A stretch of 64,000 nucleotides of DNA from an uncultured Chloroflexia bacterium (GCA_963768655.1 CAVYIM010000004.1:32001-96000); one strand, 5' to 3'; numbered from the stretch's first letter, positions 1-64,000 are shown. Numbers and translations are program-made. Notes: generated from the letters alone by a model not told the origin.

Positions 1-270
1 GCGGCGGCCGCAGGCTGAGCCCCCGGCCAGCCGCACAGGGTCGACGCCGCCCCGAGCGCGACTGCCAGCGCCACCGGGACGAATTTCCCGGACCGCCCCC
101 CGGCCTTGTCACAATTCGTCGTCCGGTACGGTGCCGAGTGATTGATCATCCCGACCTCATGCGATGCCAGGCGCAATGGTACTGTCGAGGTGGTTGCCTT
201 GCGGTGAGATGGCCCAGATACATCGCACTCCGGCGCTCGAGCGGCCCGCGAATCGCGTCACTCGCGACCG

Positions 271-2310
271 TTATGCGGCGCCCTTGTAGTAGCCCGTGAC
301 GTCGAGCAGCAACTGCGCGGTACGTCCGGCTGGAGCCCCGTACATGACGTCGAGCTTGCCGTTCGACGCCAGCGGAACCGTGGCCCCGTTGGCACGGTCG
401 TCACTGACGGGGAAGTTCAGGTTGGAGAACTTCGTCGACGCGTTGATGACTGGCCCGATCGCGGCGAACCCGCCGGCCGTCTGCTCCGTGACCGTCAGAT
501 TGGCGGTGATCGCCACTGTGCCGCTCGGAACGACGCCGGGCCCGGTGACCTGCAACGATTTGGCAGTGTTGGCGGAGAACGGTCCGGCCAGGCCTATGCC
601 GGAGCGCGAGTCCAGGACTCGGACGGGCTGCATCGTATTCAGAAGGTACCCGCCGGAGGCGGTGAAGTAGCCCGATATGTCCAACACCAGGTTCACTGTC
701 GCTCCACCGGTGCTGCTTACGTATACGGCCGAAAGGGTCCCGTCGGAGTTCAGCTTCACGACGACGTCGTTGGCCCTGACGTCTCCTTTCGGGAAGTTGA
801 TCGTCGACGAAGTCGGTGTGTCAGTCTTATCCGGCCCGAGCGCCACGAAACCGGTTGCGGTCGGGCTCACCACGGTGAGGTTTCCCGTTACGGCGACGAT
901 CCCGGATTTGGGCAGTCCCGCCACGCCGGCGATCTGGATGACTCGGTGCTTGCCGGCCACGAACGGTCCGGTCAGGCCCGGGACGCCCGAGCCCGAGCGA
1001 GTGTCCATGACTCGATCCGGACCGAACGGGACGTAACCGTCACCGGCCGTGCCGGCGAGGAAGTAACCGGTGACGTCGATGATCAGGTTGGTGTCGGCGC
1101 CCGATGCGGCTCCGTACCAGGCCCCGACGGTGCCCTGGGGCGAGAGGGCGACGGTCACGCCGTTGGCCCGGTTGTCTCCCTTGGGGAAGTTGATCGTCGA
1201 GGACGCCGGGGCGGAGTCGACCGTCGGTCCGAGGTAGATCCAGCCGCCGGCCGATTGATTGGTGACGGTCACGTTGGCCGTGATGGCGATCGCCGCCGCG
1301 GGAACGGGCGTCACGGTGCCCACTTTCTGGCCGGCGATCTGGTAGGTGTATGGGACCCGCCCATACAACGTCCCGCGCGGTCCAACCCCGCTCGGTCGCG
1401 TATCGACCAGGCGGAAGGGGGAGATCGGGTAGTAGGAGCCGCTCCGGCCGACGAACGCCGTGGTGTGGCCGCTGATGACATCGTCCGTCTTCATGGACGG
1501 GATCGAAACCATCGAGCGGTAGTAGACCTCGTGGCCACCGGCGGATGGGTTGGGGACGTCGGGGTCGACCTGCGACGTGTATCCGGAGTCGTACGAGCTG
1601 TTCCAGGCGATGACGTTGTCGTGGAACGAGGGCGAGCTCTTCCACATCTGGTCGACCGTCATGTGGCCATTGAAGACCGTGTCGATGTAGTAGCCGATGT
1701 CATCGATCCCTTCGGCGATGACTGCTCTGGCACCGGCCCGAATGAAGCCCGAGCCATATCCGTCCACGCGCGTCTGGGCGACGGCCAGCGTTGGATTGGC
1801 GACGCCGCCCTCGCTGTTGCCGGAGGCATAGCAAAGGTGATTCAGGATCACCAGGGCATCCGGCGCCAGCTGCAGCTGGGCCATGTATGCCTCGCCGTAG
1901 TAATAGGTCGTCGAGTCGCTCGAACCGGCGACGGCGTTGAGGCCCATACCGTTGTCCTTGAGCGGCTGCTCGTAGGGCAGGTATGGATCCGGGTAGCCGT
2001 TGCCGTGACCCATGTAGACGAGGATGTTCGCGCCCTTTGCCGCGGCCTTGACGGCACTCCACGTCGCGTTGGGCGAGTACACCTTGACGATGTTGACAGC
2101 TCGCCCCGCCGCATCCGCAGCCTCCTGGAATTCGGTAGCCGACTGGTCGGCGTCGGCGCGGTACCTGGCGGTCTCGCTCTGGGTCTGGCCGACGACGATG
2201 ACGACCTTGGTTACGTATGCAGAAGAAGCGGCGACCTTGGCGGGGTTCGCGACCAGGCCGGTGCCGGCAACGAGGAGGCCGACCGCGAGCGCAAGGGTGA
2301 GCTTTCGCAT
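271..2310 (-). CDS. Secreted protein: signal peptide, putative caspase/gingipain-like (His-Cys) domain, three tandem beta-rich repeats
   Basis: Start re-called to ATG 2310 (AGGGAG upstream, MRKLTLALAVGLLVAG signal-like N-terminus). Motifs YMGHGNG and NHLCYASG. Three repeats of P.R..D[TS]R...N[VL]TV...S.[IL]NFP..D.RAN...D[VI][TS]GY. Confidence 0.7.
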   Translation of the reverse strand: MRKLTLALAVGLLVAGTGLVANPAKVAASSAYVTKVVIVVGQTQSETARYRADADQSATEFQEAADAAGRAVNIVKVYSPNATWSAVKAAAKGANILVYMGHGNGYPDPYLPYEQPLKDNGMGLNAVAGSSDSTTYYYGEAYMAQLQLAPDALVILNHLCYASGNSEGGVANPTLAVAQTRVDGYGSGFIRAGARAVIAEGIDDIGYYIDTVFNGHMTVDQMWKSSPSFHDNVIAWNSSYDSGYTSQVDPDVPNPSAGGHEVYYRSMVSIPSMKTDDVISGHTTAFVGRSGSYYPISPFRLVDTRPSGVGPRGTLYGRVPYTYQIAGQKVGTVTPVPAAAIAITANVTVTNQSAGGWIYLGPTVDSAPASSTINFPKGDNRANGVTVALSPQGTVGAWYGAASGADTNLIIDVTGYFLAGTAGDGYVPFGPDRVMDTRSGSGVPGLTGPFVAGKHRVIQIAGVAGLPKSGIVAVTGNLTVVSPTATGFVALGPDKTDTPTSSTINFPKGDVRANDVVVKLNSDGTLSAVYVSSTGGATVNLVLDISGYFTASGGYLLNTMQPVRVLDSRSGIGLAGPFSANTAKSLQVTGPGVVPSGTVAITANLTVTEQTAGGFAAIGPVINASTKFSNLNFPVSDDRANGATVPLASNGKLDVMYGAPAGRTAQLLLDVTGYYKGAA

Positions 2311-2634
2311 TGCGCTGTCTCCCTTGGGGCCCACCTCGGGGTATCGAGGACTCCGACCCGTCGGGACGGGTTCGTTGGGCCGAATAGTGGTTGTGCGCCA
2401 AGACTGTGACGCGGTGGTGGCGGCGACAATCGTGCCTTGGTCCCAGTGCGGTGGGGGTCCCATTGGCCAGGCTGTGGTGAGCGGCCCGACGGGATCAGGC
2501 CACCCTGGCAATGACCCAGGCGGGTCATGATAGGCACACCGGTCCCGATCCGTCACTCATCGAGTGCCTTATCAAGAACTTAATGGAGGGCCACGTCGAT
2601 CGGCGGAGGGCGACGGCGACGCGCCGCAGCGGCC

Positions 2635-3219
2635 TCAGGCGCCGCGCAGACGTTCGACCAGTTCGCGGAGCGTTGGATTGGAGCGGTCCCGGTCCGACAG
2701 AATGGGACGACCGTCGGGAGTCCCCGGAACCGACGGCCAGGGAACTCCGACGGCCGGATCGTCCCACGCGAACCCGAGCTCGTCGCTGCCGTCGTACTCG
2801 TTCGTGACGAAGTAGAGCAGCGATAGCGGCTCCACGGCCAGGAAGCCGTGGGCGACTCCGGCGGGGATCGTGACGGTGCTGCCTTCGCCCAGCTCCCTCG
2901 TCTCGACGATGGCGTGAGCAGCGTGGTCGGCGAGAACGGGCCGGACGTCGACGAGGGCGACGAGGGCGCGGCCGCCGACGACGGTCCAGTAGTCGAGCTG
3001 GCGGCGGTGGTAGTGGAGTCCGCGCAGCACGCCCGGGGCGGAGGTCGAGAGATTGGCCTGGACGAAGCGCGCGTCCGGCATGCCGGCGGCCCCCGGGCCG
3101 ATCTCGCCGAAGGTCGAGGCGCGCCACAACTCGGCGAACGAACCGCGCCGGTCGCCGATCCTGTTGAGCCTTCCGTATCGAACCCCGGCCAGGCGAGACG
3201 CGGCTTCCTCTGGACTCAT
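2635..3219 (-). CDS. rmlC: dTDP-4-dehydrorhamnose 3,5-epimerase family
   Basis: D.RGSFAE, FVQANLSTS..GVLRGLHYH, IPAGVAHGF, LSDRD motifs. ATG 3219 with AGGAG upstream. Confidence 0.9.
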   Translation of the reverse strand: MSPEEAASRLAGVRYGRLNRIGDRRGSFAELWRASTFGEIGPGAAGMPDARFVQANLSTSAPGVLRGLHYHRRQLDYWTVVGGRALVALVDVRPVLADHAAHAIVETRELGEGSTVTIPAGVAHGFLAVEPLSLLYFVTNEYDGSDELGFAWDDPAVGVPWPSVPGTPDGRPILSDRDRSNPTLRELVERLRGA

Positions 3220-3221
3220 CG

Positions 3222-4181
3222 TTACCGCTCCTGAGTGCGTGTCTGGATTGTCGCGTACTCCGCCAGGGCCGCACGCCAGTCCCGCAGCGGGCCGCCGGGG
3301 AGTGGCGTCGGATCCAGCACGCCCCAAGGGGGCGGCGTCGAAGGCCGCGGCCACGTGCTCATGGGCACGTCCCGGGTCGGCACGGTCACTCGGGCGAGGC
3401 GCAGCACCTCGCGCGCCCACTCGGCCCGCGACGCGTGCCCGCCGTTGACCACGTGGTGGATTCCGCCAACGGCGCTCCAGCCTTGAACGCCGGCCAGTTC
3501 GACCAGGCTCACGATCGCCGCCGCCAGGTCCGCCGCGTAGGTCGGGCAGCCGAACTCGTCCGAGACCAGGTCGAGCGTCTTGCTCTCCGACCGCGCTCGA
3601 TCGGCGGCGGCCAGGATCCTCTGCGGGAAATCCGCCCCCGGCCGCCCGAAGAGCCACGAGGTCCGCACGATCGCCAGATGCGGAACGGCCTCCGGCCGAC
3701 GCCCGGGCGGCATGAGCGCCGCGGCTGCAAATCCGCCACCGGTCGCCTCGAATGCCGCTCGGGCAAGTTGCTCGCCCGCCAGTTTCGCGGCGCCGTACGC
3801 ATTGAGTGGGCGGGGCCGATCCGCTGCGCCGTAGGCCCGGCCGTCGGTTCGCAGCCCGTCGAAGACCTCGTTGGTAGATATCGCGATCATCGCTGCCCCG
3901 ATGGCGGCGCAGGCCTGTGCAATCTCGCCGGCCGCTGTTCCGTTGCGGCGCATAGCCAGCTGAGGATCGTGCGCGCAGCCGTCGACGTCCGTCCAGGCCG
4001 CGGCGTGGACGACGACGTCCGGGCGATGGCGGCTGACCAGTCGCACGGCCGACTCGGGGTCGTCCAGGTCGTGTTCCGGGAGATCCCAGGTCAGCACCTC
4101 ACTGGCCATGCGGGCCCCGGAAAGAGCGGCCACCAGGGCCGTCCCGAGCCGGCCGCCGGCGCCCGTCACCGCGACTCGCAT
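3222..4181 (-). CDS. rmlD: dTDP-4-dehydrorhamnose reductase
   Basis: MRVAVTGAGGRLG, HAAAWTDVDGC, YGAAKLAGE, RTSWLFG, GCPTY motifs; operon context. Confidence 0.9.
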   Translation of the reverse strand: MRVAVTGAGGRLGTALVAALSGARMASEVLTWDLPEHDLDDPESAVRLVSRHRPDVVVHAAAWTDVDGCAHDPQLAMRRNGTAAGEIAQACAAIGAAMIAISTNEVFDGLRTDGRAYGAADRPRPLNAYGAAKLAGEQLARAAFEATGGGFAAAALMPPGRRPEAVPHLAIVRTSWLFGRPGADFPQRILAAADRARSESKTLDLVSDEFGCPTYAADLAAAIVSLVELAGVQGWSAVGGIHHVVNGGHASRAEWAREVLRLARVTVPTRDVPMSTWPRPSTPPPWGVLDPTPLPGGPLRDWRAALAEYATIQTRTQER

Positions 4182-4203
4182 CGAAGCCGTCCCCTCGGCG
4201 CTG

Positions 4204-5295
4204 TCACCCGGCATCCCGAGAACCGGCCAGCCTGGCGGCGTACTGGCGGCGGTAGTAGTCCTCCCAATCTCCCGACTTGATTGCCCGCCACCAGGCTTCG
4301 TTCTGGAGGTACCACTGGACGGTGGAGGCCAGGCCATCCTCGAACGGAACCCGGTTCTTCCAGCCCAGCGCCGCGAGCCTGGATCCGTCCATGGCGTAGC
4401 GACGGTCATGGCCCGCTCGATCCTCGACCTGTCGGACGAGCGACCAGGGCTTGCCGAGCAGCTCGAGCAGCCTGGCCACCACCTCGCGGTTGGTCTTTTC
4501 GTTGCCGCCGGGAATGTTGTATGTCTCGCCGGCCAGGCCGTGCTCCAGGACATGGCCGACGGCCCCGGCGTGGTCGCCGACGTAGAGCCAGTCGCGGCGC
4601 TGAAGGCCGTCGCCGTAGAGCGGCAGCTGCCGATCGTCGATGGCGTTGGTGATGAACAGCGGGATCAGTTTCTCGGGGTGATGGTACGGGCCGTATGTGT
4701 TCGAGCCGCGGGTCACGACTGCGTCCAGGCCGTAGGTGACGAAGTACGAACGGACCAGCAGCTCGCCGGCCGCCTTGGCCGCGGAGTAGGGCGAGCTTGG
4801 ATCGAGGCGGTCGTCCTCACGGCTCTGGCCGGATTCCACGGAACCGTAGACCTCGTCCGTGGAAACCTGGAGGAAGCGTGGAGCGGCTGAGCGCGCGCCC
4901 TTTGTGGCGCGCTCCTGTTCCATGCGGCAGGCTTCGAGCAGGACGTGGACTCCCAGGACGTCCGTCCGCAGGAAGGCTTCCGGGTCGAGAATGGAGCGGT
5001 CGACGTGAGACTCGGCGGCGAAGTTCACGATCGCATCTGCCCCGGCCACCAGCGGCCCCGCGACCTCCGGGTCGGCGATGTCGCCCTGGACGAACCGAAG
5101 CCTGGCGGCCTGCTCCGGGTCCGATTCGACAGGGGCGAGATTGGCGCGGTTGCCGGCGTAGGTCAGCTTGTCCAGAACGTCGATCTGCGTGCCGTCGCGG
5201 CGGGCGAGTCGGTCGCGGACGAAGCATGAGCCGATGAAGCCGGCCCCGCCGGTGACCAGGAGCCTGGGGTAGCGCGGCGTCCGGGGCTCGGTCAC
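4204..5295 (-). CDS. rmlB: dTDP-glucose 4,6-dehydratase
   Basis: LVTGGAGFIGS, DKLTYAGN, FAAESHVDRS, VSTDEVYG, PYSAAKA, PEKLIP, RAGHDRRY. GTG start overlaps the rmlA stop (GTGA). Confidence 0.95.
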   Translation of the reverse strand: MTEPRTPRYPRLLVTGGAGFIGSCFVRDRLARRDGTQIDVLDKLTYAGNRANLAPVESDPEQAARLRFVQGDIADPEVAGPLVAGADAIVNFAAESHVDRSILDPEAFLRTDVLGVHVLLEACRMEQERATKGARSAAPRFLQVSTDEVYGSVESGQSREDDRLDPSSPYSAAKAAGELLVRSYFVTYGLDAVVTRGSNTYGPYHHPEKLIPLFITNAIDDRQLPLYGDGLQRRDWLYVGDHAGAVGHVLEHGLAGETYNIPGGNEKTNREVVARLLELLGKPWSLVRQVEDRAGHDRRYAMDGSRLAALGWKNRVPFEDGLASTVQWYLQNEAWWRAIKSGDWEDYYRRQYAARLAGSRDAG

Positions 5296-6050
5296 GACTT
5301 GGGCCTGGCCGGCGGTCCGGCCAGGCGACCGGAGCGGGATTCCTGTTCGGCCAGCTCGGCGGCGCGGATGAGCGATGCCACCGTCCCGGCGTCGGTCCAG
5401 AGGCCCTCGAACCGGCGCGCGAACAGATTGCCCGGCAGGTAGTTGTTCAGCAGATCGGTGATCTCGAGCTCGCCGCGGCGCGACGGGACCAGATGGTCGA
5501 CCACGCCGAACGCGTCGGGTCGCAGGAAGTACACGCCGATCGGGATGAGGTTGCTCTTGGGCTGGGTCGGCTTCTCCTCGAAACCGACGACGTTGCCCTG
5601 CGCGTCGAACTCCGCGACTCCGAAGCGTTCGGGATCGGCGACTTCGTACAGCAGCGTGCCGGCGCCCCACGGCCCGGCTTCGAACTCCCGGGCGGTGTCC
5701 GCCAGCGGGGGGCCGAGCAGGACATTGTCGCCCAGTACGCAGCAAAAGGAATCGTCGCCGACGAAGTCGCGGGCCAGCCCGATGGCATGGGCAATACCTA
5801 GCGCTCCTCGTTGATAGCGGTACGTGAGATCCAGGCCGAAGTGCTCGCCGTCCGCGAGGAGCTCGACGACGTCACCGACGCTCTTGCCGCCGACGACGAC
5901 CATGACCTCGCGGATCCCCATGCCAGCCAGAGTGGCGATCGGGTAGTAGATCATCGGCCGGTCGTAGATCGGCAACAGATGCTTGTTCGTGACGATAGTG
6001 AGCGGGAAGAGGCGAGTGGCCGTGCCGCCCGCCAGCACGAGACCCTTCAA
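5292..6050 (-). CDS. rmlA: Glucose-1-phosphate thymidylyltransferase
   Basis: GLVLAGGTATRLFPLT..NKHLLPIYDRPMIYYP, LGDN, EEKP, RGELEITD, WTDAGT. Confidence 0.93.
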   Translation of the reverse strand: MKGLVLAGGTATRLFPLTIVTNKHLLPIYDRPMIYYPIATLAGMGIREVMVVVGGKSVGDVVELLADGEHFGLDLTYRYQRGALGIAHAIGLARDFVGDDSFCCVLGDNVLLGPPLADTAREFEAGPWGAGTLLYEVADPERFGVAEFDAQGNVVGFEEKPTQPKSNLIPIGVYFLRPDAFGVVDHLVPSRRGELEITDLLNNYLPGNLFARRFEGLWTDAGTVASLIRAAELAEQESRSGRLAGPPARPKS

Positions 6051-6114
6051 CGCGGCTCCGTCGGCTTCTTGGGCCAGAGCGTAGCAGGTTCGGGCCAGGC
6101 TTCGCGTGCCGCGA

Positions 6115-7155
6115 TTAGTGCGGCGGCGGGGTCACTATTCCCGGGGGCGTCGTGGGGGTGGGCGCCGGCGTGGGCGCCGGCGTGGGAGTGACCCTTGGAA
6201 TGGTCGGTGTCGGAATCGCCGGTGTCGACACAGGGCCGACGCTGGACGAGGCCGTCGCGCTGGGGCTCGCCACGGGTTCGGGGCTCGAGAAGCCGCCCTG
6301 ATAGCTCGTGATCACGAGTACCCATTCGATGTTGTCCAGATCCGCGGCCGGTTGGATCATGGCCGACTGAACGACCTCGTTCGGGTCTTTGGCGACGCTG
6401 ATGATCGTCCCGATGAGCAAACCAGGTGGGTAGGGCGACCGCACGTCGCCTCCCGGGCTGACGATTCCCGCCGTCACTACAGCCAGGCCTTTCGAGAGCG
6501 TCTCGGAGGCGGCCACGTCCGACATCTCGAGGAGGCCGCCCACTTGACCCTGGACGTTGCCGATCGCGTTCGGGTCCGCGTTCTGGCCCGACTCGCGCCC
6601 GATCACCAGGTTCGACGTGTCGTTGACCAGGAGAATCGTGGCGTCGTACGTCTGCACGGAGACGACCCGGCCCACCACGGCCCCGCCGTCGTCGACGACG
6701 ACCTGCTCGAGTGCGATCCCATCGGCCAGGCCCCTGTTGATGATGAAAGTCCGAGGGCCGATGTCGGTGATGTTGCGCACGAGGACGCGGGCGATGATCG
6801 TCTGGTATTGCAGGTTCTGCTGCGCCTGGGAGACCCTCGTCCAGTCGGTGTTCAGCTGGGAGATGGCCGGCTGGCGTGCCAGCTCCTCCTCCAGGGTCTG
6901 GTTCTCCTGGCGAAGCTGATCGTTCTGGGTGCGCAGGTCGTCGAGCTGTGTGAGCGTGGTCAGGTACGAGCCGAGCGTGTCCGCTGTGTCGTTGAGGGCG
7001 CCCTCGACCGGGGCGAGCATGAAGTTGGCATCCGATTGGACCGTCGCCGCGAAATGGCTCCCGGACGCGCCCATCATCCCGACGCTCAAGGTCAGAAGCA
7101 GACCGTAGGCGACCCACTGTGCTCGGGGGAGGCGGTAGCCCCAGCGGGAGTTCAT
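6115..7155 (-). CDS. mreC: Rod shape-determining protein MreC
   Basis: N-terminal TM helix, coiled coil (LRQENQTL), INRG..DGI, VGRV, PPGLLIG, IQPAADL, Pro/Thr-rich tail; follows mreB. Confidence 0.9.
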   Translation of the reverse strand: MNSRWGYRLPRAQWVAYGLLLTLSVGMMGASGSHFAATVQSDANFMLAPVEGALNDTADTLGSYLTTLTQLDDLRTQNDQLRQENQTLEEELARQPAISQLNTDWTRVSQAQQNLQYQTIIARVLVRNITDIGPRTFIINRGLADGIALEQVVVDDGGAVVGRVVSVQTYDATILLVNDTSNLVIGRESGQNADPNAIGNVQGQVGGLLEMSDVAASETLSKGLAVVTAGIVSPGGDVRSPYPPGLLIGTIISVAKDPNEVVQSAMIQPAADLDNIEWVLVITSYQGGFSSPEPVASPSATASSSVGPVSTPAIPTPTIPRVTPTPAPTPAPTPTTPPGIVTPPPH

Positions 7156-7180
7156 GTGACCGGGAAGGCCGCGCGACTAC

Positions 7181-8239
7181 TCAGCGCGGCGGGCGGGCGT
7201 ACGTGTCCGCCACGAGGACTTCTTCCATGATGTCGAGCTCCTCGAGCACGACGCCGGTTCCGCGCACGACGCAGGTCAGGGGATCGTTGGCGACGTGGAC
7301 GGGCATCTGCGTGGCCTCGGCGACGCGATGGTCCAGGCCCTGCAGCAGTGCGCCGCCGCCCGCCAGAACGATGCCCTGGTCCATGATGTCGGCGATCAGC
7401 TCCGGCGGCGTTTCCTCGATCGTGTCCTTGATCGTCTCCACGATGAGCGCCAGCGACGGTTCGATGGCTTCGCGGATCTGCTCGCCACCGACCTCGACGC
7501 TGCGCGGCAGGCCGGTCAGCAGGTCGCGGCCGCGGAGGGTTATTCGCTGCGTATCCCACTCACCCGGTGCGGCGGACCCGATCGAGATCTTGACGTCCTC
7601 GGCCGAGCGCTCGCCGAGGAAGAGGTTGTACTCGCGTCGGGCGTAGGCAACGATGTCGGTGTCCATCTCGTCGCCGCCGACGCGGATGCTGCGGCTGATG
7701 ACGATGCCGCCCAGGCTGATGACGGCCACCTCGGTGGTGCCGCCGCCGATGTCGATGATCATGCTGCCGGTGGGCTCGTTGATCGGCAGGCCGGCGCCAA
7801 TCGCGGCGGCCATTGGCTCTTCGATCAAGCCGGCCCAGCGGGCTCCGGCGTTCATTGCCGCGTCACGCACGGCTCGCTTCTCGACCTCGGTCACGCCCGA
7901 CGGGATGCCGAGCAGCATCCGCGGCCGGGGCACCATGCCGATGCGGTCGTGAACCTTGCGCACGAAGTACGCGATCATCTGCTGCGTGACGTCGAAGTCG
8001 CTGATGACTCCGTCGCGCAGCGGCCGAACGGCGATGATGCTCGCCGGAGTGCGACCGACCATGCGCTTGGCCTCGGCACCGACTGCCAGGACCCGTTTGG
8101 TCTTGGCTTCCATCGCGACGACACTCGGCTCGCTGATTACGATGCCTCGGTCGCGGACGTGGACAAGGGTGTTGGCCGTGCCCAGGTCTATGCCGATGTC
8201 ACGCGAGAACAGGCCTAGCAGACTGTGGACGCCAAACAT
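7181..8239 (-). CDS. mreB: Actin-like rod shape protein MreB
   Basis: DIGIDLGTANT, EPSVVA, RPLRDGVI, TEVEKRAV, EEPMAAAIGAG, DIGGGTTEVA, LAGGGALL. Confidence 0.97.
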   Translation of the reverse strand: MFGVHSLLGLFSRDIGIDLGTANTLVHVRDRGIVISEPSVVAMEAKTKRVLAVGAEAKRMVGRTPASIIAVRPLRDGVISDFDVTQQMIAYFVRKVHDRIGMVPRPRMLLGIPSGVTEVEKRAVRDAAMNAGARWAGLIEEPMAAAIGAGLPINEPTGSMIIDIGGGTTEVAVISLGGIVISRSIRVGGDEMDTDIVAYARREYNLFLGERSAEDVKISIGSAAPGEWDTQRITLRGRDLLTGLPRSVEVGGEQIREAIEPSLALIVETIKDTIEETPPELIADIMDQGIVLAGGGALLQGLDHRVAEATQMPVHVANDPLTCVVRGTGVVLEELDIMEEVLVADTYARPPR

Positions 8240-8560
8240 AATTCGAGGCGGTTCCTTCCTCGTAGTGCTGGTCCCCGCGATGACGGGGAGCGGGGCTGCC
8301 AGCCTGACTGATCCAGGCGCCCGAGAGGGTGGCGTCGCCTCGGACTCTGGTGGCCCCCATCAAGGGTGCGGGACCGTGGATCCGCCCGCTTTGACCCCGG
8401 GAAGCCCGTGCAGTATACCCGCCTGAGTGGCGCAAGGGTCTGACGCGAGCTGAGGGGCCGTCCGGAGACCGGCCGTTGGGGGCATCGCAGGCAGGTGGCT
8501 CGAGACCGGCCGGCGGACCCCGGCGCCTGCTGCTCACCGGCGCTGCGGCCCGTCGGCCAG

Positions 8561-9394
8561 CTATGACGGGCGATCGAAGGCGACCCCTCGGTCCCGCAAG
8601 GAGACGAAGCCATCACCGGCCACGATGAGATGGTCGAGCAGCTGGATATCCAGCAAACGCCCGGCGGCCAACACTTCGGCCGTGAGACGGAGGTCGTCCG
8701 GGCTCGGCGTGGGATCGCCGGAAGGGTGGTTGTGGACGAGGATCAGGCCGGCCGCGTTGAGGCGGACGGCGTCGCGGAAGAGCTCGCCGACCCTGACCAG
8801 GCTCGAGGACACGTTGCCCTGATACACGGTGACGAGCCGAAGGACGGCGTTGCGGGTGTTCATGAGCACGACCCGCAGCTCCTCCCGCTCGAGGAAGCCC
8901 ATCTGAGGCACGAGCCGCTCGCCCACGTCGCGGGGCGCTCGCACCGTCCAGCGACTCTGGGGCCAGTCGGTGATCACCCGTCTGCCCAGCTCGAAGGCGG
9001 CGGCCAGCTGCGCGGCGCGGACCGGGCCGACCCCGGGCACCGCCTCCAGCTCGACGTCCGTGGCGCGTGCCAGCCCGACCAGGCCCTCGTGGCGCCGTAG
9101 CGCGTCCGAGGCCGCGTCGACGGCCGTCGCGCCGCGCGTGCCCGATCCCCAGAGCACGCCGATCAGCTCCGCCGCGCTCAGGGCTGCGGCGCCGTGCATC
9201 GCCAGACGCTCACGAGGACGTTCTCTGGCGGGCGTGACGCCGATCCCAACAAGCGGCCGTTCGGCTGCGCGACGGCGCCTGCCCTCGGTCCGGAACCGCG
9301 TCTGGAGCTGTGTCGGCCCCGTTGCTTGCGGCTCTGACTCTCCGTGTTCCACGGTCGACGTCCTGCTGCTCGAGGCGGAGCTGGTCTGGCTCAC
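8561..9394 (-). CDS. radC: RadC family JAB-domain protein (start uncertain)
   Basis: ERPRERL, HhH-like VPGVGPVRA, HNHPSGDPTPSPDD, LLDHLIV; radC-mreB synteny. Confidence 0.92.
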   Translation of the reverse strand: MSQTSSASSSRTSTVEHGESEPQATGPTQLQTRFRTEGRRRRAAERPLVGIGVTPARERPRERLAMHGAAALSAAELIGVLWGSGTRGATAVDAASDALRRHEGLVGLARATDVELEAVPGVGPVRAAQLAAAFELGRRVITDWPQSRWTVRAPRDVGERLVPQMGFLEREELRVVLMNTRNAVLRLVTVYQGNVSSSLVRVGELFRDAVRLNAAGLILVHNHPSGDPTPSPDDLRLTAEVLAAGRLLDIQLLDHLIVAGDGFVSLRDRGVAFDRPS

Positions 9395-9703
9395 CGCTCC
9401 CGGGGCCCAACGACGGAAGCCCGCCGATTCCTCCCGCCATCGGGCTCCGGGAACGAGACGAGGCTAGACTCGGCCGCTTATCTGCGGACCAACTCCGGCT
9501 AAACCCGGAGCCGTCGGTCGGGTCGCCGATCGCCAGGTTGGCGAGCGCGGGTCTGGGCGGCGGCGACCTCGGAGCGAGCGCACCACGAGGCGAGTGAGCG
9601 CGAATGAGGCAAGCGGCGATCCGCTGGATCCGGATTGACCAGGTTCAGCCGGCCAGGCGAAGCGGCGCAGACGTCGATCGTCGGATCCAGGTTCAGCGCG
9701 GTC

Positions 9704-11353
9704 TCATCGGACCGTGCTGGCCCACCAGACCAGGAGAACGAGGCCCCCGTTGTACGCCCCGTGAAGAGCCATCGAGGCGTAGATGGAGCGCCGCCTCGTG
9801 TAGATCCACGACAGCAACCAGGCAATCGGGATTCGGGCGGCCACGGCGAGAACCGCCGCCCGGATGAACACGTCCGCGTCGACGGCGCCGACCAGGTCGA
9901 TGATGTGGATGAAGGCGAAGAACGCGGCTGCCCGGATGACCGCGTCGTTGCGTTTGAGCGACCGAGCCCACGCGTTGGTGGCGAAGCCCCGGAAGAAGAT
10001 CTCCTCCCCGATGGGCGCCACGACTGCCAGAGACAGGAGGGTGATCGCCAGATCCCAGCCAGGGAAGAGCGTCGGCACGGGCGAGGACACGTCCGAGTTC
10101 TGGACTCCCAGGATGATGGCCAGAATGCCGGCGAAGATCAGGGTCACGATCAGGCCCGGAATTGCCAGGCCGAGCCCTAGCGCGATGTCTCCGCCAAAGG
10201 CTCTTGCGCCCGCGCCGGCTTCCCCTGTCGGTGCGCCATTCCAGGCGTTGGAGAACGACCAGTCGCTGGGATCCGGCGCAAGCCGCCGCGGGCGCGCGAT
10301 GTCGCTCCAGGCGAGGGCGCCCGGTCGAACCGCGACAACCTGAACGAGCGCCGCGTAGCAGCCGAGATTGAGCACGAGGACCAACAGTGTCTCGACCGAG
10401 GTCGCCAGGCTGATCCCGAAGGCATCGAAAGCCGCGATCACTGCCAGCTCGGCCGCCAGCGATAGGGAGAGCCACGCCATCACGACGAGGAATGGCGACG
10501 GCCCGAAGTAATCCTGCCAGCCATCGGCAAGCCGCTGGCTGCCCTGGGCCAGCGACGCGGCAACGAGCCCTGCCGAGAGGAGGACGAGGGCCAGCTCGAC
10601 CGCAGAGACGGCGGCGAGGCCCGAGGTGCCTCGTGCGATCCCGGCGTTGGCCGCGGCAAGGATCGCGATGAGCATACCCAGGCCGAGGAGCGAGAGGATC
10701 CACCCGGCGGCGTACATGCGCGGGCTTGCCCGCCCCTGGAGGGAGGGGATCCGTCGGGGCGGCGCAGGGGGATGCAAACGGCCCGGAGCCTCGGCCGGGG
10801 GCGGGGAACCGTAGCCCCACGGCAGGGACGGGTACGGGTACGGATAGGCCCACGTCGGGGGATGGCCCAATTCCGCGTTGGTCGGCGGCGTTGAGTAGCC
10901 CGGCGCCGCTCCGGCCGGCGGCCAGCCGTAGCCCGGCGGCGCTGAGTAGCCCGGCGGCCAGCCGTAACCCGGCGCCGCTCCGGCCGGCGGCCAGCCGTAA
11001 CCCGGCGGCGCTGAGTAGCCCGGCGGCCAGCCGTAGCCTGGCGGCGCTGAGTAGCCCGGCGGCCAGCCGTAGCCCTGGGGCCAGCCGTATCCCGGCGGCC
11101 AACCGTAGCCCGGCGCTACATAGCCCGGCGCTACATAGCCCGGCGCAACATAGCCCGGCGGCCAGCCGTATCCCGACGGCCAGCCGTAGCCCTGCGGCGC
11201 CTGGTTCGGAACGGAACCGTACGTCCGGGGCATGTTTCCGGCGGGAGTGTCGCGCGGTTCCTGCGCGCTTGGGGCCTGCTCGGGCGGCGAGCCTGGCGGC
11301 AGCGGGCGCGGGGGTTCGTCCGTAGAGTCGTCTGGCGGCTTATCGACCGTCAT
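9704..11353 (-). CDS. CPBP (CAAX/Abi) family intramembrane metalloprotease with Pro/Gly/Tyr/Trp-repeat N-terminus
   Basis: APIGEEIFFRG, FAFIH, HGAYN catalytic motifs; many TM helices. Confidence 0.88.
   Translation of the reverse strand: MTVDKPPDDSTDEPPRPLPPGSPPEQAPSAQEPRDTPAGNMPRTYGSVPNQAPQGYGWPSGYGWPPGYVAPGYVAPGYVAPGYGWPPGYGWPQGYGWPPGYSAPPGYGWPPGYSAPPGYGWPPAGAAPGYGWPPGYSAPPGYGWPPAGAAPGYSTPPTNAELGHPPTWAYPYPYPSLPWGYGSPPPAEAPGRLHPPAPPRRIPSLQGRASPRMYAAGWILSLLGLGMLIAILAAANAGIARGTSGLAAVSAVELALVLLSAGLVAASLAQGSQRLADGWQDYFGPSPFLVVMAWLSLSLAAELAVIAAFDAFGISLATSVETLLVLVLNLGCYAALVQVVAVRPGALAWSDIARPRRLAPDPSDWSFSNAWNGAPTGEAGAGARAFGGDIALGLGLAIPGLIVTLIFAGILAIILGVQNSDVSSPVPTLFPGWDLAITLLSLAVVAPIGEEIFFRGFATNAWARSLKRNDAVIRAAAFFAFIHIIDLVGAVDADVFIRAAVLAVAARIPIAWLLSWIYTRRRSIYASMALHGAYNGGLVLLVWWASTVR
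10895..11192 (-). repeat. Coding tandem repeats GYGWPP / GYSAPP / GYVAP
   Basis: Recurrent cccggcggccagccgta and cccggcgctacatag units read directly from the sequence. Confidence 0.9.
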
Positions 11354-11387
11354 CCGGGCGCTTGCTCGTCAGTCCTCGGCTCGGCCG

Positions 11388-11999
11388 TCAGCGGCCGACA
11401 ACGGACTCGCCCGTGACTATTCCACTCGCCGGCCGGGGCACGACGCTGCCCACGGGGCTGACGGTGGGCGCAGGCAGAGGCGCCTGATATGCCGCCGCCT
11501 CAGGAGCCCGCTCGACGGCCGGTCGTTCGAAGTCTTTGCCGCACCAGGCACACAGAGACCAGTCGAGGCCAACCAGCCTCTCGCAGTTCGGGCAGACCCG
11601 CTTCAGGCGCTGGCGGCACCAGGGGCAGATGATCCATTCGGCGTCTACGCGACGGTCGCAGCTTCGGCAGGTCTTGATCGCCTCGACCTCGGCGAGAAGA
11701 GCCTCTTCGGCCAGGTTGCGCTCGTATACGTCACCGAGCCGCTCTGGCGGTCGAACGACTCGATAGACGATGATGCCGAGCGGGAAGAGGAACGGCAGGA
11801 ACAGGATGATCAAACCGGTGGCGAGGAACGGGAGAACCGGATTCTCGGTGCGATCCCGCATGTCTCGGAACGCCCAGTACGCCGCCGCGATCCAGAGCAG
11901 GATCATGTAGAAGAACGTGGCGTAGAGGATCAACTGGACGACCGCGTTCGCGAAGAACGCGCTCATCGCTCCGCCCAGTGCGCCCATCGGGTCAGTCAT
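11388..11999 (-). CDS. Membrane protein with double zinc ribbon
   Basis: Two N-terminal TM helices; CRSC..CPWC..CPNC..CAWC. Confidence 0.85.
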   Translation of the reverse strand: MTDPMGALGGAMSAFFANAVVQLILYATFFYMILLWIAAAYWAFRDMRDRTENPVLPFLATGLIILFLPFLFPLGIIVYRVVRPPERLGDVYERNLAEEALLAEVEAIKTCRSCDRRVDAEWIICPWCRQRLKRVCPNCERLVGLDWSLCAWCGKDFERPAVERAPEAAAYQAPLPAPTVSPVGSVVPRPASGIVTGESVVGR

Positions 12000-12179
12000 C
12001 GAGATTGATCCGCTTTCTCCGATCCGCCCTTCGAGGCGTCCGATCGAACCGAGAAGGGGCTATTGAAGTCTACCAGGGTCGAAATGCGACCCCGGCCGTG
12101 TGCGCCTGTGACGGCCAATTCCGGCCCGCGGTGACGGACGTTTCGCACGCCGGCCGTCGACCACAAGGGCCAAGGCCGG

Positions 12180-13562
12180 TCAGTCTCTGCGTTCCGTGGC
12201 GGGGAAGAAGAGGCCCACGATCGAACCGGCGATCAGCAGGATGGCCCCTGCGACAAGAAGCGAGATGCCCCCGCCGCATCCCCACGGGAGCAACAGGTAT
12301 AGCAGCCCGACGCCGAGCAAGATCCCACCCAGGAGCATGGGCAGCGCCGCTTCGGTCAGCCTTCTTATGGTGGGTGCCAGCCCCGGCATGAGCTCCTCGA
12401 GCTTGTCGCTTGCCAGGATTACGGTTAGCACGACCGCGGCCATCAGAAACAGCGGCCACCCCGCCGCAGTGTCGAACGCCCAGGCATCCGGCCTCGGGTG
12501 GATGTCGACCGTGCCGACGCCCAGGCCGTTGTCGCCCGCCCAGGGCAGCGCGAAGCTGACCATCGCCAGCGCCCCGCCCAGGGCGGTCAGGCCCGTGGCT
12601 GCCAGTTCGGCTTTCGGTTCCGCGGCGATGGAAGCGAGAGTGGCCTTGATCCTGGCTGGTGTCGTCAAAGGCACGATCGGAGACGCTGGCGGCGTCCGTC
12701 CCGCGATGGTGGCTCCGGGGCGGCCCGCGACCGCCGGGGCATCGAAGGCCGGCGGGAGGGCCGGCCGCGGACCCGACGCAGGAGTAGCTGCCTGAATGGG
12801 AGCGGGGATCGCGAGCGTGCCGACAGGCCTGCCGCCGCCGATCGAGCCGAGCGTCCGGTTGGTCGCGGATGGCGTCAGGATCCGGCCCGAAGTCGCGGCG
12901 TCGTCCTGCGCGACCAGATTGGGCGCGGGGCGGGCCCAGCTTTGGAGGTCGGCCTCGGCTTCCGTGTCAGGAACCGCGTTCACGGCGGCCACTTTCTCCG
13001 CCGCCGCCCGCGCTGCCGCCGCCCGCGCTGCGGCCGCCGCCCGTGCGGCGGCCTCTCCGGCTGTGCTGCGTTGCATCTCGGCTACGTCGAGCGACCAGCC
13101 CTCCGGAACGTGGACCTGACGACTGGTCTTCGATGCGGCCGCGGCAGCAAGACGAGCCGCCGGGGCATCGGTCTGCGAAGGCGTCAGGCCGAGGGTCAGA
13201 AGCCGGGGGTCCTCCGGTCCGGATGGTATGGACTCTTCCTCGGACGCCGGCTCGGCGGCCTCGACCGCGTTGGATTCCGGCTCCGCAGACTCGGACGCCG
13301 GCTCGGCGGCCTCGACCGCGTTGGGCTCCGGCTCCGCAGACTCGGACGCCGGCTCGGCGCCCTCGACCGCGTTGGGCTCCGGCTCCGCAGACTCGGACGC
13401 CGGCTCGGCGGCCTCGACCGTCTCCGGCGCCCCGCCCTCGACCGTCTCCGGCGCCCCGGTCGCTGGTCTCGTCGCTTCCAGGGAGGCGCCGCAACTGGGG
13501 CAGAAGGCGTAGCCGGGCGCTGTCGGCGCTGAGCATCTCGTACAGACCGTGAGCTCGACCAT
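12180..13562 (-). CDS. Zinc-ribbon protein with acidic repeat linker and about 4 C-terminal TM helices
   Basis: MVELTVCTRC..FCPSCG at the N-terminus; GGAGG upstream of ATG 13562; hydrophobic C-terminus. Confidence 0.75.
   Translation of the reverse strand: MVELTVCTRCSAPTAPGYAFCPSCGASLEATRPATGAPETVEGGAPETVEAAEPASESAEPEPNAVEGAEPASESAEPEPNAVEAAEPASESAEPESNAVEAAEPASEEESIPSGPEDPRLLTLGLTPSQTDAPAARLAAAAASKTSRQVHVPEGWSLDVAEMQRSTAGEAAARAAAAARAAAARAAAEKVAAVNAVPDTEAEADLQSWARPAPNLVAQDDAATSGRILTPSATNRTLGSIGGGRPVGTLAIPAPIQAATPASGPRPALPPAFDAPAVAGRPGATIAGRTPPASPIVPLTTPARIKATLASIAAEPKAELAATGLTALGGALAMVSFALPWAGDNGLGVGTVDIHPRPDAWAFDTAAGWPLFLMAAVVLTVILASDKLEELMPGLAPTIRRLTEAALPMLLGGILLGVGLLYLLLPWGCGGGISLLVAGAILLIAGSIVGLFFPATERRD
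13241..13420 (-). repeat. 51-bp coding tandem repeat (AEPASESAEPEPNAVEA), about 3.5 copies
   Basis: Near-identical units cggacgccggctcggcggcctcgaccgcgttggg... Confidence 0.9.
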
Positions 13563-13633
13563 GCCGGCCTCCGCTTCGGGCGAGGTGCGGGGAGCCCCGC
13601 CGCGGCGAGGTTCCTGCGCGTTCGAGGGTCGGG

Positions 13634-14713
13634 TCAATCCCCCGATCTCTCTCCCGCCACGCACGATAGTCCCAACCCGCTCCGTTGCGTAGCCTCTCCG
13701 GCCCGCGCGGACGCTGCGCGCACGGCATCTGCGACTTCATTGGTGAAGGCGGCGCTCCGCCACGCGGAAGCTACCGCGGAAACCGCCAGCGCCGCGATCC
13801 ACGCCACGGCCAGGGCCACGGTCGCCAGCGCGAAGGCTACGGGTCGGAAGTCCCTTACGGTGCCGAAGTTCCCGATGCCCAGCTTGATGGCGATGGGTAC
13901 CTGGTTCCTGGCTGCAATCCGGCACCAGTCGAAGGCGGTCGAAGTCCCAACCAACGCCAGGCCGATGACGGCGGCGCTCGCCCCGTGCGAGACAACGACG
14001 GTCAGCAGAGTCGAGATCGGCCGGCGCACCACCTGCCTTGCCGCGCCAAGGATCGATCCCAATACCCCGGCACCGGCCAGTACCTCAAGCCGGACCGCGA
14101 TCGCGGCCATCGTCTCCGTCGCGAGCCAGACGACGACCACGACCGCCACGGCGTCGCCGGCGGCCAGGGCCACCCTCAACGGCAGTGGCGAGGTCAGGTT
14201 GCTCGGCGTCATCAGTTGGTCATACGTGGCATTGAAGATACGAGTCGCGGCCCAGGCGAGCGCGATCGCCACGGGCGCCAGGCAGATCATCCGAATCGCC
14301 GCGAGCCGCAGGAGGAGCGACATCCGCGGGAGGGGGAGCCGCTCCGGCCTGGTTCCGCGGCCCGAATCCAGCGTCATCTGAACGAGCCAGACGTCGGTGA
14401 GCGAGCCGACCACGCTCGCCACCGCCAGCCACACGAGCGCGGCGACGACGGCGAGCACGATCAGCTCGATCAGCCAGAGTGTTGGCTGGCCGGCGATCGA
14501 GATGGCATCCACGCCCGTCAGGCTGGCAATGCCGATGACCGATGGCAGGATGACACTCGGCAGTGCCAGCAGAACGATCCCGCCTCGGAGCAGGAATCCC
14601 GCCAGTGCCACTACCGACGCCTCGCCATGCGTCAGGCCGAAAGCCAGGGCTCGTGCCAGGCGGCTGGCGCGGCCGAACCGTCGCGTCAGGAGCCCTTCGG
14701 CCGATGCGGTCAC
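13634..14713 (-). CDS. Hypothetical multi-pass membrane protein
   Basis: Long hydrophobic ORF; GTG 14713 lies just after the UPF0182 stop. Confidence 0.65.
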   Translation of the reverse strand: MTASAEGLLTRRFGRASRLARALAFGLTHGEASVVALAGFLLRGGIVLLALPSVILPSVIGIASLTGVDAISIAGQPTLWLIELIVLAVVAALVWLAVASVVGSLTDVWLVQMTLDSGRGTRPERLPLPRMSLLLRLAAIRMICLAPVAIALAWAATRIFNATYDQLMTPSNLTSPLPLRVALAAGDAVAVVVVVWLATETMAAIAVRLEVLAGAGVLGSILGAARQVVRRPISTLLTVVVSHGASAAVIGLALVGTSTAFDWCRIAARNQVPIAIKLGIGNFGTVRDFRPVAFALATVALAVAWIAALAVSAVASAWRSAAFTNEVADAVRAASARAGEATQRSGLGLSCVAGERSGD

Positions 14714-14717
14714 CCAG

Positions 14718-17700
14718 TTAGTTTCCCGTGGGCGCGGGCGTGCCAACCACGTTCTGGAGCTGCGCGAGAATCTGGCCGACGATGTTCATCTCCTGCTGAT
14801 ACGTGGCGAGATCGCCGTTGCGCAGGTCTTGCTGGGCCTGCTCGTAGTGCTGGTTGGCCTCGGCGATCAGCTCCTGGGTCGACCCGTTGAGGGTGAAGCT
14901 CGGAGTCGCGGTTGGTGAGCCGCCGGACGTCGGGGCGACGCTGGGAGTCGGCGACGACCCGGGCGACGATCCGGGCGAGGGCGAGCTGCCCGGGGATTGG
15001 CCGTTGCCGCTGACGAGTGCCGTCAGTGCCTCCTCCAGCGTGTCGCCCCAGACGATCTGACTGGGCGTCGCGACGATCACTTTCTGCAGAACCGGCAGCG
15101 GATTGCTGTTGGACGACATGTAGACCGGCTGGACATACAGGATCGAATCCTGCAGCGGCACGACGAGCAGGTTACCCATGATCACGGTGCTGCCCTGTTG
15201 CGACCACAGCGTGACCTGCTGGCTGATGACCGGGTTCTGCAGAATCAGGGCGCTCATCTGCGCCGGTCCGTAGATCGTCGAACTGCTCGGGAAGTCGTAG
15301 ACTGTGACCTGGCCATACGTCGCCGGGTCATTGTGCGCGGCCACCCACGAGATCATGTTGGGACGGCCGTTGGGCACCATCGGCTGCAGCAGCAGGAACT
15401 CGGAGTTCCCCGCGGTCGTCTGGCCCGGGTCCTGCATCTCGACGTAGTACGCCTCGAGCCCAAGTTGCTGAGGGCCGTTGCTGCCGCTCGTGCCGGCGTT
15501 GCGGGCCACCTGCCACACGTTGTTGCCCTGGTAGAAGACGCCCGGGTCGGTGACGTGGTACTTCTGGAACTGACTGGTCTGGGCGTCGAACATGTCTTCG
15601 GGGTAGCGCAGGTGTGCCTGCAGGTCCGACGACATGTCCGAGAGCGGGTGGTAGACGGCCGGGAAGACGCCCTCCCAGGCCTGGATGATCGGGTCGCTCG
15701 GATCTGCAACGTAGAAAGTCAGCGAGCCGTCGTAGGCATTCATGACGACCTTGACGCTGTTACGGATGTAGTTGAACGGGTCGCCCGCCAGGCCGGTGAC
15801 CGTCGAGTCGCTGCCCGGGTCGAAAGTGTTGGCGTCCGGGAAAGCGTCCGTCGTCGTGTAGGCATCGAGGATGTAGTCGAGCTGACCGGTCGAGGTCACG
15901 ACCAGGTACGGATCCTTGTCGTAGCGCAGGTATGGCGCGACTTCCTGGACGCGCTGCTGGATGGACCGATTTATGAGCAGCTGGCTGTTGCCGCTGACCT
16001 GGTTGCTGATGAGCAGGTTGAGGTCGCCGAATCGGAGGGCGAAGAGCAGCTTCGTGAGCGGCGTGTCCAGCTTGATGCCAGTCGTTCCCTGCCAGCTGTA
16101 GTACTGATCGCCCGAGGCGGACGTCGATGGGTAGTCGAATTCCTGCGTGTTGCCGTCGACGATGACGTAGTCGCTCGCCTGCGTGCCGAAGTAGATGCGC
16201 GGCTGAGTGACGACCGGCGCGCCGGGCGACGATACCGGCGGCACGTTCTGGATGACGAGCTCCGGGTTCGCGCTCTGGCCGGTGTTGCTGCGCACGACCT
16301 CGTTGACCGGCAGCATCGCCAGCCCGATGCCGTGGGTATAGATCAGGTGCACGTTGACCCAGCTCGAGTTGCCGTTGTTCAGGTTGGCGACCTGGGTCGG
16401 ATCGAGCTCCCGGCCGGCGAGCATCACCTGGCGCACGCACGGCGCCGGGTTGGGAGCGCAGGCCGCCGCGGACGTGAAGGTGTACCTGTCCGTGTCGACA
16501 TCGCCGAAGCTGTAGTAGTTGCGGAGCAGCTGCATGTTGTCGAGCGTGGGGCCGAGAGGGCGGTAGTCCCACAGGCGCAGGTTCTGGATCGTGGATTGCT
16601 CGTTTGCGAGCGATGCCTCTGTGAGCGTCGTCTGGCCGCTCGGACCCCCGGGTTGATACGCGACGCTGGTCCAGCCGGTGAGGTTGAACCCGAGTCGGGT
16701 CATGTCGATGTTGTTCTGGATGTAGGGCGTCTCCTGCGTCTGCTGGTTCGGAACCACGACGAACTGCTGCGTGATCAGCGGGTAGGCGAAGTCCAGCGCG
16801 ACGTACGCCCCGAGCCACACGACGATGGTCAGAGTCAGTGGCACCCACCAGCGGGTGCAGCAGAAGAGCAGGAAAAGGGTCCCTGCAAAGGCGGCCAGGA
16901 CGGTCATGACGTTGATGGCCAGGACCCTGGCGTTGACGTCGGTGTAGCTGGCCCCCTGGAAGATGCCGCTCTGGCCGCTGTACACGAGCGAGTACCGGTC
17001 GAGCTGGAACCCGACGGCGATCGACACCAGGAACAGCATCACGAGCACGCCGACATGAACGCGGGCCGCGGTCGACATTGAGGCGCCGGAGATCACTGCC
17101 ACCAGATAGCGGGCGCCCACGAGGAAGATCGACAGCAGCAGCAAGGTGTTGGCAAAGGACTGCAGCAGCCGGTAGAACGGCAGCTCGAAGACGTAGAAGC
17201 CGATGTTCAGGCCGAACGTTGGGTCGGTCTGGGCAAACGGCACGCGATGGATGAACAGCTGCACGGTGGTCCAGCTGCCGGCGAGCAGGCCTCCGAGCCC
17301 GAGGGCGATCAGCGCGCTCAGGCCGATCAAGCCCCAGAAGACCGGGCGGGCGACGTCGGGGATCTCCACGTCGCTCTGGCCGGAGCTGGGCCGGCGCGGA
17401 CCACCGAAAGGTCCGCCGCCGTAGCCGCCGGCGTAGCGATCGATGTTGAAGCGGTCGAGGAAGTCGTCGAGAGAGAATCGCCGCATCTGGCCCTTGGGAA
17501 TGACCCGGCCGGGCAGCCAGACGTTGAACCACAGAAAGAGGAATCCGCCGACGGCGCCGAGGGCGAAGAGGCCGAGCTGAGAGCCCACTTCGGTCCAGAA
17601 GACACTCGCATAGCCGATGCTCTGGAACCAGATGGCGTCCGTCCACAGGCCGACGCCCACAGACAAGAAGAGGCTGAGGAGAATCAGGACGGCAACAACG

Positions 17701-18038
17701 GTGATTCCCAGGATCACCCAGCCGCGGCTGATGTGGATCTCGGGCAGATCGCCGCTCGAGCCGACCGATCGAGGCCGGCGCGGACCTCGGTATCCGCCAC
17801 CACGGAAGATCCCCTGATCGTCGTCGCCCCGATCTCCGCCATTGCCGGAATCGGCCCCGTTCGAATTCACCGGTGTGTCCTCCCGTGAGCCCTCGGTCGA
17901 TGACTGGTCGTCTGCCCGGGCATCCGTCCCCCCACCGGGATCGGAATCCCCTTCGGTCCCCGACTCGCCGCTCTTGCGACGCTGCTCGGCCTGGCGGCGG
18001 CGCAGCTCATCGAGAAAGTCGTCGAACATGTCGCGCAT
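14718..18038 (-). CDS. UPF0182 (COG1615) family membrane protein
   Basis: TDAIWFQSIGY, DPTFGLNIGFYVFELPF, GASYTDVNA, NLRLWD, HLIYTHG, NYIRNSVKVV..AYDG, HLRYPEDMF, GNLLVVP. Confidence 0.95.
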   Translation of the reverse strand: MRDMFDDFLDELRRRQAEQRRKSGESGTEGDSDPGGGTDARADDQSSTEGSREDTPVNSNGADSGNGGDRGDDDQGIFRGGGYRGPRRPRSVGSSGDLPEIHISRGWVILGITVVAVLILLSLFLSVGVGLWTDAIWFQSIGYASVFWTEVGSQLGLFALGAVGGFLFLWFNVWLPGRVIPKGQMRRFSLDDFLDRFNIDRYAGGYGGGPFGGPRRPSSGQSDVEIPDVARPVFWGLIGLSALIALGLGGLLAGSWTTVQLFIHRVPFAQTDPTFGLNIGFYVFELPFYRLLQSFANTLLLLSIFLVGARYLVAVISGASMSTAARVHVGVLVMLFLVSIAVGFQLDRYSLVYSGQSGIFQGASYTDVNARVLAINVMTVLAAFAGTLFLLFCCTRWWVPLTLTIVVWLGAYVALDFAYPLITQQFVVVPNQQTQETPYIQNNIDMTRLGFNLTGWTSVAYQPGGPSGQTTLTEASLANEQSTIQNLRLWDYRPLGPTLDNMQLLRNYYSFGDVDTDRYTFTSAAACAPNPAPCVRQVMLAGRELDPTQVANLNNGNSSWVNVHLIYTHGIGLAMLPVNEVVRSNTGQSANPELVIQNVPPVSSPGAPVVTQPRIYFGTQASDYVIVDGNTQEFDYPSTSASGDQYYSWQGTTGIKLDTPLTKLLFALRFGDLNLLISNQVSGNSQLLINRSIQQRVQEVAPYLRYDKDPYLVVTSTGQLDYILDAYTTTDAFPDANTFDPGSDSTVTGLAGDPFNYIRNSVKVVMNAYDGSLTFYVADPSDPIIQAWEGVFPAVYHPLSDMSSDLQAHLRYPEDMFDAQTSQFQKYHVTDPGVFYQGNNVWQVARNAGTSGSNGPQQLGLEAYYVEMQDPGQTTAGNSEFLLLQPMVPNGRPNMISWVAAHNDPATYGQVTVYDFPSSSTIYGPAQMSALILQNPVISQQVTLWSQQGSTVIMGNLLVVPLQDSILYVQPVYMSSNSNPLPVLQKVIVATPSQIVWGDTLEEALTALVSGNGQSPGSSPSPGSSPGSSPTPSVAPTSGGSPTATPSFTLNGSTQELIAEANQHYEQAQQDLRNGDLATYQQEMNIVGQILAQLQNVVGTPAPTGN

Positions 18039-18044
18039 TCCGCG

Positions 18045-18050
18045 AGTGTA
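18045..18050 (-). promoter_or_regulatory. -10 hexamer TACACT 6 nt before the ATG (leaderless promoter candidate)
   Basis: Reverse complement reads TACACT-cgcgga-ATG; no Shine-Dalgarno. Confidence 0.55.
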
Positions 18051-18205
18051 GCCCGGATCCACGCCTGAAGCGCCGCGGACAGCCGGTCCGGGGAACGAGA
18101 TGCGGGCAGCGTTCTGGCGGATCCGAGTTGGTCGAGCCGTGATGAGGCGCCCACCGTCAGGTCCGGGCCAGCTATCCGGCGGACAGACGCAGAATGGCCA
18201 CGGTG

Positions 18206-19276
18206 CTACGTGTCGGACGCGGGGCCAGGATCGGCGGGCGTGGGGGCTTCAGGAGCGGGGGCCTCGGGCCTGGGCGTCTCGAGTGAGGCGGTCTCCGGCG
18301 CGGTCTCTGGGGCGGGGACGCGTTCGCCGGCGATCGTCCCGGCGGCGATCTCACGGTCGATGCGCTCCATCTCGGCCCGGACGTCGGCGCTGGGTGGCCG
18401 CAGGGCCAGCGGATCGACCTCCCCGACCGGACTGGCGAAGAGTCGATCGTCGGGATCGCCGAGGACCATTGACAGGAGGCCGGTTCGCTTCTTCTGGCGC
18501 TGGGCCCGCTCCTCGTAGGCCCGCAGTTCCGGCGCGACGTCCGTGACGCCAGGGATTGGGAACATCGACAGTTCGGCACCCGATGTCAGCGCCGCTCCGC
18601 AGCTCGGACATCGATCCGCGGCGGCGGCAATCCCGGCCGAGCACCACGGACACTGGGCATCGGCGGCCTGGCGCGACTTCGCTGCGGCGCGCGCCGACCG
18701 CGCTGTCGAACGTTTGACTGGCGCGGCGGCTCCCGCGACGGACTCGGTGCCAGCCGGGACGGGAGCGCCGGTAGCCGCCGCCGGCGCAGTCGCCGGCGCG
18801 GGCCCTCCCGCCGAGACTACCGGTGTAGGCGCGGGTCCGGCCGCCGTGTCGGATGTCGCAGCGTCGGTCTGGAGCGACGGGCTCTCGTCGCCGATCCCGC
18901 CAGCCTGGTGGGTCCACCACCCGCCCGCCGCGAGCAGCGCCGCTCCGGGCAGAAGGGCGGCCGAATAGGCCCGCCCGAGATCGTCCGGCAGCAGGATCAC
19001 GGCCACGCCTGCCATGACCGCGGCAGCGACGTACAGGCGCCGGCTCGGGTCCCTTGCGAACATCGCCGCTCCCGCCGGGACCGCGGTCAAGACGGCAGTG
19101 CCGACCGTGACCCACAGGATCGTCACCGAAGGTACGCCGTACACGCCGGACGGCGGCAGCGCGCCCTCTACATGGTCGAGGCCCAAGAATTGTGTGGCCA
19201 GCAGCCCGAAGACCGCGCTCAGCAAGATGCAGAGCCATCCGCCGAAGATGGCGAGCACACCGAAGACCCTTGGCAT
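18206..19276 (-). CDS. Four-TM membrane protein with C-terminal zinc-ribbon domain
   Basis: Hydrophobic N-terminal half; CPWCS..RCPSCGA..IPGVTDV. Confidence 0.75.
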   Translation of the reverse strand: MPRVFGVLAIFGGWLCILLSAVFGLLATQFLGLDHVEGALPPSGVYGVPSVTILWVTVGTAVLTAVPAGAAMFARDPSRRLYVAAAVMAGVAVILLPDDLGRAYSAALLPGAALLAAGGWWTHQAGGIGDESPSLQTDAATSDTAAGPAPTPVVSAGGPAPATAPAAATGAPVPAGTESVAGAAAPVKRSTARSARAAAKSRQAADAQCPWCSAGIAAAADRCPSCGAALTSGAELSMFPIPGVTDVAPELRAYEERAQRQKKRTGLLSMVLGDPDDRLFASPVGEVDPLALRPPSADVRAEMERIDREIAAGTIAGERVPAPETAPETASLETPRPEAPAPEAPTPADPGPASDT

Positions 19277-19347
19277 CGTGTTCCCCTGTGGCTCCGACCT
19301 GGATACGGTCGGGCGGCCCGAGCCAGGCGCAGCCCGTGACGCGGACT

Positions 19348-19911
19348 CTACGCCGGCTCGTCCGGATACGGATTCGTGGTGGGGGATTCGTTGCCCGCGG
19401 CTGCCGTCGGTGCCCGCCCGGTGGCGTCAAGGCGGGTGGCCATGTCGAGTGCGGCCTGGCTTGGCCGGCCCACGGCATCGGGATCGGGATCGGGTCTGAA
19501 CATGCCCCCGACGGAATCGCCGGCGAGGATCGTCACCGCGGCGACGATCTGGCCCGATGGGCCGGCCGCCTGCCCGACGGCGCTGAGCACGTTCATGCGC
19601 GCCTGGGTAGCAAGCACCGAGCCCACCAGCGAGGGCTGACGCATCCCCGGGTCGACGTCGGTCACGCCGGGGATCACCAGGCTTCCGAGAGACTCCCGCT
19701 GGGCCATGGTCGCGCCGCAGCTGGGACAGCAGCCGGCCCCGGGATCGGCGGGGGCCGAACACCACGGGCACCTGGCGGCATCGCGCCCGCCGCCAGCCGG
19801 TGCCGAGCCATCCGACGCCGGCTCCGGCGTCGCCCGGCGCATCGGCCGATTCCACCAGTCGTCCACTGTCGGACCCTCCTGCAAATGGCCGTTCCTTCCG
19901 TCCATCATCAT
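19348..19911 (-). CDS. Zinc-ribbon protein, paralog of the C-terminal domain of the downstream gene
   Basis: [24 protein letters not shown] overlaps the guaA stop; alternative GTG start at 19866 after AGGAGG. Confidence 0.72.
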
Positions 19912-21509
19912 TCCCACTCGATGGTGGCCGGCGGCTTGGAGCTGATGTCGTAAACCACCCTGTTCACGCCAGGAACCTCGTTCACTATCCGGGAACTGAT
20001 CCTGGCCAGGACCTCGTAGGGGAGCTTGGCCCAGTCGGCCGTCATGGCGTCTTCCGAAGTGACGGCTCGGATTGCCACGAGATTCGCGTAGGTTCGGCCA
20101 TCGCCCATAACACCGACGGATCGCACCGGAGTGAGGATGGCGAACGACTGCCAGACGCTCCGGTACAGGCCCGCGGCCTTGATCTCGTCTATGACGATCC
20201 AATCTGCCTCGCGCAACGTGTCGAGACGCTCGGCCGTAACCTCGCCGATGATCCGTATCGCCAGGCCCGGTCCGGGGAACGGCTGGCGCCCGACCATCGA
20301 ATCGGGCAAGCCGAGCTCCGTCCCGACGGCTCTGACTTCGTCCTTGAAGAGATAGCGGAGCGGCTCGATCAGCTGAAACTTGAGATCCTCCGGCAGGCCG
20401 CCGACGTTGTGGTGGGTCTTGATCTTCGCGGCCGCTTTCTCCGTGACGGAAGTGGCGGACTCGATGACGTCGGGATAGAGCGTGCCCTGCGTGAGAAAGT
20501 CGATCTGGCCGAGCTTTGCCGCCTCGTCCTCGAAGACGCGAATGAACTCGTTGCCGATGATGTGGCGCTTCCGCTCCGGGTCGGTCACGCCCTCCAGCTT
20601 GCGCAGGAAGCGCTCGCGGGCATTGACGACGATGACGCGCACGCCCAGCTGCTCGAAGGCCGTGCGCAGCAGCTCGGTTTCGTTCTTGCGCATCATCCCG
20701 TGGTCGACGTGAACGCAGATCAGGCGATCCCCGACGGCGCGGTGGACGAGGGTCGCGGCCACGGCCGAATCCACTCCGCCGGAGAGCGCGCATAGCACCC
20801 TGCCGTCCGTGCCGGTCGCGCGGCTGTGCTCGTCGACGCGGCGGCGGATCCCCTCGACGCTGGATGCGATGAAGTTGGCGGGGGTCCAGTTCTGGCGGGC
20901 GCCGGCGATCTCGACGACGAAGTTGCGCAGGATTTCACGGCCGTGTGGGGTGTGAACGACTTCGGGGTGGAACTGGATCCCGTACAGGCGCCGCTCCGGA
21001 TCGGCAACTGCGGCAAATGGCGTGGAACTCGTGCTGGCCGTCGGCTGGAAGCCGGCCGGCAGCCGGCCGATCGAATCGCCGTGGCTCATCCAGACCGACT
21101 GCTCGGGCTCCAGCCCGGCGAAGAGCCGATCGCCGCCGGTCACCGAGACGACCGCCGGCCCGAACTCCTTGCGTCTGAAGGAGACGACCTCGCCGCCGAG
21201 TGCCTGGGCCATCAGGTGGAGGCCGTAGCAGATGCCGAGGATCGGTACGCCGCCTGTCCAGAGCGCCGGGTCGGGATGGGGCGAGCCCTCTTCGTAGACG
21301 CTGGCCGGTCCGCCGGAGAGGATCACCGCCGCCGGCTTGCGGGCCGCGATCTCACTCCACGGCGTGTCGAAGGGCAGCAGCTCCGAGTAGACATTGAGCT
21401 CGCGGACCCGGCGGGCGATGAGCTGGCTGTACTGGCTGCCGCAGTCGAGGACCACGACCGAGTCCACGCTGGCCGCGACCGATGGAACTGCCACTCGTCC
21501 TTCGCTCAA
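19908..21509 (-). CDS. guaA: GMP synthase (glutamine-hydrolysing)
   Basis: [62 protein letters not shown]. Confidence 0.98.
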
Positions 21510-21666
21510 TCCCGACCTCCGCTGCGGACCGCATCGATTCTAGCGGGGCAAGCTTGCGGCCGAACGATCGGTCGACCAAAACGACGGCCGATCGCTGTCG
21601 CGCGGCGCGGTCGCAAGCCGGCCGCAAACGGCGGAAGTGACGCCGGGAGGCCGGTGTGTGCGGAGG

Positions 21667-22194
21667 CTAAGCCCGCTCTGTCGGGAACCCCTGCTTCTTC
21701 CAGTCCTGCAGGCCGCCGTGCAGCTCCTTGACCTTGAAGCCGAGTGCCTCGAGGCGCTGGGCCGTCTTCGTCGACGCGTGGCAGCTGGCGTTCCAGCAGT
21801 AGACGATGTACAGCGCGTCGCGCGAAAGGTGCGCCGTCGCGGCCTCGTTGATGTCGCGGTAGGGCAGGTTGATCGCGCCGGGCAGGTGCTCCAGGGCGTA
21901 GGTTTCGGCGTAGCGAGCGTCGACGACCACGAGATTGGGCGTGCCCGCGACGATGTCGGCATAGAGATCCGCCGGGTGTCGGTCGTACACGAAGCTTCCG
22001 ATCCAGTGGATGCGGGCCGTGGGCGCAGCGGGGATGGTGACGTTCGCGGTGGGAACGGCAGTCGCGGCCGGAACCAGGTGCAGGACTGGAGCCGCATGGG
22101 GCTCCGACGCCCCGCGCACGCCGACTTCATCAGCCTCCATCGGTTCGCGATCGAAAGGCGTTTGGGCCGTTTCGAAGACCGGCGCGGGCGGCAT
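21667..22194 (-). CDS. Rhodanese-like domain protein
   Basis: VVDAR, HLPGAINLP, VYCWNASC, LHGGLQDW..G; GGAG upstream of ATG 22194. Confidence 0.85.
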   Translation of the reverse strand: MPPAPVFETAQTPFDREPMEADEVGVRGASEPHAAPVLHLVPAATAVPTANVTIPAAPTARIHWIGSFVYDRHPADLYADIVAGTPNLVVVDARYAETYALEHLPGAINLPYRDINEAATAHLSRDALYIVYCWNASCHASTKTAQRLEALGFKVKELHGGLQDWKKQGFPTERA

Positions 22195-22518
22195 GGGCGG
22201 GACACTCCGTTCGGGTAGCGGCGTTGTGGCGGAATAGTAGCGAACGACGTCAAATTCCGGAACCCGATTCCGGGCGCGCGGAGCCCATCTTCGGTTGCGG
22301 TTTGGTTGCGAAGAACGCCGGGGATGTGGAAAGCCGCGATCCGGTCCGCCTGCTGGCGGCGGGCGCCCCTTCGTTCCGGCGCCGAGCTCGACGGCCGGGC
22401 CGGCGCCGCACTCGGCGAAGCTGGGGACGCCTTGCAGAGTCCCGCCGCGGGCGCCCGCGCCGCGGCCGCCGGCGATCGCTTGCGCCGCGGCCACCGGCGA
22501 TCGTCCGCCCTCTCTCGC

Positions 22519-26306
<3,788 letters not shown>

Positions 26307-26454
26307 GCCTGCCTCCTTCTGGCCGCAGTTTACCTGTCGGGGGCCCGGCGCGCGATCGTCGGCCCTCACGGTCGCGCGACGGGCGGCCGAACAAATGCGC
26401 CGCGAGTTCGCGTCCCCCTTCCACGCGCTCGGTCAACGTGCGAGCATGGTCGGC

Positions 26455-27564
26455 ATGAGCGAAGGCGGCTCGTCGAGCGCTTCGAGCGCATCCAGCCAAC
26501 CGGCTGTGCCGGCCGGCACCGAACCTGCGCGTCGGGTCGACTGCGCCATCATCGGGGGCGGGCCCGCCGGGCTCTCCGCCGCGGTCTGTCTCGCTCGCAT
26601 GCGACGTGACGTCCTGGTCATCGACGACCGCGACGGGCGTTCGCTGTGGGGCCAGATCAACCGCAACTACCTTGGTTTCCCCAACGGGATCCCCGCCGCC
26701 GAGATCCGGCTGGCCGGCCGGCGTCAGGCGGCCCGCTACGGGGCGAGGTTCCTGGGAGGCCGCGTGGCTGCCGCCTGGCGCGACGATGGCTTTTTCCGTC
26801 TCCGGGTCGAGGCGAGTGGCGGTGTCAGCCACCGCGACACGGCCGGCCGCGTCGCCAATGTCAAGCGCGACGAGGAGCTTGGGAATTCGCTCGGCGAAGA
26901 GACGGTCATCGGCCCCGAGGACATCGTGGCCCGGACGGTGATCGTGGCGACAGGCGTGCGCGACAACTTCCCGCGGTTCCTCGGCTGGGCCCAGTGCGTG
27001 GGCAAGAGCCTCTTCTGGTGCATCGCCTGCGACGGCTACGAGTCGATGGACAAAGCAGTGACGGTCGTCGGGCACGACGAAGATGCGGTCGAGACGGCGC
27101 TCGACCTGCTCGACTTCACTGCCAGAGTGACGATCGTGGCCGGCCGGCCCGAGGGTTTCGACGTCCCGGAGCGGCGCCTGGCCGATCTTCGCGACAACGG
27201 CATCGCTGCCTACCCCTACGCGGTCGCCGACTATGCGAACGCGGACGGCCAGATCGAGGAGCTCGTGCTCGACGATCCGGATCAGACCAGGCTGCGGGTC
27301 GAAACCGTCTTCGCCTACCGCCGGCCGACGCCGCGCAATGAAGTCGCCGTGGCCCTCGGCGTGGAGACCAACGAGCTCGGTCACATCGTCGTGAACGCGG
27401 AGCAGCACACCAACGTGCCCGGCTTGTATGCCGCCGGAGACGTGACCAGCCCGCACGACCACCAGGTCAGCGCGGCCGTCCACGAGGGCAATCAGGCGGC
27501 GTGCGCCGCCAACTACTTTCTCTACCGGCCCGTGCAGAAGGCTCCCGACAAAGAGGAGTGCTGA
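26455..27564 (+). CDS. Thioredoxin-reductase-like NAD(P)/FAD oxidoreductase
   Basis: [32 protein letters not shown] (CxxC), [11 protein letters not shown]. Start at 26446 or 26455. Confidence 0.88.
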
Positions 27565-27586
27565 GCCGACGGCTGGCCGCCGGGCG

Positions 27587-28318
27587 CTACTTCGATCGCC
27601 TGGCGCGGAGAAAGACCGAAGGCCCGGGCGTGATCGGTCCAAGTGGCGCCTGAAGCCGGCCTTCGGCTGCCACGAGGAGCGCAACCGGCAGCCGGCGGGT
27701 CAACGCAGGCAGGCGGAAAAGCGAGACGGCCCGCACCGACTCAATTCGTAGGCCGGCCCGGCGAAGGGCGCGTCGGACGCCGACCGGCGCATGGTCGAAA
27801 TGGAGTGGCCTGTACTCGACCGAACCGAGTTCGAACGGCGACCAGCTCTGGCGGCCCAGGACGCGCCGCGCGATGGACTTGAGGTTGCGCTTGTTGGCGT
27901 ATTCGATGACGACGACCCCGCCGGGCCGCGTGACCCGGCCGAGCTCGGCCAGCACCGGGCCGGGATCGGCGAAGTGGTGGAGCACCCGAACGCAGACCGC
28001 GGTGTCGAAGAGGCCGTCCGGGTAGGGCAGGGCCAGGGCGTCGCCGAGGACGACTTCGAATCGCGCGTCGCCCGCCAGGGCATCTCGCGCGGCCGCGACG
28101 TGGACGTCAGATGAATCGAGCAGCACGACCTCGCCATAGCCCCCGTACTCGTTCGCGAGCCGGCCGAATCCAGCGCCGACTTCGATCAGGCGCCCGCCGG
28201 TCGGAGGGAGCAGCGCCCGGATGGCGATCCGGTCACAGGCGTCCTCGTACCGGCGGGCGGCCCAGAAGACGTCGCGATAGCCGAGGTCCTCGTAGGTCGC
28301 GAGGGGGCGTTCCGGCAA
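27587..28318 (-). CDS. Class I SAM-dependent methyltransferase
   Basis: [31 protein letters not shown]; TTG start is tentative. Confidence 0.88.
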
Positions 28319-28344
28319 AGGCGGCTCGATGCCGCGCGGCTCGG

Positions 28345-28521
28345 TCAGGAGGGGCTTGCGGCGCCGACGGCACGCCTGTGGATGGCGAAGTCGTCCGCGT
28401 TGCCCGACCAACCGCAATCGCACCGGACGACGTTCGTTCGGGCGTTGTAGTCCTCGATCAGGTGGGACTTCACCGGCCGAAGCGGGGTCGGAGCGACCGC
28501 CGTGCGGACAGGCCGAGCCAT
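28345..28521 (-). CDS. Small 58-aa protein with CxCGW...H putative zinc site
   Basis: Strong GGAGGAGG 4 nt before ATG 28521; RCDCGWSG...FAIH. Confidence 0.65.
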   Translation of the reverse strand: MARPVRTAVAPTPLRPVKSHLIEDYNARTNVVRCDCGWSGNADDFAIHRRAVGAASPS

Positions 28522-28641
28522 CGTGCCTCCTCCATCTCCCGAACCATCGACGTAGCCAACTCGCTGGTCGCGCGCCGCGACCAGCGGCAGACGGATCCGT
28601 GGGCGCTCGGATACGGCAACGCCGTTTGGGAGCGCCTCTAA

Positions 28642-28650
28642 TTCTACCAG
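28642..28650 (-). promoter_or_regulatory. Extended -10 (TGgTAGAAT) upstream of the small protein
   Basis: Reverse complement of attctacca. Confidence 0.5.
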
Positions 28651-29143
28651 AGGTAAGCCCCAAGCCCCGTTGAGTATCCCCACACGCCCACTACTCCTTG
28701 TCGCCTCCGTCGTCATCGCCCGGTACGGGTCTTGCCTGCCGAAACGGGCAGGAATCGGCGGATCGGGCAGGACGGCGCGAACCGGGCGTCTCCACCTGCT
28801 GCGACTGGCCACGGCACGGCGATCCAGACGGTCGAAGTGTCGGCTGGTGGCTCGCCAGACGAGTCGGCGCACGCTGATTGATGCCACTCGTCCCGGTAGG
28901 TGGGCCGGACCGGGCCCCGCCTTTGCCAGACGCAGATCGAAGTCATTCTGTATTCAGGTGGTTCGGGTTTTCGAGACAGTTGGCGTGGCCGCAGGAAACA
29001 TCTGGTCACGCCCGGGCCCGGGGTGTAGGCTGCGCTCGTTCTCATCGGCCTCGGGACCCGTCATTTGAGGCCGACAGGAGCGAGGTAGCCGGAGGCCCCG
29101 CATGGGGCGCGTGCCGGTGCAGTTGGAGAAGGAGGCTCAACTC

Positions 29144-29626
29144 GTGCTACAGCAAATCTGGGCGAAGATCTCGGCTCGGGAGCGGTTCGTCGTCTATGGC
29201 GCGGTGGCTGTCATCGTTGGCTGGGTGGTCGGCCAGTTCATCGCAACCTACAATCCGTGCGCGGGCCTGAACCTCGGCGCCTACAGCAACCTCTGCTCGG
29301 CCGCTTCCTTCAGCTACTTCAGTGCCGGCAACGCCGGTCTCTTCGCGATCCTCGGCCTCATCGCCGGGATTGCCGCGGCCGTGATCGTCTACCTCAAGGT
29401 CGCGCCCAACATGAATATCACCTGGCCGATGCCCGTTGGGCAGGTACTTCTCGGTGTTTCCGTCGCGACGCTCGTGCTGGGCGTGCTCGTTGTGCTGATG
29501 CAGATCTCGTACGGCCTCAGCAACGCACCGGTAACGATGTGGGTCGCCGACGTGATCTTCGTAGGCGGCGGCGCGCTCCAGGCTTGGGGTGCGTATCAGG
29601 AGTGGCTCACGACCAAGGCCGCGTAG
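29144..29626 (+). CDS. Hypothetical four-TM membrane protein
   Basis: AAGGAGG 8 nt before GTG 29144; four hydrophobic segments; Cys pair in the first loop. Confidence 0.75.
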   Translation: MLQQIWAKISARERFVVYGAVAVIVGWVVGQFIATYNPCAGLNLGAYSNLCSAASFSYFSAGNAGLFAILGLIAGIAAAVIVYLKVAPNMNITWPMPVGQVLLGVSVATLVLGVLVVLMQISYGLSNAPVTMWVADVIFVGGGALQAWGAYQEWLTTKAA

Positions 29627-29649
29627 TCCCGCGGTACCTCGCCGAATCG

Positions 29650-29689
29650 AAGCGGCGGTCGCCGGAAGGCGACCGCCGCTTTCTCTTTT
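29650..29689 (+). terminator. Rho-independent terminator between convergent genes
   Basis: aagcggcggtcgcc-ggaa-ggcgaccgccgctt followed by a T-rich tract. Confidence 0.85.
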
Positions 29690-29698
29690 GCGAGAGGT

Positions 29699-30019
29699 CT
29701 ACGCGCCCTGGGCGTGGACCGCCCGGAAGCAGTCGGAGCAGTAGACCGGCCGATCCATGTGCGGCTTGAACGGCACCTGGGCCTGATTGCCGCAGCGCGA
29801 GCAAACCACCGCGAAATACTCGCGCGGCCCATTGCCCGCGCTGCCGCGGATCGCACCTTCCCCCGACTCCCTCATCGACCGTCTCGAGGCCCGACAGCTC
29901 GGGCAGCGCTTGGGGTCCGAGACGAACCCCTTCTGTGCGTAGAACTCCTGATCTTCGGCCGAGTGCACGAACTCGGCACCGCAGTCGACGCAGGTGAGTG
30001 TCCGATCGGCGTAGGCCAC
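29699..30019 (-). CDS. Zinc-ribbon / CxxC-x17-CxxC domain protein
   Basis: DRTLTCVDCGAEF....EDQEFYAQKGF...PKRCPSCR; CSRCG...VPFKP...RPVYCSDCF; GGAGGAG RBS. Confidence 0.9.
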   Translation of the reverse strand: MAYADRTLTCVDCGAEFVHSAEDQEFYAQKGFVSDPKRCPSCRASRRSMRESGEGAIRGSAGNGPREYFAVVCSRCGNQAQVPFKPHMDRPVYCSDCFRAVHAQGA

Positions 30020-30530
30020 TTTCTCCTCCCGGAGGCTCGAGTTGTCCGCACCGACGGGTCCCGGATGCAGGCGAAGCCCGGCTGTGCCGGGACGCCAACG
30101 CTCAGCTATGGGGCTCGCGGCGATCCGGCCAACGGCTATTCGGCTCAGTGGTGCCTGTGTGGGACGCACCGGTAGGCCGGGAGAATACCATGGCCCATCC
30201 GACGCTCAACTCGCTGTTCCGAACCAGGCCCGGGCCCCGGGACAGAAGCGTTTGGACGGGCCGCGAGGGCGTCGAATCGGTTCGCCGCAGCGGTTCTGGA
30301 ACAACTCGCGGGGCGGCTCGACGGCGTTCCTGCAGCGCGTCGCCACGGATCTTTCGTGCACGTTGCATCTCCCGGCCTCGAACCTGGCACAATCGCTGAG
30401 TCGGCCGTCGCGACAGCACACGCCGCGCGGTCGAAACAGGCGCCGAATCCGTCGACTAGACTGCGCAAACCCGCTATTGAGTACCGGGCGCGACAACTAG
30501 GGGTCCGGGGCTGAGAGAGCCAGAGGCCCG

Positions 30531-31808
30531 ATGCTTCGTCTTCTACACACCGCCGACGTCCACCTGGGGGCGCGGCACACAGATCTGGGTGAGCGCGCCG
30601 CGGTTCTACGCGAGCGCCAGTTCACCGCGTTCAGGGTCACGATCGATCTGGCCGTCGTCGAGGCGGTCGATCTGGTGCTGATCGCGGGCGATCTGTTCGA
30701 CTCGAACACGCAGCCTCGCCGGTCAGTGGAGCGCGTGGCCGCAGAACTGGCCCGTCTCGCCAAAGCTTCCATTCGAACGGTCATCATCCCGGGAACTCAC
30801 GACGTCTACGACGGCGCTTCGATATACAGGTCCTACGATCTGGCGGCCATGGCTCGAACCAGCGCGGAATGGGTCACCGTCCTGACGCCCGAGCAGCCGA
30901 ACGTCTGGCTACCCTCGCTCGACGCGGTGGTTCACGGCCGAGTCTTCAGTACCAAGCGCGCGCCCAAGAGCCCGCTGGACGGTTTCGATGCCCGCATGGA
31001 TCGACGCGCGACATGGCGCATCGGGATGGTTCACGGGGCCCTTGCGATCCCCGGCAAGACGGATGGCGACGAAGTTGTCTTCACCGAGGACGAGATTGCC
31101 AAGACGGGGCTCGACTACTTGGCCCTTGGTCACTGGCACTCCGCCATCGAAGGTCGGGCTGGGAACGTCACGTACGCATACTCAGGCGCGCCGGAGCCCG
31201 TTGCGATCGACCAGGATGGCGCCGGCCAGGTCCTGATCGTCAGTCTCGAAGAGCGAGGCGGTCGCCATCAGGTTTCCATCGAGCCAAAGCGCGTCGGCCA
31301 GACCCGCAGCGAGAAGCTCGAGCTGGACGTCAGCGCGATCCACTCCCAACCTGCCTTGATCGACACGATCGGCCGGCACGCCGACTCAAACCTCGTCCTG
31401 GACGTGCGTCTGACCGGCTTTCTGCCGGATACCCTGGATCTGGATCTGGACGAGGTCGAACGGGCCCTGGCGCCCGGGTTCCTGCGGTTCCGAATTCGCG
31501 ACGCGTCCATCCCTGCCGCTCCGGAGGGAGCCGCGGCGCCGCCGGACACGGTCATAGGGGCGTTCGTACGGAACATCGAGACCCGGATCGCCGAGTTGGA
31601 GAAGGCCGTGGCGGAGACGGGCTCCAAATCCGCTGCTGCGGGGCGTGGCGCGACGGCAGCTCCGACCGAGTCGGCCTCGTCCGACGGCGGCGGTAAACGA
31701 GGCCAGGCCGCGACTCCGGGCCAGGATCCGGCCGAAGAGCTGGCCGACCTTCGCGAGGTGCTGCGCCTGGGGCGCCACCTCCTCGAAGGCCGCCCGGTGA
31801 CCCTGTGA
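30531..31808 (+). CDS. Mre11/SbcD/YhaO-like DNA repair metallophosphoesterase nuclease
   Basis: LHTADVHLG, IAGDLFD, PGTHD, VHG, YLALGHWH, YSGAPEP. Confidence 0.92.
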   Translation: MLRLLHTADVHLGARHTDLGERAAVLRERQFTAFRVTIDLAVVEAVDLVLIAGDLFDSNTQPRRSVERVAAELARLAKASIRTVIIPGTHDVYDGASIYRSYDLAAMARTSAEWVTVLTPEQPNVWLPSLDAVVHGRVFSTKRAPKSPLDGFDARMDRRATWRIGMVHGALAIPGKTDGDEVVFTEDEIAKTGLDYLALGHWHSAIEGRAGNVTYAYSGAPEPVAIDQDGAGQVLIVSLEERGGRHQVSIEPKRVGQTRSEKLELDVSAIHSQPALIDTIGRHADSNLVLDVRLTGFLPDTLDLDLDEVERALAPGFLRFRIRDASIPAAPEGAAAPPDTVIGAFVRNIETRIAELEKAVAETGSKSAAAGRGATAAPTESASSDGGGKRGQAATPGQDPAEELADLREVLRLGRHLLEGRPVTL

Positions 31809-31821
31809 GGGCGGTGCTGCT

Positions 31822-34417
31822 GTGAGGATCCTTCGTATCCAGCTGAAGGACTTCGGCCGGCATCGCGAGCTCAACCTCGAGCTGGCGCCGGGGTTCACGA
31901 TCATTCGCGGCCCGAACGAGGCCGGCAAGTCGACCATTCAGCGTGGCATCGAGCTGGCCCTGTTCCGAAAGGCGACTGCCACCGGCACAGAGCTCGACAC
32001 GCTACATTCGTGGGGCGCCGCCGACGAGGCCCATGCGAGCACGCGTCTGGAGTTCGTGGTCGAGGACGACAACGAGGAAACCGGCGAGCTGTCCGTCCGC
32101 CATGGCGTGCTGGAGAAGGAGTTCCGGGGCCAGCGCGGCAAGGTGTCCCTCGAATACGACGGCCAGACCTACACCGACCCGGCTCGGGCCGATCAGATCA
32201 TCGCCGAGCTGACGGGCATCCCCAACGAGGGTTTCTTCCGCTCCACCGCCTCGATCCGCCATGAGGAGCTCGACGACCTGGACCGCGACGAAGGCGCGCT
32301 GCGGGACCGGTTGCAGGGCAGCGTCGGCGGCGGCGACAAGGGCAGCTCGCGGGCCAAGACCCGTCTCGAAGAGACGATCCGAGCTCTGAAATCCCGCGGT
32401 GACAAGAACCCCGGCCGCCTCAAGATCGCGGAAGAGGCCGTGGCCAGAGCGGAAACGGCCCTCCGCAGCGGCGAGACCGCGCTCGAGAAGCTGGAACACG
32501 ATCGCGACGCCCTGGCCCAGGCTCGCGCCGGCCGCGTCCGCTCCGAGCAGGCCCTGGTCGAGAGCAGGAACATGCTCGAGGGCGCCCGCCAGGCGGACCG
32601 TCTTCGGTCCGATCGCGCCGTCGTCGCTGAGCGCTTCGAACGACTCCGCCAGGCCGCCGAGGCACAGCAGCGTCTCCAAACGCTGGAGTCGATGCCGGAG
32701 CGCTCGATGTCGAGCCTCCGCGACACGCTGGATCGGTTGCGCACGCTTCAGAGCCGCGTGACGATCCTGCAGGAAGCGCTTCGAGAGGAGCAGGGGCCGG
32801 ACGTCGAGCCCGATGAGCCGGTGCCGAGCTACCTGCTGTGGGGGCTGGCGACCGCGCTTCTTCCTCGTCATCGCTCTGGCCTCGGTCGCGTACGGCCTGC
32901 TGGCCGGAACCATGGCCATGATGCTGACCGGCGTCCTGTTCGTGCTTCTGGCCGCCCTGCTGGTCTATTTCCTCATGGAACGTCGATCGGCGGCGCTCCT
33001 GGTCCGGCATGCAAACAACGCCCGCGAGCGCGAGCGAGCGGTCCGACGCCAGAGCCGGGTTGGCACCGAAGAGGGTCTCCGGGTCGCACAGTCGGCCGTG
33101 CAGAACATCCTGCGGGAACTCGGCGCCACGGACAGCACCTCGGCCGAGCGGCTCTTGACGGGCGAGCAGGGCCGGCGCCAGGAGATCGCCACGCTGCAGG
33201 TCCAGGTATCGGCGCTGCTGGCCGGCCAGAGCGACGCGGATGTCGCGGCGCTGCGCGACCAGGCCGCTCTCGAGGTCGAGCAGAAGGCCGCGGCCCTGGA
33301 GGCTCTGGGTCCCGTTGCGACCGACGCCCGGGCGCGCGAGCGTCTCGAGGCGGAGGTGCGCGACCGCCAGGAGGCGCTGGAGCGGGCTCGCGACGCAGAA
33401 GCCGCCGCGATCGCCCGGGTGGACGCCAATCCCGTCGATGCCGAGCAGGTCGCCGGCGAAGCGGAGCGGCTCGTCACCTGGCGAGAGCAGCTCGACGCGC
33501 TCAAGCGGCGCATCCGGATCTACGAGAAGACTCTGGCGGCGATCGAAAGCGCCGAGGGGATGACGATGCGTAAGGCGACCCGCTTCCTGGAGCAACAGGT
33601 GGGCCGTGACATCGCCCGGCTCACAGGCGGCCGGTACCGCAAGGTTGAGATCGACGACCGTTCTCTGGACGTCGACGTCTGGGCGCCCGAGCGCGGCGAC
33701 TGGGTGGCCGCCAGCCATCTCAGCAAGGGCACGATCGACCAGATCTACCTGGCCGCGCGCATCGGCCTCGTTCGTCTGGTCACGCAAGGGAGACGGCCGC
33801 CGCTGGTCCTGGACGACCCTTTCGTGACCTTCGACGACCAGCGGGCGGCGCGGGCGGCGCTGCTGCTGCGCGAACTCTCGTCGGACTTCCAGGTCATCTA
33901 CCTGGCCTGCTCGAACCGATACGACGGTCTGGCCGACGCCGTCCTGGAACTGCCGGGCCCGACGGACACGGACGCCACCGCTGCGGCGAGGGCCGGTGGG
34001 GCTGCGGGGAGCGCCAAGGCGGCCACTCCCGCGGCGAAGGGCAAAGCCGAGGCGGCCGGGGTCGAAACTGCCGCAAACGAGCCGGCACCCGGGCAGCCCG
34101 CCGTGGCCGAGCCGGCAATGCCCGAGGCCGCGACCGCCGATCTCGCGACCGCCGATCTGGCGCAGGCCGAGCCTGCGGCCGCCGGTCCCGCGAGGGCCGA
34201 CTCTTCGACCGCTGAGAAGGCTTCGCCGGAGCCCACCTCCGGAGCGGCGGTCGGGACCGAGCCGGGCGGCTCCGGTACGGGCCAGCCGGAAGCCGGTGCC
34301 CCTGCGCCCGGCGGAACGGAATCGCCATCTCCGGAGGGCGTTCACATCGAAGACGAAGAGGTCGACCCCGACGCGGTCATCCAGGTCTCGGTGCCGGGCG
34401 AGGAGCTGGCGGACTGA
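31822..34417 (+). CDS. Rad50/SbcC/YhaN-like SMC ATPase, split by a frameshift near 32860 (probable assembly indel)
   Basis: Walker A GPNEAGKST in ORF 31822. Signature LSKGTIDQIYLAAR and Walker B LVLDDPFVTFD in ORF 32813..34417. Coiled coils on both sides. Confidence 0.88.
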
Positions 34418-34428
34418 CGGAGGAAGCG

Positions 34429-34755
34429 ATGGCTGGGGAGATCCCCGACGGCCTGGCGATCGAGTCCATATGGGCGGTCGAGGCGACCTACGGGCCGGAC
34501 GCCGCGGAACGACGCCCGGCCGTCCGGCAGGAGCATCTCACGAGGATCGGCGAGCTCCGCGCGGCCGGGACAATCGTCGAGGCCGGCGGCTATGCCGACA
34601 TGAGCGGCTCCCTGTTGCTCGTCCGCGCCCCCGACGAGGCGGCTGCGCTCGCGATCCTGGAGTCCGACGTCTACACGCGGTCGGGCGTGTGGACGAGCTT
34701 CCGGGCCCGAGCCATCGGGCGCGTGGTCCGTCGCGACGAGATCGAGGCCGGCTGA
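34429..34755 (+). CDS. YciI family protein
   Basis: RRPAVRQEHL, AGG, GSLL, ESDVY...GVW; GGAGG RBS. Confidence 0.8.
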   Translation: MAGEIPDGLAIESIWAVEATYGPDAAERRPAVRQEHLTRIGELRAAGTIVEAGGYADMSGSLLLVRAPDEAAALAILESDVYTRSGVWTSFRARAIGRVVRRDEIEAG

Positions 34756-34776
34756 CCTCGGGCCCGGCTGGTCGGC

Positions 34777-34870
34777 GCGCCCGACCGGCCGGCCCGCGCC
34801 CGACCGGCCGGCCCGCGCCCGACCGGGAGGCCCGCGCCCGACCCGCGGCCCGCGCCCGACCGGGCGGCCG
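34777..34870. repeat. Intergenic ~19-bp tandem repeat, about 5 copies
   Basis: gcgcccgaccggccggccc units between convergent genes. Confidence 0.85.
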
Positions 34871-34881
34871 CGGACGCAGGG

Positions 34882-36123
34882 TCAGGGGAACGAGATCGTA
34901 GTCGTCAGATCCGGCCGACCGCTGTCCGAGCCCGCATTGAAAACCTGGATCTGGTAGGTCCGGCCTGCGGCGACGGCATGGGTGTAGGCCGGTGTGATCG
35001 ACCCGGTCGCCGGGTAGGTGGCCTGGCCCACCGCGGATCCCGGTGAGGACGTGACATCGGTCAGGGTCAGCGTCGCATCGGTGGACACCGGCGGCCACGA
35101 GGCGATGAGTCCGACCGATCCGGCCGCCCGCGTCTTGAACGTGGCTGTGAAGCCCCTCAGCGAGTCCGGGTTGGGCGCCCCCTGGAAACGGCCGCCGCTG
35201 AGAGTGATAGCCGGCGCCCTGGTCTGCCAGGTGAAGGCCACGTCCACGACCGGCGTCGCGCCCGCATCCGTCGCGATGAGCGTCACCACCCACTGGGCCT
35301 GATCCCCGGAGGACGGGGCCACCGTGAAGAAGCCGGGTGTAGCGCCCGTGGTGCAGCTCTGCGGGCCGCCGTTCACCTGGATGCACATCTTCAGATTGGC
35401 CAGTGGGGCGGCGGCCGCCACCTCCGCCGAGACCGACCCGGGCCCATCGGTCGTGAACGCGAAAGTGCGTGCCGTGCCGCTGGGGTCCGCCTCGGAGTCG
35501 AGCATCATCTGGTGAAAGGTGATCGTCGCGGGCGACGCGGGCCCACTCGCCTGCGGCGCGGGGGTGGTTGTGCCCATCGGCGTGGAGCTCGCGCCGGCGG
35601 TCGAGCTCGGACCGGGCGTTTCCGTCGCGCTGGCCGTGGAGCTCGGACCGGGCGTTTCCGTCGCGCCGCCTGTCGCGGTGGGGCTGAGTGTCGCACTGCC
35701 GGTCATGGCGGGCGTCGGGCTGGCCGGCAGGGGCGATGCGGTTGCCACGCTCGTCCCCGGACTGGCCGTGGAGGAAGAGCCGCGGTTCATGGCCGCGAAC
35801 AGCAGCTTTCCAGTGGCGCCGGCCAGGATGGCCGCGACCAGGCCCAGGACGAGGGCGATGTTGCGCCACCGCCTCGAAGACGCTTCCGTCCGCCTTGCTC
35901 TCGAGTCGGGAATCTGCTCGTCGGGGGGCTCACCTCCGGTTTCATCGAAGGCGAAGTACCCCGGGTCGCGACGTCCCCCGGCCGGCGTGCCGCGACCGGC
36001 CGCATCGTCGCCCAGCGTGTCACCCGCCAGCCCCCGGCCGGCGTCCCGACCCGTCGCGCTGGCAGGCGCCGAACCCTCGCCGGCCGGGTCGACCGACGAG
36101 CCCTCGATTGGGAAGTCGTCCAA
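34882..36123 (-). CDS. Single-TM protein with Ser/Thr/Pro linker and unknown extracytoplasmic beta-domain
   Basis: RRWRNIALVLGLVAAILAG anchor; paralogous to the adjacent gene. Confidence 0.75.
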   Translation of the reverse strand: MDDFPIEGSSVDPAGEGSAPASATGRDAGRGLAGDTLGDDAAGRGTPAGGRRDPGYFAFDETGGEPPDEQIPDSRARRTEASSRRWRNIALVLGLVAAILAGATGKLLFAAMNRGSSSTASPGTSVATASPLPASPTPAMTGSATLSPTATGGATETPGPSSTASATETPGPSSTAGASSTPMGTTTPAPQASGPASPATITFHQMMLDSEADPSGTARTFAFTTDGPGSVSAEVAAAAPLANLKMCIQVNGGPQSCTTGATPGFFTVAPSSGDQAQWVVTLIATDAGATPVVDVAFTWQTRAPAITLSGGRFQGAPNPDSLRGFTATFKTRAAGSVGLIASWPPVSTDATLTLTDVTSSPGSAVGQATYPATGSITPAYTHAVAAGRTYQIQVFNAGSDSGRPDLTTTISFP

Positions 36124-36233
36124 CCGCTCGCCTCCTCGTCAGCCGGATGACCCACGATGGGCAGGCACAACCTGCCCCGATCGATGCGTCGGTCAGGCTG
36201 GGTCCTGGCAACAGCCTCCCGCGCGTCGAGTGG

Positions 36234-37151
36234 TCAAGGGACCGAGATCACGGCCGTCAGGTCCGGCCGCTGGCTGTCGGCAGACAGGTTCCGCAACGAG
36301 ACCCGATACGACTTGCCCGCGTTCAAACCGTATGCGTAGCCAGGCGTGCCGAGGTTCGTGACGCTCGAGAACTGCTTCTGGTCGAGGATCGTCGCCGTGG
36401 GGGCGTTGAGATCCTCGGTCGTGACCTCGACGTTGGCAGTGACGGCGGTCCACGAGGCAGCCACGGTCAGATTGCCGGCGTTGACCGTCTTGACCGTGGC
36501 CGTGAAGCCGTTGAGGTTCGGGGACACGCCCGGGCTGGAGCTGCCCTGGAATCGGCCGTGGGTCAGGGTTATCTGGGCATGGTTGGTCGGCCACGACAGG
36601 GCCACGTCGACTGTCGGCCCGATACTGGCCGGCCCGATCAGCGTGACGACCCAGACCGAGTGCGCGGTGTCCGTATAGGCGCCCTTGTAGCTGACGGCGG
36701 TGCCGGTGCGGCAGTCGGGCTTCCCGCCGTCGATCTGGGCGCAGATCTTCGTGGTCGCCTTGGCGGGCGAGCTCTTGACGATCGCGATCCCGACCGGGCC
36801 GGAGCCGTCGGTGATGAAGGTGATCGTCCGCGGCTTTGCAAGGGCGTCCGTCGACGCGTCGAGCTGCAGGTTGTTGAACGTGACATGTGCGATCGGAGCG
36901 TTGGCCAGGGGCGTGGCCGTCGGCCCGGCCGTGGGACTGGCCGAAGCCGTCGGAGATGGAGAGGTCGCGGGCGAACTGGAAGACTGCGGAGATCCGGAAA
37001 CCGAAGGAGCGACGGTGGCGGTGGCGCCGGCCGGCTGGGATGGCGTGGGCGACTCACCCGAGGTGGCCAGCAATGCGCCGGCAGCGATTATCAGCACCAC
37101 GCACGCCACGCCCAGCACGGCTGAGAGATTGCGCCAACTAGAGTCATTCAC
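36234..37151 (-). CDS. Single-TM protein, paralog of 34882-36123
   Basis: WRNLSAVLGVACVVLII anchor; GGAGGAG RBS; shared GRFQG, GFTAT.KT, RPDLT..IS.P. Confidence 0.78.
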   Translation of the reverse strand: MNDSSWRNLSAVLGVACVVLIIAAGALLATSGESPTPSQPAGATATVAPSVSGSPQSSSSPATSPSPTASASPTAGPTATPLANAPIAHVTFNNLQLDASTDALAKPRTITFITDGSGPVGIAIVKSSPAKATTKICAQIDGGKPDCRTGTAVSYKGAYTDTAHSVWVVTLIGPASIGPTVDVALSWPTNHAQITLTHGRFQGSSSPGVSPNLNGFTATVKTVNAGNLTVAASWTAVTANVEVTTEDLNAPTATILDQKQFSSVTNLGTPGYAYGLNAGKSYRVSLRNLSADSQRPDLTAVISVP

Positions 37152-37268
37152 CTGGCTATCTCCTCCGGGTCCTCGATCTGCGGGTCACAAGATACCTCCT
37201 GCGGGCCCACCAGCGATAACCGCGGGGATTCGCCTATCCTCCCGCCCCGGCTCCGCTACGCTGCCACG

Positions 37269-38528
37269 ATGCGCCGACACGGCCAGCAGGACTGGCGTCT
37301 GCTGCTCAGCCTGTACTGGATCACCTCGTTCGTCGAAGGCTTCGGAGTGGCGCAGGTCTACGCCTTCCTGCCGAATCGACTGGCCGAAGTGGGCATGTCG
37401 ACGCCCGACATCGACCGCTTCGTCGGTGTGCTCGGCGCGCTCTTCTTCCTCACGGGGCTGCCGCTCGTCCCGCTGTGGGGCGTCTGGGCGGACAAGTACA
37501 GCCGCAAGGCGGTAATAATCCGCAGCGCGCTCGTCGAGGTCGTTGTCTTCGGCGTGGTCGGGGCCAGTCGCGAGCCCTGGCAGCTCGTCATCGGGGTCCT
37601 GCTCGTTGCCTTCCAGCTGGGCAACAGCGGCGTGATGATGGCGGCCATCCGCGACGTCACGCCTACGCACCGGCTGGGCCTGGCCATGGGCGTCTTCGCG
37701 GCCAGCAGCCCGCTCGGCTTCGGAGTGGGCCCGGCGGTCGGGTCGGTCATGATCGACCAGCTGCACCTGGCCAGCGGCAACGTCTTTGCCGTCGCGGCGA
37801 TCCTCTCGGCGGCGGTGGCGCTGATGCTGGCCGTCGGATCGGCCGAGGTCCGGCCCGAAGTCGTCCCTCAGGGAAGCGTTCTGAGGTTGGCCTTCGGAGC
37901 CGTGCGGGGCGTGCTGTCGGACCGGACCGTGCGGTGGCTGTTCACCATCTACGGGATCGCCTTTCTGGGCCGCCAGATGTCGACGCAGTACCTGGCCCTG
38001 CTCGTGCACGACGTTGAGCACACCCCACTGGACGTGGCCGGCTCGATAGGGCTGGTGCTCGGCCTGGCCACGATCGTGGGCGCCTCTCTGTCGCCTCTGG
38101 GCGGCTGGGTCGCCGATCGCGCCGGCTTCCGGACGGTGATGGTGGTTTCGATGGGCGGCCTGGCAGTCGCCTTCGCGGCCCTGCCGCTCGCCCCCTCGGC
38201 GGCCTGGATGGCAGTCGCGTACGGCCTGGCGGTCGCCTTCCAGGCCGTTGTCGGGGCGATGGTATCCGGGATCCTGGCAGTCGAAGTACCGGCCGAGCGC
38301 CGCTCGGCGACGCTCAACCTGGTCTTCCTGCCGCTCTATCTGGGTGGCATCGTGGGACCGGCCCTGGGCTCGGCGGTCGTCGGCTCGGGCCTGCGGTCCG
38401 TCTTCTACCTGGCGGCCGTTGTCCTCCTGGGAGGCCTGATCGTCGCGATCGTCTTTGCGCGTCGAACGAGCGGCGCCCACAGGGTGCCGCTCGCGGGAGT
38501 CGCCGAGGGCGCCGAACCGGCCGATTGA
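37269..38528 (+). CDS. MFS transporter
   Basis: About 12 TM helices; WGVWADKYSRK and GGWVADRAGFR motif-A copies. TACGCT 6 nt before the ATG suggests a leaderless mRNA. Confidence 0.9.
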   Translation: MRRHGQQDWRLLLSLYWITSFVEGFGVAQVYAFLPNRLAEVGMSTPDIDRFVGVLGALFFLTGLPLVPLWGVWADKYSRKAVIIRSALVEVVVFGVVGASREPWQLVIGVLLVAFQLGNSGVMMAAIRDVTPTHRLGLAMGVFAASSPLGFGVGPAVGSVMIDQLHLASGNVFAVAAILSAAVALMLAVGSAEVRPEVVPQGSVLRLAFGAVRGVLSDRTVRWLFTIYGIAFLGRQMSTQYLALLVHDVEHTPLDVAGSIGLVLGLATIVGASLSPLGGWVADRAGFRTVMVVSMGGLAVAFAALPLAPSAAWMAVAYGLAVAFQAVVGAMVSGILAVEVPAERRSATLNLVFLPLYLGGIVGPALGSAVVGSGLRSVFYLAAVVLLGGLIVAIVFARRTSGAHRVPLAGVAEGAEPAD

Positions 38529-38582
38529 CGGCGAACGCTCCCAGCCGGGAGGTCCGGCCGTGGACGCCGCGTCGTCGCGGCT

Positions 38583-39770
38583 CTAGCGACCCAGTGCCGG
38601 GACGTCCATCTCCGCCGGGCCGACGTACCGGGCGTCCGGCCGGATCAGCTTGTCGGCCGAGGCCTGCTCGATGGCGTGGGCGCCCCAGCCGGCCATGCGG
38701 GCCAGGGCGAACGTCGGCGGGAAGAGGTCGGGCGGGAGGCCGACGCCCTGAAGCACCGCGGCGGCGTAGTACTCGACGTTGGTCTTGATGACGCGGTCCG
38801 GCTTCAGCTCGCCGAAGACGCGCAGGACTACGTCTTCCACCTTGACTGCCACGTCGAGCCACTCGGCCATGTCGGCCATGCCCTCGGCCACTTTCCGTAG
38901 GGCTGCGGCGCGGGGGTCGTAGGCGCGGTAGACGCGATGGCCGAAGCCCATGATCCGGTCGCCGCGGGCGATTGCCTCGCGGACCCACTTCTCGGCGTGC
39001 TCGGGGGAGCCGATCTCGTGGAGCTGGCTCACGACCTCGGCCGGGGCGCCGCCGTGGAGCGGGCCCTTCAGGGCGCCGATGGCCCCGCAGATCGCACTCG
39101 CCAAGTCGGAGCGCGTCGAGATGATGACCCGGCAGGTGAATGTGGAGGCGTTCAGGCCGTGCTCCGCCCCGACGATGAAGTACGCGTCCAGGGCACGGGC
39201 GTCGGCAGGATCGGGATCCTTGCCGGTCAGCTGCTGCAGGAAGCCGCCCGCCAGAGAGAGCTTGGGGTTCGGCTTGACCGGCTCGAGGCCGTTGCGCAGG
39301 CGGTGGAAGGCCGCCAGCGCGGAGGGCGCGAACGCGGTGACCTCCCGGGCCTGGTCGACGGTGGGCGGCCAGTGCGGCCGGCGCCACGCGCCCCAGACGG
39401 ATACCGCGGTGCGCAGCGCGTCCATGGGATGGGTGTGGGAAGGCAGCTCGTACAGCGCGCACATGACGGGCTCCGGTACCGGGGCAGGCACCAGGCGCGC
39501 GGACTTGCGCCACTCACCGGTCCAGAGCAGCTCGGCGACGCGGCCGTAGGTGCCCTTCTCGACGAGCTGGCCGATGGGGTAGCCACGGTACAGCAGCCGG
39601 CCATTCGCGCCGTCCACGAGACCGACCGCCGTTTCGGCGGCGATCACGCCTTCGAGGCCCGGTGAGTACGGTCGCTCCGGCTTCGGCGCGGCCTCGGCCG
39701 GCGCCGGCGGCGCTGCCGCCGCGGGCTCGTCCACGATGGGGGCAGCGGGGTTCTGTGGAGTCGTCGTCAT
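38583..39770 (-). CDS. Citrate synthase / 2-methylcitrate synthase
   Basis: GLEGVIA, LLYRGY, EHGLNAST, LKGPLHGGA, MGFGHRVY..YDPRA, TNVEYY. Confidence 0.95.
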   Translation of the reverse strand: MTTTPQNPAAPIVDEPAAAAPPAPAEAAPKPERPYSPGLEGVIAAETAVGLVDGANGRLLYRGYPIGQLVEKGTYGRVAELLWTGEWRKSARLVPAPVPEPVMCALYELPSHTHPMDALRTAVSVWGAWRRPHWPPTVDQAREVTAFAPSALAAFHRLRNGLEPVKPNPKLSLAGGFLQQLTGKDPDPADARALDAYFIVGAEHGLNASTFTCRVIISTRSDLASAICGAIGALKGPLHGGAPAEVVSQLHEIGSPEHAEKWVREAIARGDRIMGFGHRVYRAYDPRAAALRKVAEGMADMAEWLDVAVKVEDVVLRVFGELKPDRVIKTNVEYYAAAVLQGVGLPPDLFPPTFALARMAGWGAHAIEQASADKLIRPDARYVGPAEMDVPALGR

Positions 39771-39945
39771 CGTGGCCCTCCTTGGGGCTCAGGACCGTCT
39801 CTCGATCTCGGGCCCCGGGGTGGCAGCTCTCCCCGCGGGCGGAATCGTGGCACGCATCCTACCTCTCCAGCGGATACAGGCGTGGGTCGCGTCGAAACTG
39901 TCCCGCCCGATGGGGTAGGCGGCCCGGGACGGCCCCGGAAAGGCG

Positions 39946-40236
39946 CTAGTAGCGCGACCCGCGATGTCCGCGCCGGTCATTACCCTCGAGCGCGTTCAGG
40001 ATGAGGCGGATGACTGTGGCGCCAAGGAAGGCCACCAGGAGAGCCCCGAGGAAGCCGCTGGTGCTGCCCATGTGCAGCTCCTCGGTGGCGAACCAGCCTC
40101 CGAGAAGTCCGCCGAGGATGCCGATCATCGTGTTGCCGAGGCAGCCCTCGGGACCGCCTCCCTTCACGACGGCACTGGAGAGAGCCCCGGCCAGGAAACC
40201 GACGACAATCCAACCGAGGATTTCCATGTGGGGCAC
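39946..40236 (-). CDS. GlsB/YeaQ/YmgE (transglycosylase-associated) membrane protein
   Basis: WIVVGFLAGAL, GCLGNTMIGILGGLLGG, VAFLGA; AGGAGG RBS. Confidence 0.85.
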   Translation of the reverse strand: MPHMEILGWIVVGFLAGALSSAVVKGGGPEGCLGNTMIGILGGLLGGWFATEELHMGSTSGFLGALLVAFLGATVIRLILNALEGNDRRGHRGSRY

Positions 40237-40371
40237 GTCCGCTCCTCCTGCCTGCGCGAGATCGGGTGGCGCGAGAGCGCCCGACTGCTCGATTCGATGA
40301 TAACGGTGGCCACCGATGGCGCGGGGCCAGAAGCAGGCTCCGGCGGCCCGCGCCTTCGACGGCTGGCGAGC

Positions 40372-40620
40372 CTAGAGGGCGTCCTTCCAGGCCGGCATCG
40401 TCTTCATGTAGGCGATCGCCTTCTCGCGGGCGGCCTGGTAGTCGAGGCCATCCTGGCGCATCGTCCACTGGGTGAAGCGCTCCAGGCGTTCGTCCACGGG
40501 CGGCAAGTCGCCCTCTGGGGCGCAGTGCTTGCAATACGGGATCTCGAGGTTGGCAAGTGCATGGTCCTCTGCGCCGGCGAGCGGCATGCCGCAGGATTCG
40601 CAGCTGGCAACGATCGTCAT
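40372..40620 (-). CDS. Small zinc-ribbon protein (CxSCGMPL type)
   Basis: CESCGMPL...YCKHC...MPAWK; ATGA overlap with marR. Confidence 0.85.
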   Translation of the reverse strand: MTIVASCESCGMPLAGAEDHALANLEIPYCKHCAPEGDLPPVDERLERFTQWTMRQDGLDYQAAREKAIAYMKTMPAWKDAL

Positions 40621-41171
40621 CGGGGCGTCCTTTCGGTCTCGTTCGCGCGCCCGGGGGCGCTCGACTCGGTCGGGGATGAAGCGGCGGCGGCGAGCAGCTC
40701 GAAGCCGCGGACGACGATCGCCCGCTCCGCCGGTGACAGGGTGGCCATCGTTTCGGCGATCAGGTCCGGGGCCAGCACCTCGCCGACCCGGGAGACCACG
40801 TCACGGCCGGCGTCCGTCAGCCAGACCAGCACCCGGCGTTCGTCGCGCTCGTCGCGGATCCGGGCGACGAGCCCTTTCGACTCCAGGCGCGCCAGCAGCT
40901 CGGATGCCGAGTTGCGCCGCAGGCCCATGTGTTCGGCCTGTTCACCTACCGTCAGGGGGCCGCTCGCGGAGAGATGCGCCAGCACTTCCAGCGCGCGCCG
41001 CGTGACGGGTAGATCCGCGCCCCGAACCCGCTGAGCCCAGTGGTACCGCCGATACACCTCCGGAAAGAGGCGGGCTACTCGCCTTGCGGCCTGCTGAGCC
41101 GTGAGCTCGGGAGCGCCGTCCGGGGCGTTAGCCTGAGCTGGGTTCTGGCTGGATCTGTTCGTGGCGACCAT
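40617..41171 (-). CDS. MarR family transcriptional regulator
   Basis: LARLESKGLVARIRDERDERRVLVWLTDAG. Confidence 0.9.
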   Translation of the reverse strand: MVATNRSSQNPAQANAPDGAPELTAQQAARRVARLFPEVYRRYHWAQRVRGADLPVTRRALEVLAHLSASGPLTVGEQAEHMGLRRNSASELLARLESKGLVARIRDERDERRVLVWLTDAGRDVVSRVGEVLAPDLIAETMATLSPAERAIVVRGFELLAAAASSPTESSAPGRANETERTPR

Positions 41172-41247
41172 GTCGCTGCGACTATCGGCCGGGCCGTTGC
41201 GGGCGTCAACGGATCTGATCGGTCGCTACGACATATTGCGTCGACGG

Positions 41248-41952
41248 CTAGCTCGAAGGCGTCGGGCCGGGCGTCTCGTCCGGGACCTCGATGCTGACGA
41301 GGAAGGACGTGTAGGCCAGGCTCGATGGACCCCGGATCACTTCGGCGAACACGTTTTGGAACGCTCCGCTCTGAGCAGTCAGCTCGACACGGCCCCCATG
41401 CTCGTCCGTGGCGCAATGGAACGTCGCGCCCTGAACGGCCTGAGCGAACGGCACGCTCGTTCCCGGATCGGTGCTGGCCAGCACGACGAGATCGTCGGGC
41501 CCGCTGCACACCACGTGAATGGCGATTTGGGGCGCCGGTGGCAGGAGGTTGCCCCCGACCGAGCCCCCGGCTGGGCCACCATCCCCAAAAGATTCCTGGA
41601 ATTTCCAGCCGGCCGGGGCGCTTGGAGCCGTCGGCATCGGAGTGGGCTCCGCACTCGGGCCGCTTCCGGTTCCGATGTTTCGCGGCAGAAACACGAGCGT
41701 GAACGCGCCCGCCGCGACCACGATGACCGCTGCCAGAGATACGCCGACCCTGCCTGCTCGCCCCAGCGATCGCCAGGCCGCGTTCGCCCGGCTGGTTCGA
41801 GATTCGGTCGGCGTCGTCATCGGAAGCTCCCTCACGTACGAATACAGAGTCTGCGGCGCCCCGGGCGTAAGGCGGTCGTCGAAGACGCCCGACAGACGCT
41901 CGTCCAGCTCGGCATCGGATATAGGGCGGTGGGTGCGCCCGAGGGACTTCAT
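41248..41952 (-). CDS. Putative anti-sigma factor (single TM)
   Basis: ATGA-coupled to the ECF sigma; short cytoplasmic N-terminus, one TM, extracytoplasmic domain with a Cys pair. Confidence 0.65.
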   Translation of the reverse strand: MKSLGRTHRPISDAELDERLSGVFDDRLTPGAPQTLYSYVRELPMTTPTESRTSRANAAWRSLGRAGRVGVSLAAVIVVAAGAFTLVFLPRNIGTGSGPSAEPTPMPTAPSAPAGWKFQESFGDGGPAGGSVGGNLLPPAPQIAIHVVCSGPDDLVVLASTDPGTSVPFAQAVQGATFHCATDEHGGRVELTAQSGAFQNVFAEVIRGPSSLAYTSFLVSIEVPDETPGPTPSS

Positions 41953-42521
41953 CGCTCGATCTCCCGGCGCAGCAGACGCTGCGCGTAGTGCAGCCTCGAC
42001 TTCACCGTGCCCACGGGCAGGTCCAGGTGAGTCGCGATCTGCTCCAGAGGCATATCTCGCCAGTAACGGAAGACGATCACCACGCGCTGCTCCGGAGACA
42101 GACAGGCAAGTGCCCGGCCGACCGCATCCCGATTTAGGGTGGCTCGAAATGGGTCGGCCGTGGCGACGCCCAATTCGTCGTCGAGAACCAGCAATCGAAC
42201 CCGACGGCGCGCCTGGATGCTGTTACGACACACGTTGACCACGATGCGGTCCAGCCAGGCGCCGAAGCTGTCCGTGTCGCGCAGCTTCGGCCAGGCCTGC
42301 CATGCTCGAACGAGTGCCTCCTGGACGGCGTCCTCGGCCTCGCCTCGGTCGCCCAGCAGATAGCCCGCCAGCTTGTAGGCACCGTCGAGGTGGCGAGTCG
42401 CGAGCCGGGCCCACTCGACGCCGAGCTCTGTAGCATCGGGTGCGGACGCAGATGCAGACGCGTTCGCTCTCTGCGCCATCATCGCCTCCGCTGAGGTGTG
42501 TCCAACTGCGGCTTTCTCCAT
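41949..42521 (-). CDS. ECF RNA polymerase sigma factor
   Basis: AEDAVQEA, FGAWLDRIVVN, LSPEQRVVI, IATHLDLPVGTVKSRL. Confidence 0.95.
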   Translation of the reverse strand: MEKAAVGHTSAEAMMAQRANASASASAPDATELGVEWARLATRHLDGAYKLAGYLLGDRGEAEDAVQEALVRAWQAWPKLRDTDSFGAWLDRIVVNVCRNSIQARRRVRLLVLDDELGVATADPFRATLNRDAVGRALACLSPEQRVVIVFRYWRDMPLEQIATHLDLPVGTVKSRLHYAQRLLRREIER

Positions 42522-42529
42522 GCCCCATC

Positions 42530-42557
42530 CAGACCGCCCGTCTAGGCCGAAGGTTCA
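42530..42557 (-). promoter_or_regulatory. ECF-type promoter (TGAACC-N17-GTCTG), probably autoregulatory
   Basis: Reverse complement: TGAACC ttcggcctagacgggcg GTCTG gatggggc ATG. Confidence 0.65.
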
Positions 42558-42805
42558 TTGTGGCGGCCCGAGACTTGATTCGTAGGCCGCCTTCAGGCTC
42601 GGAGGCAGACGGTGGCACTGCCAGACCGAAGTTCTCTCGCCGGCTGCGCCGGGCCGTGTAGGGCCGATCGGCTGTGCCGCCCGGCAGAACGACCGCCGCC
42701 GGACCTGGCACGCAACCCCGACCCGGAGCATATTGCTCCCCGAATGGGTGGTCCGGATGGCGCCAGCCGGCCTCCGGCATCACCCCCAACAGCCTGGAGG
42801 CGCGA

Positions 42806-44254
42806 ATGTATCCTCGCCGCCGCTGGGCCGTCGTCTTCGGGGCGATCCTGCTCGTCGGGGTCGTGGAGGCGCTCAGCGACTCGCTGCTCGACGCGGTCTT
42901 GCCCTTCCCGTTCGACACCCTCGTCGTCCTGACGGTCGTGGCGGCCGTGGCGATCGTCGCCGCCTGGTACGCGTTCCGGATCATCGACCGCCTGACGAGC
43001 GACCTAATCCACAGACATCAGGCGCTCAAGTTACGCAATGCCGCCTTGCGGGCCGTATACAACGTCAGTCTCGCGGTTGCCGGGCAGGCCGACCCGGACG
43101 AGACTCTGGCCGCCATCGTCGACCACGCCAGGCACCTGCTCCGGGTCGACGCCGCCCTGCTGGCCCTGGAGGGCCCGGAGGACGAGGTTCGCTTGCGCGC
43201 CTCCAGCGCCTCGCCGGGCGTGCTGATCGACGGGGCCGGCAGGCAGACCGTCGGGGCGCGGCGCGCAGCGAGGGTCGCTCCCAACGGCGGCTCGGGCAGC
43301 GACCTGTCTCGATACCTAGCGCCCGGGTACTCCATCAGGCTTGAGATGCCGGTGGGTCACGGCGAGGCGCGTGTCGGCTCCATAGGGCTGGCCACGGCAC
43401 TGCCGCGCCGTTTCTCCAGCGCGGATCTGGAGACGCTCTCGGCGCTGGCCACCCAGGTGGGACTGGCGCTCGAGGCGGCCCGCCTCCGCGACGAGCTGCG
43501 CGCGCTGGCCGTCCAGGGCGAGCGCGAGAGGATCGCCCGTGAGATGCACGACGGCATGGCCCAGGTGCTCGGGTACGTCAACACGAAGTCGCAGGCTGTG
43601 GAGGAGCTTCTCGCCGCCGGGCGAGTCGCCGAGGCCGGCAAACAGATGGCCGAGCTGGCGGCCGTGGCGAGATCCCTCTACGTCGACGTGCGTGAGGCGA
43701 TCCTGAGCCTGTCGCCGCCCGTCCTGCCCGAGCGTGGCCTTGCCGCTGCGCTCGAGGAGTACGCGGCGCGATTCGCGGAGTCCTCCAAGATGGCCGTGCG
43801 CTTCAAGGCGACTTCCGATGCCGGCAACCTAGCCCTGGCTCCCGAGGTAGGGGCGGAGATGTTCGGAGTCGCCCGCGAGGCGCTCACCAACATCCGAAAG
43901 CACGCCTACGCACGGCGGGTCACGATCGGCCTGACGGTCGAAGCCGCGGACGTGCTGCTGCGGATCGCCGACGACGGGATCGGCTTCGACGCGGAACGGG
44001 CCGGTTCGGAGCCTGAGAAGTGGCCCCACTTCGGGCTTGCCGGGATGCGAGAGCGAGCCGAGGCGGTCGGTGGTCGAATCGAATGGCGAAGCCGCCCGGG
44101 AGCGGGCTCGACGGTCGAGCTACGCGTCCCGGTTGCTCGAGGTCGCAACGGGGGCGGCTTCCCGCCATCCGGACCGGCTGATGCGGCAATCCGTCTCTCA
44201 GCGGGGCACCAGGCGGTCCAATCGCCCATACCTACCCATTCCGAGGCAGACTGA
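42806..44254 (+). CDS. Sensor histidine kinase (2 TM, GAF, HisKA_3, HATPase)
   Basis: ERERIAREMHD, EALTNIRKHA, DDGIGFD, HFGLAGMRERA; GGAGG before ATG 42806. Confidence 0.93.
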   Translation: MYPRRRWAVVFGAILLVGVVEALSDSLLDAVLPFPFDTLVVLTVVAAVAIVAAWYAFRIIDRLTSDLIHRHQALKLRNAALRAVYNVSLAVAGQADPDETLAAIVDHARHLLRVDAALLALEGPEDEVRLRASSASPGVLIDGAGRQTVGARRAARVAPNGGSGSDLSRYLAPGYSIRLEMPVGHGEARVGSIGLATALPRRFSSADLETLSALATQVGLALEAARLRDELRALAVQGERERIAREMHDGMAQVLGYVNTKSQAVEELLAAGRVAEAGKQMAELAAVARSLYVDVREAILSLSPPVLPERGLAAALEEYAARFAESSKMAVRFKATSDAGNLALAPEVGAEMFGVAREALTNIRKHAYARRVTIGLTVEAADVLLRIADDGIGFDAERAGSEPEKWPHFGLAGMRERAEAVGGRIEWRSRPGAGSTVELRVPVARGRNGGGFPPSGPADAAIRLSAGHQAVQSPIPTHSEAD

Positions 44255-44258
44255 GTCC

Positions 44259-44954
44259 ATGCGAACACTGCTGGTGGACGATCACGCGCTATTCCGCGAT
44301 GGTGTGGCGTCGCTCCTGCTCGCCTGGGGCCACGAGGTGGTGGGGCAGGCCTCCGACGGCGAACAGGCGATCGAGCTCGTGGAATCGACCGCGCCTGACG
44401 TCGTCCTGATGGATGTCCGGATGCCCAAAGTCTCGGGCCTGGAGGCGACGGCGGAGATCAAGGCGCGCCATCCGGAAGTTGCCATCGTGATGCTCACGGT
44501 CAGTGAGGAAGAGGCCGATCTCTTCCGCGCCATCAAGGCCGGCGCCCAGGGCTACCTGCTCAAGAACCTCGAAGCGCCCCAGCTCCGCTCGATGCTGGAG
44601 GGCGTTGCCCGCGGCGAGCCGGCGATCACGCCGGGTACGGCCGCGCGCATCATCGACGAGTTCCTCCTCTCACCCGGCGGCGGCGCCGCTTCCCGATCCC
44701 AACGGCTCACCGAGCGTGAGCTTGGCGTGCTGCGCCTGGTTACCGAGGGCCTGCGTAACCGCGAGATCGCAGCCGAGCTCGGAATCAGCGAGAACACCGT
44801 GAAGTTCCATCTGAAGAACATCGTCGAGAAGCTGCACGCCCAGAACCGGGCCGAGCTCGCGGCCCGAGCCGTCCGCGAGGGCCTCGTGCCGGAGACGTAC
44901 CGGCACGACGGCGTTGGAGGCGCTCGCCGCGACGGGCCGTTCCGCCGCCGCTGA
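44259..44954 (+). CDS. NarL/LuxR family response regulator
   Basis: LVDDHALFRDG, DVVLMDVRMP, GYLLK, LTERE, ISENTVKFH. Confidence 0.95.
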   Translation: MRTLLVDDHALFRDGVASLLLAWGHEVVGQASDGEQAIELVESTAPDVVLMDVRMPKVSGLEATAEIKARHPEVAIVMLTVSEEEADLFRAIKAGAQGYLLKNLEAPQLRSMLEGVARGEPAITPGTAARIIDEFLLSPGGGAASRSQRLTERELGVLRLVTEGLRNREIAAELGISENTVKFHLKNIVEKLHAQNRAELAARAVREGLVPETYRHDGVGGARRDGPFRRR

Positions 44955-45103
44955 GCCGCGCCATCTCGCGCTGAGCCGCGCCATCTCGCGCTGAGCCGCG
45001 CCACCTCGCCCTGCCGCGCCCCGCGCTGAGCCGCGCCTCGCCCTGCCGCGCCCCGCGCTGAGCCGCGCCTCGCCCTGCCGCGCCATCTCGCGCTGAGCCG
45101 CGC
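44950..45103. repeat. Intergenic tandem repeat (gctgagccgcgcc core, 6 copies)
   Basis: Units of 20-35 bp beginning at the regulator stop codon. Confidence 0.9.
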
Positions 45104-45223
45104 CGCCCACGTCGGGCGATGCGCCCACCCGCCCGGGTAGCACAACTCCGGCCCTCCGGCAGATGCGGACGCGCCTGGCGCCCGCGACCATTCGGTCGAG
45201 AAAGCATATGGCCGAGGCGTCCA

Positions 45224-47245
45224 ATGGGTTATCGGATCCAGATCGAAAACGGCAACTGCCTGAACTGCGGCGTCTGCATGGACGTCTGCCCGGTTCAGGC
45301 GCTGGACATGAGCCGCCCGCAGCGGCCCGGGGTCGAAGGCGCCGGCATCTTCGGGCGGCCCTTCGACTGGATGATGGAGTACCCGGTCCAGGTCGGAGAG
45401 TGCGTCGGCTGCGGCATCTGCGTGCGCGAATGCCCAACCCACGTCGTGATGCTCGACACTGTCGCCGGTCCGACGCCGCTCGCCGCTCGCCAGGGCCCGG
45501 TTTCGCGGCCCGTCGAGGCGGCGCCCGCATGGCAGCCGCTGGGTGACGTAACGCGCGAATCGCTCAAGCCGGCCCGCGTGTCGCCATGGGGCGATCTCTT
45601 CCAGTGGCGGACCAGCGAGCGACCGAACGACTGGCAGGTCTGGCGGTCGATGGTCACCGAGAGCCGCCGGGATCCCATTTCGCCGTGCCAGGAAGCCTGC
45701 CCGGCCGGGACGGACGCAGGTCGTTACGTCGGCCTGATCGCCCAGGGCCGCTACGACGAGGCCTATGCGGTCGCGGCCGAGGTGAACCCCTTCCCGTCGG
45801 TCTGCGGCTGGATCTGCACCGCTCCGTGCGAGGCTGTGTGCCGGCGCGGCACCCTGGACGAACCGATCGCGATCCGCCGTCTCAAGCGATTCGCGACCGA
45901 GCAGGGCAAGCTGCCGCCCGTGGCCCCGCCCGCGAACAAGCGCTCGAAGAAGGTCGCGATCGTGGGCGGCGGGCCGGCCGGAATGTCGGCCGCCTACTAC
46001 CTCGCCCGTCTCGGCTATGGAGTGACGGTCTTCGAAGCGATGCCGGTGCCGGGCGGCATGATGGCCATCGGCATCCCGGAGTACCGCCTGCCGCGCACCG
46101 TGCTGCGGGCGGAGATCGACCGCATCGTCGGCCTCGGCGTGGAGCTCAAGCTCGACAGCGCCATGGGCCGCGACTTCACGCTGGCCGATCTGGAGACGAA
46201 GTACGACGCCATCTTCCTGGCGACGGGCGCATCGCGCAGCCGCAAGCTCGGCGTGCCCGGTGACGGGCTGCCGGGCGTCGTGCCCGCCACGTTCTTCCTC
46301 AAGCAGGTCAACCTCGGTGAGAAGCCGGTCCTGCGCGGCTCGGTCGTGGTCGTCGGCGGCGGTAGCACGGCCATGGACGCGGCTCGCTCGGCGCTCCGTT
46401 CGGGCGCTTCCTCAGTAACGGTCCTCTACCGGCGCGGTCGGGCCGAGATGCCGGCTCAGGCTGAAGAGGTCGAAGCGGCCGAGCATGAGGGCGTGGTCAT
46501 CCAGTTCGAGGCGGCCGTGTCGGAGGTCGTCGGTTCGGCCAAGGGCGTGACGGCCGTCAAGTTCGTCAGCCAGCGCCCCACCGGGAAGTTCGACGGCGGC
46601 CGTGCCGTCTACGAGCCGATCCCCGGCAGCGATCGAGAGAAGTCCGCCACCACGGTGCTGGTGGCGGTGGGCGAGGAGCCCGACCCGTCGATCCTGCCCC
46701 AGGGCGCGGGCATCGAGACCAGCGGCTTCTCCGGCATCGTGGCCGACGCGGGTCAGGCGACGGGTCGCAGGGGCGTCTTCGCCGGCGGCGACGTCGTGTC
46801 GGGCGCCAAGACGATCATCCATGCCGTCGGCGCGGGCCGGCGCGCCGCCGGCTCGATCCACGAGTACCTGTCCGGCAGCCACGACGGCGAAGCCGAGATC
46901 ATGGCCACAGTCCGAGTGCCCAAGGGTCCGGAGCCGGTCCTGACGGTGGACCTGGACGTGCGGCCACGAGTCGGGATGGAGCTGCCCGCGTACGAGCCGG
47001 GATCCTTCACGCCGACTCAACCCAGCCTGGGGGTGGCGGCCGCCGGGAAGGAAGCGACCCGCTGCTTCCGCTGCGACGCCATCTATCGCTGCGAGACGGT
47101 CCACGTCCAGTCCGGCCGGGGCCCGCGGGACGGCCCGCGCGACGGCCCGGGCGATAGTTCGGGGCCAGGCAAGACTCCCCTCATTCAGCCCCCGCTCGCG
47201 GGCCCAGCGAGCAATCCTCCACAGACTCTCGGAGGTCGCGACTGA
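45224..47245 (+). CDS. 2x[4Fe-4S] ferredoxin fused to a GltD/NfnB-like FAD/NAD(P)H oxidoreductase
   Basis: CLNCGVCMDVCP, CVGCGICVRECP, PCQEACPAG, CGWICTAPCEAVCRRG, VGGGPAG, GIPEYRLP, GGGSTAMD, FAGGD, EATRCFRC. Confidence 0.92.
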   Translation: MGYRIQIENGNCLNCGVCMDVCPVQALDMSRPQRPGVEGAGIFGRPFDWMMEYPVQVGECVGCGICVRECPTHVVMLDTVAGPTPLAARQGPVSRPVEAAPAWQPLGDVTRESLKPARVSPWGDLFQWRTSERPNDWQVWRSMVTESRRDPISPCQEACPAGTDAGRYVGLIAQGRYDEAYAVAAEVNPFPSVCGWICTAPCEAVCRRGTLDEPIAIRRLKRFATEQGKLPPVAPPANKRSKKVAIVGGGPAGMSAAYYLARLGYGVTVFEAMPVPGGMMAIGIPEYRLPRTVLRAEIDRIVGLGVELKLDSAMGRDFTLADLETKYDAIFLATGASRSRKLGVPGDGLPGVVPATFFLKQVNLGEKPVLRGSVVVVGGGSTAMDAARSALRSGASSVTVLYRRGRAEMPAQAEEVEAAEHEGVVIQFEAAVSEVVGSAKGVTAVKFVSQRPTGKFDGGRAVYEPIPGSDREKSATTVLVAVGEEPDPSILPQGAGIETSGFSGIVADAGQATGRRGVFAGGDVVSGAKTIIHAVGAGRRAAGSIHEYLSGSHDGEAEIMATVRVPKGPEPVLTVDLDVRPRVGMELPAYEPGSFTPTQPSLGVAAAGKEATRCFRCDAIYRCETVHVQSGRGPRDGPRDGPGDSSGPGKTPLIQPPLAGPASNPPQTLGGRD

Positions 47246-47886
47246 TGGACTCACCGGCGTTCGGTGCAGCCGAGCAATTCGTCGAAGGGACGATAGCCGC
47301 TGCGCTCGTGGCCCTGTGGCTGCTGGCTGTCGCCCTGCATCTGGCCAGGCCGTACATGCTCGCCCTGACGCGAAAGTTCACGCTCCGGCTCGGAGCCGAT
47401 CTGTGGTGGACCATCTACGTCGGGATGCGGGACATCTTCCTGCTGCAGGTCTTCCTGGGCAGCTTCATCTTCTTGTACCCCGACGTCGTCAAAGCCAACG
47501 ACCTGCCGATCACGGGCGGGCTGGCCGGCGCCTGTGCCTTCGCCGCCCTCCTGCTCAAGCTGATGACCAGGGCGGATGCCGACTCGCGAAGCTTCTACGC
47601 GCAGACCGTGTTGATCGCGCTTGGAGCCTCCCTCTACCTGGGTGCCTACTTGCTCGGCAGCCAGATGACGACCGTCGGCAGCAGCATCTCGAACCAGCTG
47701 GCCTCGATCCTGGTGAGCTCGCAGAACCAGACGATCGCGCTGGCGCTGTGCTATCTGTCGGCGCTCCTAATCGGGATCATGGGAATCGTGGCCGTCGTCT
47801 ACAACCTCCGCCTTGCCTCACCAGCCCCGCGCAAGGCCGATGCCGTCGCTGCCAGCCAGCCCGCGGCCAAGAACCAGGAGAGATAA
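47245..47886 (+). CDS. Hypothetical membrane protein (about 5-6 TM)
   Basis: TGATG coupling to the oxidoreductase; GGAGG RBS; ALHLARPY..FTLRLGADLWW.IYVGMRD. Confidence 0.85.
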   Translation: MDSPAFGAAEQFVEGTIAAALVALWLLAVALHLARPYMLALTRKFTLRLGADLWWTIYVGMRDIFLLQVFLGSFIFLYPDVVKANDLPITGGLAGACAFAALLLKLMTRADADSRSFYAQTVLIALGASLYLGAYLLGSQMTTVGSSISNQLASILVSSQNQTIALALCYLSALLIGIMGIVAVVYNLRLASPAPRKADAVAASQPAAKNQER

Positions 47887-47888
47887 CG

Positions 47889-48523
47889 ATGTCGCCCGAC
47901 CAGCAGACTCAGGCACTCGTTCAGGGCACGCAGTACTGGCTGATCCTCTCTGTCGCGGCCATTCTGCCCATCCTGTGGGCCTTCACTCTTGCGCTCCACT
48001 TCGCCAGGCCGTACGTCATCCGCTACCTGCAGACGCTGACTCTGCGGTTCGGCGGCGACGTGTGGTGGCTCAGCTACGTCCTGATGCGAGATGGACTGCT
48101 CGTCGTGACGTTCGCTCTGAGCGCCATCTTCCTCTTCCCGAACGTCTACATGAGCTCCGACCTTCAGGTGCCGATCACGGCGCCGCTCGCCGCGCTGGTG
48201 CTCTTCTGGGCCCTGCTCGCCAAGCTCACCGGCGACTCCGACGACGACGCCCGGACCTTCCGCATCGTCTCGGTGCTGCTGGTCGTCGCCTCGATGCTCT
48301 ACATCATCCCGCAGATCTACGGTGTCGAGGCCGGCGACCAGGTGGACTCGCTGAACGCCATCGCCAACCTGGGGGGATCCCGGGCGCGCTCGTCAGCGGC
48401 GTCAACCCCAGCGTCTCCTACCCGATTCTCAATCTCAGCCTGCTTGGATTTGCCGCTACCGGCGCGGTCATCTTCGGCTGGTTCCTGCGCAAGACGAAGT
48501 TCGAGCCCGCGGATCTCGGGTAG
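47889..48523 (+). CDS. Hypothetical membrane protein, paralog of the preceding gene; frameshift in the G-run near 48371-48376
   Basis: ALHFARPY..LTLRFGGDVWWLSYVLMRD. The last TM (YPILNLSLLGFAATGAVIFGWFL) continues in another frame after GGGGGG. Confidence 0.8.
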
Positions 48524-48554
48524 GCGGCGGGCATTAGCTAGCCGGCCGCTCGAG

Positions 48555-48590
48555 AAGGACCGCCGCTCTTCGGAGCGGCCGTCCTTACTT
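48555..48590 (+). terminator. Stem-loop with UUCG loop after the membrane protein genes
   Basis: aaggac-c-gccgctc-ttcg-gagcggc-c-gtcctt-actt. Confidence 0.6.
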
Positions 48591-48685
48591 GCGCTCGGAG
48601 CCGCGCTCGGTGGCCCTCCTCGCCCCCGGCTTCCTATTCCGCGGCCGCTGCCGACACCCCTGGCACGTACCAGAGGCAATCGGCC

Positions 48686-48988
48686 ATGAACGTCGAAGCG
48701 ATCGACCCAACGTCCACCGCGACTCCCGCGGCGACGGCCGCGAGCCCGCCGGCGAGGAAGGCGCCACCTGCCCGGCCCGCCGCCCCGCCCGCGGCCCGGC
48801 AGGTCACCGTCGCGGCGCTGACGACTCCGGCGGCGACGGCCACCGTCACTTCAGTGCCTGCGAGCGTGGCGCCCGAAGATCGGGCGCTGTACCTGCAGAT
48901 CCTGAAGTCTCTGGACGGCAACGTGAACGCGGCTCTTGCCACGCTGCAGGCGTTGCAGGCCAAGGATGGTTCCGCGGGTCAGAGCTAG
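48686..48988 (+). CDS. Small hypothetical protein (Ala/Pro-rich linker, short helical C-terminus)
   Basis: GAGG RBS; codon usage fits; stop lies in the CTAG shared with the IS end. Confidence 0.55.
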   Translation: MNVEAIDPTSTATPAATAASPPARKAPPARPAAPPAARQVTVAALTTPAATATVTSVPASVAPEDRALYLQILKSLDGNVNAALATLQALQAKDGSAGQS

Positions 48989-49414
48989 TGTCCCAATTCG
49001 CCGATCACTGAGGGCTTGCGCACCGCCTTGGCCAGGATCTGATCGGCGGTCTTGACCCAGGCGAAGGGCGTAGAGCCCTCGTTCCAGCTGGCCGTGAAGG
49101 CCACGATCATCGCGATGAGTTCCTTGACCGAACGGAAGCTGCCCCGGCGAATAGCCTGACGGGAGAGGATGCCGAACCAGGTCTCGATCTGGTTCATCCA
49201 GGACGCGCTGGTGGGGGTGAAGTGAAAGCTAACTCGCGGATTAGCTTCGAGCCACTCGCGGATGGCCGGCGTCTTGTGGGAGCTGACGTTGTCGAGCACG
49301 ACCGCAAGTTCTCCCTGCGGATAGGCCCGCTCGATCTCGCGCAGGAAGGCCAGGAAGTCGGCAGCCGTGTGGCGAGCCCGCGTCTGAGTGGTCACCTTGC
49401 CAGTGGCGACTTCC
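48985..49414 (-). mobile_element. IS630-family transposase 3' remnant
   Basis: EVATGKV, VVLDNVSSHK, FHFTPTSASWMNQIETWF, RRGSFRSV. Ends at CTAG; N-terminal HTH and first catalytic Asp are absent. Confidence 0.9.
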
Positions 49415-49502
49415 CGCTGCCGAAACGCTGGGGGTGCTTACCCTCCGCGTCGGGCGGTGCGATCCGCCGCCCTCGCCATGCGGCGGAGCGCAACGGTCGA
49501 CT

Positions 49503-49750
49503 CGGGCCTTGCCTTCTGGCCCAACTTGCCTGGAGTGAGAGTTAGCCGTCCGGCCGCGACCCTTCAGCGGGCCGTGCGGCGGCGTGGAACCGTCAGAGTG
49601 CAGGAGCCACGCTCGGGCGCGGGCTGGCGAGGTGGTCATTGACCGGTCCGGGCCTGCTCGGAGCGGTCGCGCCGCGACCAGTCACGCTACTGGCTGCTGT
49701 AACTCCCATCCGGGGCAAGTTCGGACCAGATGCCGGGCGTCACGGCCCGG
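49503..49750. other. Long nested imperfect inverted repeat (candidate structured RNA or element end)
   Basis: Arms 49515-49544/49700-49730, 49556-49573/49651-49670 and 49582-49587/49607-49612 are complementary. Confidence 0.55.
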
Positions 49751-49821
49751 GCCGCCCCCCTCGAGGGGCCTTGACTGACGCCGCGTGCCGCCGCCAGGCG
49801 CCGCGAGACTCTCGCCCGGCG

Positions 49822-50694
49822 CTACCCCCGCAGCCCCGCCGGTATCCGTGCCGCGGCGGCCTCGTCGACGATCCAGGCAGCGCCAGGACGACGGGTTCGC
49901 TGGACCGGCCAGCGGCGATCGTCGCGCACCTCGCCGAAGACGTGGCCCAGGGCCTCGTCCTTGTTCTCGCCCCACGTCACGACCAGCACTGGCGCGGCCT
50001 CGAGAAGGCGCGGATTGAGCGTCACGCGAGGCAGGTGAGGGCCGATGTGCTCGGGAGCCGGCACGCCCATCGCCCAGTCCATCCGGTCCAGCGCGGGGCT
50101 GTCGGGGAAGACCGAGAGAACGTGGCCGTCGTCGCCGACGCCGACCAGGATGAGATCGAAGACGGGCCAGTTGCCGTCCGCGAGGGGGAGGTGGCGCCCC
50201 ATCTCCTCGGCGTAGCGGGCGGCGCACCAGGCGGTGTCGTGGTAGTCCGCGATGGCCCGATCCGTCGGGAAGACGTGGATGTTGGCCGTCGGGAGAGGCG
50301 CGCTGCCGTGCTCGCCCGCCCCGCCCCCCAGAAGCACGTCGTCCAGACTCGTCACGTTGGATTCGGGGTGACCTCGCGGCACGTAGCGGTCGTCGCCCCA
50401 CCAGAAATGGACTTGCTGCCAGGGAATGCGATCGCACAGCGGCAGCTGCGACAACAGCCGGTAGATCGGTATTGGCGTGCTGCCGCCGGTGGTGCAGAAG
50501 TCGGCCCGGCCGCGCCGCTCGACGGCGGCCACGAGCGCCGCGGCGATCCGATCGGCAGCCTCGCGCGCGGCCGCGCCGGCATCGGCCACGACCAGCAGGT
50601 CGGGCTCGCCCTGGTTGGGGGCCGGGAGGCCCGAGGCGCTGGTGCCGGCCAGGCGTTCGGGCGCTCGAAACAGGTCCGGGTCTTGCTCAGTCAT
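49822..50694 (-). CDS. pgl: 6-phosphogluconolactonase
   Basis: TGGSTP, WGDDRYVP..HPESN, FDLILVGVGDDGHVLSVFP, RVTL. Confidence 0.93.
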   Translation of the reverse strand: MTEQDPDLFRAPERLAGTSASGLPAPNQGEPDLLVVADAGAAAREAADRIAAALVAAVERRGRADFCTTGGSTPIPIYRLLSQLPLCDRIPWQQVHFWWGDDRYVPRGHPESNVTSLDDVLLGGGAGEHGSAPLPTANIHVFPTDRAIADYHDTAWCAARYAEEMGRHLPLADGNWPVFDLILVGVGDDGHVLSVFPDSPALDRMDWAMGVPAPEHIGPHLPRVTLNPRLLEAAPVLVVTWGENKDEALGHVFGEVRDDRRWPVQRTRRPGAAWIVDEAAAARIPAGLRG

Positions 50695-51881
50695 GGTCCT
50701 GACTCCTGCGCCTTTCCACACCTTTACGCGGCATCGGCTGTGCTGCGATCAGGCGGCCCGCCATCGACAGTGCGTCGGCCGCGACCGAATCGCCGGCGCT
50801 ATCTTCCAACGCCCGTCCGAGCAGGTCTACGTCCCCAAGTCGGGGAGCCAGATACGTTCGTCGGACGCGCTCCCGGCCCTTGTCGTGGATGCTGACCTCC
50901 ACGGTGCGATCTCCGGCCGCAACGTCGCCCACCAGTTCGGCGCCGCGCAGCCGCGAGACGATCTCGACCCGCACGGTCGACCCTTGGCCCAGGTCCGAGC
51001 AGACCGGCCGCCACTCGGCGGCCACCGTGTGATCGCCCTGGCGCAGGGTGGCAACCCTGCGGCCGTCGGGGAGCCTCCGCACCGGCTCGACGACGCTCAT
51101 GCCCAGGCGAGACGCCAGCCAGGCCACGTGATAGACGGGCCGCACGACGTTGGTCAGCGCCGCCGGGTCGCCCTCCTCGGGTGCAGCGAACTCGACCGTG
51201 ATCGACCGAACGGCTCGCAGGTGCGGCCGAAGGTCGGGCAGGTCGTAGACGGAGGCCAGGGCCTCGCGCCAGCGGGCCTGGCGAAGCATTGCGAAGTCGG
51301 CGACGACCAGGCGCCGGGCCTGTGTCACGAGCGCCATCGCGCCAAGACGGTCCAGGCCATCGCCGGACCACGAGGAGCCGTCGACGATGAGTCGATCGGC
51401 GATGGGCAGCAGCCGATCGGCCCGATGTGAGCTGAACTGCGGGTCGCGCGGCCACCACAGCGCCACGGGCAGATCGTGGACGAGCAGGGGAATGATGATC
51501 GAGGCCAGGTGATGGCCCGTCTGGCCGTGCAGGGTCACGTAGATCGTCTCCGCCCAGGCCTGGTCGCACCCCGGTCGCGCTCGCCTCGGCGATCGTCCCG
51601 ATCGTGGCGTCGAGACCGGGCCGGCCCTCCTCGTCGAGCGCGGACAGGATCAGCGACCGCGAGGGATGCCGTCCGGCCGTGGCCTCGACGAGGGCGGCGC
51701 AGCGCTCTGCCGTCTCTCGCCGCCCCGCGACGACGACCAGGTTGAGCACGCTGGAACGAGCGGCGACGTGGTGCTCGCCCTCGCCGCGGTGCGTGGCCTT
51801 GCCCGCCCACGCCTGAGCCAGCGCGCGCTCGATCTCGGGCACGGAGTGCAGGACCTCGGGCGCCTTCAGATTCGGCGCCAT
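50687..51881 (-). CDS. opcA: G6PDH assembly protein OpcA, frameshift near 51570 (probable indel)
   Basis: RSSVLNLVV and HPSRSLI in one frame; LLVHDLPVALWW, DRLIVD, WREALASVYD and WLASRLG in the next. Confidence 0.88.
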
Positions 51882-53494
51882 CGGCGCTCGTCCCGGGCCA
51901 TCAGCTCGTCGGCCGCCTCCGGACCCCAGGTTCCGGCCGCGTAGTTGGGGAAGCGTGGCGCCGGCATGGCCGCCCAGCACTCGATGATCGGCGTTACTAC
52001 GGCCCAGGCCGCCTCGACTTCGTCGGCCCGCGTGAAGAGCGACGCGTCGCCGAGCAGGGCGTCGAGGATCAGGGTTTCGTACGCGTCGGGCGAGTCCACG
52101 GCGAAGGACGTCCCGTAGTCGAAGTCCATGTTGACCGTCCGGACGTCCAGACCCAGGCCCGGAACCTTGGCGGCGAAGCGGAGCATGATGCCCTCGTCTG
52201 GCTGGATCCTCATCGCCAGGACGTTGGGTGCCGGATCGCCGGTCGACTCGTGGAAAAGAGGCAGCGGCACTTCCTTGAACTGGATCGCGATCTCCGTCGC
52301 GCGCTCGGGCAGCCTCTTGCCGGCACGCAGGTAGAAGGGCACGCCGCTCCAGCGCCAGTCGTCGATCGTGAAGCGGCCGGCGACGTAGGTCTCCGTCTCC
52401 GATTCGGGGTCCACCTCCGGCTCTTCACGGTAGCCTAGTACGGCCGCGCCCCCGACCCAGCCGGAGCCGTACTGCCCGCGCACCACGTCGCGCCGGACGT
52501 GCTCGACGTTGGGCGTCGTGATCGCCCGCAAGACCGCCAGCTTCTGGTCGCGCAGGGCGTCGGCGTGGAACGAGGAGGGCGGCTCCATGGCCACGAGTGT
52601 CATCAGCTGCAGCAGATGGTTCTGGAGGATGTCACGGCTGGCGCCGGTCTCCTCGTAGAAGCTTCCTCGACCCTCAACGCCGAGCGACTCGGCCACGGTT
52701 ATCTGGACATGGTCCACGTAGCTGCGGTTCCAGACCGGCTCGAAGATGCCGTTGCCGAAGCGAAAGACCAGGAGGTTGCGGACGGTCTCCTTGCCCAGGT
52801 AGTGGTCGATGCGATAGACCTGCGACTCGCGCAGAACCTTGGCCACCTCGTGGTTGAGTCGGCGGGCCGATTCGTAGTCGCGGCCGAACGGCTTCTCCAC
52901 GACCACGCGACGCCAGCCCGAGCCGCGCAATTCGTGGTCGAGCCCGACGCGGCCCAGCTGGCGGATGATCTCCGTCACCTGAGACGGCTGCGTGGCCAGG
53001 TAGAACAGGCGGTTGCCGGCGGTGCCCCGTTCCGCGTCCAGGGCGTCGAGCCGGCCGCTCAGGCGGTCGAAGCCGGCGTCGTCGCCGAAATCGAGCTGCT
53101 GGTAGGTGATCCGCCGGGCCAGCTCGGTCCACGCCGCCTCGTCGAGAGGCTGCACGCGCGAATTCGCCTCCACCGAGGCACGAACCTCGGCCACGAACGC
53201 CTCGTCGGTGTACGGCCGGCGGGCCACTGCGACCAGGCTGAACTCGGCCGGCAGGAGGTTCGTCCGCCACAGCTGGTAGATCGCCGGCATCACCTTGCGA
53301 TGCGCGAGATCGCCTGTGGCGCCGAACAGGACGAAGCTGCACGGATCGGGGACCCGCTCCAGACGGAGCCCCTGCCGGAGCGGATTGAGATCCGCGTCCG
53401 AGCGGTGCCGGCGGCGCGCGGAGGAGGTTGCCTCTCGGAGCTGGCGGGCAGTTCTGGCCGGTGGCGGCGGAACGGGGCCGTGAGTCGTGCTCAT
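51866..53494 (-). CDS. zwf: Glucose-6-phosphate 1-dehydrogenase
   Basis: FGATGDLA, VVEKPFG, RIDHYLGKETV, RDILQNHLLQ, WRWSGVPFYLRAGK. Confidence 0.98.
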   Translation of the reverse strand: MSTTHGPVPPPPARTARQLREATSSARRRHRSDADLNPLRQGLRLERVPDPCSFVLFGATGDLAHRKVMPAIYQLWRTNLLPAEFSLVAVARRPYTDEAFVAEVRASVEANSRVQPLDEAAWTELARRITYQQLDFGDDAGFDRLSGRLDALDAERGTAGNRLFYLATQPSQVTEIIRQLGRVGLDHELRGSGWRRVVVEKPFGRDYESARRLNHEVAKVLRESQVYRIDHYLGKETVRNLLVFRFGNGIFEPVWNRSYVDHVQITVAESLGVEGRGSFYEETGASRDILQNHLLQLMTLVAMEPPSSFHADALRDQKLAVLRAITTPNVEHVRRDVVRGQYGSGWVGGAAVLGYREEPEVDPESETETYVAGRFTIDDWRWSGVPFYLRAGKRLPERATEIAIQFKEVPLPLFHESTGDPAPNVLAMRIQPDEGIMLRFAAKVPGLGLDVRTVNMDFDYGTSFAVDSPDAYETLILDALLGDASLFTRADEVEAAWAVVTPIIECWAAMPAPRFPNYAAGTWGPEAADELMARDERRWRRI

Positions 53495-53549
53495 CTGTCG
53501 ACGCAATGGCGGCTGGCGGGGCAGCCCGGGCGCGGCCGCGGTCCGGCTG

Positions 53550-54446
53550 TCACTCCGTCTTCACCGCGTGGCCGCCGAACTCGTTCCGCAGGGCCGCGAG
53601 AACCTTGGCCTGGTAGCTGTCGTCCTGCCTCGAGCGGAAACGGTTGAGCAGCGAGAGCGTGATGACCGGCGCCGGAACGTCCTTGTCGATCGCCTCCTGC
53701 ACCGTCCAACGACCCTCGCCGGAGTCGGCGACCCAGCCCTTCAGATGTGTCAGGTCCTGGTCCTGCGAGAAGGCGGAGGCCGCCAGTTCGAGCAGCCACG
53801 AGCGAACGACCGATCCGTGATTCCACAGGTCAGCGATGGCTGCGAGATCGAGCTTGAAGTCCGACGCGTGGAGGATCTCGAAGCCTTCGGCATAGGACTG
53901 CATCATTCCGTACTCGATGCCGTTGTGGACCATCTTGACGTAGTGCCCGGCGCCGGGTCCGCCGGCGTGGAGGTACCCGTCCGTGGGTGCGAGCGAGCGG
54001 AAGATCGGCTCCAGTCGCTTCACCGGCTCGGGCTCGCCGCCGACCATCAGGCAATAGCCGATCTTGAGGCCCCAGATCCCGCCGGAGACGCCGGCATCGA
54101 CGAAGTTGACGCCGTGCGCGGCCACCTTGGCGTGGCGCCGCACCGAGTCGTGGAAGTTGGAGTTGCCGCCGTCCACGATCGTGTCGCCGGGCTCGAGCAG
54201 CGTGAGCAGCTCGTCGATCATTGCCTCCGTCGCGTCGCCGGCCGGGACCATGACCCACACTGCGCGGGGCTTTCCCAGCTTGCCGACCAGCTCGGCGAGC
54301 GAGAACGCGCCGTCGGAGCCCTCGGTCATGATCTCGCGGGTCTTCTCCGCGGTCCGGTTGTACGCGACCACGTGGTGCTTGTCGATGAGGAGGCGCCGGA
54401 CCATGTTGGCGCCCATGCGGCCGAGTCCGATGAAACCGAGGTCCAT
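53550..54446 (-). CDS. gnd: 6-phosphogluconate dehydrogenase, short decarboxylating type
   Basis: IGLGRMG, DGGNS, VSGG, GHYVKMVHNGIEYGMM, DSGEGRWT, RNEFGGH. Confidence 0.97.
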   Translation of the reverse strand: MDLGFIGLGRMGANMVRRLLIDKHHVVAYNRTAEKTREIMTEGSDGAFSLAELVGKLGKPRAVWVMVPAGDATEAMIDELLTLLEPGDTIVDGGNSNFHDSVRRHAKVAAHGVNFVDAGVSGGIWGLKIGYCLMVGGEPEPVKRLEPIFRSLAPTDGYLHAGGPGAGHYVKMVHNGIEYGMMQSYAEGFEILHASDFKLDLAAIADLWNHGSVVRSWLLELAASAFSQDQDLTHLKGWVADSGEGRWTVQEAIDKDVPAPVITLSLLNRFRSRQDDSYQAKVLAALRNEFGGHAVKTE

Positions 54447-54450
54447 GGCG

Positions 54451-56199
54451 TCATGCCTCCTTGAGCGCCGCGGCCAGGGCTCGCTCGAGGGCGGTCAGGC
54501 CGGCGTCGGGGTTCTGTCCGAGGTTGATTCGAAGAACCGGCAGCTTGTGGTCTTCCAGCGTTCGCGCGTCGCCGAGCGCCTGTGCGTCGATCAGCTGGCC
54601 GAAGGTGTGGGCCTTGCCCGGAATCTCGCGATCGTCGGGGTGCTCGGCCACGAGCTGCAGGAACCAGCCGATCGGGGCGCCGCCCTTGTGCAGCTGGCCC
54701 GTCGAGTGGAGGAAACGCGGCCCGTAGCCGACGGTCGTGGCCCTATGTGTGGCATCCCGGATCAGAACGCGGAGCCGCGCCAGGGCGGCGTCGCGTTCGG
54801 GTGTCTGGGCGATGTAGGCCTGGATCGAGGCGTAGCCGTCTGGCAGAAGGCTGGCCAGGGCGGCCTTGAGCGCGGCCGTCAGGTCGGCCTCGTCGCCCAC
54901 TCCTCGAGCATCGCCGCCCGCCGCGGGGCCGCCGCCGTTCTCGAAGGACGCGATGACGGCGCGGGTGTTTGCCTTGGCCTCCTCGACGTTGGGCTGGTCG
55001 AACGGGTCGATCCCGAGGACTATGCCGGACAGCGCGGTGGCGATCTCCCAGCGCACGAACTCGGCGCCGATGTCGATCTTCGAACCGACGGGAATCCGGA
55101 TGACCGGGTGGCCGGCGGCGGCCAGCTCCGCCAGGCGGGCGTCGACATTCGAACCGATCGACGGGTCCGGACCGGCCGAACCGGCCAGCGTGATCCGAAC
55201 GAAGACACGGTCGTTGCCGTAGGCCGCTGCCGGGCCGAGCGGCTCGCCGTCGACCGGAACGACGCCGACGCCGTGCTTACCGGTGCTCTCGGCGATCAGC
55301 TGCTCGACCCACGGCCCGAAGGCGGCGAGCTCCCGGTCGATGACGAAGGTCAACTTGTCGCGCCCGCTCTTCGCCAGAACGCCCATCGCCAGGCCCAGGG
55401 CCAGGCCGGGGTTGCCGGCGGGGTCCGAGTGGCCGCACGCCACGACCATCTCGCGCGCTCGGCGCAGCAGCTCGTCCAGATCGAGGCCGAGCAGCGCCCC
55501 GGGAACGAGACCGACGTAGGTCAGGGCCGAATAGCGCCCGCCGACGTCCGGCGGGTTGAGGAACAGCTCCCGCAGCTGATCGTGGTGGGGGATCGACTGG
55601 ACGCTCTTCTGCGGGTCGCTGATCGCGACCATGAAGTCGCCCGGCTGCGTCGGCCGGCCCACGCCGGCCGCTTCGAGCGCGGCGGCTATCCGCTCCCACT
55701 GGTATGCCTGAAATGAGAGCGACTCGGCCGTGGTGCCGGACTTGGTAGAGACGATGAACAGGGTGCGCGTCGGGTCCAGGTCGTCCAGCGCCGCGGCCAC
55801 GGCCGCGGGGTCGGTGGAATCCAGGACTCGAACTGGCGTGGCGCCTTCCGCGGGCCCGAACACGTGGGCCAGGAGCGCGGGCGCGAGGCTGCTCCCTCCC
55901 ATCCCGCCGAGGACGGCGGTGGTGACTGCCTGGTCGCGAATGGCCTGCGCGAATGCCATCAGCTCGCTCGTCTCGTCGGCGAAGTGGAACGGCGCCTCGA
56001 GCCAGCCCAGGCGCTGGGCGATCGCGCGCTGGACGATCTCGTCCGCCGACCAGACGGTGGGGTCGCGCCGGCCGACGGCTCGATCGGCCCAGTTCTCGCG
56101 TACCGCTCTGGCGCGAGCTTCGGCCAGGGCTGAGTCCAGCCTGGCATCGCCAGGCGTCAGATCCAGGGCGAGCGATCCCTGGGCCTTCGGTTCGGTCAT
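54451..56199 (-). CDS. pgi: Glucose-6-phosphate isomerase (Tal-Pgi C-terminal type, stand-alone)
   Basis: RLGWL, GMGGSSL, STKSGTTAE, VGGRYSAL, EQLIAESTGK, PFDQPNVEEAK, YGPRFLHSTGQLHKGG. Confidence 0.93.
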   Translation of the reverse strand: MTEPKAQGSLALDLTPGDARLDSALAEARARAVRENWADRAVGRRDPTVWSADEIVQRAIAQRLGWLEAPFHFADETSELMAFAQAIRDQAVTTAVLGGMGGSSLAPALLAHVFGPAEGATPVRVLDSTDPAAVAAALDDLDPTRTLFIVSTKSGTTAESLSFQAYQWERIAAALEAAGVGRPTQPGDFMVAISDPQKSVQSIPHHDQLRELFLNPPDVGGRYSALTYVGLVPGALLGLDLDELLRRAREMVVACGHSDPAGNPGLALGLAMGVLAKSGRDKLTFVIDRELAAFGPWVEQLIAESTGKHGVGVVPVDGEPLGPAAAYGNDRVFVRITLAGSAGPDPSIGSNVDARLAELAAAGHPVIRIPVGSKIDIGAEFVRWEIATALSGIVLGIDPFDQPNVEEAKANTRAVIASFENGGGPAAGGDARGVGDEADLTAALKAALASLLPDGYASIQAYIAQTPERDAALARLRVLIRDATHRATTVGYGPRFLHSTGQLHKGGAPIGWFLQLVAEHPDDREIPGKAHTFGQLIDAQALGDARTLEDHKLPVLRINLGQNPDAGLTALERALAAALKEA

Positions 56200-56277
56200 T
56201 GCGAAAGCCTCATGACTGGTCGTGGGTTGAACTCAACGGCGAGCGGCGACGGCGACGCCGGCTCGATCGCCGTGCCT

Positions 56278-56757
56278 TCATTTGGTTCGATCGGCCGCCT
56301 CCATGAGAGCGGCCTCCTGTTCGATGGCCCGGATCTTGCCGACCCTGCGCACGTGGCGCGGCGCGCCGCTGAACGTGGCCGCCAGGAAGGCCGTGGCACA
56401 GGAAACGGCCGTCTCCACGCCGATGACCCGGGCCCCGAGCGCGAGCACGTTCATGTCGTCGTGCTCGACGCCCTGACCGGCCGAGTAGTAGTCGTGGCAC
56501 AGCCCGGCCCGAATGCCCGGCATCTTGGATGCGGCGATCGAGGCTCCGACTCCGCTGCCGCAGACCAGGATGCCACGGTCGGCTCGGCCGGCCAGGATCG
56601 CCCCGGCGAGGGCCCGGCTGTAGTCCGGATAGTCGTCGTCGGGGTTGCTGCCGTCGCCGCCCAGGTCGATGAGCGTGTGGCCCAGCGGTGCCAGGCGCGT
56701 CAGGAGCTCGGCCTTGAGCTCGGCCCCGGCGTGGTCGGCTGCGAGTGCGATGCGCAT
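56278..56757 (-). CDS. rpiB: Ribose-5-phosphate isomerase B
   Basis: AADHAG, DDYPD, VCGSGVGASIAA.K, EHDDMNVL, RHVRR. Confidence 0.95.
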   Translation of the reverse strand: MRIALAADHAGAELKAELLTRLAPLGHTLIDLGGDGSNPDDDYPDYSRALAGAILAGRADRGILVCGSGVGASIAASKMPGIRAGLCHDYYSAGQGVEHDDMNVLALGARVIGVETAVSCATAFLAATFSGAPRHVRRVGKIRAIEQEAALMEAADRTK

Positions 56758-56767
56758 CGGTCTCCTC

Positions 56768-58831
<2,064 letters not shown>

Positions 58832-58846
58832 TCGATCTCCGCTCCC

Positions 58847-58874
58847 GATCTCTGGTGCCTGATCTCTGGTGCCT
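58847..58874. repeat. Exact 14-bp tandem duplication upstream of tkt
   Basis: gatctctggtgcct twice. Confidence 0.85.
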
Positions 58875-59317
58875 GCCGACCCGGGCCGGCGAAGGTGTCG
58901 CGTGCCGCGCGATGCGGCTCGCCACGACCGGAGTGGCTCGCCGAAGCCATCGATTCCGGCAGCGGGAGCGACGCCGGCAGCGAATCCGGTCCGGTGCCTC
59001 GAGATGGACGCAACAGGGTCGATCCGCTGCGAATCGGCCGCTCCGGGCCCATTGACGATGCCATTCTACCGGCCCGGGCCTCGATGACCACGTGCGGGAG
59101 TTGCCCGTCACCGGAGGGTGAGCCTCCCGCCGCCGGCTTCGCGGGCGCCGCCGGCGTGGCAGGTGAGGCTGACTGCGAGCCGAACCTTGTTGCTCCTGCT
59201 GGCGAGGCTGGTACACTCGGCCCACCGGCAGTGCCGCGACGGGGAAGGTCGGGCATTGCCGCCCGTTGGACGCTCCAGGCGGTCTCGAATCGCGGTCCCG
59301 TAAGCGCGAGGAAGCAG

Positions 59318-59842
59318 ATGCGAATCTACGATGGCAGTCCTCGCCAGAACTACGAGGAAGTGCTGCGCTCGATCGGGGCATTCCTCGACCAGCGAGGGAT
59401 GAAAGAGGTCCTCCTCGTGGAGGCGCCGGACGGTTTCGTGGTCCAGGGCATGGTGGTGGAGACGTCCACAAGCGGCCAGTGGTCCGAGCATCTGGGCCAG
59501 CAGGCCAAGGAGACCTTCACCTTCCTCGATGACGACATCGCTCAATTCATGGAAGAGGGCCACGCCAGGCGGGACAACCAGCAGCGCGCGGTCACCTGGG
59601 GGCAAGCCGGCTACTATGAGCAGGCGTTCCGCGTGGTCGGCCGATATGTCGACGAGCAGAAGCCGCGCGACATCTTCTTCTTCGAGCAGGACGGCGCCTT
59701 CGTGCTTCGACTGCTGATGTGGACGCAGACCGGCAGCCGGCACGTGATCGCGGAGTTCACGCGCGAAGAGGTCGAGGCTCTGATCGCGACGGCCCCGGAA
59801 TTCAGAGGTGAGAAAGTGGCCAAGCCCCAGTCCGGGGCTTGA
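59318..59842 (+). CDS. Hypothetical protein with internal domain duplication
   Basis: GAGG RBS; strong coding bias; halves YEEVLRSIGAFLD and YEQAFRVVGRYVD. Confidence 0.85.
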   Translation: MRIYDGSPRQNYEEVLRSIGAFLDQRGMKEVLLVEAPDGFVVQGMVVETSTSGQWSEHLGQQAKETFTFLDDDIAQFMEEGHARRDNQQRAVTWGQAGYYEQAFRVVGRYVDEQKPRDIFFFEQDGAFVLRLLMWTQTGSRHVIAEFTREEVEALIATAPEFRGEKVAKPQSGA

Positions 59843-59886
59843 GCAAGCGGAGCGGTAGATACGAAGCGGCTATGTGAGGTAGGCCC

Positions 59887-60042
59887 ATGAAGATCCTGAA
59901 GATGCTGATGGTGCTCGTGCTTGTCACGCTCGCCGCGCTCGTGGTCATCCCGCTCATCGTCCTGGCAGGCCTGTTCGTCTGGCTCAAGCTCACTGAAGAA
60001 GGCGACGAGGAGTCGCTCGAGCTGGATCAGGAGAACGGCTGA
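59887..60042 (+). CDS. Small 51-aa membrane protein with acidic tail (below the ORF-track cutoff)
   Basis: MKILKMLMVLVLVTLAALVVIPLIVLAGLFVWLKLTEEGDEESLELDQENG; GAGGT upstream. Confidence 0.7.
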   Translation: MKILKMLMVLVLVTLAALVVIPLIVLAGLFVWLKLTEEGDEESLELDQENG

Positions 60043-60147
60043 CATCCGCTACCTGCGATCAGCGCCGGTCGCCCGGGCCCCAAGCCCGGGCGATTGCGTA
60101 TTCACCCCTCGAGTGCGGCGGCTCGCCTCGGTTCGGCGCCGGACCCA

Positions 60148-61125
60148 ATGATCCGCCCGGGAGCGAGCACGTCCGCGATTGACGTCCCCGGTGTGAAAGG
60201 GGTCGGGCGGGCCGGCGGTGCCGTGCCCAGCGCGACGGTCCGCTTCGGCGCCGAGGCGGCGACGCTGCTGGTGATGCTGTCCTGGGCCGCCAACGTGGTA
60301 GCGGTCAAGGCTGCCATCGCCGACGTGCCGCCGCTCGTGTTCGCCTTCGTCCGCTTCACGGTCGCGTTCCTGGTGTTGCTGGCATTCCTGCGGTGGCGCG
60401 AGGGCAGCGTCTCGCTGCCGCGCCGCGACGTGCTCCCGATCGCTCTACTGGGTCTGGCCGGGTTCGGCCTGTATCAGGATCTGTGGGCCTCGGCGCTGGG
60501 TCAAACCACCGCCGCCAACTCGGCCCTGCTGACGGCCGCGACACCGGTCTCGACTATCCTGATCGCCGCTGCCGTCGGGTCGGACACACTCTCCCCGGCG
60601 AAGGCGATCGGCGCCGCCATCTCCTTTTGCGGGGCGGTGAGCGTCGTCGCGGCCACCCACGGCTTCGGGCTCACGGGAGCCTCCGCCGGGGACCTGATGA
60701 CGCTGGCGGCCACGGTCCTGTGGGCCTGCTACGTTGCCTTCGGAGCGTCGGTGCTGCGGCGCCACTCCCCGCTACGGACGGCGACATGGGCGATCGGCTT
60801 CGGCTGCCTCGGCATGCTGCCGCTGGCTCTGATCGAGCTCCCGCAACTCGTCCCGGCACACGTCGGCCCCGGTACCCTGGGCCTGCTCGCCTTCTGCGCA
60901 TTGCTCCCCGCGGCGGCTTCCAACGTGGTCGTCTTCGCCGCCATCAAGGTTTTCGGGCCGGCGCGAGTGATGCTCTTCCAATTCCTGGTCCCTGCCTTTG
61001 CCGTAGTCATGGCGGCTTTCTTCCTGGGCGAGGCGATCGTCGTGGGGCAGGTGCTGGGCGGCCTGGTAATCGTGCTCGGCATCCTGGTCGCCCGCTCGGG
61101 CCGCCTCGCCCGCGCGGTCGGCTAG
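60148..61125 (+). CDS. DMT/EamA family transporter
   Basis: About 10 TM in two EamA repeats; TTAANSALL, GDLMTL, FLGE. Start uncertain. Confidence 0.9.
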   Translation: MIRPGASTSAIDVPGVKGVGRAGGAVPSATVRFGAEAATLLVMLSWAANVVAVKAAIADVPPLVFAFVRFTVAFLVLLAFLRWREGSVSLPRRDVLPIALLGLAGFGLYQDLWASALGQTTAANSALLTAATPVSTILIAAAVGSDTLSPAKAIGAAISFCGAVSVVAATHGFGLTGASAGDLMTLAATVLWACYVAFGASVLRRHSPLRTATWAIGFGCLGMLPLALIELPQLVPAHVGPGTLGLLAFCALLPAAASNVVVFAAIKVFGPARVMLFQFLVPAFAVVMAAFFLGEAIVVGQVLGGLVIVLGILVARSGRLARAVG

Positions 61126-61134
61126 CGTTCGGCC

Positions 61135-61998
61135 ATGCAACCCGATGAGCTCGGACCAGCGCATGGCAACGCGAGCCCAGTGCCGGGCCGCGTCGCGGGT
61201 CCGGCTCGAGTCCCGCCGCTTAGCGCAGGCCAACCGCCGCTGGCGATCCTGGTCGACTACGACGGCACGATCGCCCTGACCGATGTCGCCGACGCCATCC
61301 TCTACCGGTTCCTGGGCGAGCGGCTGGAGCATGACAACGCGGCGTATTCGAGCGGCGAGGTCGGCTCGCGAACGCTCTTCATCAGCCAGATGGAGTCGCT
61401 GCCCGGTGACCCGGGGCCGCTGATGGCGGTGGCCGACGCTCAGCCGCTTGATCCGACGTTCGGGCCCTTCGTGAGACGGGCACTGGAGCTCCAGATCCCG
61501 GTCGAGGTCGTGAGCGACGGCCTCGGCTTCTACATCGAACCGGCCCTGCGGCGGCTCGGCGTGCCTTCGATTCCGGTCATCAGCAACGAAACCACGTTCG
61601 ACGGCACGCGCGCGACGATGACGTTCCCCTACGGCCATCCTGATTGCCTGGTCTGCGGAACGTGCAAGCGCCAGCCCGTGCTGGCGCACCAGGCCGCCGG
61701 CCGCAGCGTGGTCTTCATCGGCGACGGCGACACCGACCGATACGCGGCCGCCTACGCCGACGTCGTCTTCGCCAAGGGCCGCCTTGGGCAGTTCTGCCGC
61801 GCGCAGGGTTGGCCGTTCACCGCGTGGTATGACTTCGGGGCGGTGGCGACGTGGCTCGATGCCGTCGTCGCCGCCTGGCGGTCGAACCCGGCGAGCCTGC
61901 CACGGGCCGCCGCCCGGCCCTTCTTCTGCGGGCCGGAGGTCTGGGGCCCCGGCCGGACCGACCCGCCCCGCGGCGGCGGCGCCGCCGAGCCCGCCTGA
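61135..61998 (+). CDS. HAD-IB family phosphatase (MtnX-like)
   Basis: VDYDGTI...DV, VVSDG, CGTCK, FIGDGDTD, VFAK. Confidence 0.9.
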   Translation: MQPDELGPAHGNASPVPGRVAGPARVPPLSAGQPPLAILVDYDGTIALTDVADAILYRFLGERLEHDNAAYSSGEVGSRTLFISQMESLPGDPGPLMAVADAQPLDPTFGPFVRRALELQIPVEVVSDGLGFYIEPALRRLGVPSIPVISNETTFDGTRATMTFPYGHPDCLVCGTCKRQPVLAHQAAGRSVVFIGDGDTDRYAAAYADVVFAKGRLGQFCRAQGWPFTAWYDFGAVATWLDAVVAAWRSNPASLPRAAARPFFCGPEVWGPGRTDPPRGGGAAEPA

Positions 61999-62171
61999 TC
62001 GGCCGTCGCGTTCGCGCCGAGGGCCGCGCCTGCGCCACGGCCCCAGCTGCGCCGGAATCGCGCCTCTCGACCGGGCCGGGTGCGCGCGACCCCCGTCCGT
62101 CCACCTCGGATGTGCCGCGCAACGGAGCAGCTCGCGACCGGGCGCGCGGCGCGGCACCTGCCGCACCTGTC

Positions 62172-62200
62172 TTGACAGGCGGAGGGGGTCGTCATAGCAT
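62172..62200 (+). promoter_or_regulatory. Sigma70-type promoter of ino1
   Basis: TTGACA-N17-TAGCAT. Confidence 0.8.
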
Positions 62201-62228
62201 CAACAAGCCTTTATATAAAGGCGTGTTG
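62201..62228. promoter_or_regulatory. Palindromic operator candidate over the ino1 start site
   Basis: caaca-a-GCCTTTATATAAAGGC-g-tgttg, perfect 16-bp core. Confidence 0.7.
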
Positions 62229-62303
62229 TTCTGAGACTGTCAAACCCGTCCAGCGCCTCGCGCGCGTCCGAACGCAGCTTCGCACAGAGGAGCACATAGC
62301 ACA

Positions 62304-63527
62304 GTGAGCGACAAGACCAGCAGCGACGCCGCGAACGCCCCGGCGCCGGCCCACACCCCCGAGAAGAGCAAGAAGATCCGCGTCGCCATCGTCGGCGTCG
62401 GCAACTGCGCGAGCAGCCTCATCCAGGGCCGCTACTACTACGAGAACGCCGCTGAGACCGACTTCGTGCCAGGTCTCATGCACGTCAACCTGGGCGGTTA
62501 CCACATCCGCGACATCGAGTTCGTGGCCGCCTTCGACATCGACAAGAACAAGGTCGGCAAGGATCTGTCCGAAGCGATCTACCAGAAGCCGAACAACACC
62601 TTCGTCTTCCAGAAGGTCCCCCACCTCGGCGTCAAGGTCGAGCGCGGCATGACCCACGACGGTCTGGGCAAGTACCTGTCCCAGATCATCGAGAAGGCAC
62701 CCGGACCCACGGCCGACGTAGCCGGGATCATGCGCGAGCGCAAGGTCGACGTCATGATCAACTACCTGCCGGTCGGCTCCGAGGAAGCGACCAAGTGGTA
62801 TGTCGAGCAGGCGCTCGCCGCCGGCGTCGGCGTCGTCAACTGCATCCCGGTCTTCATCGCCCGCGAGCCGTACTGGCAGCGCCGCTTCGCCGAGAAGGGC
62901 CTGCCGATCATCGGCGACGACATCAAGAGCCAGGTCGGCGCGACGATCAGCCACCGCGTCCTCACCCGCCTCTTCATGGACCGCGGCGTTCGCGTCGACC
63001 GTACGTACCAGCTGAACTTCGGCGGCAACACCGACTTTCTCAACATGCTCGAGCGGGAGCGGCTCGAGTCGAAGAAGATCAGCAAGACGAACGCGGTCAC
63101 CTCGATGCTCGACTACGACATCGACCCCGACAACATCCACGTCGGCCCGTCGGACCACGTGCCGTGGCTGCTCGACCGCAAGTACTGCTACATAGTCATG
63201 GAGGGCACGACATTCGGCGACGTGCCCCTCAAGTGCGAGATGAAGCTCGAGGTCTGGGACAGCCCGAACAGCGCCGGCGTCGTCATCGATGCCCTCCGCT
63301 GCCTCAAGCTCGGCCTGGATCGCGGCCTCAAGGGCGCGCTCGTCGCCCCCTCGGCGTACTTCAAGAAAAGCCCGCCCATCCAGCTGCATGACGACATCGC
63401 CTTCAACCGGGTCGAGGCCTTCATCCGCGGCGAGGACAACCAGGCCCTCGTCGGCACGGAGACCCTGCCCAAGAAGTTCACCCGGCCGGCTCCTCTCCGC
63501 GGCGGCGCCCCGGCGGCCACCAAGTAG
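62304..63527 (+). CDS. ino1: Myo-inositol-1-phosphate synthase
   Basis: [59 protein letters not shown]. Confidence 0.97.
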
Positions 63528-63597
63528 CAACGACGCCACCCTCCGCTTCCCGGGCGCCTCGCGCGACCCGGGAAGACGGCAGGGGCGCGGCAGAATC

Positions 63598-63627
63598 AAA
63601 GACCGTCGCCATCCGGCGACGGTCTTT
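63598..63627. terminator. Bidirectional terminator-like hairpin
   Basis: aaagaccgtcgcc-atcc-ggcgacggtcttt between convergent ino1 and tal. Confidence 0.75.
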
Positions 63628-63692
63628 CCGTTGGGACCTGCGCCGGCCTCGAGGCCGGGGCGACGGGCTGCGCTGCCGACGGTGAGCGATCC

Positions 63693-64000
63693 TCAGCGCG
63701 CCACGGCGGCAGCGGCGGTCTGCTCGATCCGCGCCAGCAGCGACTTCCACGCGGTCGCGAACGACTCGACGCCTGCCTCCTGGAGACGACCGGCAAGATC
63801 CGCCAGGTCCACTCCCGCGGCCGCGAACCTGGCCATGAGCGCGGGATCGGGAGAGTCGGAGCGGGCCTGGAGGGTTTGCGAAACGGTGCCGTGGCCGGCG
63901 AAGGCGAGCAGCGTCTCCTCTGGCATGGTGTTCACGGTCAGCGGCGCTGCGAGCGCCTCGATGTACAGCACATCGGACGCGGTCTTGTCCTTGGTTCCGG
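63693..64000 (-). CDS. tal: Transaldolase, 3' part (runs off the window)
   Basis: GTKD..ASDVLYIEAL..P.TVNTMPEETL, GVESFA.AWKSLL. Confidence 0.88.
   Translation of the reverse strand, partial: GTKDKTASDVLYIEALAAPLTVNTMPEETLLAFAGHGTVSQTLQARSDSPDPALMARFAAAGVDLADLAGRLQEAGVESFATAWKSLLARIEQTAAAAVAR

Follow-up and report, generated by a model that had tools for sequence, protein, structure and literature searches.

Organization of the locus

The window analyzed is a 64,000-nucleotide stretch of DNA from a peat-soil Chloroflexota. Five genes are confirmed at positions 42806 to 48523, encoding a sensor histidine kinase, a response regulator, a flavoprotein, and two membrane proteins, referred to here as MEM1 and MEM2 (Table 1). 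Together they form a sensor-controlled operon for an NAD(P)H-type iron-sulfur flavoprotein and two related membrane proteins. The initial annotation had placed a GAF kinase, a NarL-type regulator, a ferredoxin-flavoenzyme, and two paralogous membrane genes here, and all are present at those positions. The coupling it described is also present in the sequence: the ATG of MEM1 overlaps the TGA of the flavoprotein gene (TGATG), and MEM2 follows MEM1 after a gap of 2 nt (TAA-CG-ATG). In DNA sequencing runs, the share of locus words is at most 0.09, and no RNA run is among those listed.

Table 1. Features of the flavoprotein-MEM locus and their supporting evidence
Feature	Position	Strand	Evidence or remark
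Sensor histidine kinase	42806..44254	+	Pfam GAF, HisKA_3, HATPase_c, preceded by two N-terminal hydrophobic helices
NarL/LuxR-type response regulator	44259..44954	+	Pfam Response_reg and GerE helix-turn-helix; starts 4 nt past the kinase stop
Variable tandem array	44949..45104	+	TRF: period 20, 8.8 copies
Conserved leader/promoter region of the flavoprotein operon	45095..45223	+	Alignment A12
Ferredoxin domain of the flavoprotein, 2x[4Fe-4S] with ~70-residue extension	45224..45670	+	Pfam Fer4_7/Fer4
Fe-S flavoprotein, 673 aa	45224..47245	+	Pfam, NCBIfam, and PDB matches
MEM1, 213 aa, five-helix membrane protein	47245..47886	+	Paralogy to MEM2, AlphaFold2
MEM2, paralogue of MEM1	47889..48523	+	Two frames here, 47889-48377 and 48379-48523
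G+C-rich hairpin 3' of MEM2	48551..48591 (approx.)	+	-46.5 kcal/mol, z -3.7

Regulatory genes, leader region, and hairpin

The kinase start is supported by relatives that align from its residue 1. By their Pfam domains, the two proteins show the pairing of a HisKA_3 kinase with a receiver-GerE regulator that characterizes two-component systems of the NarL/NarX type. Neither reaches the NCBIfam equivalog scores for nitrate sensing (NarL, NarX, or NarQ): the models nearest to the kinase, NarQ and MctS, lie far under their cut-offs (NarQ, 98.6 of 553), and the regulator scores 162 bits to NarL versus a cut-off of 250. The sensor domain of NarX is periplasmic, whereas the sensor here is a cytoplasmic GAF domain, with no NarX-like periplasmic sensor domain.

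The tandem array duplicates the end of the regulator gene, stop codon included. It also occurs in three same-genus loci (L014, L015, and L019) and is absent from the other 9 of 12. The leader has 32 invariant columns in an alignment of 13 loci and contains GGGTAG, CCTCCGGCAGATG, and, immediately 5' of the ATG, GGCCGAGGCGTCC. It has no match in Rfam, and a sigma-70 promoter scan found none in the leader region. At the other end of the operon, the hairpin predicted to close it proved to be strong, as none of 200 shuffled sequences folds as well. It likely marks the transcript end; a simple terminator scan missed it because no T-run lies 3' of the hairpin.

A frameshift in MEM2

In this assembly, MEM2 carries a 1-nt deletion near 48370-48373, so that its first frame continues into nonsense and the conserved C terminus lies in the second. 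At CTGGG[C/G]GGGATC, the window is one base short relative to all four close relatives, and related contigs across the frameshift site, one from each of four runs, all have the additional base. MEM2 is intact, at 207 to 211 aa, in 12 of 12 same-genus loci. The expectation of two polytopic proteins of ~210 aa therefore holds for MEM1 and for the MEM2 of relatives, but the MEM2 of this assembly is split by the missing base. Because of the frameshift, this copy could be inactive.

The flavoprotein and its ferredoxin domain

The flavoprotein comprises, in order, the ferredoxin domain, a two-cluster GltD-type domain (Fer4_20), an FAD/NAD(P)H core (Pyr_redox_2), a C-terminal motif, and a low-complexity tail. 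Pfam detects the Fer4 dicluster, Fer4_20 (PF14691; E = 3.1e-16), and Pyr_redox_2 over its full length (PF07992; E = 6.5e-37; profile positions 1-291 of 291), in agreement with the earlier description of an N-terminal 2x[4Fe-4S] domain on a GltD/NfnB-like core. As in GltD/NfnB-type proteins, Fer4_20 bears its Cys motifs and precedes an FAD/NAD(P)H domain of two Rossmann folds; the Cys motifs of the flavoprotein are invariant among 13 orthologues. An extra three-Cys motif, RC[FL]RCDxxYxC, lies at the C terminus. Residues ~145-620 match PDB entries with E values from 6e-106 (9n5u_A) to 2e-57; these relatives of the core are NfnA of NfnABC 9n5u_A, 9bov_A, StnC 8oh5_C, NfnB 4ylf_B and 5jca_L, and the glutamate synthase small chain 6s6s_G. 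The protein stays below the curated cut-off of every NCBIfam model, named equivalogs (gltA, GltD, AegA, YgfK, and others) included, with best scores of 465.5 bits for PRK12771 (cut-off, 516) and 314.9 for TIGR01316 (cut-off, 471.75).

None of the usual partner genes (GltB, NfnA, or NuoE/F-like) is encoded in the operon. As the initial annotation had observed, no customary GltD partner accompanies the flavoprotein, which is followed directly by the MEM genes in all of the best 80 of 466 genome matches, with the regulator pair upstream.

The ~70-residue extension of the ferredoxin domain has the consensus QGP..L..T+E.LK..PWG..W..R..W and is common to fused and free ferredoxins. The domain aligns with stand-alone ferredoxins that adjoin MEM genes in archaea and in one further genome (G150). 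Modeled alone by AlphaFold2, it gave a poor model (pLDDT, 49).

MEM1 and MEM2 belong to an undescribed membrane family

The paralogy proposed for the two membrane subunits is borne out by an alignment of 127 aa with 43% identity (E = 2e-29). Their motifs are real and conserved in the family alignment, with one correction: in ALHxARPY...TLRxGxDxWWxxYVxMRD, eight residues rather than seven separate RPY from TLR. At 50% identity, this small family forms 255 clusters; the best 120 of its 1,469 homologues share 80-96% identity. Both paralogues are five-helix proteins, and the AlphaFold2 model of MEM1 has a pLDDT of 93.

The MEM subunit is well conserved, yet it has no name, model, or structure, and the family is undescribed. 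Its suggested position outside known families withstood searches of Pfam, NCBIfam, and the PDB by sequence, and Foldseek and VIA-align revealed no clear structural match. Neither protein matches a Pfam or NCBIfam model above cut-off; the best Pfam row, DUF4077 (E = 0.0012; 19.2 bits versus a cut-off of 25), covers the last helix only. A sequence-profile search of the PDB returned no match (E of at least 0.55). For the MEM1 model, the best Foldseek rows are non-significant matches to cytochrome b chains (best E, 0.4; TM, ~0.28), and a wide VIA-align search reached a best Z of 9.7, to generic and designed helical bundles. In the protein atlas, MEM matches only Chloroflexota clusters without a name, named clusters scoring at most 0.79. 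Among the papers listed by literature searches on Limnocylindria ferredoxins, Micrarchaeota ferredoxin/electron transport, and ferredoxin:quinone oxidoreductase, none concerned this family.

From archaea to Chloroflexota, D52 and R62 are invariant and D63 is near-invariant. Conserved polar residues are found mid-helix and at the two faces of the membrane (R35, R48, and D52; R62 and D63), and they include an E/Q that ends helix 4 and S..N before helix 5. In 22 Limnocylindria-type sequences of each paralogue, H37 of MEM2 is invariant and H32 of MEM1 is at least 90% conserved. Family-wide, position 32 is H, Q, Y, or N, with Q and Y even inside the MEM1 clade, and wide alignments hold no Cys or Met that is invariant or nearly so. 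This family-wide variation weakens the earlier suggestion that a conserved His binds a cofactor.

The MEM1 and MEM2 clades each contain all sampled Chloroflexota lineages (support, 99/96 and 98/94), which indicates that both copies have been kept since an old duplication. An N-out/C-in topology is predicted from the charge distribution, from forms with a signal peptide or extracellular domain, and from a natural fusion of MEM to a PQQ propeller. This orientation would place the most conserved loop (RPY..LRLGAD) in the cytoplasm, where ferredoxin could dock. In the propeller fusion (L108), a K-rich linker and then an extra helix separate MEM from the propeller; the outside-facing domains fused to MEM are Ig-like, PQQ propeller, and LamG. 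Apparent natural fusions of MEM to the flavoprotein (P0130, P0215, P0251, P0253, and P0122) were rejected as frameshifted read-through that reflects adjacency only, and other single-member long MEM matches with flavoprotein Pfam domains are likewise taken as adjacency only.

MEM genes adjoin a particular ferredoxin across phyla

Gene neighborhoods were counted for the best 80 of 466 genome matches and for 20 metagenome loci. Among these 80 Chloroflexota loci, the gene immediately preceding MEM1 encodes the flavoprotein in all 80, and MEM2 comes immediately after MEM1 in 79, the one miss being a contig that ends 56 bases past MEM1; the kinase and regulator accompany the operon in 67 of the 69 loci with room upstream. 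Of 13 loci in other families of the phylum, 11 also have the trio of flavoprotein, MEM1, and MEM2, and one further locus, from a single Chloroflexota genome, combines a free ferredoxin with the MEM pair. As related genomes are kin, such counts overstate the independent support. Metagenomes from peat and soil often contain MEM carriers.

Loci labeled Micrarchaeota/Marsarchaeota, together with other metagenome loci, have one MEM gene and a stand-alone ferredoxin. In 16 of 20 metagenome loci of this single-copy group, MEM adjoins a ferredoxin that matches the flavoprotein from residue 1 to ~80-150; two of the four misses have no room for one and a third has little. One genome (G355) has two copies of the MEM pair, one of them (L134) without ferredoxin, and no ferredoxin was found within 1.4 kb of a divergent MEM member (L120). 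A profile of the ferredoxin with its extension finds its match next to the MEM genes in five of five MEM-positive genomes (175-222 bits), whereas five of five MEM-negative genomes of at least 90% completeness score no higher than 39.7 bits. In MEM-less relatives, open frames of 663-697 aa match the cluster part of this profile only, not the extension.

The expected co-occurrence of membrane family and oxidoreductase is thus upheld within Chloroflexota but does not extend to every locus. Occurrence without the oxidoreductase, which the initial annotation would have counted against its proposal if general, was found in archaeal-type and other metagenome loci and in the one Chloroflexota genome, where a ferredoxin is kept. 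Because the loci without the flavoenzyme keep a ferredoxin that matches its N-terminal domain, the obligate partner of MEM is the N-terminal 2x[4Fe-4S] ferredoxin module with its ~70-residue extension, not the flavoenzyme.

Proposed function

We tentatively favor, at somewhat less than an even chance, a membrane-bound electron-transfer enzyme in which electrons would pass from NAD(P)H through FAD and iron-sulfur clusters to a cofactor-less MEM dimer and probably on to quinone. The GAF kinase and NarL-type regulator of the operon would activate its expression. The GltD/NfnB-type FAD of the cytoplasmic flavoprotein would accept hydride from NAD(P)H, and the two Fer4_20 clusters would relay electrons to the N-terminal ferredoxin domain. 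The latter, through its conserved extension, may dock on the cytoplasmic face of a putative MEM1/MEM2 heterodimer. The MEM pair, with no conserved haem or Fe-S ligands, would most likely offer a putative site for a lipid-soluble acceptor (quinone). The whole would constitute a novel type of NAD(P)H:quinone oxidoreductase, and the archaeal two-gene form a minimal ferredoxin-type iron-sulfur protein:quinone module. The genome encodes cytochrome bd, NuoH, and a UbiA-type prenyltransferase, which makes a quinone pool plausible. Against this reading, complex I genes are present in the genome, so the need for a further NAD(P)H dehydrogenase is not evident, and D52, R62, and D63 of MEM could serve in an ion path or in salt bridges between subunits just as well as in a putative quinone site.

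It is unlikely that MEM1 and MEM2 are a mere anchor or scaffold, with electrons moving to or from another membrane complex or soluble partner rather than through MEM. The lack of conserved redox-cofactor ligands (variable His32, no near-invariant Cys or Met) and the generic helical-bundle fold would suit such a role, and the Ig-like, PQQ propeller, and LamG fusions suggest a docking platform. However, charged residues in a membrane helix that are invariant or nearly so from archaea to Chloroflexota, like the high identity among the best 120 of 1,469 homologues, are rare for plain anchors, and the retention of two paralogues in every sampled lineage suggests more than tethering.

Still less probable is a redox-coupled ion/proton translocator or a confurcating/bifurcating enzyme, in which the NfnB-like FAD would split electrons between ferredoxin and membrane quinone (FixABCX logic), or ferredoxin oxidation would drive ions through the polar residues of MEM. 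Those residues are placed mid-helix and at the two faces of the membrane, the solved structures nearest to the flavoprotein core come from bifurcating/transhydrogenase systems (9n5u_A, 8oh5_C, 4ylf_B, and 5jca_L), and the C-terminal three-Cys motif is also consistent with this. But the operon has no second flavin or NfnA-like partner, the archaeal form of ferredoxin plus one MEM gene indicates that the core module cannot bifurcate alone, and five helices per subunit is small for known types of ion pump. A haem-bearing anchor like SdhC/SdhD, with MEM1 H32 and MEM2 H37 ligating haem b at the dimer interface, is very improbable: the conservation of both His in Limnocylindria-type sequences and the cytochrome b chains among the Foldseek rows would fit, but those rows are non-significant, the PDB profile search returned nothing, and the variability of the His in the wide alignment led us to reject an SdhC/SdhD-like anchor with one invariant His per subunit.

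Beyond the favored NAD(P)H:quinone oxidoreductase, the MEM family probably marks an unstudied electron route into the membrane, because, in bacteria and archaea alike, it adjoins one particular ferredoxin. A more far-reaching proposal, which we consider doubtful, is that MEM and the extension-bearing dicluster ferredoxin constitute an unrecognized minimal respiratory module of Chloroflexota and DPANN/Marsarchaeota-type archaea. It would deliver low-potential electrons directly to the quinone pool, possibly ion-coupled via the Asp/Arg path, and Chloroflexota would have fused an NfnB-like flavoprotein to the ferredoxin to create a new class of NAD(P)H:quinone oxidoreductase. If this reading is right, electrons would enter respiration through components that resemble none of complex I, NDH-2, Nqr, Rnf, or NrfD-type modules, and genome-reduced archaea whose electron transport chain survives only in fragments would have a simple link between an iron-sulfur carrier and the membrane. 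The small size of the MEM family and the confident model of the MEM1 monomer make assays of expression, co-purification, and quinone reduction directly feasible.

Comparison with known systems

The flavoprotein resembles NfnB/GltD-type flavoproteins in its core, a Fer4_20 two-cluster domain with a full Pyr_redox_2. It differs in that a dicluster ferredoxin, with an extension specific to the family, is added at the N terminus, and in that its operon partners are two membrane proteins rather than GltB, NfnA, or NuoE/F-like subunits. The MEM-propeller fusion, with its one further helix, recalls Escherichia coli Gcd (five helices and a PQQ propeller), but a relationship of MEM to the Gcd membrane domain was rejected (hhalign probability, 0.3%). 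The operon also appears analogous to anammox-type Rieske/cytochrome b operons, in which the gene order links a ferredoxin::GltD-like NAD(P)H flavoprotein with a quinone-handling unit of the membrane, although the membrane partner here is not a cytochrome b.

In systems of the NrfC/NrfD and PsrB/PsrC type, an iron-sulfur subunit docks on a cofactor-less membrane quinone subunit (compare the SdhC/SdhD-type anchors). The searches revealed no similarity of MEM to NrfD/PsrC or SdhC/SdhD in sequence or specific fold, and MEM has five helices rather than the eight of NrfD. NrfC/PsrB-type subunits are periplasmic, whereas the ferredoxin here lacks a signal peptide and the conserved loops of MEM are predicted to face the cytoplasm. 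What the NrfC/NrfD, PsrB/PsrC, and SdhC/SdhD systems share with the operon is their logic, namely, a poly-cluster ferredoxin-like protein encoded beside a small integral membrane partner.

Genetic organization of the five-gene cluster

The initial annotation placed five genes at 42806-48523, and Pfam and NCBIfam matches together with open frames confirm all of them at that interval, on the plus strand. They encode a kinase, a receiver-GerE regulator, a ferredoxin::GltD/NfnB-like protein (here, the flavoprotein), and two paralogous membrane proteins of an undescribed family, MEM1 and MEM2 (MEM for any member). The homology proposed for the membrane proteins is supported (43% identity; E, 2e-29), and the TGATG overlap, the 2-bp gap that follows (TAA-CG-ATG), and a closing hairpin behind MEM2 (-46.5 kcal/mol; z, -3.7) are all present. 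In the shared motif, the spacer between RPY and TLR counts 8 residues rather than the 7 first given. The window has a G+C content of approximately 69%.

Features of the cluster and its flanks in the window
Feature	Position	Strand	Remarks
MFS transporter	37269-38528	+	Upstream of cluster
Citrate synthase	38583-39770	-	Upstream of cluster
Sigma-70-type factor	41949-42521	-	Upstream of cluster
Kinase	42806-44254	+	GAF, HisKA_3, HATPase_c
Receiver-GerE regulator	44259-44954	+	
Tandem array	44949-45104		8.8 copies of ~20 nt
Conserved leader	45095-45223		~130 nt ahead of flavoprotein start
Flavoprotein, 673 aa	45224-47245	+	Fer4 dicluster, Fer4_20, full Pyr_redox_2
MEM1	47245-47886	+	Hydrophobic; no Pfam/NCBIfam match at threshold
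MEM2	from 47889	+	Hydrophobic; no Pfam/NCBIfam match at threshold
DDE_3 transposase fragment	48985-49395	-	136-aa ORF with a Pfam match limited to the model's end; immediately behind operon hairpin
6-Phosphogluconolactonase, OpcA, and glucose-6-phosphate dehydrogenase genes	49822-53506	-	Downstream of cluster

Both membrane proteins had been described as approximately 210 aa long. This holds for MEM1 (213 aa), but MEM2 is not a single open frame in the window's assembly, as one base is absent near 48370-48373. The extra base is present in all four close relatives and in related contigs from four runs (one contig per run), and MEM2 is intact (207 to 211 aa) in 12/12 same-genus loci. Given the G-run and the long-contig assembly, the simplest explanation is an assembly error, though MEM2 may be a true pseudogene here.

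The leader is conserved in 13/13 loci, with GGGTAG, CCTCCGGCAGATG, and GGCCGAGGCGTCC immediately 5' of the ATG as its conserved elements, which are candidate regulator or promoter sites. No Rfam match was found for the leader, and a sigma-70 scan found no promoter. By eye, most loci carry a second GGGTAG copy approximately 27 nt upstream; the ribosome-site region is also conserved. The tandem array consists of repeats of the final bases of the regulator gene, stop codon included. Among the 12 same-genus loci, L014, L015, and L019 have 6, 2, and 3 copies, respectively, and the other nine have none.

Conservation of the cluster in Chloroflexota

The source names attached to MEM homologues are Candidatus Limnocylindrales and Chloroflexota. 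In a sample of relatives, the pair occurs in 16 of 24 same-genus genomes, each time as two adjacent matches; a small-genome family of the same order lacks it in all 16 genomes sampled. All 12 fetched same-genus loci retain the order kinase, regulator, flavoprotein, MEM1, MEM2. Scanning a single genome for each species yielded 466 stretches encoding relatives, of which the best 80 loci were kept; by title, these are Chloroflexota metagenome-assembled genomes, bar one labelled Sulfotelmatobacter. Within these best 80, the flavoprotein gene lies directly upstream of MEM1 in every locus and MEM2 directly downstream in 79, the remaining contig ending 56 bases past MEM1. Sixty-nine loci offer 4.4 kb or more of upstream room; of these, 67 have the kinase and regulator genes there and two (L067 and L087) lack them.

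When the phylum was sampled evenly, the family turned up in 38 of 401 genomes, and these nearly always had two matches in tandem. Of 14 regions retrieved from other families of the phylum, one, belonging to the same class, holds the full five-gene cluster, and 11 of the other 13 hold flavoprotein-MEM1-MEM2 without an upstream kinase or regulator. Region L133 (genome G150) encodes a free 145-aa dicluster ferredoxin with MEM1 and MEM2 amid housekeeping genes, and no ferredoxin was detected at L134, one of two pair copies in its genome, G355. In all loci compared, kinase and regulator are confined to Limnocylindria-type loci.

A ferredoxin with a conserved extension accompanies MEM

Only 255 MEM clusters were recovered (E ≤0.001) when 1.84 billion representatives were searched in full with an HMM. 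Metagenome contigs supplied 20 loci of a divergent subgroup with lower G+C content; homologues of one member, where their source is named, bear the labels Candidatus Micrarchaeota, Micrarchaeia, or Marsarchaeota (PMC8407392 gives context on Micrarchaeota respiration). In 16 of the 20 loci, a single MEM gene adjoins a gene for a small 2x[4Fe-4S] ferredoxin whose sequence can be aligned to flavoprotein residues 1 to about 80-150. The ferredoxin gene is directly downstream in 14 of these; it is 839 bp away on the opposite strand in L108 and 923 bp away, behind a LamG fusion, in L125. Of the four loci lacking it, room is missing in L113 and L124 and scarce in L123, leaving L120 (1381 bp of room) as a real exception. 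Other neighbours differ (ribonucleotide reductase, DNA polymerase B, malic enzyme, SdhA, cupredoxins). L108 also encodes, at 1460-3565, an archaeal-type MEM followed by a K-rich linker, an extra membrane helix, and a PQQ beta-propeller, with the ferredoxin and a cupredoxin gene close by.

The system first proposed presupposes that the membrane pair lacks a known family and generally occurs with the oxidoreductase. The former agrees with the Pfam and NCBIfam results and the latter with the best 80 loci, but no GltD-like core lies beside MEM in the 20 metagenome loci or in L133. Common to the flavoprotein, the archaeal-type ferredoxins, and the G150 ferredoxin is an extension of approximately 70 residues past the second cluster motif; the ferredoxin of the P0250-type subgroup is shorter. 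A profile of the ferredoxin with extension gave one match, beside the MEM genes, in each of five MEM-positive genomes (175 to 222 bits; positions 1-140/145), and nothing above 39.7 bits or past position 100 in five MEM-negative genomes at least 90% complete. Linkage, the shared extension, and this presence-absence pattern together indicate that the conserved core is MEM plus the extension-bearing ferredoxin. In Chloroflexota, MEM appears to have been duplicated and, in most lineages, the ferredoxin fused to an NfnB-like flavoprotein.

The genome that holds the window (G000) encodes four further GltD-like paralogues, none of which aligns to flavoprotein residues 1-148. One of them (G000:C9:111019-116526; 41% identity to the core) adjoins NuoF-like and NuoH matches and may be part of a cluster that is Nfn/Stn-type or linked to complex I. 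Open frames of 663 to 697 aa in relatives that lack MEM start with a plain dicluster ferredoxin without the extension (G164:C34:32599-32844 and G225:C21:31402-31653).

In a maximum-likelihood tree of 59 MEM sequences, whose midpoint root serves drawing only, a single-copy clade (support, 100/99) faces a Chloroflexota clade (100/99) that divides into MEM1 (99/96; 24 rows) and MEM2 (98/94; 23 rows). The sampled lineages are present in both of the latter, and thus both copies appear to have been retained since an old duplication, which would fit an obligate heteromer.

Fold and topology of MEM

Hydropathy gives MEM1 five membrane helices, and its AlphaFold2 model from 47 diverse sequences is all-helical and confident (pLDDT, 93; pTM, 0.85). 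Foldseek found no PDB match at E ≤0.001, the top rows being cytochrome b chains (E, 0.4; TM, 0.28). VIA-align against 48,161 chains returned nothing more specific than generic or designed helical bundles (best Z, 9.7); by the tool's guidance, Z below approximately 13 may reflect no more than a common helical arrangement. D52 and R62 never vary in diverse sets of 25 and 47 sequences, P88 is constant in the set of 25, and R35, Y37, R48, W55, D63, and P79 are near-invariant in one or both.

Several lines point to an outside N terminus and an inside C terminus: the charge distribution, members with a signal peptide and N-terminal extracellular domain, and the natural fusion through a K-rich linker and extra helix to a PQQ propeller. 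Because of this topology, the RPY..LRLGAD and DxDxD loops would be cytoplasmic, where the ferredoxin could dock. R62 and D63 probably lie near mid-membrane, judging from model helix 48-77.

Proposed electron path and comparison with known systems

The best-supported reading is that NAD(P)H would reduce the FAD of the flavoprotein, from which electrons would pass through the Fer4_20 clusters and the ferredoxin domain to a MEM1/MEM2 dimer without haem or Fe-S ligands that most likely supplies a quinone site; docking, dimerization, the acceptor, and the way electrons run are all inferred. G000 encodes cytochrome bd, NuoH, NuoF, and a UbiA-type prenyltransferase, and neither COX1 nor an MqnA-type gene was found in its 3.37 Mb (9 contigs; 88.6% complete). 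Alternatives remain in which the pair is a mere anchor, or the operon product is a redox-coupled ion path or a bifurcating enzyme. A haem anchor also remains; the case for the conserved His once suggested as a cofactor binder is weakened, as position 32 is H, Q, Y, or N in the two diverse sets, which have no invariant or near-invariant Cys or Met.

On the donor side of the proposed NAD(P)H-to-MEM path, flavoprotein residues ~145-620 align with NfnA of NfnABC (9n5u_A; 6e-106), as well as 9bov_A, StnC (8oh5_C), NfnB (4ylf_B and 5jca_L), and glutamate synthase small chains; every NCBIfam score falls under the model cut-off. Across 13 orthologues, the Fer4_20 cysteines are invariant and the C-terminal RC[FL]RCDxxYxC motif is conserved, with a variable tail past it. 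YRR behind the second Rossmann motif presumably resembles NADPH-specific relatives. Among the papers listed by literature searches, none deals with the MEM family. The family and its pairing with ferredoxin are undescribed, and the flavoprotein is a variant within a known flavoprotein kind.
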